Source: Lingula anatina
Taxonomy: Eukaryota > Animalia > Brachiopoda
NCBI GenBank assembly: GCA_051362555.1
Contig: CM120647.1
Span: 5,518,001 to 5,582,000 of the forward strand
Reading direction: 5' to 3'
Length of the DNA: 64,000 nucleotides
Position numbers and translations under genes: made by a program. Under the pieces are notes generated by a model. It worked only from the letters and a program-made list of their open reading frames with translations, did no database searches and was not told where the DNA came from. Of the stretch, positions 1 to 64,000 are shown one piece after another. Position 1 is the first letter of the stretch; each line of letters starts with the position of its first letter.

Positions 1-437
1 GGAGTCACTGTATCTACCCTGTGCTCCAAAGTAGGGTCCTCTTGAAGTCTGAAATCTCGATATGTGGCTTGCCATGCCTCTCGAGTACCCTTCCCTTTTC
101 TGGGAGTGGCAGCCCTGGCAACGTGCTCTCTTGCCCAACTGCATGCTTGAAAACCCACAGCCAACAGGCCCTTAGCACAGTCTTTGCGCCAAGCCTCCGC
201 ACCTCTATCCCTAGAGAGTGCCACCTGTTCCAGCAACAGTGCCTCAGCATCCCCCTGCAAGGTCATTGTTCGACTGGCAACCACATTAACCAGCTCCCCG
301 CTTGGGTGGAGCCTCTTCCCCTTGCAGGACTCTTGGACCGGCTTGATAAGGTAAAGCCACTTCTGCTCTTCCATCCAAAAAAAGAGAAGAGAAGAATTTT
401 GAATAAGAGATAACAGTGTTAAATTTTCAGCTTTTAA

Positions 438-1609
438 CTCATTGTCCCCTGCAGTGACTGCTGCACGATCCCCTACAGCCATTAACACCAAATCTGGCCA
501 CCACCATGTGGTGGCGCCACTGTCAGCACTCTCCTATATCCCTGAGGAAATTCAATATGGCCTTTTTCTAGGTCTGTTGTTTTGTTTGTTCCAAATTTTC
601 AGGGTTCTTAAGGCATGAAATTGGTATAATATGAAATTCTTTATAACTGGACATATTAAAAATATTGTTATTTATTGATTGGGGAAGATCAAGTCCGAAT
701 TATTTGGTCTATAAAAATTGAACAATGAATATAAGTTCAACAACTGTTTATAAATATATAAAATATACATCATAATACTTCTTTAGATTATATCAACAGG
801 TACAAAAAAAGACAAAATTCTACAAAATATAATTAAAAGATGAGCATCAGATTACAGAAAAGTATATTTATTATCTATATTATGCAGTTGTGATAAGCAT
901 CAACTTAAAAATACTACATAAACCCTGACACGGAGACATGCCTTTAATTTGTTCTTTCCACTTAGAGTCATTGTATGTTGCATATGCATTTATATTTTCC
1001 AACAAATTGTTCAGTATTTCATCAGTAAAGAACAGTTTTTAAAGTCTAGTTCATCTTTGTCACCCGTCAGTTCATGTGTGAATCCAGGTAGTTCTCCACA
1101 GAAAAGCTCCTTGTCCACCTCCCACAGATCGTTTTCCCACTGACTTCTTCTAAAATCTTCACTAATGCTGCCTAATTCACTTTCAGACTATGTCTGTAAA
1201 GTGTTATTCAAAAGAAATATAGCTCAAATAATTGCTGTCAGACTCACTGTCACTAACAAATCCCGAAAATTCAGACACAGAGCTCTCATCAAAAATACTC
1301 TGTATTTCCTCCATATGTAGTCTCCGCAACCCTCAAAATGTTTACATTTTGTTCTATAGTACGCTCCTTTTGATTGGCCAAAAGAAAAGCAACAACCAAT
1401 CAGAAAATGAGCTATTTAAAACTTACCTATCAAAGTTTCTTTCTCATGCCGTCATATGAAGTCACTAGGCAAGGGGCCCGCCATATTGGATGCCGTCATA
1501 TGACGGCAGTCGGGAATGGGTACTATTAATATTACGACGTCAAATGACGACGCTCGGGATAGAAATAAGAAAACATTGTCGGCAAATGACGGCGGTAGGG
1601 GACAATGAG
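438..1609 (-). mobile_element. Internally deleted piggyBac-type DNA transposon
   Basis: TTAA at 434-437 and 1610-1613 flanking perfect 13-bp TIRs CTCATTGTCCCCT (438-450) and AGGGGACAATGAG (1597-1609). Minus-strand interior keeps a decayed acidic transposase-like N-terminus (EEIQSIFDESSVSEFSGFVSDSESDS). Confidence 0.8.
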
Positions 1610-2049
1610 TTAAAAGCTAAACTCTTAGCTAACTTCTAACTCTTAACCTCTACTCTGCCTTAACCCTCCCCAGGGTCATGGCCCTGTAGCATCGATAGAC
1701 ATGTGCAATCCTCACACTTAAACCTCTGTATTAAGAGATTTCAGTTAAAATTGTGAGCAAAACATTTAGGTTTAAGATGGCGTGTACTCACCACATCCTT
1801 GACGCATTGGCCATTTTCTTATCGAACTTCGTTGTTGAGGATAGTTGGGACATCCAGCTGGTGTTAATTTGTACTTAGGGCATCGCAGATGCCTGTTGTG
1901 TTGGGACATACATTTGGGACCTATGGCATTTGGAGTTAAAGGGATAATAACTCTTCTTTTTGGCCAAATAATCAATAAATAAAGTGTAAGGAATTTAAAA
2001 GAAGCAGTAAATTGGCTAAAATTAAGTGTAAGGAATATAAAAGAGCTGG

Positions 2050-2890
2050 TAAATAGGCCAACCTGTAATAGTTTGAATACTTGTCATAGTTGTCAATGAA
2101 TAATGATTCCATAGAGTTTATGAATGTATTCTTGTCAATAAGGTTGTCAGCTTGGGCAAAACCATAACCTTATCTGTGTCCCCAATCAGGACTTTCTGAA
2201 TGAAAGTGAGGGTGCCAAGAAGGTTGGTCGAATATGCCATGTTAAAGGCAAAATAAGTGGCCACCAAGAGTAGCTAGGACTATCTTGCTTGGCAATATTA
2301 TATTTTCATCTGTTGGGTTCAAGATTTGATAACATGATCTACTTTTATCCACTGTTACTAAACATTTAAATCCTAAAATGTTTCTTTTACATGCTAACTG
2401 ATTGACTGGCTCTAACAGTGCTATATGTACACATGAAGCATGCGAGATTTTCACTGGAATTAAACATTCTGATTTTGCTGGAATGGTTTCCTTTCTAATG
2501 GATCTAACAAATCCAATTTTTTGAGGATTGTACAAAGGTAATTCTAAGTTGTACTCAGGTAGAGTAAAACCGTCAAAACTGACATCTATTTTGACATTGT
2601 GTTTTTTTCAGAAAATCCATGCCTGTGATCAATTTTCGAGGTAATAGGCCTAAAATACAAAATTTGTGATTTATGACTACATCGCCGAAACAAAGGGGTA
2701 ACTCTATCAAGCAAGGAACCTTTTGAACAGAACCATTTAATCTCGAAATTGTAAAATTTTGGATCCTTTTTGTTAATTGAACTCAAAAATTGTTCTGACA
2801 CACATGAAATCACGGCGCCTGTGTCTACTAATGCATCAACATGCATTTTCGAAATATAGATTGCAAATTTGATGGTTCTCTACATTTGAA
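2050..2890 (-). pseudogene. Gypsy/Ty3 pol remnant: aspartic protease plus downstream linker
   Basis: ORF 2586..2846 VDALVDTGAVISCVS has the retropepsin D-T-G motif. ORF 2242..2535 (TIPAKSECLIPVKI...ILNPTDENIILP) resembles the post-protease linker. Frameshifted. Confidence 0.75.
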
Positions 2891-2902
2891 AATTTGATGC
2901 AT

Positions 2903-4456
2903 TTTTATGTACAGACACAGATGTGTCTGTACATATAGCCATCATCTGCGTCTGTCGTCGCCGTCGTCGCCGTCGCCGTGCACTTTTACCGATAACACGA
3001 TAAGTGGAAAACCATTTTACCTTTTGACTTGAAACTTGCAGAACTGATGAATATTCATAATACGCAGGTCAAGTTCGAAAATCAGCATGATCGGGTCACT
3101 TTTAGGGAATTTATGCTGTTTTTTCACTTTTTTCAGCATATATGCAGCACCGATAACATGATAAGTGGAAAACCATTTTACCTTTTGACTTGAAACTTAC
3201 AGAACTGATGAATATTCATAATACGCAGGTCAAGTTCGAAAATCAGCATGATCGGGTTACTTTTAGGGAATTTATGCTGTTTTTTCACTTTTTTCAGCAT
3301 GTATGCAGCACCGATAACACGATAAGTGGAAAACCATTTTACCTTTTGACTTGAAACTTACAGAACTGATGAATATTCATAATACGCAGGTCAGGTTCGA
3401 AAATCAGCATGATCGGGTCACTTTTAGGGAATTTATGCTGTTTTTTCACTTTTTTTAGCATATATGCAGCACCGATAACACGATAAGTGGAAAACCATTT
3501 TACCTTTTGACTTGAAACTTACAGAACTGATGAATATTCATAATACGCAGGTCAAGTTCGAAAATCAGCATGATCGGGTCACTTTTAGGTAATTTATGCT
3601 GTTTTTTCACTATTTTCAATATAAATGCAATACCGATAACACAATATAAGAAAAACGGATTGGCCAATTGTAATTATACTCACAGGAGTGGTCAATCTTA
3701 CTAAAACGCAGGTTGAGTTCGAAAATAAGCATAATCGGGCCATTACTTAAGAAGTTATACTGTTTTTTCACATTTCCTCAGATTCAATTATTAGGCATGT
3801 TAACAGTCTCATTATTTAACTAATAAGATGCCTAAAAGTGTTTGTTTGATATTTCCTGCATCTTTACAACATTGTTAGTTGATTATGTAAAAAACATGGT
3901 AAACTTGTTATCATGTATTGTGTAATAAAGTGTCAAAAATGGAAATAAACTCATATCATTGCAGTTTGTCAGATTCAATCATCCACTATGTTCAGAATCT
4001 CAGAATGGAGGAAATTGGACATTTAACACTGTTCTATTGATACTTTTCCCATCTCATCAATTTTCTTAGTTGGACATATAAAAATGGCAGTAAAATGTGT
4101 ATTTTGTTTTATGTTAAAAAAGTGTTAAAAATGGAAATAAACCCATTTCAGAACAGTGCTGTCTTGTTTACATTTTGGCATTATCAAGGCGTGACTTTGA
4201 AGTTCCATGGGCCTGAAGACCTTTGCTAGTCACATTTTCTGAATATCTGTGATACAAATATTTTATAATTAAAAATTGATGGTCATTAAGCTGTTAAACA
4301 TTATGTAATATTGCATCAAAATTTGAAGAAACCCCCATTTTGGGCACTGCTTCCATGATGACCATTTAAGGAAAATCATGTCACTTACTGTTTTCAAACT
4401 TACAGGATAGAAACATGGGACTAAAATACAGCTTCAGTAGGCAATGCAGTCTGTTT

Positions 4457-4506
<50 letters not shown>

Positions 4507-4939
4507 GCAGTTAAACAGTTTTTTGTGAAAATTTAATTTTTCACATATTGGCATTTTCAAGGTGTGACTTTAAAGTTCCATGATCTTGAAGACTTTTGCT
4601 TGTCACATTTTCTGAATGTCCATGTTACTAATATTTTATTAATAACAATTGATTGTCATTATGCTGTTAAACATTATGTAATGTTGCATCAAAATTTGAA
4701 GAAACCCCTATTTTGGGCACTGCTCCTATGATGACCATTTAAGGGAAATCATGTCACTTACTGTTCTCAAACTTACAGGAAAGAAACATGGGTCTAACAT
4801 ACAGCTTCAATAGGCAACGCAGTCTGTTTGGTAAATTTTTCTGGCAATTTAACAGTTTTTTGTGAAAATTTAATTTTTCACTTATTTGCATCTTTATTTT
4901 CTGTTCTTTGTCTGTACATTTGACAGCTTTGCTGCCTTG
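2903..4939. mobile_element. HINE / Helentron-associated non-autonomous element inserted between Gypsy gag and protease
   Basis: T-rich 5' flank, subterminal TGTACAGACA with a nearby inverted copy TGTCTGTACA, a (GTCGCC)-type microsatellite, an internal tandem array, then 3' TGTCTGTACA, short hairpin CAGC-TTT-GCTG and a T run. Second family member at 12484-14600. Confidence 0.7.
2989..3790. repeat. 161-bp tandem repeat, about 5 copies, inside the HINE
   Basis: Unit starts CCGATAAC at 2989, 3150, 3311, 3472 and 3633; the fifth copy is diverged. Confidence 0.9.
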
Positions 4940-4974
4940 TTTTTTTTTTTTTTTTCATTTTTCTTATAGCCTAG

Positions 4975-5596
4975 TCATTTATTGGTACGTGCGTAATAAC
5001 AAATTTGAGAAATATGCCTAACTCGGTTGCACACGAAGCATTTCAAATTTCTAGCATAGCAATTTCTTTGAAGATAAGTGAACTTACCGCAACTCAAGCA
5101 CATTGGAAACCCGTTCTTCTGAACTTTGGCCTGATCGTGGACCATATCGTTTGTTTTCACGGTGCATGCTGTCTTGAAAATTGCCTCTCCTCCCATCTCC
5201 AATGTAGCGGTTGCGCTCACAATAGAATGCACCCGTTTGCTGTCTTCTCAGTTGCATAGGACCCTGCATCTCTCTTCGGGACGTCCCCTTGATGTGCACC
5301 TCTGCAGGGCGAGCGGCGTTGATTACCTGGCTCATCTTTATTTGGCTGTCACCTCCATGAGGTCCATGTTCTGCATTAAGCTGAAGGGCTGTACCGCATT
5401 CTCAGCCAGCCTCGCCTGTGACATCAGTTGGTCTAGGTCACGTGGCTCCTGTTGTACAACAAAGGGACGGATCTGTGGCAATAGACCATTCACAATTGCT
5501 GTTAACGTGATTTTTTCATAGAGTTGTGCTAGTCTGGCGTCATGCCTCATGGATGCAATGTAACTTTGGACGGGTTCCCCCGGCAGTTGCTGCCTC
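4975..5596 (-). pseudogene. Gypsy gag remnant with zinc knuckles
   Basis: ORF 5338..5613 RQQLPGEPVQSYIASM...AIVNGLLPQIRPFV is retrotransposon-gag-like. ORF 4975..5232 has CFVCNRVRHISQIC (CCHC) plus a decayed first knuckle. Confidence 0.8.
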
Positions 5597-8342
5597 TTAA
5601 CCCTCTCATACACAGAGCCTCAAGTGACCTAGATAACCCCCATTGCCAGTCATTACAAAGAGCCATCTGGTGGCGAAATTGTAAACTACAGACCTACCTT
5701 ATTTTGTTTGTTTTTTTAGGCAAAATAATTTAAATTAATGCTATTTTAAACAAAGAATTAAAAAAAGGATGTTTAAACTTCTAAATAAAATACAAACAAT
5801 ACATATAAATGACTTATTATGTATTTCAGTGACCAAAAATTATATCCCACTTTGCAATCTACATAAGTCTTGCTCTTCATTTACAAGTTAACCAACTGAA
5901 CAACAATTTCATGCTTTTTATGTTCATGAATAACAAGTAACACTTTAAAAACAGTAATAGATGATTTAAGTTCCAATTTAATGAAAACATCAATTATAAT
6001 AAGACAATAAGAACAGCTCTTCAGGTAACAAGTCCGTGTGAAATACTGTACCATATTGCTTTGTTACTTGAAATTAAGAATATCAAGAAGTATTTCAGTA
6101 AACATATATGTTTCAACATGATCTTTCTCACTTGATTAGTTATACATGAGAAAGGATATAATGAAATATATATCCATATGCATGCATGCATATCCAATAG
6201 AACATGTCCACAGCGTGTGGTATAATCATCAGTGTATAACTGTTAACTGGTGAGTAAAACTTGGATTCGTTGAGGACAGACTACAATAATAGGCAGTTAT
6301 TTAGTCAAGTGCCAGTTTATAGTCCTTGAGGGTGTGGTATTGTTAAAGCACACTGTAGGATGCATGGGTAGTTTACATTGCTTGCAGCAAAAAGTGCACT
6401 GATGACATTTTCGTTTACGATCTGAGCACACAACACAATCTAGTTGCGACTTGTCAGTTGACTCCAAGAGGTGTCTTCCAGATAAATAAAACTCATCAAA
6501 AGTATTGGCTTGTTGTCGCACAGTTTTATTTTGCATATATCCTGCTACTAATCCTTCAATAACAGAGACACGGAATTTCAGTGTCCATAGGGGGATTGTT
6601 AACAGCATCATAAATAATTTTTAAATTTACCAATGCAATTTCCCGAAGGTGATGGTAAACATTCATATATACCATTTTGGAGTGCGATGAGGAAACTCAT
6701 TATAACTGCACAACTGATCCATACGATCAGTACCACCCATATTCTGGTTGTAATCATCAATCAAACATGGTTTCTTAAGAATACGCTCTGCTGCTTTCCC
6801 TGGAGCATCACTTCTGCAGCGCACAGGCTTTTCAATACAAGCTGCTCTATGGATTGATGACAATCCTTGTACTTGCTTCTTATCATAAAACTGTGTTGCA
6901 ACTAAATTGCCTTTTCGATAAAAAACAGGATCTTGTCCAGATTTAATTTTGTTTGATTTGAATGCTTAAGGCATTCCTTTCTGTGCCCGCACTGTTCCAC
7001 AAGCACCGATTCCATCAGATTCCAGGCGTGTGAACAGTTCTAGAGAGGAATAAAAGTTATCCATGTAAATATGATGCCCTGTGTCCTTATAATCCTCAAG
7101 CAGTTTTAATACAACATGAGTTGCAAGTGGTTCATTCCTTTCTTCTTCTTTACCAGCATAGGGTAGGATGCGCATTGTGTATCCAGTACACGATTCATTT
7201 AGCACCCAGTTCTTAATTCCAAAGCGTGTTCTTTTGGCTGGCATGAACTGGCGAAAGCTTATCCTGCCTTTGAATCCCATCATACTTTCATCAATACTTA
7301 GTTCACGCTTAGCCTGATAAGATGCACTAAAAGATGCATTGAGGGCATCATAATTGGTTTTATTTTGTACACAGGATCATAACCGATCTCACCTTTTGCA
7401 ACACGATAATCATTGTTGGCAAAATGAAGTAGTCCACTTACTGAATGAAAGTAATTCCTACTCATGATGCTTGGAAAAAAGTTATTTGCAAACAGTGCAT
7501 GCCTGCTCCAGTGTTTTGAGATGTTTGGGTATTGGCTGAGGCCCATAGCAATCTGTAATCCGGTGACAGCCATGATGTCTTCTCGACTGACATCCACCCA
7601 GTCTCGGAGTCGTGAGTAGCGTGCCAGAGGCTGACTCTTTGCTATTATAGAATTCCCTTTGGATTCTATTTAAGGTAATAGTATAGTTTCTTACCTTTAC
7701 AGCTCTTTAGCTTGATCCAAAAAGTCACTTTCTTATTTTCTTGAATAGCCCGTCTCTTCATATAGAAGTCCGGTATATAATCTGTCTATCTGCCTCGCTT
7801 TCAGTCCTGTCACGTGATCTGCCTTTCCAGATCGAGACATAAACATACCCGTTGGCACTACACTCTTCCCCTCTTTATCCAAAAAGACTTATCCCTAATC
7901 ACTTTATTCAATCCATAAGATAAAAATACAGAGGGTGAAAATTCTACACATCCTCACAGCAAGAGAATTGACTTCCGAAAAGACTTCAGAACTTAGAAGA
8001 TGTAGATATAGACTCACCAACGAGAAAGTGAAATTGAGACAACAGCTTAATATAATAAGTTCAATAACAATAAGAAAATAATAACTAAAGAATAATCTAA
8101 TTACACCACGAGAAGCTCATACGTGAAGAGAAATATTACCCAAGAAATTCATATAGTCAAATTCTGATTCCCATTTGAATTTATACATCCCTTTGGATGC
8201 ATAAATCCAATCCATATCTAGATCAATTACTACCAATAAAGATAGAACAGCAAATAAGGGAAAATGATAGGGGGTATTAATATTCCTTTTCCTAGAAGAA
8301 AGAAAGACGGATAGGAAAGGATAATAATACCAGAGCTTTAAA

Positions 8343-8463
8343 GTGGAAATCAAGCAGGCTTATAAAAGACTGGCATTGTAGCATCTTAGATAAGAATCCA
8401 GATGATAAAGAGGCCAGCTCCAGGAAATTCCAGGAATTGAACTGGGCTTATGAAAAACTTTCC
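8343..8463 (+). pseudogene. DnaJ J-domain fragment inside the LTR element
   Basis: Translates VEIKQAYKRLAL*H/(frameshift)DKNPDDKEASSRKFQELNWAYEKLS, matching J-domain helices II-III with a damaged HPD. Confidence 0.75.
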
Positions 8464-8693
8464 ACAGTGAACATGAGGACAGTTTCAAAAATGGTGAAGA
8501 GAAGGAGGATTCACTGTCATCATATTTTATGGAGTTGTTTTTCGTAACTCTTAAAGAAAAAGTAATTCCTCACCTTTCCAGGAATATACTTTCCACAGAC
8601 TGTGTATGTAGCACTCGCGGTCAGTAGTATCACTCATACCCCTGCCGCTATCACGGGACAGGCCGCACTAGGTCTGGCCCAACAACCCTCAGT

Positions 8694-10071
8694 TTACATC
8701 TCTGCTGCCAACCGCTCTACATATAGGCGGTGAGCATTTTTACTAGCCTTTGCTAATATTTCTTTCCATGGTTGTCCCTTGATTACAGACACTGCTTCTG
8801 CTACTTGTCCTATATGAGCAGGCGTAGAAGCAGCCTCACCTTCTCTTGAAAAGTATGGGCTGTCTGTCTCCAGTAGCAGTCTATTAAGTGGCATGCTATA
8901 CACTGTCTTGTAGGCATTAGATCCAGTATCATGTTTGAACTGATGTACTGCACCTGCTATTCCGAAGTAAGTGTTCGGAAAGTGTTTTAACCATGACCTC
9001 ACTAAGTCCATGGATCCAAGAAAGCAATGGCAATGGATCAGCCTTTCCTGACCCCACAGCTGGCACCACCCGGAGAACATTGAGAATAATTCTCCATGCT
9101 GCATCATTGGCATCATTTGAATTCCTCATTCCACGGCCATGAAGAATCAAGACTTTTCCTGGTTGAAGAAAGGATAGAGCAATTTCTAAGTTTTGAAGCT
9201 GCTCATCCCACTTCGAGACTTTACAAGTCATATCCAATCCAACTTCTCCTAATGCAGCCACTTCTGGCTGAGCCACAACCCTTTAGAAACTGGCCCATTC
9301 TTCAGTTTTCACTTGATGTTTAGGGTGCATGCCTACAGCAACTACTCCTCCAATTTCCTGAATGCCTTTACATGTTTCAGGACTTGGATACGTTTCAGGA
9401 TCACAATATACTGCAGTAAACCCTTTGATTTTAACTCTGCAGCTATCTACTGGAACAGCTCCAATAATTTCTTGTAGCCCAGCCTCTTTAGGTAATTTTA
9501 GAAATTTCTGAGCTCGATCAAAATGACAATGAGCATGAAATGCTTCAGGAGTTTGGGACAATTTCCTTACCTCCTCTGCTTCAGGTTCAAACAGCTGTTT
9601 AAGCTGTTCTTGTATGTCTTTATTAATCATGGAAAAGAGGTCCAACAACACTCTCCAATTCAAAAGACGTAATGTGAGGCTTTCCTCAGATACGCCCAGG
9701 TGCTGTCTAAACTCTTCCCTGGCTTCTTTCTCTCCAGAAATGAGGCTTTCCTCAGAATTTCTTATGAAAGCCAATCTGCTTAAGTCAGGTACGTCTTTAC
9801 GCACCCCCATTATCCTGCGAGTTAGTGTTTGCAGGGCAGCCATTCTTTGTGTATTAATTTCCAATCCACGTAACATAGGATGGAAAATTAAAGGCAGATG
9901 ACATTCAAATGCATGATCAGCTGTATCTGGGCCTTTGCACCAGGACAGCAAACATCCTCTTGTTCTATCTGGATGCGGCGCTTTCGCAGCTGGCGAACCA
10001 TGTTTCACCTTTTTTCCTTGATAATAACCTCCCCGGCCTGGCTCATACTCCGATCTCATCCTTGTCGCCAA
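8694..10071 (-). pseudogene. TatD-family metal-dependent nuclease with long N-terminal extension (one in-frame stop, one frameshift)
   Basis: TatD motifs in order across ORFs 9283..10071, 8929..9276 and 8694..9116: HAHCHFD, VAVGMHPKH, ALGEVGLD, LILHGRG, IHCHCF, RLLLETDSPY. Confidence 0.85.
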
Positions 10072-11299
10072 TATAGAATTCCCTTTGGATTCTATTTAAG
10101 GTAATAGTATAGTTTCTTACCTTTACAGCTCTTTAGCTTGATCCACAAGTCACTTTCTTACTTCCTTGAATAGCCCGTTTCTTCATATAGAAGTCCGGTA
10201 TATTATCTGTCTATCTGCCTTGTTTTCAGTCCTGTCACGTGATCTGCCTTTCCAGATCGAGACATAAACATACCTGTTGGCACTACACTATGCATTGGTC
10301 AGCATAAATGTTTGTTTGGGCAGCAATCAAATCAAACAACTGTTCATTAAAAAATAGCTTAAAATAACTCACAGGTGAAGAATCAACAAGAACACCCCTT
10401 GGTCCAACATTAAGTTCAAATTGAGGACACCACATGTCAGGCAATTGCCCTTGGTCTAGCTCCCATTTAGCACTTAGCTCACCAACTACATCTAACAAAT
10501 CTTCATCTTCAATGTTTCTATTTATCTCCTCTAATGTAAAACCCTCAAATTCTTCTTCACTGTCAGAATCTGCTGCAAATATTGCATAAATTGTGTCCAT
10601 TTTATGATCACCACTATTCTCAGCAGCCATTTTTGAATCAAAATTTCTTCTGGTTAAATCAGGCTGCTTAAAACATCAATGTATGGAAAGGTCCTGTGTA
10701 TTTTAACCAATAAAGAATGGCAAATGGAATTTGATTGGTCTAAAAGCCTTTCCTGGGGGTTTGTTAGTATTCCTTGGATTCTATTGGGTGTTATTTGACC
10801 CAAAAACAACAAGGTCTAAAACAGGTCACTGGGATGCAAATATGTGCCCTTGGCAATGAGAGTGCATTAAATGATGGATGTTAATACGCACCTTTGGCAA
10901 CCAGAGGGTTAATAATGTTACATCAGATGGTTACCTCATGCTGGTAGGCTTTAAGCTTCACAGTGTGGATATATATGACACTTAATTTAAAAAAAAAAAA
11001 AAAAACCTACCTAGTGTACTAAATTACAAGAATAAAAGTGCGATATAACATAATCCCTGCAATTAAATCAGACATCATTCCCTGCTGTTCACTGGAATTG
11101 TGGTACAAACAATATTACTACCAGTAGGCCTAGAACAGTAAGCAAATACATTTTTGATATATTACAAAAATATAACAACTAATATCTAGTTTTGCATGCT
11201 GCAGTACCATAATAATTGCTTATGAACAATCATAACGTGTTCATTCGTTATCCACTATGTGAGCAGATTATTCAGTAGAGTCACTTTCTGTTTATTTTT

Positions 11300-12293
11300 T
11301 CTTCTAGTCTATCTCCTATTTCAAATTTCAATCTTTCTCCACCACCATTCTTCAATGATGCATAAACATTACAGTTATAATACCATGACCTTTCAACTTC
11401 CTCGAACTGTTCCCGTTTATTGATAAGCATCAGATTTTGTTTTGTAATGTCATCATGTAGTCTTATCCCGACTTAATTTCATGCTTCTTTCGCATAATCT
11501 GCCGCTTGACCTCTGAGTTACCGAATTTCACGATCACAGGCCTTATTGCCCCTGGTCTTCCTGGCAACCGGTGTATCCCAAGAATATCCCTGTCATTAAT
11601 CTCTACTTTCATCTTTAATTTCACCATTTGTTGGAAATCATATCTAAGGTTTTCCGTTTCTTTCTCCTTCATTTCTGTTACTCTAATGTTACATTTCCTT
11701 GAGTATTGTTCATTGTGGTTTGCTAGCCTCATTGCTTGTTTGAGACTAATATCATTCTTTCTTACCTTTTCTTCTAGCTGTTTTAGTTGCCTGTCTTTCT
11801 CTCTCAGCTTTTCTTTTAAATTGTCATTGTCTATCATGAGACTGTCAACATAGTCCTGAAGCTTACCTGTTCGATCAAGGTTCTCAGCTGCAACTTTTTC
11901 ATAAGTTTCAATTATTTGGTCATACATTTTATTGAGCTCATTTTTTATTTTGTCAATTTTCATCTCAACCTTTGCTTCTGATTCCTGCAATAGCTTTTTA
12001 AATTCCTCTCTAGTGCTCTGAACAATACCGTCAATGATACTAGAGACCATTTCTGACAGGTCTTGCTTTTTTATTGTGTCTTTGATTTCATTTTTAATTT
12101 CAGAAAGCTCACTTTCCAGGTCATCCATTAAAAGTCTATTTTCTTCAGCACTAGAATTTGCATCTTCACAGTGAGGTCTTTTACCTGTTTGGAAATCAAA
12201 GCTGTCCTTTTGTTTACCATAGCCACCCTGTGAGGGCTTGCCTTGAACTGCTTTCATGATGACATTATTACAGTCAGTACCACAGTTGTGCAA
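11300..12293 (-). mobile_element. LINE ORF1p-like coding remnant (coiled coil plus L1-type RNA-binding domain)
   Basis: ORF 11463..12293: long heptad region, then NEQYSRKCNIRV...IHRLPGRPGAIRPVIVKF. The frame continues past a stop (LHDDITKQN...SWYYNCNVYA). No ORF2 seen. Confidence 0.7.
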
Positions 12294-12483
12294 TATAATT
12301 GCCTATAATTGGCTCTTACACTGAGCTTTACTCAATCACTTCTTGGAGTACTACTCAAGTCTACATATATGTGTCATTTTGAGGAACAAATCTTGTTATT
12401 CTACAAACACCACAAATTTTGCAAATTGTTCCAGTGATACTTATCCATAGCCTTCTCTATGCATTGATGAGCAACACTGCCAA

Positions 12484-14600
12484 TTTTTATGTACAGACAC
12501 AGATGTGTCTGTACATATTGCCATCACCTGCGTCTGTCGTCGCCGTCGCCGTCGCCGATGCCGATGCCGGCGCCGTGCACTTTCCTTGTAAACACGATAA
12601 GTGGAGGGCAGTTTTACTTTTTGGCTTAATATTTACAGAGCTGATGAATATTCATAAAACGCAGGTCAAGTTCGAAAACCAGCATGATCGGGCCATTATT
12701 GTAGAAGTTATGCTGTTTTTTCACTTTTCAGCATATATGCAACCTTGTAAACACATTTTAAGGAAAACCGTTAGGCCTGTTGTCATGAAACTCACAGGAG
12801 TAATCAATCTTACTAAAACGCAGGTCAAGTTCGAAAATCGGCATGATCGGGCCACTATTTTAGTAGTTATGCTGTTTTTTCATTTTTCAGCATATATACA
12901 ACACTGTAAACACAATATAAGAAAAACAGATAGGCCAATTGTCTCACAGGAGTGGTCAATCTTACTAAAACACAGGTTGAGTTCGAAAATCAGCATAATC
13001 GGGCCATTATTTTAGAAGTTATGCTGTTTTTTCAAATTTCCTCAGATTCAACTGTTAGGCATGTTAACAGTCTCATTAATGAACTAATAAGATACGTAAA
13101 AGTGTTTGTTTGACATTTCCTGCATCTTTACAACATTGTTAGTTGATTATGTAAAAATGATGGTAAACTTGTTATCGTGTATTGTGTAATAAAGTTTCCA
13201 AAATGGAAATAAACTCATATCATTGCAGTTTGTCAGATTCAATCATTCACTATGTTCAGAATCTCAGAATGGAGGAAATTGGACATTTAACACTGTTGTA
13301 TTGATATTTTTCCCATCTCATCAATTTTCTTAGTTGATCGTATAAAAATGGCAGTAACCTGTTAATTTTGTTTTATGTTAAAAAAAGTGTTAAAAATGGA
13401 AAAAAAAACATTTCAGAACAGTGCTGTCTTGTTTACATTCTGGCATTTTCAAGTTGTGACTTTGAAGTTCCATGGGCCTGAAGACCTTTGCTAGTCACAT
13501 TTTCTGAATATCCATGATACTAATATTTCATTATTAAAAATTGATGGTCATTATGCTGTTAAACATTATGTAATATTGCATCAAAATTTGAAAAAAAACT
13601 ATTTTGGGCACTGCTCCCATGATGACCATTTAAGAAAAACCATGTCACTTACTGTTCTCAAACAGTACAGTAAATATGTACAGATGTGTCTGTACATATT
13701 GCCATCACCTGCGTCTGTCGTCGCCGTCGTCGCCGGTGCCGACACCGTGCACTTTCATTGTAAACATGATAAGTGGAAGGCAGTTTTACTTTTTGGCTGT
13801 ATATTTACAGAGCTGATGAATATTCATAAAACGCAGGTCAAGTTAAAAAATCAGCATGATCGGGCCATTATTGTAGAAGTTATGCTGTTTTTTCACTTTT
13901 CAGCATATATGCAACACTGTAAACACATTTTAAGGAAAACCGATAGGCCTGTTGTCATGAAAATCACAGGAGTAATTGATCTTACTATAACACAGGTCAA
14001 GTTCGAAAATCGGCATGTTCCACGGGCTCGCTAGTCCCATGCTAGTCACATTTTCTGAAAATCCATGATACGTGTATTTTATTATTAAAAATTAACAGTC
14101 ATTTTGCTGTTAACCATTATGTAATATTGCATCAGAATAGAAGAAAACACAATTTTGGGTGCTGCTGCCAAGATGACCATTATGGGAAAACCATGTTACT
14201 TATGATTGTCAAACTTTCAAAAAAGAAATACAGGACTAAAATGCAGAGTAATTGATCTTACTAAAACGCAGGTCAAGTTCAAAAATCGGCATGATCGGGC
14301 CACTATTTTAGTAGTTATGCTTTTTTTTTTCACTTTAGGCCAATTGTCATTAAACTCACAGGAGTGGTCATTCCTGCTTAATCGCAGGTTGAGTTAAAAA
14401 ATCAGCATAATCGGGCCATTATTTTAAAGAAATGCCGTTTTTATGTACAGACACAGATGTATTTTACCTGTTGAGCATAATTAAAATTTGATGTTGAATT
14501 TGCAGTTTAACAAAATGTACTTTTGCATCAGAATTGACAGTAGCCTTTTTTGTTATTTCCTGCTTTTTGTCTGTACATTTGACAGCTTTGCTGCCTTGTT
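12484..14600. mobile_element. Compound HINE element, same family as 2903-4939
   Basis: Same termini and ~160-bp repeat units. 5' ends restart near 13676 and 14440; 3' end TGTCTGTACATTTGACAGCTTTGCTGCCTTGTT at 14568-14600. Confidence 0.75.
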
Positions 14601-14779
14601 GAATCTTACATCTTACTCTGTTTGTTGAATTATCAACATTTGTAGCAGCCCTCCTCAGGTTTGACTGTCTAGACAAGTGACCTATCCTGGATTTTTGGTC
14701 CAAAGCTCAGTTTGAATTTCTTGGAGAGAGTGAGCCAAGAAGTGAGGGGGAAACAATGTGGGTGAAAGTATATTGTGGG

Positions 14780-15500
14780 ACAGATTGTTGATGCCCATCA
14801 TTGTGTTTTTAATTTGGTGAATAAGCCAAGTATAAATTCCAATTCATTTTCAATTTTCATCAAATCTCCCCCTAACATAACATTTAAGTGATGATTGTCG
14901 TCTACCACCTTAGCTAGATTTGTCAGACGTTCTTGTTGTCCTTGAAAAAAGCTTTTAGATAGATCCATACTTTGAACTAAATTTGGAAAAAGCAGTTAGA
15001 GCCTTCTGTTGTCTAGTTTGCAGAATGTTTACATGCTCTATTACCTTGTTAAGTTGTTCGTCTGTTGCAACACCAAACAGACTGTTCGCAACCTTACCAA
15101 TAATGGGAAGGACTGCCCTCTTCCGCCTATCTCCTCCTTTAAATGTAACGTTACTAAAATTAACTTGAAAAATCTTATCCGTTCTCTTTTGCAGGGCTCT
15201 TAATTCTCTACCCATTTGACGGTATGTGCGCATACCTTCATCTATCGCCCTACCTATTATCTTACAGGTCTTTTCTTCAAATCGCCTAGCACAGTTATAC
15301 CCAAAGCTAGACTCTAAGGGGAGGGTCGGCAAATGAATTAACATAGTGTGCAGCCAATAACCATGCACCAGCCTGACTGTCCCTTCGTTGTGAATCATCA
15401 CCCCATAGTTGATTCTGGTTTGGGCATGGGCACTGGGGGTTATTATCAGCATTAGTCCGAGGGTAAAAACTACTCCAAAGGGTACAGCCCATGGTCCTGA
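14780..15500 (-). pseudogene. env-like class I fusion protein remnant (baculovirus F / errantivirus type)
   Basis: ORF 14955..15452: hydrophobic leader, RINYGV, WLHTMLIHLP, basic site RRKR followed by fusion-peptide-like AVLPIIGKVANSLFGVAT and a heptad region. Lies downstream of integrase and is truncated by a stop. Confidence 0.7.
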
Positions 15501-15799
15501 AGAAAGAGAAATTATGAAAAGTATGAAGGGTCATTTTATACCTATCCTTTTATAGATAAGAAGAATCTGTGAGAAGGTTGGCCAATAGGCATAAAATCAA
15601 AGAGAAGAAGAAAGTTTAGGCCAGGACCTTAAAAACTGAAACAATCAAAGGACTGCACACTTGATCATTTTAGTACGGACAATCTTTCTTATGGAAGGTT
15701 GAACATAACCACAAAGATTTATGAACGCGTTACTAGTTTACGCTTCTTTTTCTTCCCTTTCTTTGTTCTATTAGTATGGAACTCCTGGATCAACAAATA

Positions 15800-16477
15800 G
15801 GGCACTTTGTGTGCCTTTACCAAAGTGGACTTCTTGGCATTTTTCCATTTAATTCTGTACTATTTTTCTCCCTTTAACATTCATAACACAAAATTTTCTC
15901 AGCTTCGTCTGCTTCAAGATTTTCACTTTCTACGGTGTTTGGGGCAATGTTCTCAGTTGGGATTTCATCTTCGTGATTATCATTCAACTCTTGGTCTTCT
16001 CTGTCACTGTCATTCTGATGACTGGGATTGTTAATTGGGGCATTTGGGGGTATTGGGTCACCTGTAGGGTTATCAAGTACTACTTCTTGTCTAAGGTCTC
16101 TTTCTTTGTGCGGCCAGATCATTTACTGGGACATTCTGGGGTGCTGTGCTGTCAAATTTGGTCCTTATAAATGGATCTTTGTATAATTTGAGGCGGTTGG
16201 CATTTACAGGGGTTCTCAAGAGTTTGTTTGTAGAACACTCTCTTAACTGATAGGTGGCATCACCTAGCACTTTCGTTATGTAATAGGGCCCTAGAAACTC
16301 TAAGTTGAGCTTTGACGTTAACCCTTTTGGAGTCCTTTCATTCTTTAACATCACTCTATCCATCTCAGAGTAACGGGGCTTCCTAGTTTTTCTGTTGTGG
16401 TATTTTATGTTCTGATATTGAGAATCCAATTTAATTTTGGCTGCTGCTTTTCTGCCTTTGTTAATAGACTCTAGCCG

Positions 16478-16555
<78 letters not shown>

Positions 16556-17875
16556 CAGCTACTTTGGAGGATAAGTCATTTTTTGGTAACAACTCATGAT
16601 CTAAAGGTGTTAACATCTCTCTTCTGAACAGTAGGAAAAATGGAGAATAACCTGTTCCTTCTGCAGGAGAACTTCTGTATGCCATTAACACAGATTCTAG
16701 ATGATCAGACCAATCTGATTTATCATTTTCTACACTGGGGTGTTCCAGTACCTTATTCATCAGCTGTGTAGGCTGACCCATGGAATTTTGTTGCATATCT
16801 GCAAATTTACTCATTACATCAGTTACATCTGCAGTTTTCACGGGAGCAGACAAGGGTGCTACTGTTTCTAGTTTTTAGTTTCTAATTGTGGAGGCAGCTT
16901 CTGCCAAAGTGGCTGACGCCTCCAAGTCTTTTAGATTTTGGGGGTTTTGCATCATTACAGCTGATCTAACAGTGGGTTTTAACCCATTAATAATAGCAGC
17001 TACTATATGCTGCTCAGGCAAATTTACCCGCCTTCCCATTTGGATAAGTTTTGCTATAAAATCCCTAACTCTTTCATCACCCTGTCTGCTGGCAAAAATA
17101 GCTGCCGTTAAGGATATAACAGAAGTGGGACTTGGCCCATATCTGAGTAAAAAAGGCTTTCTTAACTGTACAAAAATTTGACTTTTCTCTTAGTCATGTA
17201 CTAATTTTTTGCGTTATCAGTAAGTAAATAGGCAAAATGTGATAATTTCATACTGTCACTATATTGCATGAGATTACAATACTCCTCAAATCTGTGTAAC
17301 CATTCAGTAGCCATTTCATTTTCATCCCCCCTGAATGGCAAGGGTGATAAATGCTGTGGCATACTAATTACCACTGGTGTTGTCATTGGAGGATTCCTCA
17401 CTGGCTGTACCATTGGTAGAGGTGGAGGTGCCAATTCTGGTGGTGGCAGTGCTAGGGGTGATTTGTCTTGAGTTTGTAAAGACGCTGGTGCTGGAGGCTG
17501 TTGATCTGCCAATACCTGGGGCTGGGGCTGCAGTGCCACCTCAGCTGGTTGTTGAGGTTGCTGCTGCTGGTGGCCTGGATGGGCCGGGGGTTGATTCTGA
17601 GGTGCCTCCTCTGCTGGTTGCTGAGGCTGGGGGTTTGGCAGCTCTAACTGCTGTTGAGGTGGCTGTGGGTCCACTGCTGAAGCTGGGGATGGGGGTCTTG
17701 GTATCTCACCTACTGGTTCCACTGGGGGTGGAGTGACTACTATTTGCTGCAGTAGTCTCTGTTGCTGCGGCTGCCCTCGTGCCGTCTGTCGGGCAGCTTT
17801 TCTCTGTTCTAGCTGCACAGCTGTTTCTTGTGCCGCCCCCCCTTCCTGCTGTGTTCTTGGGGACACTCTCCTCAT
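15800..17875 (-). mobile_element. Gypsy LTR retrotransposon remnant: gag fused by deletion to integrase C-terminal part
   Basis: ORF 17201..17875 is Pro/Gln-rich, then PLPFRGDENEMATEWLHRFEEYC (gag). 16461..16740 DWSDHLESVLMAYRSS...TGYSPFFLLF (integrase). 16091..16429 FLGPYYITKV (GPY/F module). Decayed chromodomain-like segment near 15810-15900. A (TA)n run is inserted at 16482-16552. Confidence 0.85.
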
Positions 17876-20439
17876 TTTACTTTGCCCAGATGGCCTTCCA
17901 CCAGTATGAGAGTTTTAAAACCACGTATATATAATACTGGTCACATGTGTACTCGTGTGCTTGGCGAAAGCAAGAGGCAGAACACCAGCTTGGGAGAGAG
18001 AGAGAGAACAGTTTTATACAACTGGACTGCAGATCACATACATCTCCTTACTGCTGCTTCAAGCGAGTCACTCTGTACTCATCTGCTAGTACCAGTGTAA
18101 GAGCTAACAACAGTCTACTTCTTGGTTACCAACCTGTTACTTCTTATACTTTTAATTTGAGTGGGAGTAGTTCTACAACTCCATTGGTCAATTGACCACC
18201 AGAAAAACATCATTTCCTATAGCAATAAACTGGTGGACATAACTGATAAGTTACTCTTATGGTCACTTTTAGTGATTGTTGTCGGCTGTCCACATGCTAT
18301 GTAACTTTTATGGTGGCAATATATTTATGACCAATAGCTAGATGAATGGTTAGAAATCAGGAGACGAGTCATAAATCAGAACCAATAATGACCATACGTT
18401 ATTGGTGGTCAATACATATCTTAATTACATGGAGACAGGTGGTGATTCATAAATGAAGTCAACCAAACAGGTATTCTTAATGACTTCAATCTGATATTTC
18501 AACTGTTACCACATAATTAAATAAACTTTAAAAGTTTGCTTTTTGAGTTATGACATTAATTTGAGGAGTGGTCTGTATTTCTTTGTCGTCAGACGAGTCG
18601 CTTGATGAAGGCAAGTGGCGACGTGAAAGTTTGTTTCTCACACACTTCTCTTTGGTTATAGAGGGAGCAGGTGAAAAGTTTGGTGTCCTTGTATAGAATT
18701 TTATTGATTGTTTTGGAAGTGTTTCTGATGTCTTACCTTCCAGACCCTCGATTTTCTTCTTTTCTATTGCTTTTCATCTATTTGATTTCCCTTTCATTAC
18801 TAATTATAATTAGTATAAGCGTAAGTAATTCTTTTACAACATACACCCTTTCTTCAAAAGAATTCGTCCTCAAATTTTAAAACTTTACAACATACACTCC
18901 TTTTTTGATTTTTTTTCAAGCAGAGCACATACTGAATAACATAAAGTTCGCATATCATTTAATCATAAACTCGTCATATTATCTTAGTGAAATAAAAATG
19001 TTATACTAGACATCAATCTGTTTCATGCATCAATGTTCAATGTATGTACAAATAGGACATTGTGTCATAACATTTATTGTAAAAACACAATTATTGTCAA
19101 TTTTCATTATTTTAAGAATACGTCATCGAAATCTATTATAGGATATAACTCTATCTTTATTCAGTAGTAATTCAGTATAATATTTAACAGCAATAATTAC
19201 ACGCCTGAGGTCATATTTGTTTTTTTATTAGTTTTTTTGGACTGTTAGTACGGTTCGTAGCTAACAAACAATGCTCTCTGGGGATCTTGGCTTAGCGTAT
19301 TCGGTGTCGTCCTCAGTGAGGTCAATGACAATTGGGGAGCTTCACGGTTTGTGTCGTCGTCATAGTCGTCGTCACTGATAATGATTCTGGGCGATTTGAG
19401 ATTGACTTTCGTCCATTAACCTCGAATCTGTTAAAAGTTTGGCTGATGCGAATGTATGCAATCGTGTCGCTTCTTTGAAGAAAACTGACGGTGACCGTTG
19501 TTGAATAACTTGATTTATTAGACTGCATTTGTGAATACCAGTTTTTTTTTGTATTTAATATCAGGTAGATTTTCGTCTTCGTCGGACGATTCACTGCTAG
19601 ACAACGAAATGTCACTTTTTCTCACTTTTGCCTTCTGACTTATTTTCAATAGTTTTTGGCGCAAACGTACAAGTAAAACATGGCGTGCCCGTGAACAACG
19701 TTGGTATTTTCTCAGATTTTTGCAGCATCTTACACATACCTTCAATTTTTGAGGTCAACGTTTTTTTTTTTTCTGTACCGCAGTTCTCGTGTTTGCTGCC
19801 GTAGGACTCCGAGTCTCTGGCCGATCAGCTTGCATCGGTTTTCACATTTTCTGTATAGATGTAAAATTTTGTTTCTCTTGACATAAAGTCTCCTGAGTAA
19901 GTAATTATAGGCTAAACTGAATCTCTCAGACAAATGAATTTTCGAAGCAGGCATCCACATTCTACCTTCAAATGAAGCAGCAAACACAAAATGACACAAA
20001 AATGCCACAAAATTCCTTTTTCACTAGAGGTTCTTCCAATGAGGGTCTTCCGCACTTTTTGCCATTTTGAACTGACGCATCAACTTTGATCAGCAGTGTC
20101 GCGAGCTTTGCTGTGGTTCAGGCACTCCTTCCCTCTCATGCCGAGAAGCGCACACTTCTGTCGGTAGAGCAGCCAAGCATTCACGACCATCATTCTGATG
20201 GTGTGCAAAAATATATACATAAACCAGTACTTCACCTTCATTCTTTAAGTGTGCTTGGCACCAAAACAATTGTAGGGGTTAACACCATACATATGCTCTG
20301 TCAGGTAAACAACAGCGCATTTGCATACGTTCTGAATGTCTCCTTTATTATTTTCGAAAGTTTAAGATTTTCCACTGAAAAAAGATCAGTTTTCAGATTA
20401 TCACAGAACATAAATGTCACAGTAATTAATACAATGTAA

Positions 20440-21390
20440 CAGAGAGGTACACGTGTACTTGCCGCCGATTCTTATCTTGGTTAGTTTATGCCGTAACTTG
20501 GTGCATTTATGGTATCAGAGCTTTGTTTGCAGTCCACGGAACATCAACACAGTCATTCCCCACAATAAATCTACTAACTACAACGTCCAGTGCTTAAAAC
20601 GCTTCCGCACACTCTCCTCTCTCTCTCTCCTTTTTTCGATCTCCACACCCAGGAGAGCTTGATTCTCTGACATGCTCGTAACTGCTGGCCTCTGAACATG
20701 AACGTGTTCCCGCTATGTCTTGTCTTATCGCTTCATAGTATTTGTGGGGTCAATGCCACAAACAGTTGACAGTGTTGTCACTGCTCTGGTGCCATACCAA
20801 GGAACGGCAACAACGTTAGTTCCTTTTTCAACACTTTGATCCATTGTGCCCCTTCTTGTCTTTTTCATTTCCTTTTCATCCTGAAGGTGCACACCGGACA
20901 GTCGATTTGGACGGACCGTGCCAGTGTAGTGAATTCCAATTTCCTTCAACTTTTCATGTAAAGGCGCCTTGTAAAGAAGTTGTCTGCAGTGATTTTATTA
21001 TTCAATGGTAGTTGACCGGGTACATTTCGCAGTAATGTCTTGCACAGCTTCAAAGATAACATCAGCTACCACACCAAGGGGGCATATTTTCCGCACATGC
21101 CCGATTGCCCTGGTACACTTGGAAGTCGTACATAATTCCAGTAGACCCAGCCCTGATCCAGACTTTTATGCCCCATGGGTGCAGCTTTCCCTCGACATAC
21201 TGCTTAATCTTACTGAATTTCCCTTTGAAGGCTATCAGCATCTCGTCGACTGAATTGTCTTCTTCTGGAACTAAATTCAATCAGTTTTGACGAAAAATGT
21301 CCAGCCATGGATGGATTTTCCACAATTTGCCTTGCTTCGTTTCTTCAGAAGTGGCACTGGCATCAACAAAACGGATCATAGACAACAGCA
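20440..21390 (-). pseudogene. Third piggyBac transposase remnant (PGBD2/3-like)
   Basis: ORF 21062..21280 SVDEMLIAFKGK...HPWGIKVW and ORF 20725..20949 GIHYTGTVRPNRL, with many frameshifts. Confidence 0.8.
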
Positions 21391-21603
21391 GTAGTGAATT
21401 TTCTTGTGCCCAGGTCCTCCACCACTTGTTGTAGTGAGGAATAACGACAACAGTCTGGAGGTTTCAACGTTTATTCATCGACTATAACAAGTGGTGGAGG
21501 ATCGTTGTCGTTATAACAGTTCACATACCAAAGTGCTAAAGGAGGACAAAGGACAAAACCATACTGATAAAACTAGCATACCCTCCCTATCGCCAGTAAT
21601 CAG

Positions 21604-21915
21604 GGCCCAGTTTTATAAAGGTTGTTTAGCACTAACTAGTGGATAAGCCTAATCAGTGGATAAATTCTCCTAACACCCATTAACTAAAAGATGGTTAAAT
21701 GTGTTTCATATACAGTGTTCAAACAGCCAATTAGTTAAATGGTCAGTGTTTAACTGGAGAAAATATTTACTTAAAGGTCAGGACTGAACGGACTGTTTAA
21801 ACACAGTTCATGAAACAATTTCATCCGTCATTTAGATAACAGGGCTTAGGAGAATTTTTCCACTGGTAAGAGTTAAACACTGGTTAGTGCTAAACGTCCT
21901 TTATAAAACTGGGTC
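21604..21915. mobile_element. MITE, PIF/Harbinger-like
   Basis: Imperfect ~38-bp TIRs GGCCCAGTTTTATAAAGG..TTTAGCACTAAC and GTTAGTGCTAAA..CCTTTATAAAACTGGGTC, flanked by CAG on both sides. Confidence 0.7.
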
Positions 21916-22061
21916 CAGATTGTTAATGGGGGCATCTGCATATCAGATTTAACTGCACTTTGTCGTCTGCTGTGCTTACTGTTATCAAAAGTCTCCACTT
22001 TTCCCTGAAAAGAGTCATAGGCAGTGTTTTGGGGCATTTTCACCAAAAAAATCCACCTTTC

Positions 22062-22330
22062 AAACGCAGGGTGCTCACAGTGTGTTCCTTTGAAACGCAG
22101 GGTGCTCACAGTGTGTACCTCTGAAACGCAGGGCGCTCATACATGTAATGTGTACCTCTGAAACGTGGGGAGCTCACAGTGTGTACAGTACCTCTGAAAC
22201 GCAGGGTGCTCACACTGTATACCTCAGAAACGCGGGGTGCTCACAGTGTGTATCTCTGAAACGCAGGGTGCTCACAGTGAGTAACTCTGAAACGCAGGGT
22301 GCTCACAGTGTACCTCTAAAACGCGGGGTA
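22062..22330. repeat. ~30-bp minisatellite, about 9 copies
   Basis: Repeated CTCTGAAACGCAGGGTGCTCACAGTGTGTA variants. Confidence 0.9.
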
Positions 22331-23015
22331 CATGTCCTCACAGCGTGAACGGCGCAAACTTCCTTTGTATTTATTCACTTTTTATTGGTATCGCCATTTT
22401 AATATTACTGCGTACGTACTGGGCTTCCGGTATACCAGGATGGTCCCTGTCTTGTTGCTATTGTTTTGAATTAGTTACTGCCATACGGCAATTACTGAAG
22501 GAATATTAAGAAAATTATGTTGCTCGGGACAATATTTTTTTCTGTAATGTCTGTAAAAGATGATTATTAAGTTATGAAAAATTTAGCTGCGTTTATATTT
22601 TAAGATGCTCAGTTTTTACAGTAATTAAGAAGTAAACATTGTGAATATTGAACATACGACATTGGAATCATTGTGAGTTGACGTTAAGGAGTTTGATTAC
22701 CATATTCTTAGTATTTTTTAATATTTATATAGTGTTCGTCATGTTGTTATATCAGGTGCTTTGTTGGCATTGTTATACAGTTGTATATGCTACGCAAAAT
22801 ACCCACCGCGTAGAACGGTTTTCTTTCACTAGAGGCAGCTTTCTGTCCGAACATTGTAATGTTTGAACTTTCCATATAAAATCCCAGTGATAATAAAAAA
22901 AGGTGGATAAAATGCTTTGTTTCATTGCTCGTTTTGTGATGCATGTGATCAATATATTATCAGATTACCTATACGTCGAGTTTTAGTCCTGAGCTATGTC
23001 TACTCCTTGATGATG

Positions 23016-23059
<44 letters not shown>

Positions 23060-26006
23060 AATTTTTGTCTCCATAGCTCCACGCTTAACTACACGTAGGC
23101 AGTAAATTTATGACGATATTATTTGCTTGAACTCTCAATGAATACATACGGTGCATTTATATATAGGCTCTCAATACTGTGAACTATGATTCAGCTAGTA
23201 AAAACTCTAATTTCCAGAGGGGACCATCTTCAGAAATAGAAGTGTGGGGGGGGGGGGGGGGACTCCCCCCTAAATCCGCCACTGCATTATTGATCGATCT
23301 CTTTCTCAACATTTTCAGGCACATTTTTGCGTCCCTGACACTCACAGTTACCAAGTACGCTAAATGTGTCTCTTTTTAACGCATTTCAGTAGAATTAAAG
23401 ACACAGACCTATTAGATCACATTTGAAAGCGATTAGATCGGAAATTAATTGAATTTTAGATTCGTTCTCTTTCCATTATCTCATTTTAACGTAAGAAAAT
23501 TACGAATTAATTGAAATTCAGATATGTTCGGAGCGCGTCAAAGGCAAACTGCGCATTAAAGATTTTCCCTGCAGTAAAAGCGAGTTTTCGTGCAAATTCT
23601 GATATTTTGACGGTCCAAAATTGGAATAAAAGGAAAGAAAGAAAGAACAATAAAATGTATGATTGGCCGTTTTTCTGTGTTGGAAATAATCAACGTTTAA
23701 TATCTTTATTTCAATTCCATGCCGGGGAGTTGCCCATAGACACGAACCAAAAAACCAACTTGGCGCGACGTTTCATGTTCCCTTCACTCGTTTTTGATGA
23801 CTTTAAACTCGTCTTTAAACTGATGCTGGGCCATTAAAAGGGCGTTCCTCTTTGAATTACTAATTCCTGCACGTGCACGTAATTTGGTCTACGTACTATG
23901 ATTAATCCGATAAAACATTTTTACTTGTCTTCCTCGAGGGTATCGACAGGAGATAGCGTTGTACCATGGGGGTTGAAGCTCCATTAATTGAGTGAATAAA
24001 TTATGTTGTCGCGATTTGGGTAAACGAGATAAGTATCTAAATGATTCATTGTGATCGTTTTGAATTGTCCCTGATTCCCGTTTTCTGTATCTACATGTTC
24101 TGAAATGCTACTAAAGTTTCCCAATTCAGACCAAAAACAACTATAAAACCCCTCAAATAAAAGTACCTGGCGTTGATAGAAGTTCCTTCTGCACAGGAAG
24201 ACATGGTATTCTAAATGACTGGCAAGCCACTAAAAAATTTAATTAAACTAGATTAAATTAAAAATTGGGTGATACATCGATCCAAATGCAGTGATTAATG
24301 AGTAGGAATTTTTTTTTTTTTCGAGTTAAATCCATTTTAGCAGCCAGACCCCGAATAGGATAATTTTCTGTGAGAGAGAGAGAGAAAATAAACTACATAA
24401 ATAAAGCATCAGAGAACATAAGCTCTGAGTCGTATCGGGCTGAAATTTGTTTGGATCTAACTAAATATGTCCATTAGGTCTGGTCGGAAAATACATTTAG
24501 AAATGAGCATGCTATTCCAAATGTCCCCAAAAAATTACTCTTAGGTCCGATAACTTCATATTCTTTACCTACATGTCCTGACAGAGAGAGAGAGAGAGAG
24601 ACAACAAATAAACTAAGAAAATAAAACATCAGGGAAAACGGGTCCTGTTTAAAATTCTAATATATTGCATACACTGGACCTGGAGGCATATCAAACAATT
24701 ACCTCGGCGTGACGAGGTACGTGACAAATTCTTGACCCTGCTGAGCTTTCACAGGCCCGTAGCCAACAATTTCAAGGGGTGGGGGGTATTTTATCTGAAA
24801 TAGAGGGCCTTAAATTAAAACCTTTGTGTACCTAGATCAGATTTTATACAGAGCGGATCTTTCTCCCCACAAAACGGTGGTTGTTCAAACCCCCCGCCCC
24901 CACCCCCACCCCCTTTGGCTTTGACCAGTTATAGCTGAATACTTATACCTTATTATTTCTTCCGGCCATGAAATATATTGATTAATATTTTTCTAGGAAC
25001 TTATACATGTACCAACTACCGGGTATATGTAACTCTTTTAATCGGGAATGTGAAAGCTAATAGGCAAACATTCATAAGTAACCAAGTCAGTAGGAAGTAT
25101 GTTTGAGGTTCGTTCCCGAGCACGGTGTAATTGCCTTTATAGCCAATATGGGACCATTTCCAGACGCTATCGTACTAACTGTGGATCGATCTATCTCCTA
25201 TGGGGATTCTTGCTAAATTGCAATTAACTTTTTAAAGCGGCTTAGATGCCTGTCACGCCTTTTGAAGCTATAGGGGGTAATTAATTATCGTTTAGCAGCT
25301 TCAGTAGGCGTGCCGGACATCTAATCCGCTTAAGCTGAAAGCACAGAAACCCCTCGGAGATGGATCCATCCTGTTAGATCGATCTAGTTTGGCAACCCAG
25401 TCTATAACGCGCTTGACTTCATTGCTATGTTGTCTGGAACAACGAACAACTAGCGCCACCTGCATAGGCCTGCGATCGATGATAAGGGATTTTGTTCCCC
25501 AAGGAGACTATCGTTTTACGTAGTTCGATCCAATATTGCGTGGATTATCGCTGAATGCAATTAGATTAACAGATAAGCACGCATCCTCTCTTGTATTCAT
25601 CCAATTCAAGTTATCACCAGCTTTTCTATATTGCACTCAACGCTAGGAGGAGTCGAGAACGAGATCACTGGATTAGATTGATCGCTAAGACAGTAACAAA
25701 ATATATCAGTTTCTGCGAGATCACCTACATACCCCAGTACTAGTACAGGTATGGACAAGCACTGTAGAAATATATCCAAATAGATACACGCCCCGATAGA
25801 TACCACAGATACTAATCGTTAGTTAGTTAGTTAGTTAGTCAATTAGTTTTATTCCCACATACCAGTATAATACATATAGGGCCTACATTAAACGGGCAAA
25901 GCGATCCCCATTGTTATTTGTTAAAATAATATACAGCTTTAACCAACATGTTAACTAATATTTACATGTATCCGTAATTCGAGGACTGGCTATATATTTT
26001 GTTTGC

Positions 26007-26045
26007 GCCCCTGACGAGGCCTCAGGGCCGAAACGGCCGTAGGGC
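26007..26045 (+). ncRNA. Minimal type I hammerhead ribozyme motif
   Basis: Stem I GCCC (26007-10) / GGGC (26042-45); core CUGACGA 26011-17; stem II GGCC-UCAG-GGCC; GAAA 26030-33; short stem III closing palindromic CGGCCG; GUA cleavage triplet ending at 26041. Confidence 0.8.
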
Positions 26046-26105
26046 ATGTTTTTATAAAATGGAGAGAAAAGTCTAATTTATTCGTATCCTTGATTTACTA
26101 TATAT

Positions 26106-26175
<70 letters not shown>

Positions 26176-26272
26176 AATCAAGGATAGTATAGTAAATGTA
26201 TATATATATATATATAGTAAATCAAGGATAGGAATAAATTAGACTTTTCTCTCCATTCTCTTCATTTTCTCT

Positions 26273-26567
26273 CTAATTGCTTGCCTCACAAATGCTTATC
26301 AACAGATCTTTTTCATATCAATCTTTAACATGTCAGACTGGGTGTTAAAATTTAATGAAACGCACTTAGTCTTGTCCACTGTTGTGAATAAAGGGACCGA
26401 TAAAACTGATAAAACCGAGTACCGTTGGATATGACCCAGCTACATAGCGATAAAAACGACGTCAAAAAGAAAATTGTATAAATTATATCTAATTTATTCT
26501 TATAAGAATAAATAAGATATAATTTATACAATTTTCTTTTATATATAATTTATAATTTATACAATTT

Positions 26568-26631
<64 letters not shown>

Positions 26632-26870
26632 AATCAAGGATAAGAATAAATTAGATATAATTTATACAATTTTCTTTTTGACGTCTTTTTTATCGCTATG
26701 TAGCTGGGTCATATCCAACGGTACTCGGTTTTATCAGTTTTATCGGTCCCTTTATTCACAACAGTGGACAAGACTAAGTGCGTTTCATTAAATTTTAACA
26801 CCCAGTCTGACATGTTAAAGATTGATATGAAAAAGATCTGTTGATAAGCATTTGTGAGGCAAGCAATTAG
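26273..26870. repeat. 231-bp inverted repeat pair around a (TA)n tract
   Basis: 26273-26503 is the reverse complement of 26640-26870 with about one mismatch seen. A smaller fold-back surrounds the (TA)n at about 26059-26257. Confidence 0.9.
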
Positions 26871-27450
26871 GGACACAAAACTGGTGCAATTCGGGACACA
26901 AAATTGGGGCAAAGTTGACGCTACCCAAAGGCTTATATAGCCCAAAGAACTGTGGACCTGCAGGCTTGCTTGCTAGAAAGCACCGCGAATTGCGACCGCA
27001 CGCAAAAATTGGTAGTGCCTGTCTCGAAGGCTTGTCACCACACGCTAATAGCAATGCCATCGCTTGTATCGAGGCGATTATTTGCGACTAGTCAACCCCG
27101 TCGCAATTGCTTTTGCGAAGGGCATGTGTAAGTCATCATTTTCGCAGTGTTTCTAATGTAAATACACATGGTGGCAAGGTCTGGTTGATAGTCATGTGCT
27201 TAACAGGCAAGAGAAAACAACAGAAAAATATCGGTGGATTAGTTCTGTCTGCTTTTATTTGTTGACAAGCCTCTCTCCCTAGACGGTGACTGTGTCTAAC
27301 ACTACTCACCTCCAAATCCAGCGAAACCTGACTTACCTATGTGCTATGTTGCCAGACTTTTTGCTTTCTTGGGTGGTTCCTACATGTATTACTATCACCT
27401 CTATGTTATTGTCATCTTGGGCTATTTTGTTTAATTAACAGATATGAGCC

Positions 27451-28566
27451 ATGCCTGACCCCCAAAGCAGCCGTAAAGTCTTGGTAGTGGGTGTGATCTC
27501 AGGGACATGCTGTTTAATTTTCCTTATGTTTGAATCCAACATCATTCCACCAATCCTAGTGCTGAATCCTACACCAAACAGACAATATTATAATGGGACC
27601 AAACCCATTATAATGGGACCAAACCCAAAAGTCATTTTATTTTGGACCAAATTCTTCGGATTAAATCACTGGGGGTTCGATCCCATGGGAACTGTCCCGT
27701 TCGAACGTTTGAAACACTGCCCAGTGGTTTGCGAAATGACGGGTCAGAGGTCTCGCTTAAAAGAGGCTGATGTCATCGTGTTTCACGCTCTAGAATTGGG
27801 AGACAGGCCTCAGTTGAAACTCCCAAACCAGAGATGGATTTTGTACATGATGGAAAGCCCTTGCTATTATGGTTTGAATTACTTAAAAGATTGGAGAGGG
27901 GCTTTTAACTGGACGATGACGTATAGAGCTGATTCTGATTTTATAGCCAATTACAGTGAAGTTCAGCAGATAACAGAACCCAAGGAAAGGAATTACTCCG
28001 CTATTATGGCTAAAAAAAGTAAGATGGTGGCTTGGTTTGCAAGTAATTGCAACACTCCAGGAAAGAGAGAGAAGTATGTGAAGGAACTACAACGCTACAT
28101 ACCCGTAGACGTGTATGGTGCCTGTGGCCCAATGAAGTGCCCCGCCCATACGCCATGTGAAAAACATATCTATGAATCTTATAAATTCTATCTGTCATTC
28201 GAGAACAGTCTGGCGAATTTTTACCTCACGGAGAAGTTTTTTAAGACTCTTAAACATGACATTGTGAGCGTTGCGTTAAGTGGGGCCAACTACTCATTTT
28301 ATGGTATAAAACCTGACTGGCTTATAGACGCAAGGCAGTTCAAAACTCCGAAGGATCTTGCTAATTTCTTGATAGAGGTAGACAAAGATGATAGTAGATA
28401 CATTCAATATCTGCGCAGTAAGGAGAACGTTACATCCGTCGATGAATATTATGAATGGTGCAATGTTTGTAAGAGAATTAATGATGTGAACGACACAAGA
28501 ACATATTATGAAGATATTTTACATTGGTGGCAACAGAATCCATGCATACCGCCACAGTTCTTGTGA
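27451..28566 (+). CDS. Alpha-1,3-fucosyltransferase (CAZy GT10), single coding exon, type II membrane protein
   Basis: 371 aa. N-terminal TM segment, ILFWT, ADVIVFH, QRWILYMMESP, FNWTMTYRADSD, MVAWFASNC, VDVYGACG, YKFYLSFENS...YLTEKF. Splice acceptor ttttgtttaattaacag ends at 27441. Confidence 0.95.
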   Translation: MPDPQSSRKVLVVGVISGTCCLIFLMFESNIIPPILVLNPTPNRQYYNGTKPIIMGPNPKVILFWTKFFGLNHWGFDPMGTVPFERLKHCPVVCEMTGQRSRLKEADVIVFHALELGDRPQLKLPNQRWILYMMESPCYYGLNYLKDWRGAFNWTMTYRADSDFIANYSEVQQITEPKERNYSAIMAKKSKMVAWFASNCNTPGKREKYVKELQRYIPVDVYGACGPMKCPAHTPCEKHIYESYKFYLSFENSLANFYLTEKFFKTLKHDIVSVALSGANYSFYGIKPDWLIDARQFKTPKDLANFLIEVDKDDSRYIQYLRSKENVTSVDEYYEWCNVCKRINDVNDTRTYYEDILHWWQQNPCIPPQFL

Positions 28567-28731
28567 TTTTTTAAAGAAAACGTCTACTGAAATACCAGAC
28601 CCCAGTTTCGTAAAAACAAAACAAAAACAAAGAAACAAACAAAAAAAACTTAAGTCAGTTTACTAGCTAAGTTAACTAGAGAAGAATTTCATCCGCTGTG
28701 TTGTTATAAGAACGAAGTAATTTTTCAGGGA

Positions 28732-28773
28732 TTCCCTGATGAAGATGTTCTGATAGACATCGAAATATTGGAG
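28732..28773 (+). ncRNA. Degenerate ultra-minimal hammerhead-like motif (Penelope type)
   Basis: UUCC-CUGAUGA-A-GAUGU(loop 8)ACAUC-GAAA-UAUU-GGAG. Stems I and II pair; stem III is essentially absent. Confidence 0.5.
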
Positions 28774-30023
28774 GTAAAAACTTTTAATGAAACTGTTGGC
28801 TGAAAATAAACTTCATTCTTAGCTGACTAGGGTTTCCATGAGAGTGCTGCAACACTGTTCCTGATAGGGAAAGGTGTACTCAGGTAGCCGAGGAACCTGC
28901 TTGCCTCTTTGCAACCCCACAAATTGAAATCTGTGTCCTGTTTGTTTGGAGAGTAAATGTATATTAACTGTAGATATTTCAGGCGTACACAATACGTACA
29001 TATCATAAATCAACACAATTCAGTGTTTATCACTAATCTGCGTCTGTTCTTTTATCAGAGGGACCTTCAATAAATGCAGCTGTCATCGACCGAATTTAGA
29101 ACATCATAGAGCCATTCAGAACAGCGGAAAAAACAGATCCGCAGATCAAATATTGCGACACACTAAAAAGCTTGCCACTTAAGCCCCGATTAGAAGCTGA
29201 ATAGATTTCCCGGGGGGGGTTTACCCAACAAGCATTCAAGTGTGTCGGCCATGTAAGTCGGCTGTTTTGAATGTGCTCATACTTACATGTCGTTTGTTCT
29301 ATTCATTTAATATGTATTTCATATAATTTATATCAGTTTATATCAAGGAGACATAAATATCTATAGCTTACTAGATACAAGATTCCAGATGATGCATTAT
29401 GGCAAAAGCCACAGGCTTTACTTGTAATTATTGTGACAAAATTGAAAAGTGAATTCTGACTATTAATTGTTGGAAGAGTTTTAAGCAAATGCGTTCCATT
29501 CTGGCCAATAATATTTAATATGTAATGCGCTATTAGAGTTTATCAGCCTTAATCGAGAGATTGTGTGAAACTGGGCTCAAATCAGGTTTTTATTATATTT
29601 TTGTTCAAGATAATTGTATCCTCAAATTGGAAAAAAAATATTTCTATAGATTTACATGTGTTATAAACGATATAAATGTATATATTTTCAGCTATTGAAA
29701 TAATATATTATTTAACATTTTATAAAAGATATACATGTAAATATATCTTTTTTTCAGTTCTTGAAAATGTATTTTGAGGTAGAATTATAACAATTTTGAA
29801 TTTTATAATCGTAACACACTACAATTTTAACTGTGTTATTACTATTATTATTATTATCATTATTATTATTATTATTATTAGAGAATTAAAGTTCAAGCCC
29901 TTGAGAATTGTGAATAGTATATACTTTTTATCTTGAAGGTTTGTTTTGTTACGCATTTTAATGAATTTTTGCTTCTATGTGAGATGTACCATACGTTTTT
30001 TTTTTTTTTCATTTTTTATTTTC

Positions 30024-30062
<39 letters not shown>

Positions 30063-31283
30063 TTTTGTAAAATGATAAAAAAATAAAAGGACAAAAAATC
30101 AAATAAAGTAATATAATGATTTATCCCAGAGTGCGTATCCAAAAGTCTTTTTTGTTGTGTATTATTCTGTAATATGGTGCTGCACTTTCGTGAATTTTGT
30201 TGAGTTGATCTCATGAAAAAAATGAGAGGAGCGTGACTTGTTCCCATATTTATATTTTTCTTGAAATAGAAAAAATAGTTTTCAAAATCACGCTGCAGAA
30301 CATTTTTTGTGCAATATCAAAATTGCAAGAGCAAAAAAAAAAAGAAGTTAGGAAAATGCGTCAAAGACAGCCAATCGCAATTGCTTAGTGAGTCGGCTGA
30401 CACTGCAAAAGATTAACAGACATGATAACAGGTCCGCTTGTCTCTTTCAGTGTCAGATTGCTACTAGTGAAACATTCTGACCTCCCCCACCACACCCGCA
30501 AATTTTGTTCCAATTTATTTTATTTTATTTTATTTTATTTATTTATTTATTTATTATTATTATTATTTTTTTACTCTGGTACCTCAGACGAAAATTTGTC
30601 ATCTTAGTCTCCCTCCTAAACGTATCGGTAGGTCAGAAATTCAACCACTTAGCAAAAGAAATTTAAAGGTACATACGAACTGAGCATCGGTGTAGCATGG
30701 ATTCCCAGTAACACATATAAACCACTTCTACTAGTTTCTTATACGACTTGAATAAATTTGACATGCGAAGGGATAAACTGAATAGATCACTCGATCAGCA
30801 GTAAAAGAGCTTAAGACTGCTCCTTTTTTAATTTTTGGTCAAAAATTTAACCTACAGTACTTTTCTGCACCATTGACATACAGCATAGAATGCTAGCAAT
30901 AAAATCCGTTCAAACATCATTTTCAGGTAAAATTAAACAATGCCTTTTGGTAATTCTCTTAGTTATACTACTTGAAACTATATGCTGGCATTTGGTGGGC
31001 TTTTGTGGCAAAAAGTTGACTTGTTATGTATCTTTAAAGATAAACAACACGCTTAACCCCAAGTTATTGTCTTAAAATTTATTTTACAACAAAAGATGAG
31101 CAATAAAAGATACACTGCATGAAGTAATGAATCCGGCCAGCAGAGTAAGAATGCATTAATGAAGATTAAAAGAAATTAAGTGTCATCAGTTTAGCCGATA
31201 ATTATTGTTACAGGTCGATCTATCAATATTTTATTTTCAGTGGCCTCATTAAAGCATGGTGGCACCACGTATCCCAACAACTC

Positions 31284-31333
<50 letters not shown>

Positions 31334-31797
31334 ATGGCTATTGCCTTTGACTTTGAAAATCAAAGCCTCAAATATAGAGGTTTAAAGTTTGGCGCGGAAA
31401 GTTATTTACAAATAACGTTATCCTGTGAGCCAACCTGATACGTTTACGTCATCCTTTTAAATGTTTTTTTTTTTTTCTCTATTGCGTATTTCGATATCTA
31501 TCATTTTGAATTTCAAAACACCACTTCGGCTACAGACATTTGATTCGGAGTACATATCATATATATAGTCCTTTATGTTTTCTTTTTGTATTATTTTACA
31601 AATGGGACATAAAAAGCAAAATAAATACAACAGAGAAGAAAAATAGATAACATTAAGGTATGACCTTATTTGAAAAATAGAAAAATATTGATTAGCCCTT
31701 TATCTTTCCATAAGAAGTAATTTGAATTTTTTTATGATTACGCTCATAGCATTCAAACTTTTTGTCAATAAATAAACATTAATTCGACGAGTAGTGT

Positions 31798-32494
31798 TTA
31801 TATTATCAAGCAGTGACTATAATAGAACGAATATTCCATTTCTGTGGACATAGCATTTTTGTAGTGGTCACACAGCGTTTTCAGGTCCGCATTCGTCAGA
31901 CGACAGGTATTCGTTTTCCATGGTTCAATACACTGTCGATAGATGTCACCACTGTTGCTGTCCACGGGAATATTGGCGTCGTAAACTTTCCCGGGCGGAC
32001 AAGGTAGAATAATTGGTAACAGGTTGTTGTAGTCGCAGTACCCGTATTTTAAGCACGTGTTGCACAACTGATAGCCTGCCCCTTGCCGCCCAACGCACTC
32101 CGAGGAAGAGTCCATGCCCAGGACCCCCGTTTGCGGAACCGGTTCTTGCAGCTTTCCCGTCATGCATTTGCGACATGTCTGAATCTGGTGGCTTAAGCTG
32201 TAGTAGTACTGGTAACAGTAGGCAAAGAAGAAGACATTTTCGTTGTCCTTTAGCCAGTTCCCGTCCGTGGCGAGGTACAAGCACATGCCATTGAGGTCAT
32301 CACGCGTGGCAATACAGGTGGCGGTCTCCAGAGCGGGTCTGACGCAAGCTTTGATGCTCTGTAATGTAAGAGTGTATTGTTGTATAAACCTTTAGTACTC
32401 TACATGTACATATATTACCAGCAGCTCGTTTTGCGGTCAAATTAAACACAACCAGAATTAATAATTGAATTATTAATGCTCCACAAATGCGCAT
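31798..32494 (-). pseudogene. Secreted Cys-rich protein with chitin-binding type-2 (CBM14-like) domain, split by one frameshift
   Basis: Signal peptide MRICGALIIQLLILVVFNLTA in ORF 32300..32494. A second frame is open from about 32390 to 31798 and contains CVGRQGAGYQLCNTCLKYGYC...PCPPGKVYD...CIEPWKTNTC. Confidence 0.65.
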
Positions 32495-33655
32495 TGTTAC
32501 GTGAACTTCATAGAAGGCACATACATGTATAAAGACATTGTACTAAAATGTATACTGTAAACGTTTGGATATGCCCCAAGTATATTTTCTTCTTTTACAT
32601 ATCCTGAAAAGCTACTTGTCTTTCCCAATTCAGACATTAAAGCTATACACACACACCCCCCCCCCCCCCAAAAAAAAAAATTAAATAAACCACGATATTA
32701 AATAAAAGTTCTCGATGACGACATTCCCTTCTAAAATGTATTGGAAGACAAGACGGTCTAAATGAATTGCCAGCAAAGAAAATTAATTGTCTACATGGGC
32801 AGTGGTGTTTTTAAACCAGGTTTCCAAATCTGAAGACAGCATAAAGAGCCGACAATGGACCTGAACGAGAGACAGCGTTCACAATTTTAAACAAACCCCT
32901 AATGACATTTTTATACAATATAGATATCTCACAATATAGTGATAAGCACTTTCCAGAAGGCGGTGACGTAATTCTGACGTCAAGATGACGTCAAGCACAC
33001 GTTGAACTTCACACACAAAGGTCCCTCCTTAAGTGTGTGTGTGTGTGGGGGGGGGGGGGGGTGAACGGAGGATCACGCAGTCAAACGGATAAATACGCCA
33101 GCACTCTATATTGTAGTAAACCACAATGGATCTGACACTGAATGAGGCGGCTTTGGTTGCCATATCAATGAAGCATATTGAATACTTGAAAGAACCACTT
33201 AATTCTGTCACATGAACTAATATAGGTGATGATAAGTATATCCTCTGCCCCATATGCCACCACATTAAATCACAAATAATGATATTCCGCCTTTTGTAAC
33301 AGGACAAGGCGGGTGGACTTAATTAATTGATTTAGTGAAGAAGAAACGCGTACCTAACCACACAAGCACTTACTAAACTTTTATTAAGTAACCACGTTTT
33401 ATGCACTGCATGGAGACTTACCGCAAAGTATAATGCGCTTGAAGGCCTTTTGGTATTGGTGTCAGTTTATATTCATTTCAGTTTAATTTAAGATTAAAAA
33501 CTTTTTTGATTTTAATGATATGATCTTAAGTGCCCGTACACTATCTCTCGCTCCCTCCCCGACTTATATCTCATCAACTTCTTTTTATTTTTCTTGCCCC
33601 CCGCCCCTCTCACTCTCTATATTTCCTCTTTTTTAATACTTTTTTATTTATTTTA

Positions 33656-34000
33656 TTATTTCTCGTGTGTAAGGGGTGCACATGCGCATGCACGCGTAGA
33701 CGCTGTAAAATTTGAACCCACCTGATCCCAAACTTTTGCTTTTCCGCACTGAATCACAGACTTCACCCCATTGGCGCAATTTATGTAGGACCTACAGGAA
33801 CTGCAGTCTTGGTGCACGCCGTTCCCGAGGAAGTAACAATCGAGGCCCAGCGTGTCGTCGTCGAAGTAGAGCTTGTCGGCTTTGGCGGTCGTAGTGGGGC
33901 AGCTGGAACAGGAGGACGCAAGAACGGTTGTAACCATGACACTGGTTGCCATGGTTGCTATCACTATGGTGACCAAAGAGACGGGTGTTGGTTTGGACAT
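33656..34000 (-). CDS. Small secreted chitin-binding type-2 (CBM14-like) protein
   Basis: 114 aa. Hydrophobic leader, then DCYFLGNGVHQDCSSCRSYINCANGVKSVIQCGKAKVWD. Acceptor ttcacttttag just 5' of the ATG (exon starts 34009); upstream non-coding exon ends AAG|GTAAGG at 34498. Confidence 0.8.
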   Translation of the reverse strand: MSKPTPVSLVTIVIATMATSVMVTTVLASSCSSCPTTTAKADKLYFDDDTLGLDCYFLGNGVHQDCSSCRSYINCANGVKSVIQCGKAKVWDQVGSNFTASTRACACAPLTHEK

Positions 34001-34626
34001 TGCGCGGGACTAAAAGTGAATTAAACATAATGCCAATCAATAGAAATTGGAAAAGAATAAAGAAATATATTATTAATTTGACGGCGTTTCATTAGTCGAG
34101 AGCGGTATTTTTCAAATGAAAAGAGCGAAAGAAATGTTAACTGTCGAATGATGTACGTGACCACAAAAAACTATTTTAAGTGCGGATACAATGCACTGAT
34201 TCTGCATTTAACTGCACTGATAACGACAGAAAAACAGAGTTTATAGCATATAGAATTAAGCCAATCAACATGTTGGCCACTTTTTTTTCAAGAAAACTTT
34301 GTTAAATGCCTTTGCCAAACTGAAATGCGCTACATCCAGTAAATTTTCTTTTAAAAATACGTAAATTTCTAAATATATGTAACCTGTACATTGCCGTCTT
34401 TGCAAGCCGCTGGCACATAAATTGCAATAAATAAATGTGATCTAAGATATCAAACTTCACGAAAAGAAAAATTCACCCATTAATGACAATTCCTTACCTT
34501 AAGAGAGCACAAGACCTCCACAGGAAAACAAGAGACAAATATTTAAGTCAGACGACAGTTTTACGTCTTGATGCTTCCAGTGCCACTAGTGATCGCTTGA
34601 AGTCTCCGAGAACAAGATGCACTCTC

Positions 34627-34633
34627 TTTTATA
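34627..34633 (-). promoter_or_regulatory. TATA box of the 33656-34000 gene
   Basis: TATAAAAG on the minus strand, about 130 nt upstream of the donor at 34498, consistent with a ~100-nt 5' UTR exon. Confidence 0.55.
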
Positions 34634-34830
34634 TCACCAAATGTGTACGGTGACGCACGTGTCCTCCTGGTCCTATGTACTGTGTCGTTAGACTTTATTA
34701 CCAAGTCAATACATTTCCACACGTCACTGAACTAGTTTAGCTTCAAGATACTTCAGCAGGGTTGGGAACTTTAGTGCTGCATTATGCATGTATCTGTTGC
34801 CGTTTAAGATTGAGTTATGGGCCGGTGTGC

Positions 34831-34861
<31 letters not shown>

Positions 34862-36220
34862 GGGGAGAGGGTTTGTGGGGGGATAAAAAGAGAATGTAGT
34901 AGAGTCTGTGAGAGAGAGATAAATTATTCGTTACATTTTAGGTCACTAGTTCTAATACATACCATTTTGAAAAAATTGAAATAATTCCCCATTTCTTTTG
35001 TAGTCTTTTTATTTATTTATTTATTATTTTTTTGTCTATCTATATGATCGTACAATAAATTCAATCAGATAAACATATAAGACTGTATTTTTTAATGAGC
35101 GTTTCTTTTGAATTTTTTTGGGATATTCTGTTTTGATTCTAGATAATGTTGTAATCCTTAAACCTCCGCCCCTCACCCACCCATGATATTTTATCACTAA
35201 ACCATGTATCCAACGTTTAAGACATGAATAGATATTACAATAAGAAAATGTACGTGTTTTTCATTATTGTATATTTCTCTCAGTACATAATTGTTCATGC
35301 ATGGTTTTTCTTGGGCAAAGAATTAATGAAACACCACAAAGGTTCAAACCACAACAATTTACGGTCAGGTGACCTTTCCCCTATTATAATTATACGGTCG
35401 TGAAGTTGAAGGTGATGTCCAAGTTTTGTTACCCATAGGCCTTATTGTGGTAAACAGAAACCTCGAACAATTTCACTTTGACGTATGTGCCTTACTTAGC
35501 GATTTAAATGAAATTCAGCAACAAAATTTGAGATTTAGATTAATTGGCATTTTTGAGAATTTTATCTGAACTAGGACCCCCCTGTGACACTTTAAGTACA
35601 TACGAGAAACTTAATGAAACCACCTGTTAAATTTTAATGCACTTAATATCGTTTCCTTCTTCAAATTTGCGGTTAACGGATTGAAAGAAACGAATAACTA
35701 TCGCCCTTGAAAGAATCAGTCTCATTTTATTCTTTAAAGCTCATCAAAATATAGACCATTAATTTTGCAAAATTGTTTTTACGTTAAATGATTGTAAAGA
35801 GAGACAATAATGGAAACAAACTCGTATTATTTATTATATAATAGAAAATAACATTTAGTCTTTGAAAAAAAATTAACAACCTTTTTTTTTCTTTTGGCAA
35901 CAGTTTTCATTTTCTTTCATATATCTTTTATCACAGATTGGTTAACCTGTAGCAGGGAACAGTTGTCAACTTCATAGTTTCTTTTTTTCAAATTAATAGG
36001 GAACAATTTCACTGTTCTTAAAGCAGCTTTTTAACAGACAACCAGTCATACTTACAACCCTAACTTTCCAGCAAACGCCATAGTATTCGAATAAAAACGA
36101 TTCCATGGCATTTAACTCCTTTACTTTATACCCATTGTGTCTAAATGTACAGTATATGAGGCTAAAGGTAAACTGTGCGCGTTTAGAAAGCAGAAAAAAA
36201 CATAATACTTTTAGAATTAA

Positions 36221-36332
36221 AGGGATAATAACTCTTCGTTTTGTCCTGGGGTAAACAACAATTTTCCCTTACTTACCAATGGTTAATGAATCCATTTTTA
36301 TATTCAAATTTAGTCCCCGGTTTTTTCTAAAA

Positions 36333-36383
<51 letters not shown>

Positions 36384-36577
36384 TTAAAATCTCTTAAGAG
36401 ATTATAACAGAGCATAGCCATCTATAGAGATCACGTGATCTGAAGACAAGCTCAGATATCAGAATAATAGCTATAACTGCTGTTCTTGTCGTAAAACAGA
36501 ATATATAATATTTCCATGAGTTATTCACAATGTTTTTATTGTAAAATATAGATCTCATACGAAGAGTTATTATCCCT
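36221..36577. mobile_element. MITE with TTAA TSD (Kolobok-like termini)
   Basis: Perfect 19-bp TIRs AGGGATAATAACTCTTCGT / ACGAAGAGTTATTATCCCT; TTAA at 36217-36220 and 36578-36581. Confidence 0.75.
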
Positions 36578-37619
36578 TTAAGTTGTTTTTCTAGAAACTA
36601 AATCCAAGTGCAAGAAGGAGTCAAGCAATGATTCGTGATAAGTGGAACTTTTCATATTTTCCTTGATGAAAATTAAAAATGGTGCGAAAATCTCCTCTGG
36701 GATCCCTTCAATTAACATTGTTTTTATATTCACATTGCTTGTCTACGTATGTAACATTTGGCACAGGGGGAATTTATAAAACAGGTCAATCAAGAAGAGA
36801 ATTATATACAACACATGGGGAAAATGACCAGTGAAAGGTCTGGTCCCAAACTAAACGCAAATTATACAAAAACAAACAAACAAAAATTAGTGATATAAAA
36901 AGTGGTCATGAAATCACTCAGGAACAAGATCTCAGAAATGTGATATTGCCGAAGAATTTAATAATCAACCTGAATGTAGATGAAACTGGAAATATCCCTA
37001 TAACAAATCCATACCTCTGTGGTGACTGGAAACAATGGACAGAGACACATTGATGACAAAAGGTGATTTTTTAGGCCGCTCTGAAACACAGGATGGCTTT
37101 CACGAATCATGATGAGATACATCTAGCAGGTACTATTAAAACTAAAGACCCCTAGCTCACTCAGGTTATTCACCTCGTTTTGAGGACGCCCCGGAAATAT
37201 TGCGCTTTAACGGCCACCAGACAACCACAAACCCCTTACCCCTAAACCACTTCAATGCCATAAATTATCTATCAAATGCGCATGCGCAGTGTAAAGGCAA
37301 CAAATAAATATTTATCGTAACTGATGCGCCAGTACTTGCATGTAGCCTACTGACGACAATGAATAGAGACAATAGATGATGTGGTTACAGCCAACTGAAT
37401 GGCACTGTAATGTCACTACCTCTATTTACTGTCATAAGTCACATAACATTTTAATATGTAATTATTTGCTTTAATCAAGTTTTTTTCTGCTTTAATTGTT
37501 TTTTATACTAGCCTTTTTATTTTTACTTTCATGTTGTATTGTAAAGTTAACTGAACAAATTTGGATTTTTGACTCAAAAATAAATATTATGAATTATGTA
37601 CTACTACTACTACTACTAC

Positions 37620-37674
<55 letters not shown>

Positions 37675-37850
37675 CACACAGAAAGATAACGCCTGTTTTG
37701 TACTATGCACAAGTGAAGAAAATGTCCGGTGGGGGGAGTGAGGAAAATTTTTCCAGTACGTCCTACAAACCCAACACTCCGTTGATATCATATAGCTCGT
37801 CACCTCCCCAGGCAAATTATTGCTTGCCTTCAAAAAACCTTATGCAGCGT

Positions 37851-37881
<31 letters not shown>

Positions 37882-40800
37882 GCATTAAATATTTTTAAAA
37901 TTTTCTAGTATAAAGACAATTCATTTGCATTAAAATTTTTCAAATTTTTCTAGTATAAAGACAATTCCTTTATTTATGTAAACATGGCAAAACCCCTATC
38001 TTTGCGTAAAGTAGGAGAAATTTTCCATTCCCAAGGTGTCAGCAGCATGCGGAAATTACTTGTATTGCCTATTCAGAATGTCACTGCTTTTGTTTATTCA
38101 TTTTTCTTGTGCACGGTACGTACCCTTGGACAACGTACGTGAGGGCGGTCGCGTGAAAAAAATAATTGCACACGGATAAACTTTGAGGTCCCAAGAATGG
38201 GTCGTTGGAAAAGCAGACACGTCCAAAAAAGTTTAGATGCACCAAGACTAGCCTGGGGTAGTTTCCTTAAGGAATTTTAGCACAAATTTTGGTCTTACCT
38301 AGCTTTATGACCAAGATTTTTACTTTGAATAAAAAAAGTAGTAGCTCCGTGAAATGAAAAAAAAAACTTTCTTATTTAACAAGAAAGACATTGTTTCTAT
38401 TCCAGATAAATACTTAGTATATTTAGTAGACTACTATAGGTTTATCTTGAGATACTTTAAAAAGCCAATTTTAAAATCAAAAGTTTGGACCGATTTTGAG
38501 GTAAACTTCTTTTGTGAGATGTGCTCGTGGGACATTATAAAACTTCAAAATTAGCAAATCGATATATATTAATTAGGTTTAAATTTAGCAGGCTTACAGA
38601 TAAATATAGTCAGCTATTTGTCATTAAGATCTCTCCGCCGTACAAGTCTCCGACAGATATAAGGTGTCGTCTGCTTTGTTACGGGGGCGTTCCTTTGCAA
38701 TTAAATCACCTTTAGTTTGATCTAGTTCTCTTGCGGCTCGTTTCGGATCCGAGACGATTATTTTAATTTAATTATCCTGAGACGGTTTTGCAATTAAGTG
38801 GTCTGTGAATTTTCATTAGTACAAAACGCGAGAAAACACTTACAAGCACTAGTAGTAATTCAACACAATTCAAGGCCCTGTTCTGTAAGACGCAATGTAG
38901 TAGTTGGGTCGGTCCACATTTGAGGGGATTCTTGCTAAGTGCAATCCTCGGCATCGGCTTAATTGTTTCACACGCCTTAGCGATCAGCTGTGGGGTAATT
39001 AGGCCGAGACCACACTAAAGTTAATTACCCCCTAGCTGCTTGAGTTAACCCGATTGCAATTAGCGACAGCCCCCGCAGAGTTGGGCCGACCTAGCTAGAA
39101 CAATGTATCTATCTGAATGCTCCCTAATAGTGTCATTGTTATCTTTTTGGCCCTTATGGAGAACTAATTTTGTGGACAACGCAACGTTCGGGGACATGTC
39201 ATGTTGAGGACTTAAAGTGCTTAACAGCACCCCGGATGTTTTCCAGCCGTGTTGAAGTGTCCGAGACATACACAATCAGGTCGCACTGGTGCGTTGCGCG
39301 TGAAAAAAAAAAAAAAAAAAAAAAAAAAACACACGAGATATACTGCGATATATCCAGCAAACACAGAACATTTGTTTATCATTACGTTGCCATAAAGTTT
39401 ATATTTCCAAAAAATAAAATCGTTATAAAACTGCGTTTTCTGGGTAGCTGTTGAGAGTTTGAAATATACAACCCTACGAAAATGTTGAGTAGAAATAGGC
39501 CACCGGTGCCCACTCAACGAAACTTCCTTTAAACATATAATTATAACAGAAAAGGCAAAAATTATCATGCATGGGGAGACAATGCTAATTTTGATATGTT
39601 TAATTATTTTTGATATATTTATTTGATATTTTCCTTTTTAATTTTTCATTATTTATTCTTTCATTTACTGATTTATTATTTATTTATTTATTCTTTTATT
39701 TTACTTTGCCTACCTCGGCATGTATATATAACTAGAGGCGAGGACAAAATCAAATATTGAAAATCGACTGTTTTGTGCAGCTCCGCTCGAAACACCCGAG
39801 AGTTTTCTGAGGGGAAAAGGAGTGAAGAGAGTAGATACAACGTCGAGGGGGACTCCTGACCATTTTTACCCCTTTTTCAGGATACAATGTGGCTGTGACT
39901 CCCAGTACGACCCTGACTCCAGCTGTTCTGTGACCCCCCCCCCCCCACCCCAGCTGCAGTGTAACCCTTGGCTGCACTGTGGCCCCTGTGTAATATAGTA
40001 GTAAGATTTTACGCGCGTTATATCCTATATGCACAATTTACGTTATTGATTATACACTTGAGTTAATACAGGCAGAATTAAGAGCACGTGGTCTGTCAAA
40101 CCACCAGCATCTCAAGTCACTTTATAATACACAGGTGCACCGTGACCCTCCAGTTGCAGTGTGACCCCACGGGTGCGCACTAACCCCTCCTCCCCCTCCC
40201 CTGTTTGACCCTGTTGCACTATCACCCCCGAATGCAGTTTTACCTAATTTGATCTGACTTTCTCCAGAAAATTAAAAAAAGAAACAAAAAGTTTACTTTG
40301 CTGCTGTTTATTGACTGATGTTTAGTGCTGTGTTTACATCAAATACATTTTGGTAAAATAGATAAAGAAAAGAAGAGCTAAAATTAGGATATTTTAATAT
40401 AGCCTACATGTGGTAACGGTATACTCGTTTGGAACTTAAAAGCCTCCATAGTGTCAATATGACAGAAGGGCATATTGGAAATAAATGATAGAATTTTATC
40501 AGTAAAAACATATATACTGTCAATAAGACAGAAAAGCATATTGGAAATAAATGATAGAATTTTATCAGTAAAAACATATAGGCCCTATGCTGTCAATAAG
40601 TCAGAAAAGCATATTAGAAATAAATGATAGAATTTTGTCAATGAAAAAGAATTTTATATTAATTATTATATTAAATGCAATCAAGATAAGAATCTAAAAC
40701 ACTGGTAGAAAATAACCAACAATTCATCAAGTCCAGTAAGGGATGCGGTCCGTCTTGGATGGTATCGACTTCTGGTCTGCTCTGTGCAGGACACACTCCA

Positions 40801-41513
40801 AACAGTTGTCTCGTTTCCGGGTTTCCTCAGAAAAAGTAGCGCACTAGTTCAAATTATGTTCTCGAGAGGACGATTTGTAAATCCGCCATATGCTTATTCA
40901 AATCTCACATGAAAGAACGAGAGCTTTGAATAATGGCAACTGTTAATAATATTTATGGCGTTCAGACATGGGTCCGCTAGGAAAAGAATGTGAATATTTG
41001 GATCTTAAGTCATTTCATTAAGTAACTCATGGTTGGTCTGCCACAGGAAGTGGTGCCGGTCCAAAAGAAGTTTGTTCCCGGGTTCACGAAGTCACGTAGT
41101 GAATAGAGTGTTTCCTGATGATACCACTGAAAGATACACAGAAGAATAAATAAATAAATAAATAAATAAATATATATATATATAAATAAATCCACTTCTA
41201 CCGTTTGCAATTCATTTTGCCAACCAAAAGTATTTTTACATACATGTACATGTAGGCCTACATATGATGTGCACAAACATTGGAAAAAGAAGGGAAATAT
41301 GTCTAGGAAAATTCAAATAAAAAACAGAAGAATGTCCTTTTTTCACACTTTCTCTCACAACGCTTTCACACTGGATCGTGAAGTAAGTTCTCTACACAAG
41401 AACGTATTTAGTCTGTCCTGAAATATCTTCTTAAACAATGACTAATGTTTATTTTGAAATTATATTTAAGTATATATCTTAATAATTTTATGAGAATCTA
41501 TCCAAACCACACC

Positions 41514-43939
41514 TTAGTTCTCTCTTCGTTGAAGATCCAGGAGTCTTTTAAGTAGATTGATATTGGCGTCTTCAACTGAAAGGAAAATCATACAGAGCTA
41601 CAATAAAATTTCATAGGTATGCAGACACACAAATACTGGCTGCACATACATAATAATTATTGGCACTTCTTTCACACCAGACCTTAGTTAGTGTGTGTAC
41701 ATTCATTTTACCTCTGCCCATTTTCCGTTGAAGATCCAAGATTCTTTTAAGTAGGTTACTATTGGCGTCTATTTTTCACACACTGGGGCTTTTCACTGCA
41801 CACATGTACGGTGGCTCCTAATTAAACCTATCCCTTTTTTCTTCTTTTTTTAACAGTTATATTACATTCATTTAACCTCTGCCCCTTTTCTCCTGATCAT
41901 CTACAAACCAGATTTGAATAATTCCACGCGTTTTCCGCTATCTTTTTTTCAATAATATATATATATATATATATCTATATATATATATTATGTGTCCGTG
42001 GCAATTAACGCTTTATTCAATTTAAGCTTCATATTGCTTGTTTGTTCGTCTGTTTGTTTTTAAAATATTGATAGAAAGTAATATTTTGCTTAAACGACCA
42101 TCTTTATGGGTGCGAAAAATGCGAGTGTTTTAATGGCATGTGCACGTGTTTGTGTGCGTGTAAGCACAATTACCTCGTTTATCGTCGTTAACCCGATATG
42201 CTGCATACCCTAGAATAAAAAAATTATAATGACTTTAATACTTTTTCAGACTGGATCAAGCTTCTCACTGCATACATATACGGTGGCTCTTAAGTTACTT
42301 ATTATTAAGTTACTTATTTTTTGCTTTTCTTTCTTTTTTTTTTTTTTTCAGACAGTGTAATGTGAAATGCTTAAAGATATCACGTGACAGTGACGATGTT
42401 AGTTTTTCTTTCGGTTTTAAGGGTGTTTTAGTTTGTTATTCTGTATAGATTAGTTAAAGTTATTTTCTGCTTTAGGCTCCATCATGTACCACCGGTCATT
42501 GGTCACGTGTGTACATGTATGTGTGCGTGTTACCTGCGGTCCCTCGTTTATCGTCGTTCATCCGCTTGCTTGTATAATACCCTGAAATGAAAAGAGAATG
42601 TCTTCTGCAAATTTCTTACAGTATTTCAATTTCCTTAATTACGGTGTCTTCCAGAAAAAAATACCAACAAATATATGATGATGTAGCTTTCCAAATGTGT
42701 CCTGACTGTGAGCGGTTATTTGTCACGTGTGTATGTGTATGTGTGCGTGTTACCTGAGTTCCCTCGTTTATCGTCGTTCATCCGCTTGGATGCATAATAC
42801 CCTGAAATGAAAAGAGAATGTCTTCTGCAAATTTCTAGCAGTAATGCAATATCCTTAATTATGGTGTCTTTCAGAAAAAATACTAACAAATATATGATGA
42901 TTTAGCTTTCCAATGTGTCCTGACTGTGAGCGGTTATTTGTCACGTGTGTACATGTATGTGTCCGTGTTACCTGAGTTCCCTCGTTTATCGTCGTCAACC
43001 CGCTTGGCACGATACGCTGAAATTAAAAAAGGAATGCCTTCTGCAAATTTCTTACAGTATTAAGTTCTTTGTCTTCCAAAACAATGTGCCAACAAAAATT
43101 TGATGATTCAGAGTTTTTATGTCCCTGACAGTAAGAGATTATACAAAACTTCAACAGTTGGTGTATTTTCCTAGTTAAAGAGTTAATGAGGAAAACAGTG
43201 TTTTTCTGTACTTAAGTTATAACACAAGTGGATGAATCGTAACTTCCTCTTTGTACAGCGTGATGATTTAGCCTTCTTGTTTGGCTATGGTGCATACAGG
43301 CCGACATTGGAGCAGTTTTAGGATTTGTGCTATAAAAACATACGGTAAATGCATCCTAAATATCAAGTACCACTTCATTTTTTTTTCGATTTTTAAAAAA
43401 ATTTCTCGGTATTTCTCTTTAGTTTCAATGTGCATTTGTGCTTAATGGCGATTGGTTATTGATCTTGTATGGCTACGGTGCAAACACGCCAACAGTGGAG
43501 CATGTTTACAGTTTTAGGCTTCGTGCAAAAAAAATTTAGCCTGTGCTGGGAGACGCCTTTTCTTCTTGTCTACGTCATTGGCGTTGCAACCCCTATAAGT
43601 GTGCTGCGACAGATGAAGATATAGAGAGAGAGATCATTACAACTTGGTCCTTTGTTTGTATTCAAAATTAAAATAGTTTGCACTCTTTCGGCCTAAGGGT
43701 ATTGCATCGCAGAAATAATATCGTAGAACCCCTGATCACATAGCCAGATATATACGCGTTTGCCAAACCAAAATGACCGACTATCTAGCTAGAGACATAT
43801 CTGTGAATATCTGTAAAAAATCTATTTGTCGCCCTGGTAGAGGGTAAACAATGTACATCACAAAATCTGAGATCGTCTTAATAAAACTGGCCATATACAA
43901 ATGTAGCCAGAAATCTACACTCGCGTGATTTATGTGTGA

Positions 43940-43970
<31 letters not shown>

Positions 43971-46900
43971 TTTATTTTTGAAATATAAGACGATATAATG
44001 ATTTTTTGTTTTTTATCAGCTACTAAAAATTGAACAGTAGCGTATTCTTAAATATTGAAGTACGCTTCAAATACAATAATGCAATTCTGTCCGTAAGTAT
44101 TGCGTTTTCATATTTATTTATCATTTTAATGTGTCACTTTAATGTCCATCTGTATGTGTGCGTGACTATGAGAGGTTATTAATCGCACGTGTACATGTAT
44201 GTGTGCGTGACTATGAGAGGTTATTAATCGCACGTGTACATGTATGTGTGCGTGACTGTGAGGGGTTATTAATCGCACGTGTACATGTATGTGTGCGTGT
44301 TAACTTAATTACCTCTTCTGTCGTTATTCAGCCGGTATGGATACCCTGAAATAAAATAAATATATATTTTTTTATGTTCTTCATCGAAACATTTTTTGTG
44401 TAAAAAGGGACTGCTTGTTCAACTACATGTACATGCATCATCAGGCATGCGAGCGCAGATGTTTACGTTACATGCTAACGTGCTTGTGTGTTATTTTTCC
44501 TCGTTTTCTCTTTCTCATCTTTGTTCCTCTATGTGAGCGTGTAACCGCTGTAGAAATTAAATGTTTTTCATCATTATGGAAGCAGGCAAAAACGTTTTTA
44601 AAAATTGATCAAATTAAAGGAATCCATCTTGACACGCTTATCCGCCTCTTGTGTTTTACTATATTGATAAATCAAAGCCATATTTTTCTTTAGTGTCTAG
44701 CTATATTGTGCGTGGTTTTGTGTTCTTTTGACCGCGTGTGTACGTGTGTGTGTGTGTTTCCATAATTACCTCGTTTATCGTCGTCAACACGATACGCTGC
44801 ATACCCTGAAATAAAAAGAGGACATGATTTAGATTTCTTCGTAGAATGAAGCGGTTGGTAGAATCAATATTTGTGTAAAAATAATTGTTAGATCAACTAC
44901 ACGCATCAGCATGTGTGCGAGTGCATATGTTTGCGTTGTAAGTGCGCATGCGTGCATGTTACCTCTTCCTCTTTTCTCCTCATCGTCTACGTCATTGTCA
45001 TAAAGCCGCTGAGCTCTATAACCTAAAATCGAACAAGAATACGGTAATATTTGATTTAAAAAGTATCAACAGTAATGCATTTTCAGGAATTCAGAACGCT
45101 TATATATAGAACCGTCTTTAGCAAAATAAAGCATCAAATTCGTTGTGAATTTGCCACAAATTTGCTGCAATAAGACTGCAAATGAGCAGCAACATTGTAT
45201 TTATTTTAAACTCCTGCAAACTCGTTGCTGCAAACTTTTCATTTTGTTAAGGGTGCCTCTTTTATATTCGTTAAAGTATTCTATTCTGTAAATTGTTAGC
45301 CAGTCAAAATCCCTTACAATCGTCGACCCTACAATGACACAGGAATTCATCAGTTGGTGTATTTCCCTGGTTTACTGTTTTCCAGAAAAACACCAACACA
45401 TGTACAGCATGATGAGAAAAAAAATTAAATCTGACACTGGATCTCTCTTGAATCGAGTAACACTACGTTCTGACCTCCTCACAAAGACTTCCTTAAAACT
45501 TTGGTTGCACGCTTACGTACTTGGGTGTTATTCTCTCTCGTTTTCTCTTTTTCATCTTTGTTTCTGTATGTTCATGAGCGTGTATAACCTCTGTCGCAGT
45601 TAAATATTTTGGGCGTTTTTTTCATAATGGAAGCAGGCAAAAACAATTTTTTTAAATGAACCGAATTAGAGAAATGCACGGTGATATGTGTTAAACTACC
45701 GTATATTGATAAATCAAAGTTAAATTTTGTCTTAATGTCCAGCAATATTGTGCGTGATTTCGTGTTCTTTTGACCACGTGTGTAGGCCTACGTGTATATG
45801 TGTGTTTCCATAATTACCTCGTTTATCGTCGTCAACTCGATTGGCTGCATACCCTGAAATAAAACGAGAACATGATTTTGTTTTCTTGGCAGAATCAATA
45901 TTTGTTTAAAAACAAAAAAATAAATGTTTGATCAACTATACGCATTAGCATGTATGTGGGTACATATGTTTGTGGTGTACAGTACCAGCACGTGTTCATG
46001 TTTGCGTGCGTGTGTTCTTACCGTAACCTCTACCGTAACCTCTACCGTAACCTCTGCGATTCACCTCGTCATCTACGTCACTGTCGTCCACCCGCTGAGT
46101 TGCATACCCTGAAAATAAGACGACTATTTATTATTCTCGTCTACTACAAACATTAAAACAGCGTTGCATTATCACAGTTTCGGGGTTAATTCGATTTGTA
46201 ATTTTTTCGAAAAAAAGTTACATATATCTTTACGTCTTTGTCGTCCTCCCGTTGAGCTCCATAGCCTGAAAATAAGATGACTGTTTATTATTCTCGCCTG
46301 CTACAAATATTAAGACAGTGTTACATTTTGACAGATTCGGGTTTTATTCTATCTGTACTTTTTTTTCGTAAAAATAATTTACATGCATATTCGTTTCATG
46401 CTTCCCATATCCCTTTAGAGCATAAAAGAGTGTGTGTGTTTGCGATGGCGATTGGTTATTTATTATGTGTGTACAGGTATGAGAGCGTCTATGTTCCTAT
46501 TACAGTAAAATGCATGTGTGCACTGCCGTTTGTATGTGTGCCAGCGTGTGTAAGTACCAGTACATGTTCATGTTTACGTGCGTGTGTTCTTACCGTAACC
46601 TCTTCGCTTCACCTCGTCATCTACGTCACTGTCGTCCACCCGTTGAGCTCCATACCCTGAAAATAAGATGACTATTTAATATTCCTTGTCTGATACAAAC
46701 AATAAGGCAGCGTTGCAATATTTACAGTTTCGGGATTTATTCTATCTGTAATTATTTCGAAAAAACTACATATATCTTCATGCCTTCCATATCCCTTTAT
46801 AGAATGCATGACTTTGTGGAGGCAATTGGTTATTGATTATGGGTGTGTATGCGTGAGAAGCCAGCAATTTCAAAGGGGGGGTCTTTTTCCGAAAAAAGTG

Positions 46901-48589
46901 GACCTTTTTTACAGTGAGACCTACATGTGCTATATTTTTATGTTTTCATAAAGGCAAATAACAACAAGTCTTGGCAGATTTTATTCTTTTTTTTTTTTTT
47001 TTTTTTTGCATTTTTCCTTTACTGCAAGATTATTTTGGAACAGTTGCAGCATTAAAAATTAAAATAAATAGCAATCTGAAAGAAGAATTTTGCATAATTA
47101 CTATTAATTAAATAGTGATATTGTCAGTCAATTTATGTAGAATCTGATATGATTGAAAATACTGATTAAGTTCTTGGCCTTGCACTGGGCAGTTTTACAT
47201 TTCTGCCAAGTGCTTTTTTTTTTTTTTTTTTTTTTTTTTGACTCCATTGTACAGTGGTTAAAGTTCTTCGATTGCCATGAAAGTTTTTAATCAGACACTG
47301 TATGGTGCTGTCATATGCTGGTGCTATCGGCAACGAATTAATTTGCCTTTGTTTCTGAGTGAATCTACCGTCTAAAATCACTATTTCTGAAAATATTTGC
47401 TTTTTGCTGAGGTAGGCTAGGCAATGCACGGCAAACTTCTTAGTACGTGTGTACAACATAATTAAAAAAAAACCCTAGCAAAATTTGGTCAGGAGTTGCT
47501 TGAAGCATAGCACAGCGTTGCTGTTTATCGCATCAGGCCGTTAGTTTGTCAATTATCACTAATAACCTACCTTGTATTGTATTGTATTGGGGGTAGTAAT
47601 TGCAATAAACAAGCACAAAAACTTCTTTGTGTTAGTACCATTCAAAAGACTTCCGTTCACACCCATTAGACTGAGATAGCGATCAGCTGGCTACCTGGGC
47701 TTCGTTTATTTTAAAAGCCGGACATCCACTTTTACAAACAGGCTTCCCCAGCACTAGTGGGCTAGATTTGGTCTTAAAGTGCAATTTAAGTTCACAAGTG
47801 ATCTTACACGATCTTAATCATTACTGCAGTAGTCTTAAAATGGACTGAATCTGCTTTTAAGATCAAAAATGATCTTACATCTACTTTAGTGGTCAAGCAG
47901 TTCCCCCCCCCCCCACAATGGGGGACACCTCCCCTCACAATAGAGGACACCTCTGCTCACAATAGGAGAATGTGTAAGAGGAGACAACTTAATTGGCTGT
48001 CAGACTAGAAATGGTCTTACTCATGTTTTAAGATCATGTAAGACTATTTGTGTTCTTAAATTGCATTTTAAGACCATATCAAGCCCACTAGTGCAGTTAA
48101 GTGTAAATAGACCAGGGAATTATATCCGATATAATTCCCTGAATCTAAAATCTACATGTAATGCTAAACGGTATATTAGATATTAGCCTGAATGGACATA
48201 GGACATAAAAGGACATAGAATCTAGATCAAATTTTGGTTCAGAGAGAAAAAAAGGGCGGTTCGTTCGGACCCCCCCCCCCCCCCCCGGCTACGTTAAACA
48301 TTAACGAATGTACAGCATGATGAGAAAAAATTAAATCTGACACTGGCATTTAATTCCAGGTACCACATCTAACATGACTTATGGTAGCTAAATTACGAAT
48401 TAGTTGTGAAGATATCTATATTTTATACCATTTATTCAAATTTATGATATGTATTCCTTGAAGGCATGCCACGCCGCCCACACTATACACTTGCAGTACT
48501 CAGTCGGCACAAGCTATCACACGCGTGTTCTTTAACGAACATACATATATATATATATATCCTTATGCTAATTGTGCGTAAATTTGGTG

Positions 48590-48634
<45 letters not shown>

Positions 48635-50238
48635 GAAAACATTTAACCTCTGTGGATTTCACAGTGAAACATTGGCTTTTAGGGGGTACATGCTATCAAT
48701 TTAAATAAATGGTATAAAATATGAATATATCTTCACCTAAATAACAGCAAAAGCATTTATACCTCACGTGCTTTATTAAAAAATAATATGTGATTTCCTT
48801 TATTATTCATTGAATCAATATAAATATTCTGCTTTTATGGCTTTTAGGGGGTGCATGCTGTAAATTAAAGTAAATGGCATAAAATCTGGAGAACTTTACC
48901 GATATATTGTATTTTCTGTTCTAATATATTACCTCTCTTCTCTACCTCTTCGTCATTGACTTTATCGTTTATTTTCTCAGCTCTATACCCTAAAACAGAG
49001 CAAGAATAATTGTAATCTGTCCATCACCTAAATAACAGCAATGGCATTTATACCTCACATGCTTTATTTAAAAAATAATATGTGATTGCCTTTATTATTC
49101 ATTGAATTAATATTAATATTCTGCTTTTATGGCTTTTAGGGGGTGCATGCTGTAAATTAAAGTAAATGGCATAAAATCTGGAGAACTTTACCGATATATT
49201 GTATTTTCTGTTCTAATATATTACCTCTCTTCTCTACCTCTTCGTCATTGACTTTATCGTTTATTTTCTCAGCTCTATACCCTAAAACAGAGCAAGAATA
49301 ATTGTAATCTGTCCATCACCTAAATTACAGCAATGGCATTCATGCCTCTCTCACGTGCTTTATCTCAAAGTATAATATGTGATTTCTTTTATTAGTCATT
49401 AAATCAATATAAATATTCTGATTTGTTGGATTTGAGGGAATGCATGCTATGAATTACAAATAATTTGGACAACTTCACCAATGTATTGTATTTTCTGTAA
49501 AAATATATTTTACCTCTTCTCTCCTCTAGCTCTTCGTCATTGACTTTGTCGTTTATTTTCTCAGCTCTATACCCTAAAACAGAGCAAGAATAATTGTAAT
49601 CTGTCCATCACCTAAATAACAGCAATGGCATTTATACCTCACATGCTTTATTTAAAAAATAATATGTGATTGCCTTTATTATTCATTGAATTAATATTAA
49701 TATTCTGCTTTTATGGCTTTTAGGGGGTGCATGCTGTAAATTAAACTAAATGGCATAAAATCTGGACAACTTAACCGATATATTGTGTTTTCTGTACAAA
49801 TATATTACCTCTCTTCTCTACCTCTTCGTCATTGACTTTGTCGTTTATCTTCTCAGCCCTACTGGGGGTAAAGCCTAAAACAGAGCAAGGATAATTGTAA
49901 TTTGTCCGTCACCAAAATATCAGCAATGGCATATGTCCCTCTCTTGTCTTCGGCGCAACTATGTGAGTGCGTGAGACGTCATACATGCGAGTATCCGCGG
50001 ACCCCCCTTCAAATAATTCTGGATCTGCCCCTGCTGTCTGGACATGTATGTGTGCGTGTAACCTCATTAACCTCGTTTGCTGTTGATAGCCCGTTTATCG
50101 TTCTATAATCTGACCACAATACTACTTTTCTGGAATTTCATCTCCCATTAGTTTGTGGGTGTCATGGCGATTTTTATGAATTACTTTGAAAATAACTGTT
50201 TTTTTTCTGCCTGCCCGCCATTCCTCTCATATTTCATC

Positions 50239-50302
<64 letters not shown>

Positions 50303-51206
50303 GTGCGTGCGTGCGTGCGTGTGTGTGTGTGTGTATCCATGCCTGCTATTTCCGTTACCTCTCTTCTCTTCCATTCTATACATGTATGGACGCCTTGAAA
50401 TTCAAGAAAAAATATTACCGTACAATTGTATCGCCACATTTATCTGGTTATTCATCGCACGTAAGCACACGACCACATTGATTTCTTATCGCACTTTTTT
50501 TTCATAAAGAAATATAATAAAAATGGCGGCTTTTCAATTGGTGAAAAGTTTGACACAAACAACTAAGGCCGCATTCTCAGTAGCGGGCTTACTAGTCCAC
50601 CGATCAAATATGGCCGACCCCTTTAAATGCTTGTCGGTTAATCCCTGCCGGAATCTATTCAGTGTCTATTAGGGGATTATGCGACAAGCTTTTAAGTGGG
50701 TCGCCATATTTGATCCGAGACTAGTTAGTTCGTGGTTGTGAAAGAGGCCGAGGTCTGCTAGTACATCGTGCCGATCACTTCTTTAACTTCTACGGTTCAC
50801 AAAATATGTACATGTATCTGAATGCATCGTCACAAAGCTATAAAATGTTTAAAAGTCACGAACGACCATTTTAATACGGAAAAAATCACTGAACTGGACA
50901 AGCTATCTAAAATAATGGTTTCATGTTTCTTACATATTACGTCATAGAGAAAATGTTTGTAAATCGAACTTGGTATGTACTACTCTGTTCCGGTATGTTG
51001 TTATGATATCAGTGTACATATTTATCTGATATTTATATGTCGTTATACATATACATTTCCTTTTTGGCATTTATACTGGTACGGTTTGCTGTGTCGATAA
51101 CAATGAAACTGATTTGGGGTGCATTGTTGACATGAAAAACGAGTAGCAGTTTGTAAAACGAGGAAGAAAATGAAACCCAGCTGTAACTAGTTACAGCTGT
51201 TAAATT

Positions 51207-51244
<38 letters not shown>

Positions 51245-52296
51245 AAGGAAAAGACAGAGAGAGTGGAAATGAGAAACCAATGAGAGAGAGAGAGAGAGAG
51301 CGCGTGTGTGTGCTTGGGGGGAGGGGATCTTCATCTGCTCCATTCTCTTCGTTGTCCACGTAAAAGTCTTGATCGTTAATTTTCTGTCACTAACTGTCTG
51401 TTCAACTAACTGTTTGCGTGATATTAACATTCTGCTATATCAATTAACTATCCAATATTTCTTTACAAGGCACTCTTTGGAAGCTGTAGTTCATTTACAA
51501 CATCAATACTCATATCCAAATGTATATTTTCTATTACAACATACGTGAAAATTATTTTTTTTTGATTATGAAGTGAACCCGTCAATTAAAACCTTGTGTG
51601 CCTGTGATATCCTCCACTGTTGTCAAAAACGAAAACATTTTTCAGACTAGTTTACACTTAAGGCAATTTTACTTGCATTTAATAACTTGCTTTTTTTTTC
51701 ATTTAAATTTATGTTCTTCTTCTTTTTCTTCAAATTTCTATTAACGAAGTAAGGTTAACAGTTAACAGTTAACCTTAAATCAAGTTTACTATTAAGCTCA
51801 CGAGTAAATATTCCAACAACTATTTAACGTTTAGTATACGCATTGCAAAGTAAGACACATCCTTTCATGTAATCAATTTTTCATGAGCCAGCGGTTGTAT
51901 TATCAATTTATAATCGTTGAATTGAATTGTTAAATTTAAAAATGTACTTTTAACGTCATTTTATTCTTTTTTCAACCCGACATAACTTCTCTGAATTTCG
52001 CAATACATTTTAAAACAACTCGGCATGTAATCACTAAACAATGATTTACAATCAAGAAAATTAGGTGTCGTGAAGATATGAAAAATATTTATAAATCATA
52101 AACCTAAATAATCTTACTCAAGTATTAAGTATTGCTCCATTTTCATCCTATGGTTTGAAAGGTATTATTCCTGCGTTTTCCTTGTGTACCTCTCTCTCTC
52201 TCTCTCTCTCTCTCTTTTCAAACACACATGCATGCCCATACACAATACAAGCACAAACGCGCATTAGCAAACTGAACACACATTTACAAGCACGTA

Positions 52297-52335
<39 letters not shown>

Positions 52336-52802
52336 AGAGACATGCATATCCAAACAGACATACACCCGTTCATACATAACGAACACGCACAGGGGAGGAA
52401 CGTAAAAACTTAATATTGTCAAAACTGCGATAAGATAATTGGGCGGGATCTCCCCAAGCAGAGCGATATTTTTTAGGATCAGATGGATAGAAGAACTGAA
52501 AACATCATGGGAAATTCTCACCTAGCATCACCACTTTTTACCTTTCTACCTATAGCAACAGTAGGCTCTTAACTTACAAACGTTGTCAACACTTTTAAAC
52601 ATTTTTGTCAGTGTGCAGTAACGTATTTCAACTTGTTTTCTAAACATAATTCTTTATTTATTTACTGTATTACTTTTACTTTATATTTTTATCAAACCTT
52701 GCATCAAAGGAAAACGGCTTCTGACATTTAAAATTGGCTGACTGAATTCTTATCTTATCTCATCTTGCCCCATCTTATCTTATTGTATCTTACGCACTCA
52801 CT

Positions 52803-52862
<60 letters not shown>

Positions 52863-52956
52863 CAAACATAAATATTAATTCCTTACCTCTCTCTTCAATA
52901 CCTCCTATAATAACCAATCCACAAAAGAGGACAAAAATCAGGAGTGGATTCTTCAT
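41514..52956 (-). CDS. Micro-exon gene B: secreted Gly/Tyr/Arg-rich multi-peptide precursor with acidic spacers and dibasic sites (complete in window)
   Basis: Exon 1 52956-52887 MKNPLLIFVLFCGLVIIGGIEER|phase 1 (G|GTAAGG). AG/GT-bounded phase-1 exons: 49874-49809 GFTPSRAEKINDKVNDEEVEKR; 49573-49514 GYRAEKINDKVNDEELEERR; 49281-49225 and 48989-48933 GYRAEKINDKVNDEEVEKR; 46656-46594 GYGAQRVDDSDVDDEVKRRGY; 46108-46022 GYATQRVDDSDVDDEVNRRGYGRGYGRGY; 45853-45818 GYAANRVDDDKR; 45022-44963 GYRAQRLYDNDVDDEEKRGR; 44805-44770 GYAAYRVDDDKR; 44345-44313 GYPYRLNNDRR; 43016-42972 AYRAKRVDDDKRGNS; 42801-42754 GYYASKRMNDDKRGNS; 42581-42534 GYYTSKRMNDDKRGTA; 42209-42174 GYAAYRVNDDKR; 41900-41877 DDQEKRGR; 41768-41712 DANSNLLKRILDLQRKMGR (weak acceptor); last coding exon 41575-41514 VEDANINLLKRLLDLQRREN*. 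Confidence 0.8.
42490..43140. repeat. ~220-bp exon-plus-intron tandem repeat, 3 copies
   Basis: Homologous exons start at 42581, 42801 and 43016 with near-identical flanking introns. Confidence 0.85.
44155..44300. repeat. 45-bp intronic tandem repeat, about 3 copies
   Basis: GTGTGCGTGACTATGAGAGGTTATTAATCGCACGTGTACATGTAT repeated. Confidence 0.9.
47752..48093. mobile_element. CACTA-ended MITE in a gene B intron
   Basis: Termini CACTAGTGGGCT.. and ..AGCCCACTAGTG with ~40-bp imperfect TIRs; CAG on both flanks (47749-51, 48094-96). Confidence 0.7.
48730..49935. repeat. ~292-bp exon-plus-intron tandem repeat, 4 copies
   Basis: Exon starts at 48989, 49281, 49573 and 49874 (spacing 292, 292, 301) with near-identical introns. 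Confidence 0.9.
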
Positions 52957-53023
52957 AGCTAAATTCCGATCGGTTGTCGCCAAGTCTGTGATATTACAAG
53001 CAGTGTCCGTTTATCGTTTTTAC

Positions 53024-53080
53024 TGAAATGAGCTCCTGCCTGAAGCGTGCAGGTTTTATACCAATTGGAGCCACGCCCAC
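53024..53080 (-). promoter_or_regulatory. Core promoter of micro-exon gene B
   Basis: TATAAAA at 53060-53054; initiator-like TCATTT with its A at 53029, 31 nt from the first T of TATA; GC box GTGGGCGTGG at 53080-53071; ATG at 52956. Confidence 0.65.
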
Positions 53081-53796
53081 CTTTCCGTCACGGGGAGTAA
53101 TCGTTAGACTCTAATGACGGTGGGTAGCTTGTGGGTGACAGCGTCTGGATATAATTCTTTATGATCATTAACGCGTGACATCCGTAGAGGAGGATCCCAC
53201 CTGGGCGTATGATCAACGGCGATGTGGAGAACCGCTGCGTTGCGCGTTGACTACCATTACATTTTTTTCTCATATCATTTCACGATTTCAAGTCTATTTT
53301 TTTAAAGGGGGGTGAGATTACAAATTGGCGCCCTTTTACATGTAGCCGCAGTTGAATTTTTATGAACAAACAGGCGTATCTCACTGTTTATTAAACTAAT
53401 TCAGTTCTCAACGACGATGCATGTTATGTATGTAAATTAAATAAAGTGTTTAAGTACCATGAAAAACCGTTTTAATACGAACAAATTAAAATACAGAAAT
53501 TTACAACCGTCCTGAAAATTCAGTGGTTTCATATGCCCCTCCCATCAACCTCGAGCAAAGGAGAAATGTCTGTTCATGTAAATGATATGTGTTACTTTTG
53601 TTCTGTACATCATCATACTATCAGTATTCCCATTTATCTGCTGACGAGATGAAATGATCGGTCATTTAATATACACATGTGTCTCCTTTTTGTGTTTTCT
53701 TTGTCGTAAACATTGGAGCTGATCCTTACTTCGTGTGGATCGGTAGTTTCATCAAAATTGTGGAATGTGAAAATAAATTCCAGTGTTAACTTTGCT

Positions 53797-53836
<40 letters not shown>

Positions 53837-54338
53837 TTAGTATCGGATAAGTTCCACCCATGATAAACACATGTTGATTTTCTACATATTATAAAATTAT
53901 CTATGAATAAAATGCAAATGTCAGGCTGTAATTATTTTGTGAAAACCCTCCCTGCTCTTGTTATAGCTTTTTTTTTTCAAGCAACAAGAGCGTGAAAAGA
54001 GCGTGCATAAATTCCGAACTCAACTTAGAATGTACAGCGGATAGCCTTGTACAATTTCACCGGCGAAATTTCCATCAGTTTCACATAAAAAAAATTAAGC
54101 AGGCCAGATTTTATGTGGCAAGAATTACGAATTCCTAGGCCTATCAATATCAGTGTAAAACCAATGTGAAAAAGTCCACGAAATAAAGATAACTTCTAAT
54201 TTTCAAAATCACCACTAAAATTCACCGAGATATGCAGTGGTGTGCAACTAATATAAACTGGGACGCGTATCCAGGGACGTGTTTTTTTCTCAAATATTAT
54301 TTTATTTATTCATTTCTTTATTGTATTTTATTTATCTG

Positions 54339-54372
<34 letters not shown>

Positions 54373-56188
54373 GAATACGAGAAAAATGATGGAATTTGCA
54401 GGAAAAAATGTGTCTTATAAAGGTATATCGCTCATCGTCGGTCCTTAAAGTCGAAACTCGATCTTAGCTACATACTGTAGTTAGAGCATTTTAGCTCTCC
54501 GCCGATTCTTTTGCATTAAAAAAAGACTGGCCCACTAAAAGCCAGTACATACATGTAGCTATGCCATACAATAACCCGCGTCACTGCTAAATGTCCGACA
54601 ACTATCCTGGACACATTTTCATCCCAAACAGGTAAATCAATGCCACATTGCAGTTACGCCACTGTGTCATTAATACCCCCTCTCTGCGTTATCAAGGTGT
54701 CGATTACGTCACTATCAAATTAACACCACCTATCCCGCTCAGGTGACTTTATTGAATGCCAAAGGCAACGACAGGGGGTGGTATCACAGTCTGTATGAAA
54801 TGTAGCTAGGAATTTTAATTCTGTAAGAATGAGAAATGCACAGAGGCATATTGTGCGGATTCGAGAATTTGACCCCTTAAAAATTAAGAAAGATTAAAAG
54901 AAAACTGAAAAGCACGCCGAAAGCGCAGGCCCCCACCAAAGCAGTTCAGTTCTTATTGTTATTTATTAATCAGTTTCTCAATAATTTAATTAGCTTAATT
55001 ATCATTATTATGTATTACTTACTTATTCACTCATTGATCAGCAAATTTTTCACATTTTACCAATTCATTATTATTTCACTGATCAACACCAAAATCTAAA
55101 CTATTCCTTACCTGTTCGGAGAATTTTACCAAAATCTCTCAACAATTTTTGCATATTGATGCTTAAGGACACACAACCAAATGAATTAACTAATTGATAT
55201 TTAACCATTCCCAACAGTTTCTGAATATCTAACCAAATTACGTCCAGAATTTTTTTTCATAATTTTGCCAACATAGAAGCAGATAAAGGGAACCAAGCAT
55301 ATAAAGTGACATCCTTGGCAAAAGCAATTATAGAAAAGAAAAACCTTTTTATTTAAAGAACATTTTGCTTTACTTTTATCTGTTTGTTTTAATATTGTAA
55401 TGTTAGTTTTTAATTTATCTTAAATAGTGTATGTAAATATTTAAATTAAAATATGTAAATTATTTAAAGCGTCCCATCTACTTTGACACTGTAAAAATAC
55501 GATACGATTAGTCAGAGATTTCGAAGAGAAAGTATATTAGACATGTCCTGCAGAAAAAGAAAAACAAACAAACACAGAATGTGTATTTCTAAGCAGCGAT
55601 GAAGACACTAAAAAGGGAAGAAAGAATGCAAATATTATGTAGTCTCTACTTGCTCGAAAGAACCTTTTTTTTTGTTTGCAACCACTAACGCGTTCACTTC
55701 TACGCCATTTACAAAAAAACACTGAAACTATTGACGGGAAATTATTTTATATTTTCCATTCAACTGGCGGCAAAGATGAAATTTCGATTAAGACTTAACG
55801 ATTGAATGGACGACTATTTTGATCGGTAAGGCATACTTTGCACGTTAGATCATTAAATGAAAAATACCGAATATCACGGATACAGCATAGCAAAACAAAA
55901 TGACGAACAATGACAATATTGACAATATAAATATATATTTAAAAAACTCATATTATTTAAAATTACACTTAAGGTATGTATTATGGTTAAGGATCTAAAG
56001 TTAACTTTCCTGAGGATTTCAACAATTATTTGTCAGTCACTAAGATACTTCCTATACGAGATGGTTGCATTATTGTTATGGGTAGGAGCACACACAGCAT
56101 CTATACCATTCAACTATCACACACTTTTAACACATCTGGCTTTCGAACAAATTGGAAAAGAAACAAGAAACACAAGGTACATTTACAC

Positions 56189-56216
56189 TTTATTGCTATT
56201 TATTGAGTGTTTTATT
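56189..56216 (-). terminator. Candidate polyadenylation signals of gene A
   Basis: Three AATAAA hexamers on the minus strand within 30 nt, about 600 nt into the presumed last exon (acceptor at 56799). Confidence 0.4.
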
Positions 56217-56818
56217 GCTTGCTTTTCAGATATCGTTTGATAAGGAAACAAAGTTAGAGCATAAATTGAACAGTATAAGGATCATATTTTAAAACAAAAT
56301 GGATTGTTTTAATTCTACAAAAACATTAGTCACTTTATACTATTACTAATTGCGATCTAAAATGATCGAAAACACCATCAAAACATGACCAGTGACCAAA
56401 GCAGACTGTCTGGATGTCATGATTATAACTTCTGCTCTGTGGTGATATTAATGACCAATGAAGGTCGCATTACCCAAAGTTACTTCATTTCTTGTATCTA
56501 TATATATCAGAAAAAAGGGCTTCACTTTCCATTTTTATAAAGCGATATGATGTACGTTACTTATATGTTGCCCATGCCTAAGATAGTCAGTTGTTTGTTC
56601 TTAGTAGTTCAAAATCTGTTTGCGATGAGATATGTTGAGAAAAGGACCAGTTGGATGAAAAATACGCAAATATGTTGATATTACACCAACCAAATCACTG
56701 ATTTTTTCATATCCGGCACGATCTTATACCAATCCAGGTTGACTCTTGCAGGAAAGCGGAAGTCACGTGTTGGAAGGATAGTGTGCCCAGATGATACAAC
56801 TGAAAGACGAAAGAGGAA

Positions 56819-56857
<39 letters not shown>

Positions 56858-57118
56858 ACTGTTTTTGTCTGCAGGTCATTTTGCCAAACAAACTGTTAAG
56901 TTTTAATAACATTAACGTGCATATACAGGTGATTTGCACAAAGATTGGAATGAAAATATTTAAATTAAACTTTTCTCTCAGAGAGAGTTTATGGTAATTC
57001 AACATCAACGCAACTTTCAGAGTAATATTTTATCTACGCAAGATCACATTTAGTCTGAATTGCATAATTTTACACAGTGACTTCATGCTATTTACGTACG
57101 TTCTTTACCTCTTTACCG

Positions 57119-57747
57119 TTAAAGATCCAGGAGTCTTTTAAGTAGGTTGATATTGGCATCTTCACCTGAAAGCAAAGTCGTACAAAGTTATATTAAAATA
57201 TCGAAGTAGGTATGCAGACACATAATTACTGAAGCAGCTTCTGTAAACTTAGATGATAAACGAAAGTCAGGAGTTCCCACCTGCCATAAAAACTGTTTGC
57301 AAATGAATTTTATCACTAATTCAAGTTTCTAACTATAAAAAAACTGTTCGCATGCGTGTGTTCTTACCGTAACCTCTTCGGTTCAGTTCGTCGTCGGTCT
57401 CACCGTCGAACACCCGCTGGGTTTTATACCCTGAAATGGGACGACAAAAATCAATGCAATGCTTTTTTCTGTTACAAATATGGGACCAAATATGGGTGCA
57501 TTTTTAAGAATTAAAATACAGAAAGATACAGTTTCCATGCAGTTAATTTCCCATTGTGTATTTTTTTCTATGTTTATTCATTATTTCATTACTTTCCCCT
57601 AAGGCCACAGTGTATGTACAAGTGTATATGCCTGTGAGCTGTGATTGATGAGTCGTCACATGTGTACATGTATGTTTGTGTGTTACCTCCGAAACGCCGT
57701 TTATCGTCGTTAATCCTCTGGGCTCTATACCCTGAAATTGAGCAGGC

Positions 57748-57794
<47 letters not shown>

Positions 57795-60491
57795 CGTTTT
57801 ATTTCCTTAGAACTTTTTGATGATGGTGCATTTTCATAAAATAGAGGTTTTCTATATCAAAAATTAAACGTTCGCATATAACACACCTTGACTTTTTATT
57901 TTTCAATTGTCCTTTTTATGTTGTTTATATTTTAATGTGCCTTCTGATATCACAGATCATCCTAGTATAACATGTTACAAAATTATGTTTGAACAGAGCA
58001 ATAGCAACCTTAATGGTCAGAAAATAATTTGAAGGCATTTTTGCTCGAATTTTCATTTCTTAATGCTTCTGAACTTTCCAAATGCAAGCTTTAAAGTAGA
58101 TTAAAATGCCATCGCAATGTCCTTCTGAACCGTAGATCTTTGAAAGGTCCAAGACAAATATAATTGAGAGATATTGTCGTCTATATTATACAAGATTCGA
58201 GGCTACAATGTCAGATTGTATTACGAAGTTCTTTCGGAAGTTGCGTATCTTGTTAATCTCAAGAAGGCAGTGGGTTCTAAATGATTGGCAACTAATTAAT
58301 TTTTAAATAATTATTATTAAAAATTGTAAAAAAACATCGACTTAACTGCACAAATAAAGAATTGAAAATATTAGATATTTGCTTTTTTCTCGAGAAAAAT
58401 CCGTTTTGGCGCGAAGAGCACAGTTACAAGGACCTCTTAAGGATACTTATAAATATAACTCTTTGAGTGCTGATGTTGTTGTAGTTTCTGTTTGTATGTG
58501 TGTTTTTATCCATGCAAGTGTGCTTTTACCTTTACCTCTTTTCTCTGTTTCTATGTCGGTGGCTTTGTCAGTTGCCTCTTCAGCTCTATACCCTCTATAC
58601 CCTAAATAAAAATGATAATTGTTTTGTAGTATCTTGCCCGTCACCAAATAACAACAATGGAATATCTCTCCAAACTTTATTCACTCGAAAGTATATCGTT
58701 TTTGTTTTAAGATATACCAAAGACATATATTTCTTCGCCTAATCATCACACCAACCAAAAATTATTCTTCAAATCAGACCTTTACTAAAAAAACATAGCA
58801 AAAACAGTAACTAGTGCCATTATATTTCGCTGCAAAGACAAGAAGACACCGCGGTTTAAATGAGTCGTAACACGCTAAGATTTTTTTCTTTAAAAATGCT
58901 ACAAAACAGCTATCACAAATGAGGGAACGGATGGAGCAATGATTTATCAGCAGTACAATGCACTTTCTTCTTTACTCACCGTGCCCATATCCTGAAACAA
59001 ATAAGGAGGTTCCAAATTTATATTTCGTCTGTTATCATAATAAAAACGGCGATGGTCACAGGCCTTTTGAGACTTCAACACCAACTTTGTGATACAATTA
59101 AATTACCAAACTAAATGTCTTTTAATGACTCTGACCTTTTTTTAAATTAAAAACCTTTTTAAATCCGAGCAATTCAGTCTACCGAATATTTTAAAAAAAG
59201 AACTCAAAACATACCTTTTTAGGAAATATTTTGATTAACTCTTAATTGGTTTTATAAATCTTGTATTAATTGCATTTAATCGTATGGATTAATGGCTGTT
59301 TTACCTAGATTTTATTTATGATATTTTATGTAGTATTATTTATGATATTTTATGTAAAGTCTACTGAACATTTTAAATGGATTTTAGACCTAAAATAAAT
59401 TTATTATTATTATTTATTATTAATTTAAGGTTTATTTTCATCAACTGTATCCGGGAAATGATTTCTCAGTAGGAAAATGCACTTTCTTCGTCTACTTACG
59501 GTAACACCTTCGTCTACTTACCGTAATATCCTGAAACAAATCAGTAGGTTCCAAATTAATATTTTGGCTGTTACCATAATAAAAACCTATGGTCACAGGA
59601 TTTTTGAGACTTCAACACCAACTGTGTGATCCGGTTTTATTACCAAACAAAATGTCTTTTAATGACTTTTGATGACCATTTTTTTTTAAATTGAAAACCT
59701 TTTAATTTAAAGTATATTTTGATCAATTGTATCCTTTAGTTTTTAATTTCTTTTATAGCTTAGTTTTTAATTCATCTGTGCAGTTTTAGTTTTATATACA
59801 TGTACATATGCCGAGACGCATTTAAGAAATAAGTTATTATCGTTATTATTAAAAAATCATTCATTTTGATTATATCTGTTCACGTTCATGTGCTTGTGTG
59901 TGTGTTTCGATGTTTTGTAACTGCAAGTATTGCAGGTGTAATGTTTGGTCACCGTAAAATCTCTTCATTTTGTCTTTTTCATCACTGTCGTCGACGTCTT
60001 GGTCGTCTAAAACAGAAATTAAGCAAGCATTTTGCTATTCAAGAAAACTGTTTGATAAACATCTTTACCCAAGTAAATTAATTCAGGAAAATTTTAAAGT
60101 AACAATAACGCACCTAACTTCATATATTTAATTAAGCCTACAATATCATTTTTTTACTTACATAAATCATAATTTTCATTTGTCAAGAGGTCATTAACAG
60201 AAATTAAAGACAAAAGACGGAAACGATTTGGACGGGCCTTCATTACAATGACGTCATAAAGATAGACAACAATGCACTCCAACAGAATCACACGCCTTTA
60301 AAGACATAACTGAAATACTTCACTTCATACTGCATCAAGATAAAACATATCAACTTCTAGTGCACAGATTCGTCGAACAAAAAAGAGACCGAAGCAGAAA
60401 TTTGCTTTTTTTTCTCGCGGAAAATCCGTTTTGATGCGAAGAGCAAGATCACGAAGATCTTATAAGGATACTTTTAAATATACTCTCTTTT

Positions 60492-60535
<44 letters not shown>

Positions 60536-62318
60536 TGCGTGTGTGTTTATACATGCGTGCGTGCTCTTACCGTTACCTCTTTTCTCCGCCTCTATGTCAA
60601 TGGCTTTGTCGTTTACCTTTTCAGCTCTATACCCTCTATACCCTCTATACCCTATATAAAGAAATAATTGTTTAATAGTATCTTGCCCGTGACCAAAATA
60701 ACAGCAATGGCATATCTCCCCAAACTTTATTCACTTGAAAATATACCGTTTGTATTTTAAGATGTACTAACGTCATATATTTCTTCGCCTTATTATCTCA
60801 CCAACCAAAAATTATTCTTCAAATCAGTACCAAGTGCCATTATATTAGGCTGCAAAGACAAGACGACATCGCGGTTTAAATGAGTCATATACTAAAGTCA
60901 TATATTTCTACGTCTAATTATCTCACCAAACAAAAACAATTTTCCAAATTAGAGCTTTAAACGAAAAAAAACAACAAAATAGTGCCTGGTACTATAATTT
61001 TTGGCTGCATAGTCAAGAAGACAAGGCCTGTTTAAATGAATCATAATATGTTTAGAACTATTTTTCATCAAACTTGCTATAAATCTCTTAGTTGGAAAAA
61101 GAATTTTCTTCGTCTACTTACCGTACCTATACGGATACCCTGAAAGAAAACATGTAAGCTTCAATTAAATGTTGTTTTTTTTTGCCATAATAAAAAAGGC
61201 GATAATAAAAACGTATGGTCACAGGATTTTTGAGACTACAACACCAATTTTGTGATCCAATTTTGTCAACAAATGTGTCTTTTAATGGCTCTTATCATTA
61301 TTTAAAAAAAGGTACGTTGTTATTTACATAATGTTTTGATTAACTGTATCTTTTAGTATTTAATTACTTTTATAATTTAATTTTTATTTAGCTGTGCACA
61401 TTTAGTTTTTATATACACATGTAAACAAAGCTGAAACGCATGTGTTGCCTTGTTTTTGAGTAATTTATTATTATTATCACTATTATTATAATTATTTTAA
61501 AAAAACATTCATTTTGGTAATATCAATGCACGTTCGGGTGCTTGCATGCAGGGCCGTAGCCTGAGCAAAATGCCAGGGGGGGCAGTAAGCGGACACGAGG
61601 GGGCGAAGCTACTGAGGGGGGAGGGTGTGGTGTGTAAAATTCCAAATTCCAGGGGGGGGCAGCTGCCCCCCCTGCCCCCCCGGAGGCTACGGCCCTGTGC
61701 ATGTATGTTTCAATGTATTGTGTCTACAGGTGCTGTATGCTTTGTTTGCATGGTCACCGTAATATCCGTAAAATCTTTTCATTTCGTTGTTTTCATCACG
61801 GGCGCCGACATCTTGGTCTTCTAGCACTGGAATTAAGCAAGCACTTTGTTAATCAAGAAAACTATTTGATAGACATCATTACTAGCTTAGCACTTCAAAT
61901 CGGGGTTATTTTTAGTAATAGCTTAGATAGCACCTTACCTCACATATTTTATGAAGCCCACATTTTTTGTTATTGAATAATATCATTTTTCAAATCTTTT
62001 CACTTAAATGCACTTTTACTTATTTCAAACGTTTCAATATCCAACGGATAGTGGTTATTAACAGAAATCAACGACAAAATACGGATAAAATATTCGCTGA
62101 AACCAACGATTTGAATAGACATTTATTCACATGACATCATAAAGATAGACAACACTGCACGCCAACAGAATCAGACGCCTTTAATACTTCACTTAATACT
62201 TCACTTCATACTACATCAAGATAAAAAGGATACTTTAAATATAACTCGCTCTCGTTCTCTCTCTATCTCTCTCTCTTTTTCTTTCCTCTCTGTGTGTTTG
62301 TTGTTGTTGTTGTCGATG

Positions 62319-62352
<34 letters not shown>

Positions 62353-62806
62353 ATACATGCGTGCGTGCTCTTACCGTTACCTCTTTTCTCCGCCTCTATG
62401 TCAATGGCTTTGTCGTTTACCTTTTCAGCTCTATACCCTCTATACCCTATATAAAGAAATAATTGTTTAATAGTATCTTGCCCGTGACCAAAATAACAGC
62501 AATGGCATATCTCCCCAAACTTTATTCACTTGAAAATATACCGCTTGTATTTTAAGATGTACCGAAGTCATATATACGTCTAATTATCTCACCAAACAAA
62601 AACTATTTTCCAAATTAGAGCTTCAAACGAAAAAACAACAACAAAATAGTACCTGGTACAATAATTTTTGTCTGCATAGTCAAGAAGACAAGGCGGTTTA
62701 AATGAATCATAATATACTTAGAACTATTTTTTCATCAGGCTTGCTATAAATTTCTCAGTTGGAAAGAGTTTTTTCTTCGTCTACTTACCGTACCTATACG
62801 GATACC
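57119..62806 (-). CDS. Micro-exon gene A: paralog of gene B, 5' part beyond the window end
   Basis: Phase-1 AG/GT exons: 62806-62789 GYPYRY; 62446-62381 GYRGYRAEKVNDKAIDIEAEKR; 61820-61758 EDQDVGARDENNEMKRFYGYY; 61139-61122 GYPYRY; 60651-60577 GYRGYRGYRAEKVNDKAIDIEAEKR; 60006-59953 DDQDVDDSDEKDKMKRFY; 59530-59522 GYY; 58991-58980 GYGH; 58601-58536 GYRGYRAEEATDKATDIETEKR; 57731-57687 GYRAQRINDDKRRFG; 57430-57368 GYKTQRVFDGETDDELNRRGY; last coding exon 57165-57119 GEDANINLLKRLLDL*. Confidence 0.78.
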
Positions 62807-62965
62807 CTGAAAGAAAACATGTAGGTTGCAATTGAATGTGTTTTCTGTTACCATAATAAAAATGGCGATAATAAAAGCGTATGGTCACAGGATTTTTGAG
62901 ATTGCATCGCCAACTTTGTCATCCAATGTATTTTAACAAATCAAATGTCTCTAAATGGCTCTTAT
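58380..62965. repeat. ~1.7-1.8 kb multi-exon module repeated about 2.7 times
   Basis: Homologous exon/intron sets at 58601/60651/62446, 58991/59530/61139/62806 and 60006/61820. Confidence 0.8.
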
Positions 62966-62984
62966 TATTATTATTATTATTATT

Positions 62985-64000
62985 ATTTTTTTTTTTTTTT
63001 TTTATTGTCAATAATATCAGAAATATCAATCATCATACAGCATTTCGTTAACATACATAAAATATATACAGTGGGAAATAAGCACAATGTGAGGAGGTCA
63101 CTGAAACACTTTACCCAACAAATTCCATCGTTCAGTATATTCTACATATTTTCCATTACTTATATATATGTATTTTTCCATTTCGAAATAGTTTTTTAGT
63201 TTATTTTGTAGACCTTGAAAATCTAATCTTTTTTCATTCATTCTTTTTCCATATATATAATACTTCGTTACCAGTATGAGTATATTAATGGCTGCACATT
63301 TTGTATCGTTTTTCAAAAACAATATATCTGCTAAAGAAAAATTAATATTCAAGAGTGCTTTCTCATTTATCAAGTTTTTTAAATCTTCCCATAACGGTTG
63401 AACCAAATCACAATAAAAGAACAAATGTTCAATGCTTTCATTTTCCTTTTCACAGAAAGAACACAATGAGCTATCTTTAACCTTAATTCTTTTAAGAAAT
63501 TCATTTGTTGCAATAATTCTATGTACTATTCTATATTGAAACCATATTAAAGTCGTATCTTTCGTAAAGTAGAATATATTTTTATTTATCATAGTCCAGT
63601 CTAAGTTTTCATCAATATTTATTTTCATCTCCCATTTAGCCTCAGTTGCCGGTTTACAATACGCATTACTAATCAATATGTCATATATTGACCGCGATCC
63701 CTTAGATTCTTTACAGATTATTTCTATAAATTTAGGTCTGTAGGGTAGCGCCAATTTGACGTTTTCTTCCCTTAGCTGTGGCCACCGTTGTGTAATTGCA
63801 GTCTTAACTCCGAGAAATAATGTAAATGGGCATTTAATGTCATACTGGGAACTAAATGATTCGAAAGAATGCGGTTTTCCACTATTTTCAAACAGGTCAT
63901 TTACTATATTTACACCCCTGTCATTCCAAGACTTAAAATAAATATCATTATTATCTACCCTCACCTCTGAACTATTCCATATAGGCTTTTTCAAAATATC
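62985..64000 (-). mobile_element. 3' end of an L1/Tx1-type LINE (ORF2 C-terminus with zf-RVT) and its poly(A) tail
   Basis: ORF 63098..63994 is open to the window edge: FQYRIVHRIIATN...CSFCEKENESIEHLFFYC...PLW. Short 3' UTR, then AATAAA and poly(A) on the minus strand at about 62986-63006. Confidence 0.9.

What the first reader, a model, noticed from the sequence alone, without database searches (positions are those of the whole stretch)
41514..62806. Tandem pair of micro-exon genes encoding secreted Gly-Tyr-Arg multi-peptide precursors
Seen: about 27 internal exons of 9-87 nt on the minus strand, most with a polypyrimidine-AG acceptor and all with a GT donor, each a multiple of 3, all phase 1 and stop-free in that frame. 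The phase-0 frame hits stops, e.g. exon 48989. Most start GY and end in or contain KR/RR. Gene B has TATA/Inr, a signal-peptide exon ending in phase 1 and a terminal exon shared with gene A. Established: signal peptide plus repeats, acidic spacers and dibasic sites is the layout of convertase-processed precursors (neuropeptides, apidaecin- and magainin-type antimicrobials), and arrays of symmetric tiny exons define schistosome MEG genes. Inference: a MEG-like, exon-modular peptide family that I cannot match to any known family and that ORF-based annotation would miss. Caveat: exons were picked by eye and duplicated ones are not independent evidence.
Basis: partly seen in the sequence, partly recalled or inferred. 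Interest (0 to 1): 0.92.

Follow-up and report, generated by a model that had tools for sequence, protein, structure and literature searches.

The report
Brachiopod exon-per-peptide secreted precursor genes
In the lamp shell Lingula, two neighbouring genes are built from about two dozen tiny, in-frame interchangeable exons, some of whose splicing is seen in RNA reads; the encoded protein is predicted to be secreted and cut into many short tyrosine-rich peptides that likely serve in defence, laid out like the honey-bee apidaecin gene but matching no named peptide family in the searches run.

Summary
The host is Lingula anatina or a close lingulid. On the minus strand lie 25 clean internal exons of 9-87 nt, all 3n, AG/GT, phase 1 and stop-free; chance gives about 0.04. 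Reads of 1 of 4 RNA runs join 3 of gene B's 15 predicted introns exactly. A truncated RefSeq model (LOC106162183, uncharacterized) joins 3 more and is the only database relative. Gene B encodes a 287-aa, net-neutral precursor: signal peptide, then units of a Gly-Tyr/Arg head and an acidic tail closed by KR/RR. Corrections: exons are mostly larger than schistosome MEG exons (median 54 nt); the terminal exon is duplicated, not shared; gene A lacks its 5' end here and its splicing is untested; the acidic part is likely kept on the released peptide. The closest known layout is honey-bee apidaecin (one peptide per exon, exon content varying among individuals); reads hint at such variation here. Function is untested: defence about 0.38, neuropeptide or pheromone 0.27, tyrosine-crosslinked material 0.22. 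New family, known kind of architecture.

The parts
53029..53078 (-). Gene B core promoter: GC-box-like 53078-53071, TATAAAA 53060-53054, initiator-like site at about 53029
   Evidence: sequence; motif names recalled; start site not mapped
52887..52956 (-). Gene B first coding exon: 23 codons plus 1 base, predicted signal peptide, phase-1 donor
   Evidence: hydropathy about 3 over residues 4-18; identical to the N-terminus of RefSeq XP_013394820; one-strand RNA depth in its bin
51593..51616 (-). Candidate optional 24-nt phase-1 exon with weak donor
   Evidence: absent from the RefSeq model; about 75 letters of one-strand RNA depth in its bin; not proven
49809..49874 (-). Gene B internal exon 1 (66 nt)
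   Evidence: in RefSeq model
49514..49573 (-). Gene B internal exon 2 (60 nt)
   Evidence: in RefSeq model
49225..49281 (-). Gene B internal exon 3 (57 nt)
   Evidence: RefSeq model runs from here into the intron
48933..48989 (-). Gene B internal exon 4 (57 nt), identical to exon 3; 292-bp exon-plus-intron tandem unit
46594..46656 (-). Gene B internal exon 5 (63 nt)
   Evidence: donor joined to exon 6 by 4 reads
46206..46265 (-). Broken exon copy without its donor; skipped in RNA
   Evidence: lies inside the 485-nt intron removed in reads
46022..46108 (-). Gene B internal exon 6 (87 nt), ends in a 12-nt Gly-Tyr-Gly-Arg repeat
   Evidence: both junctions seen in reads
45818..45853 (-). Gene B internal exon 7 (36 nt)
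   Evidence: both junctions seen in reads
44963..45022 (-). Gene B internal exon 8 (60 nt)
   Evidence: acceptor joined by 6 reads
44770..44805 (-). Gene B internal exon 9 (36 nt)
   Evidence: no RNA depth in its bin
44313..44345 (-). Gene B internal exon 10 (33 nt)
   Evidence: low one-strand depth in its bin
42972..43016 (-). Gene B internal exon 11 (45 nt)
   Evidence: no RNA depth
42754..42801 (-). Gene B internal exon 12 (48 nt)
   Evidence: no RNA depth
42534..42581 (-). Gene B internal exon 13 (48 nt)
   Evidence: no RNA depth
42174..42209 (-). Gene B internal exon 14 (36 nt)
   Evidence: one-strand depth in its bin
41514..41575 (-). Gene B terminal coding exon with stop; AATAAA at 41453
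   Evidence: depth in bin 41532-41947 cannot be told from gene A-type reads or nearby broken copies
40700..41126 (-). Candidate 3' untranslated exon of gene B (end not mapped)
   Evidence: acceptor at 41127; one-strand depth 0.73 in bin 40700-41115
62789..62806 (-). Gene A internal exon (18 nt), first one inside the window
   Evidence: sequence only
62375..62446 (-). Gene A internal exon (72 nt)
   Evidence: sequence only
61758..61820 (-). Gene A internal exon (63 nt; an acceptor at 61826 gives 69 nt), acidic then dibasic site
   Evidence: sequence only
61122..61139 (-). Gene A internal exon (18 nt), identical to 62806-62789
60571..60651 (-). Gene A internal exon (81 nt)
   Evidence: sequence only
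59953..60006 (-). Gene A internal exon (54 nt)
   Evidence: sequence only
59522..59530 (-). Gene A micro-exon (9 nt)
   Evidence: sequence only
58980..58991 (-). Gene A micro-exon (12 nt)
   Evidence: sequence only
58530..58601 (-). Gene A internal exon (72 nt)
   Evidence: sequence only
57687..57731 (-). Gene A internal exon (45 nt)
   Evidence: sequence only
57368..57430 (-). Gene A internal exon (63 nt)
   Evidence: 20 letters identical to its 3' end stand before gene B exon 5 in 2 reads
57119..57165 (-). Gene A terminal coding exon with stop, paralogue of 41575-41514

Best explanation
These are two tandem paralogous Lingula genes built by repeated exon duplication, each exon encoding one unit of a protein that is predicted to be secreted and cut at exon-end KR/RR sites into many short Gly-Tyr-headed peptides, which likely act as host-defence effectors whose mix would vary with exon content, as in honey-bee apidaecin. 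Steps. Shown: exon structure, single phase, purifying selection, and splicing of part of gene B. Inferred from general knowledge: the signal peptide routes the 287-aa precursor into the secretory path; acidic tails balance the basic heads (net charge 0); proprotein convertases and carboxypeptidase cut at the 20 dibasic sites that close an acidic tail, releasing units of about 10-35 residues (Gly-Tyr-x-Ala/Thr-x-Arg/Lys head, aliphatic residue, Asp/Glu tail). Inferred, weaker: a second, trypsin-like cut outside the cell frees the cationic Tyr/Gly/Arg heads (5-23 residues), the likely active part. Because every exon is phase 1 and 3n, gain, loss or skipping of any exon keeps the frame, and 9-18-nt exons in gene A lengthen the Tyr-rich head. 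I put the architecture and processing at about 0.85 and the defence role at about 0.38.
For: Exons and phases. Splicing: in run X1, joints skipping 485, 168 and 795 nt with minus-strand GT..AG ends (4, 6, 6 reads) equal predicted intron lengths, and exon-bin depth is on one strand only; RefSeq XP_013394820 joins the signal exon to internal exons 1-3. Processing layout: 20 of 20 tail-closing sites dibasic, followed by Gly (16), Phe (3), Val (1); net charge 0 (B) and -1 (partial A). Variation: X1 shows 'goes back' joints (7, 4, 3 reads) and letters absent from the window, and no depth on 4 of 14 internal exons, so its transcripts differ in exon content from this assembly. Precedent: apidaecin has one peptide per exon and exon number and sequence differ among bees (PMC1847501). 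Lineage restriction and exon reads in only 1 of 4 runs fit a restricted or inducible effector.
Against: No activity, tissue or induction data. Most units released by dibasic cutting alone are neutral or acidic, unlike typical cationic antimicrobials, and most gene B heads are only 5-7 residues. pN/pS is below 1 in heads and tails, so no sign of diversifying selection. Only 3 of 15 gene B introns have read support, from about 6% of one run at depth under 10; gene A splicing is untested. Variant reads could come from an unseen paralogue or a diverged population instead of an allele. Low, restricted expression fits a neuropeptide equally well.
Confidence: 0.38

Rival explanations
1. A lineage-specific proneuropeptide, hormone or pheromone precursor: the repeated Gly-Tyr-x-Ala/Thr-x core is a receptor ligand released at dibasic and monobasic sites.
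For: Signal peptide plus KR/RR-flanked repeats with a conserved core; purifying selection; low expression. Units begin Gly-aromatic after KR and end acidic before KR, as achatin repeats do in the list seen; monobasic cutting occurs in spiralian precursors (PMC8557429, passages).
Against: No unit has Gly before its closing site, so no amidation. Not found by 8 short terms in the proneuropeptide supplement of PMC8557429, which names Lingula anatina 394 times, nor by 4 in PMC6425005 (2 files cut when stored). Units are 10-35 residues, not 4 as in achatin, and brachiopods are reported to lack achatin receptors. Head length varies widely.
Confidence: 0.27
2. A precursor of tyrosine-rich structural or adhesive peptides (periostracum, chaetae, pedicle mucus): acidic tails keep Tyr/Arg heads soluble in granules, and tyrosinase later turns Tyr into DOPA for cross-linking.
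For: Tyr 8% (B) and 12.5% (A), beside Gly and Arg, with one Cys in B (in the signal peptide) and none in the part of A held; micro-exons in gene A add only Gly-Tyr blocks, which points to composition, not a receptor motif. DOPA-rich adhesives of mussels and tubeworms (PMC11667028, abstract start in listing). A secreted chitin-binding-domain gene lies nearby, which is proximity only.
Against: Absent from the searchable shell-proteome tables of PMC13425148, with a working positive control. Low read depth, where structural genes are usually abundant in their tissue (tissues unknown). Many heads carry a single Tyr.
Confidence: 0.22
3. A convergent counterpart of vertebrate secretory calcium-binding phosphoproteins (statherin or casein type; comparison recalled, not tested): acidic tails bind apatite and control mineral growth in the phosphate shell.
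For: Lingula has an apatite shell and no such vertebrate genes or secreted acidic shell proteins were found (PMC4595640, passages), which leaves the role open. Small same-phase exons and acidic-then-basic-then-Gly-Tyr blocks.
Against: Not in the shell proteome tables although the RefSeq model was of the kind searched; Ser only 2.4% and 0.5%, so few phosphorylation sites; phase 1, where the vertebrate genes are recalled to be phase 0.
Confidence: 0.08
4. A decaying tandem repeat or pseudogene cluster that only mimics a gene.
For: Broken exon copies at 46265, 43592, 41770 and 41904; transposon-rich window; no exon joints in 3 of 4 runs.
Against: Exact spliced reads, RefSeq model, open 864-nt frame over 16 exons, frame-keeping gaps and pN/pS 0.3-0.4.
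Confidence: 0.03

Closest known systems
Lingula anatina LOC106162183 (RefSeq XP_013394820.1, XP_013394819.1; uncharacterized)
   Same: XP_013394820 matches gene B's signal exon and internal exons 1-3.
   Different: It stops after 92 aa by reading into an intron and lacks 11 internal exons and the terminal exon. XP_013394819 starts with a different, related signal exon that is not in this window. No function is given; 0 papers hold these accessions.
Honey-bee apidaecin gene (multi-peptide antimicrobial precursor)
   Same: Conserved N-terminus followed by exons that each encode one peptide unit; exon number and sequence differ among individuals (PMC1847501; PMC3415428).
   Different: Apidaecins are proline-rich 28-residue units with X-A/X-P spacers; here Pro is 1%, units are Gly-Tyr/Arg heads with Asp/Glu tails, some units span several exons, and no homology was found.
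Schistosome micro-exon genes (MEGs)
   Same: 10-20 short exons, mostly 3n, 6-81 bp, introns 0.1-5 kb, secreted products (PMC10526429); here 14 and at least 11 exons, 24 of 25 at most 81 nt, introns 157-3012 nt.
   Different: MEG exons are mostly 15 bp; here median 54 nt, duplicated peptide units with convertase sites, free-living host, no sequence relation.
Spiralian multi-copy proneuropeptides (achatin, pedal peptides)
   Same: Signal peptide, KR-flanked unamidated repeats; Gly-aromatic start and acidic end as in achatin.
   Different: Longer, more variable units, one per exon; not found in two curated lists by short terms.
Frog skin peptide precursors with acidic spacers
   Same: Acidic segments balance cationic peptides and convertases cut at dibasic sites (PMC13444074, passages).
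   Different: The heads here are short Gly-Tyr/Arg strings; the site between head and acidic part is mostly monobasic with an aliphatic next residue.

Membership tests
Apidaecin-type multi-peptide precursor | Signal peptide followed by repeated units, one per exon | tested here: met
   met for all 14 gene B exons, while some gene A units span several exons
Apidaecin-type multi-peptide precursor | Exon number and sequence differ among individuals | tested here: inconclusive
   X1 reads hold exon copies and letters not in the window; allele cannot be told from paralogue
Apidaecin family | Proline-rich mature peptide and sequence homology | tested here: not met
   Pro 1.0%; no hit other than Lingula
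Apidaecin family | Infection-induced, antibacterial | not testable with these tools
   needs challenge RNA-seq and assays
Schistosome MEG | 10-20 short exons, 3n, up to 81 bp, secreted product | tested here: met
   25 of 25 are 3n, 24 of 25 at most 81 nt; definition
Schistosome MEG | Most exons about 15 bp | tested here: not met
   median 54 nt; 4 of 25 are 18 nt or less
Schistosome MEG | Sequence relation to MEG proteins | tested here: not met
   profile search of 1.84 billion representatives gave 1 hit, from Lingula
Schistosome MEG | Variants made by exon skipping | tested here: inconclusive
   4 of 14 gene B exons have no depth in X1, but no skipping joint reached the listing threshold
Proneuropeptide | Signal peptide and similar repeats between basic sites | tested here: met
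   signal peptide judged by hydropathy, SignalP not available
Proneuropeptide | Match to a described spiralian family | tested here: not met
   exact short-term searches of two supplements and Pfam; exact terms miss diverged relatives
Proneuropeptide | Neuronal expression and a cognate receptor | not testable with these tools
   tissues of the runs are not given
Secretory calcium-binding phosphoproteins (features recalled) | Phase-0 introns and Ser-rich phosphorylation motifs | tested here: not met
   all phase 1; Ser 2.4% and 0.5%; no paper retrieved for the definition
Lingula shell matrix protein | Detected in the shell proteome | tested here: not met
   0 hits for accessions and motifs in the tables of PMC13425148, control accessions found; short tryptic pieces could be missed
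DOPA-type adhesive or tanned protein | Tyr converted to DOPA in the secreted product | not testable with these tools
   composition only

The most novel reading that the evidence does not exclude
Genes A and B form one combinatorial peptide-cassette locus: two promoters with related signal exons, at least 25 same-phase exons and two terminal exons, so that splicing across the A/B border and exon gain or loss between animals give each Lingula its own library of Gly-Tyr peptides, a first apidaecin- or MEG-style diversifier in a brachiopod. Hints: 2 reads put 20 letters identical to gene A's last internal exon directly before gene B exon 5; RefSeq isoform X1 joins a different signal exon to gene B exon 1; read depth on gene B's terminal exon ends about where the A and B copies diverge.
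Probability: 0.2. Interest if true: 0.75.

Novelty: new variant of a known kind. Interest (0 to 1): 0.52.

Why it matters
It is a real, mostly unannotated, lineage-restricted peptide-precursor family in a phylum whose secreted peptides are little known. It shows the one-peptide-per-exon design of insect apidaecin arising independently in a lophotrochozoan, with micro-exons that tune peptide length. The predicted peptides are short and easy to synthesise, so the defence, signalling, adhesive and apatite-binding readings can be tested directly. It also shows how such genes drop out of annotation: RefSeq keeps 92 of 287 residues.

Tried and rejected
No whole genome is held for this window, so gene A's 5' end and further paralogues could not be sought. 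The run search listed no indexed RNA holder, only 9 same-label raw-read runs; this is no evidence either way. Only one read lay (gene B, 4 of 9 runs) was obtained, so gene A and runs X2, X3, X6, X8, X9 remain unexamined. Most reads laid come from repeats in the introns (both strands, 90-95% alike) and were set aside. Pfam: 4 single exons gave 0 families at E 0.1; the two RefSeq proteins gave only matches under the curated cut-offs. ESM Atlas: no usable hit. JGI metagenomes: 375 pattern matches, none confirmed. Earlier scan findings: nothing by sequence, words or place. The bacterial promoter scan is irrelevant to an animal gene. Phase 0 and phase 2 readings were rejected for stops. Achatin orthology was considered and not adopted (unit length; receptor reported lost). 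The likeness of the Val-Asp-Asp-Asp-Lys stretch to an enteropeptidase site, and of Gly-Tyr-Gly-Arg repeats to nematode NLP-29-type antimicrobials and mussel foot protein 3, is recalled and was not tested. The rule that an aliphatic residue after a basic site blocks convertases is recalled; the papers sought were not held. No structure was predicted: the repeats have no alignment depth. 'Not in print' rests and supplement searches; subscription papers and bioRxiv supplements were not seen.

Full report
Host. The window's single-exon fucosyltransferase (27451-28563, Pfam GT10) is 83% identical to a Lingula anatina protein and at most 44% to the other 90 of 91 hits. The finding's own signal exon and first internal exons match L. 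anatina RefSeq proteins exactly, apart from one residue in an intron read-through. The host is L. anatina or a close lingulid. No whole genome is held.

Observation. I read 40500-64000 on the minus strand and listed candidate exons by rule. There are 25 clean internal exons: 11 in gene A (62806-57368) and 14 in gene B (49874-42174). All are 3n, bounded by AG and GT, end in G and are open in phase 1; phases 0 and 2 hit stops in 16 and 23 of 25. A fixed rule finds 22 on the minus strand of the region, none on its plus strand or in the rest of the window, and 0.04 on average (maximum 1) in 100 resamples. Duplication inflates that count, so I also compared paralogous exons: 87% identity against 78% in flanking intron and frame-keeping gaps in 17 chosen pairs, and pN/pS of 0.33 in heads, 0.42 in tails and 0.16 in the terminal exon in 15 chosen pairs. 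These are uncorrected counts on non-independent pairs, but all point to coding selection.

Gene models. Gene B has a TATA box about 31 nt before an initiator-like site, a 70-nt signal-peptide exon, 14 internal exons and a terminal exon; joined, they give 864 nt and 287 residues with one stop at the end. Gene A gives 184 residues and lacks its 5' end here; a LINE fragment (zf-RVT) fills 63098-64000. Each gene has its own terminal exon, 93% alike. Broken exon copies at 46265, 43592, 41770 and 41904 show continuing exon birth and death.

RNA. Nine raw-read runs with the same species label were offered; four were laid on gene B. Only X1 (poly-A, about 6% read) shows exon joints. It joins exons 5-6, 6-7 and 7-8 (4, 6 and 6 reads), removing 485, 168 and 795 nt with the right ends, which are the predicted intron lengths. 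Depth in exon bins is on one strand only, as expected for a minus-strand RNA, and includes the signal exon bin. X4, X5 and X7 list no such joint. The RefSeq model adds three junctions (signal exon to internal exons 1, 2, 3). So 3 of 15 gene B introns rest on reads, 3 on a database model and 9 on sequence only. Gene A's 11 introns rest on sequence only.

Signs of variation. X1 has no depth on internal exons 9, 11, 12 and 13, and has 'goes back' joints around exons 5 and 6 (7, 4 and 3 reads) with foreign letters between. Fifteen such letters are nowhere in the window; twenty others, in 2 reads, equal the 3' end of gene A's last internal exon. RefSeq isoform X1 joins another signal exon, not in the window, to gene B exon 1. 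The X1 animal therefore expresses an exon set different from this assembly. Allele, paralogue and A-to-B read-through cannot be told apart; Chinese and Japanese Lingula populations are reported to be strongly diverged (PMC13425148, Results part 1).

Protein. Gene B is 14% Arg, 14% Asp, 9% Gly, 9% Glu, 8% Lys and 8% Tyr, with net charge 0; gene A is 12.5% Tyr, net charge -1. Each unit is a Gly-Tyr-x-Ala/Thr-x-Arg/Lys head, an aliphatic residue and an Asp/Glu tail closed by KR or RR. The 20 sites classed as closing a tail are dibasic (the rule required it) and are followed by Gly, Phe or once Val; of 19 sites opening a tail, 15 are monobasic and 18 are followed by V, I, L or M. By a recalled rule, convertases avoid such sites, so the first products are likely head-plus-tail units, neutral or acidic and not amidated. 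Free cationic heads would need a second cut. In gene A, exons of 9-18 nt add Gly-Tyr blocks and give heads of up to 23 residues with 9 Tyr.

Relatives. A profile of 18 exon peptides found only the two RefSeq isoforms among 7989 scored candidates and one hit among 1.84 billion representatives; the longer isoform found only these two among 189 candidates. Pfam, the ESM Atlas, metagenome contigs and earlier scan notes gave nothing usable. The accessions are in no searchable paper; motifs are absent from two proneuropeptide supplements and from two Lingula shell papers' supplements, with positive controls for three of the four.

Comparison. It works like honey-bee apidaecin in layout: one peptide per exon, with exon number and sequence differing among individuals (PMC1847501 and PMC3415428, passages). 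It is not an apidaecin: not proline-rich, no homology. It meets the loose size description of schistosome MEGs but not their typical 15-bp exons, and is unrelated (PMC10526429, passages). Same-phase exon duplication after a phase-1 signal exon is also described for wasp defensin-like genes (PMC2853521, passages). Papers seen: passages of PMC8557429, PMC4595640, PMC2853521, PMC3415428, PMC10526429, PMC1847501 and PMC13444074; abstract, two of three parts of Results and supplement hits of PMC13425148; supplement hits of PMC6425005; listing only for PMC11667028.

Verdict. A real, spliced, lineage-restricted precursor gene (gene B) with a probable tandem paralogue (gene A). The architecture is a new variant of a known kind and the peptide family is unnamed. 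Function is untested: defence 0.38, signalling 0.27, tyrosine-crosslinked material 0.22, apatite control 0.08, decay 0.03. Interest 0.52; 0.75 if cross-gene splicing and individual exon libraries are confirmed (probability about 0.2).

Noticed in passing
window 27451-28566 +: Single-exon alpha-1,3-fucosyltransferase (Pfam GT10), 83% identical to a L. anatina protein, with a 7-residue insertion from a short tandem duplication at 27587-27627.
   Followed up: partly
window 34640-31798 -: Probable three-exon gene for a Cys-rich protein with a hydrophobic N-terminus and a chitin-binding peritrophin-A domain (E 0.00017), with a TATA-like box near 34632.
   Followed up: partly
window 63098-64000 -: 3' fragment of a LINE (zf-RVT) ending in poly-A and TAA repeats just upstream of gene A's first exon in the window; it may sit in an intron of gene A or have cut the gene.
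   Followed up: no
window 6297-10675 -: piggyBac-type transposase pieces (DDE_Tnp_1_7) with a TatD-like nuclease reading frame in pieces nested among them at 8694-10095.
   Followed up: no
window 14955-17914 -: Retroelement-like fragments, including an ORF with a weak baculovirus F-protein match (E 0.018, under the cut-off); observed only.
   Followed up: no
window 2988-3775 and 12655-13034: Two arrays of the same roughly 160-bp tandem unit.
   Followed up: no
window about 26275-26510 and 26640-26875: Near-perfect inverted repeat of about 235 bp around a TA run, seen by eye; fold-back element or assembly artefact.
   Followed up: no
window 41126 and 56800, - strand: Both genes have a similar acceptor some 300-400 nt after the stop codon, suggesting a 3' untranslated exon; the sequences behind them show no blastn match to each other.
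   Followed up: partly
window 41575-41531 and 57165-57121, - strand: The terminal exon peptide is the most conserved part (pN/pS 0.16, one pair) and has a Leu pattern of an amphipathic helix; it could be a granule-sorting signal (inference).
   Followed up: no
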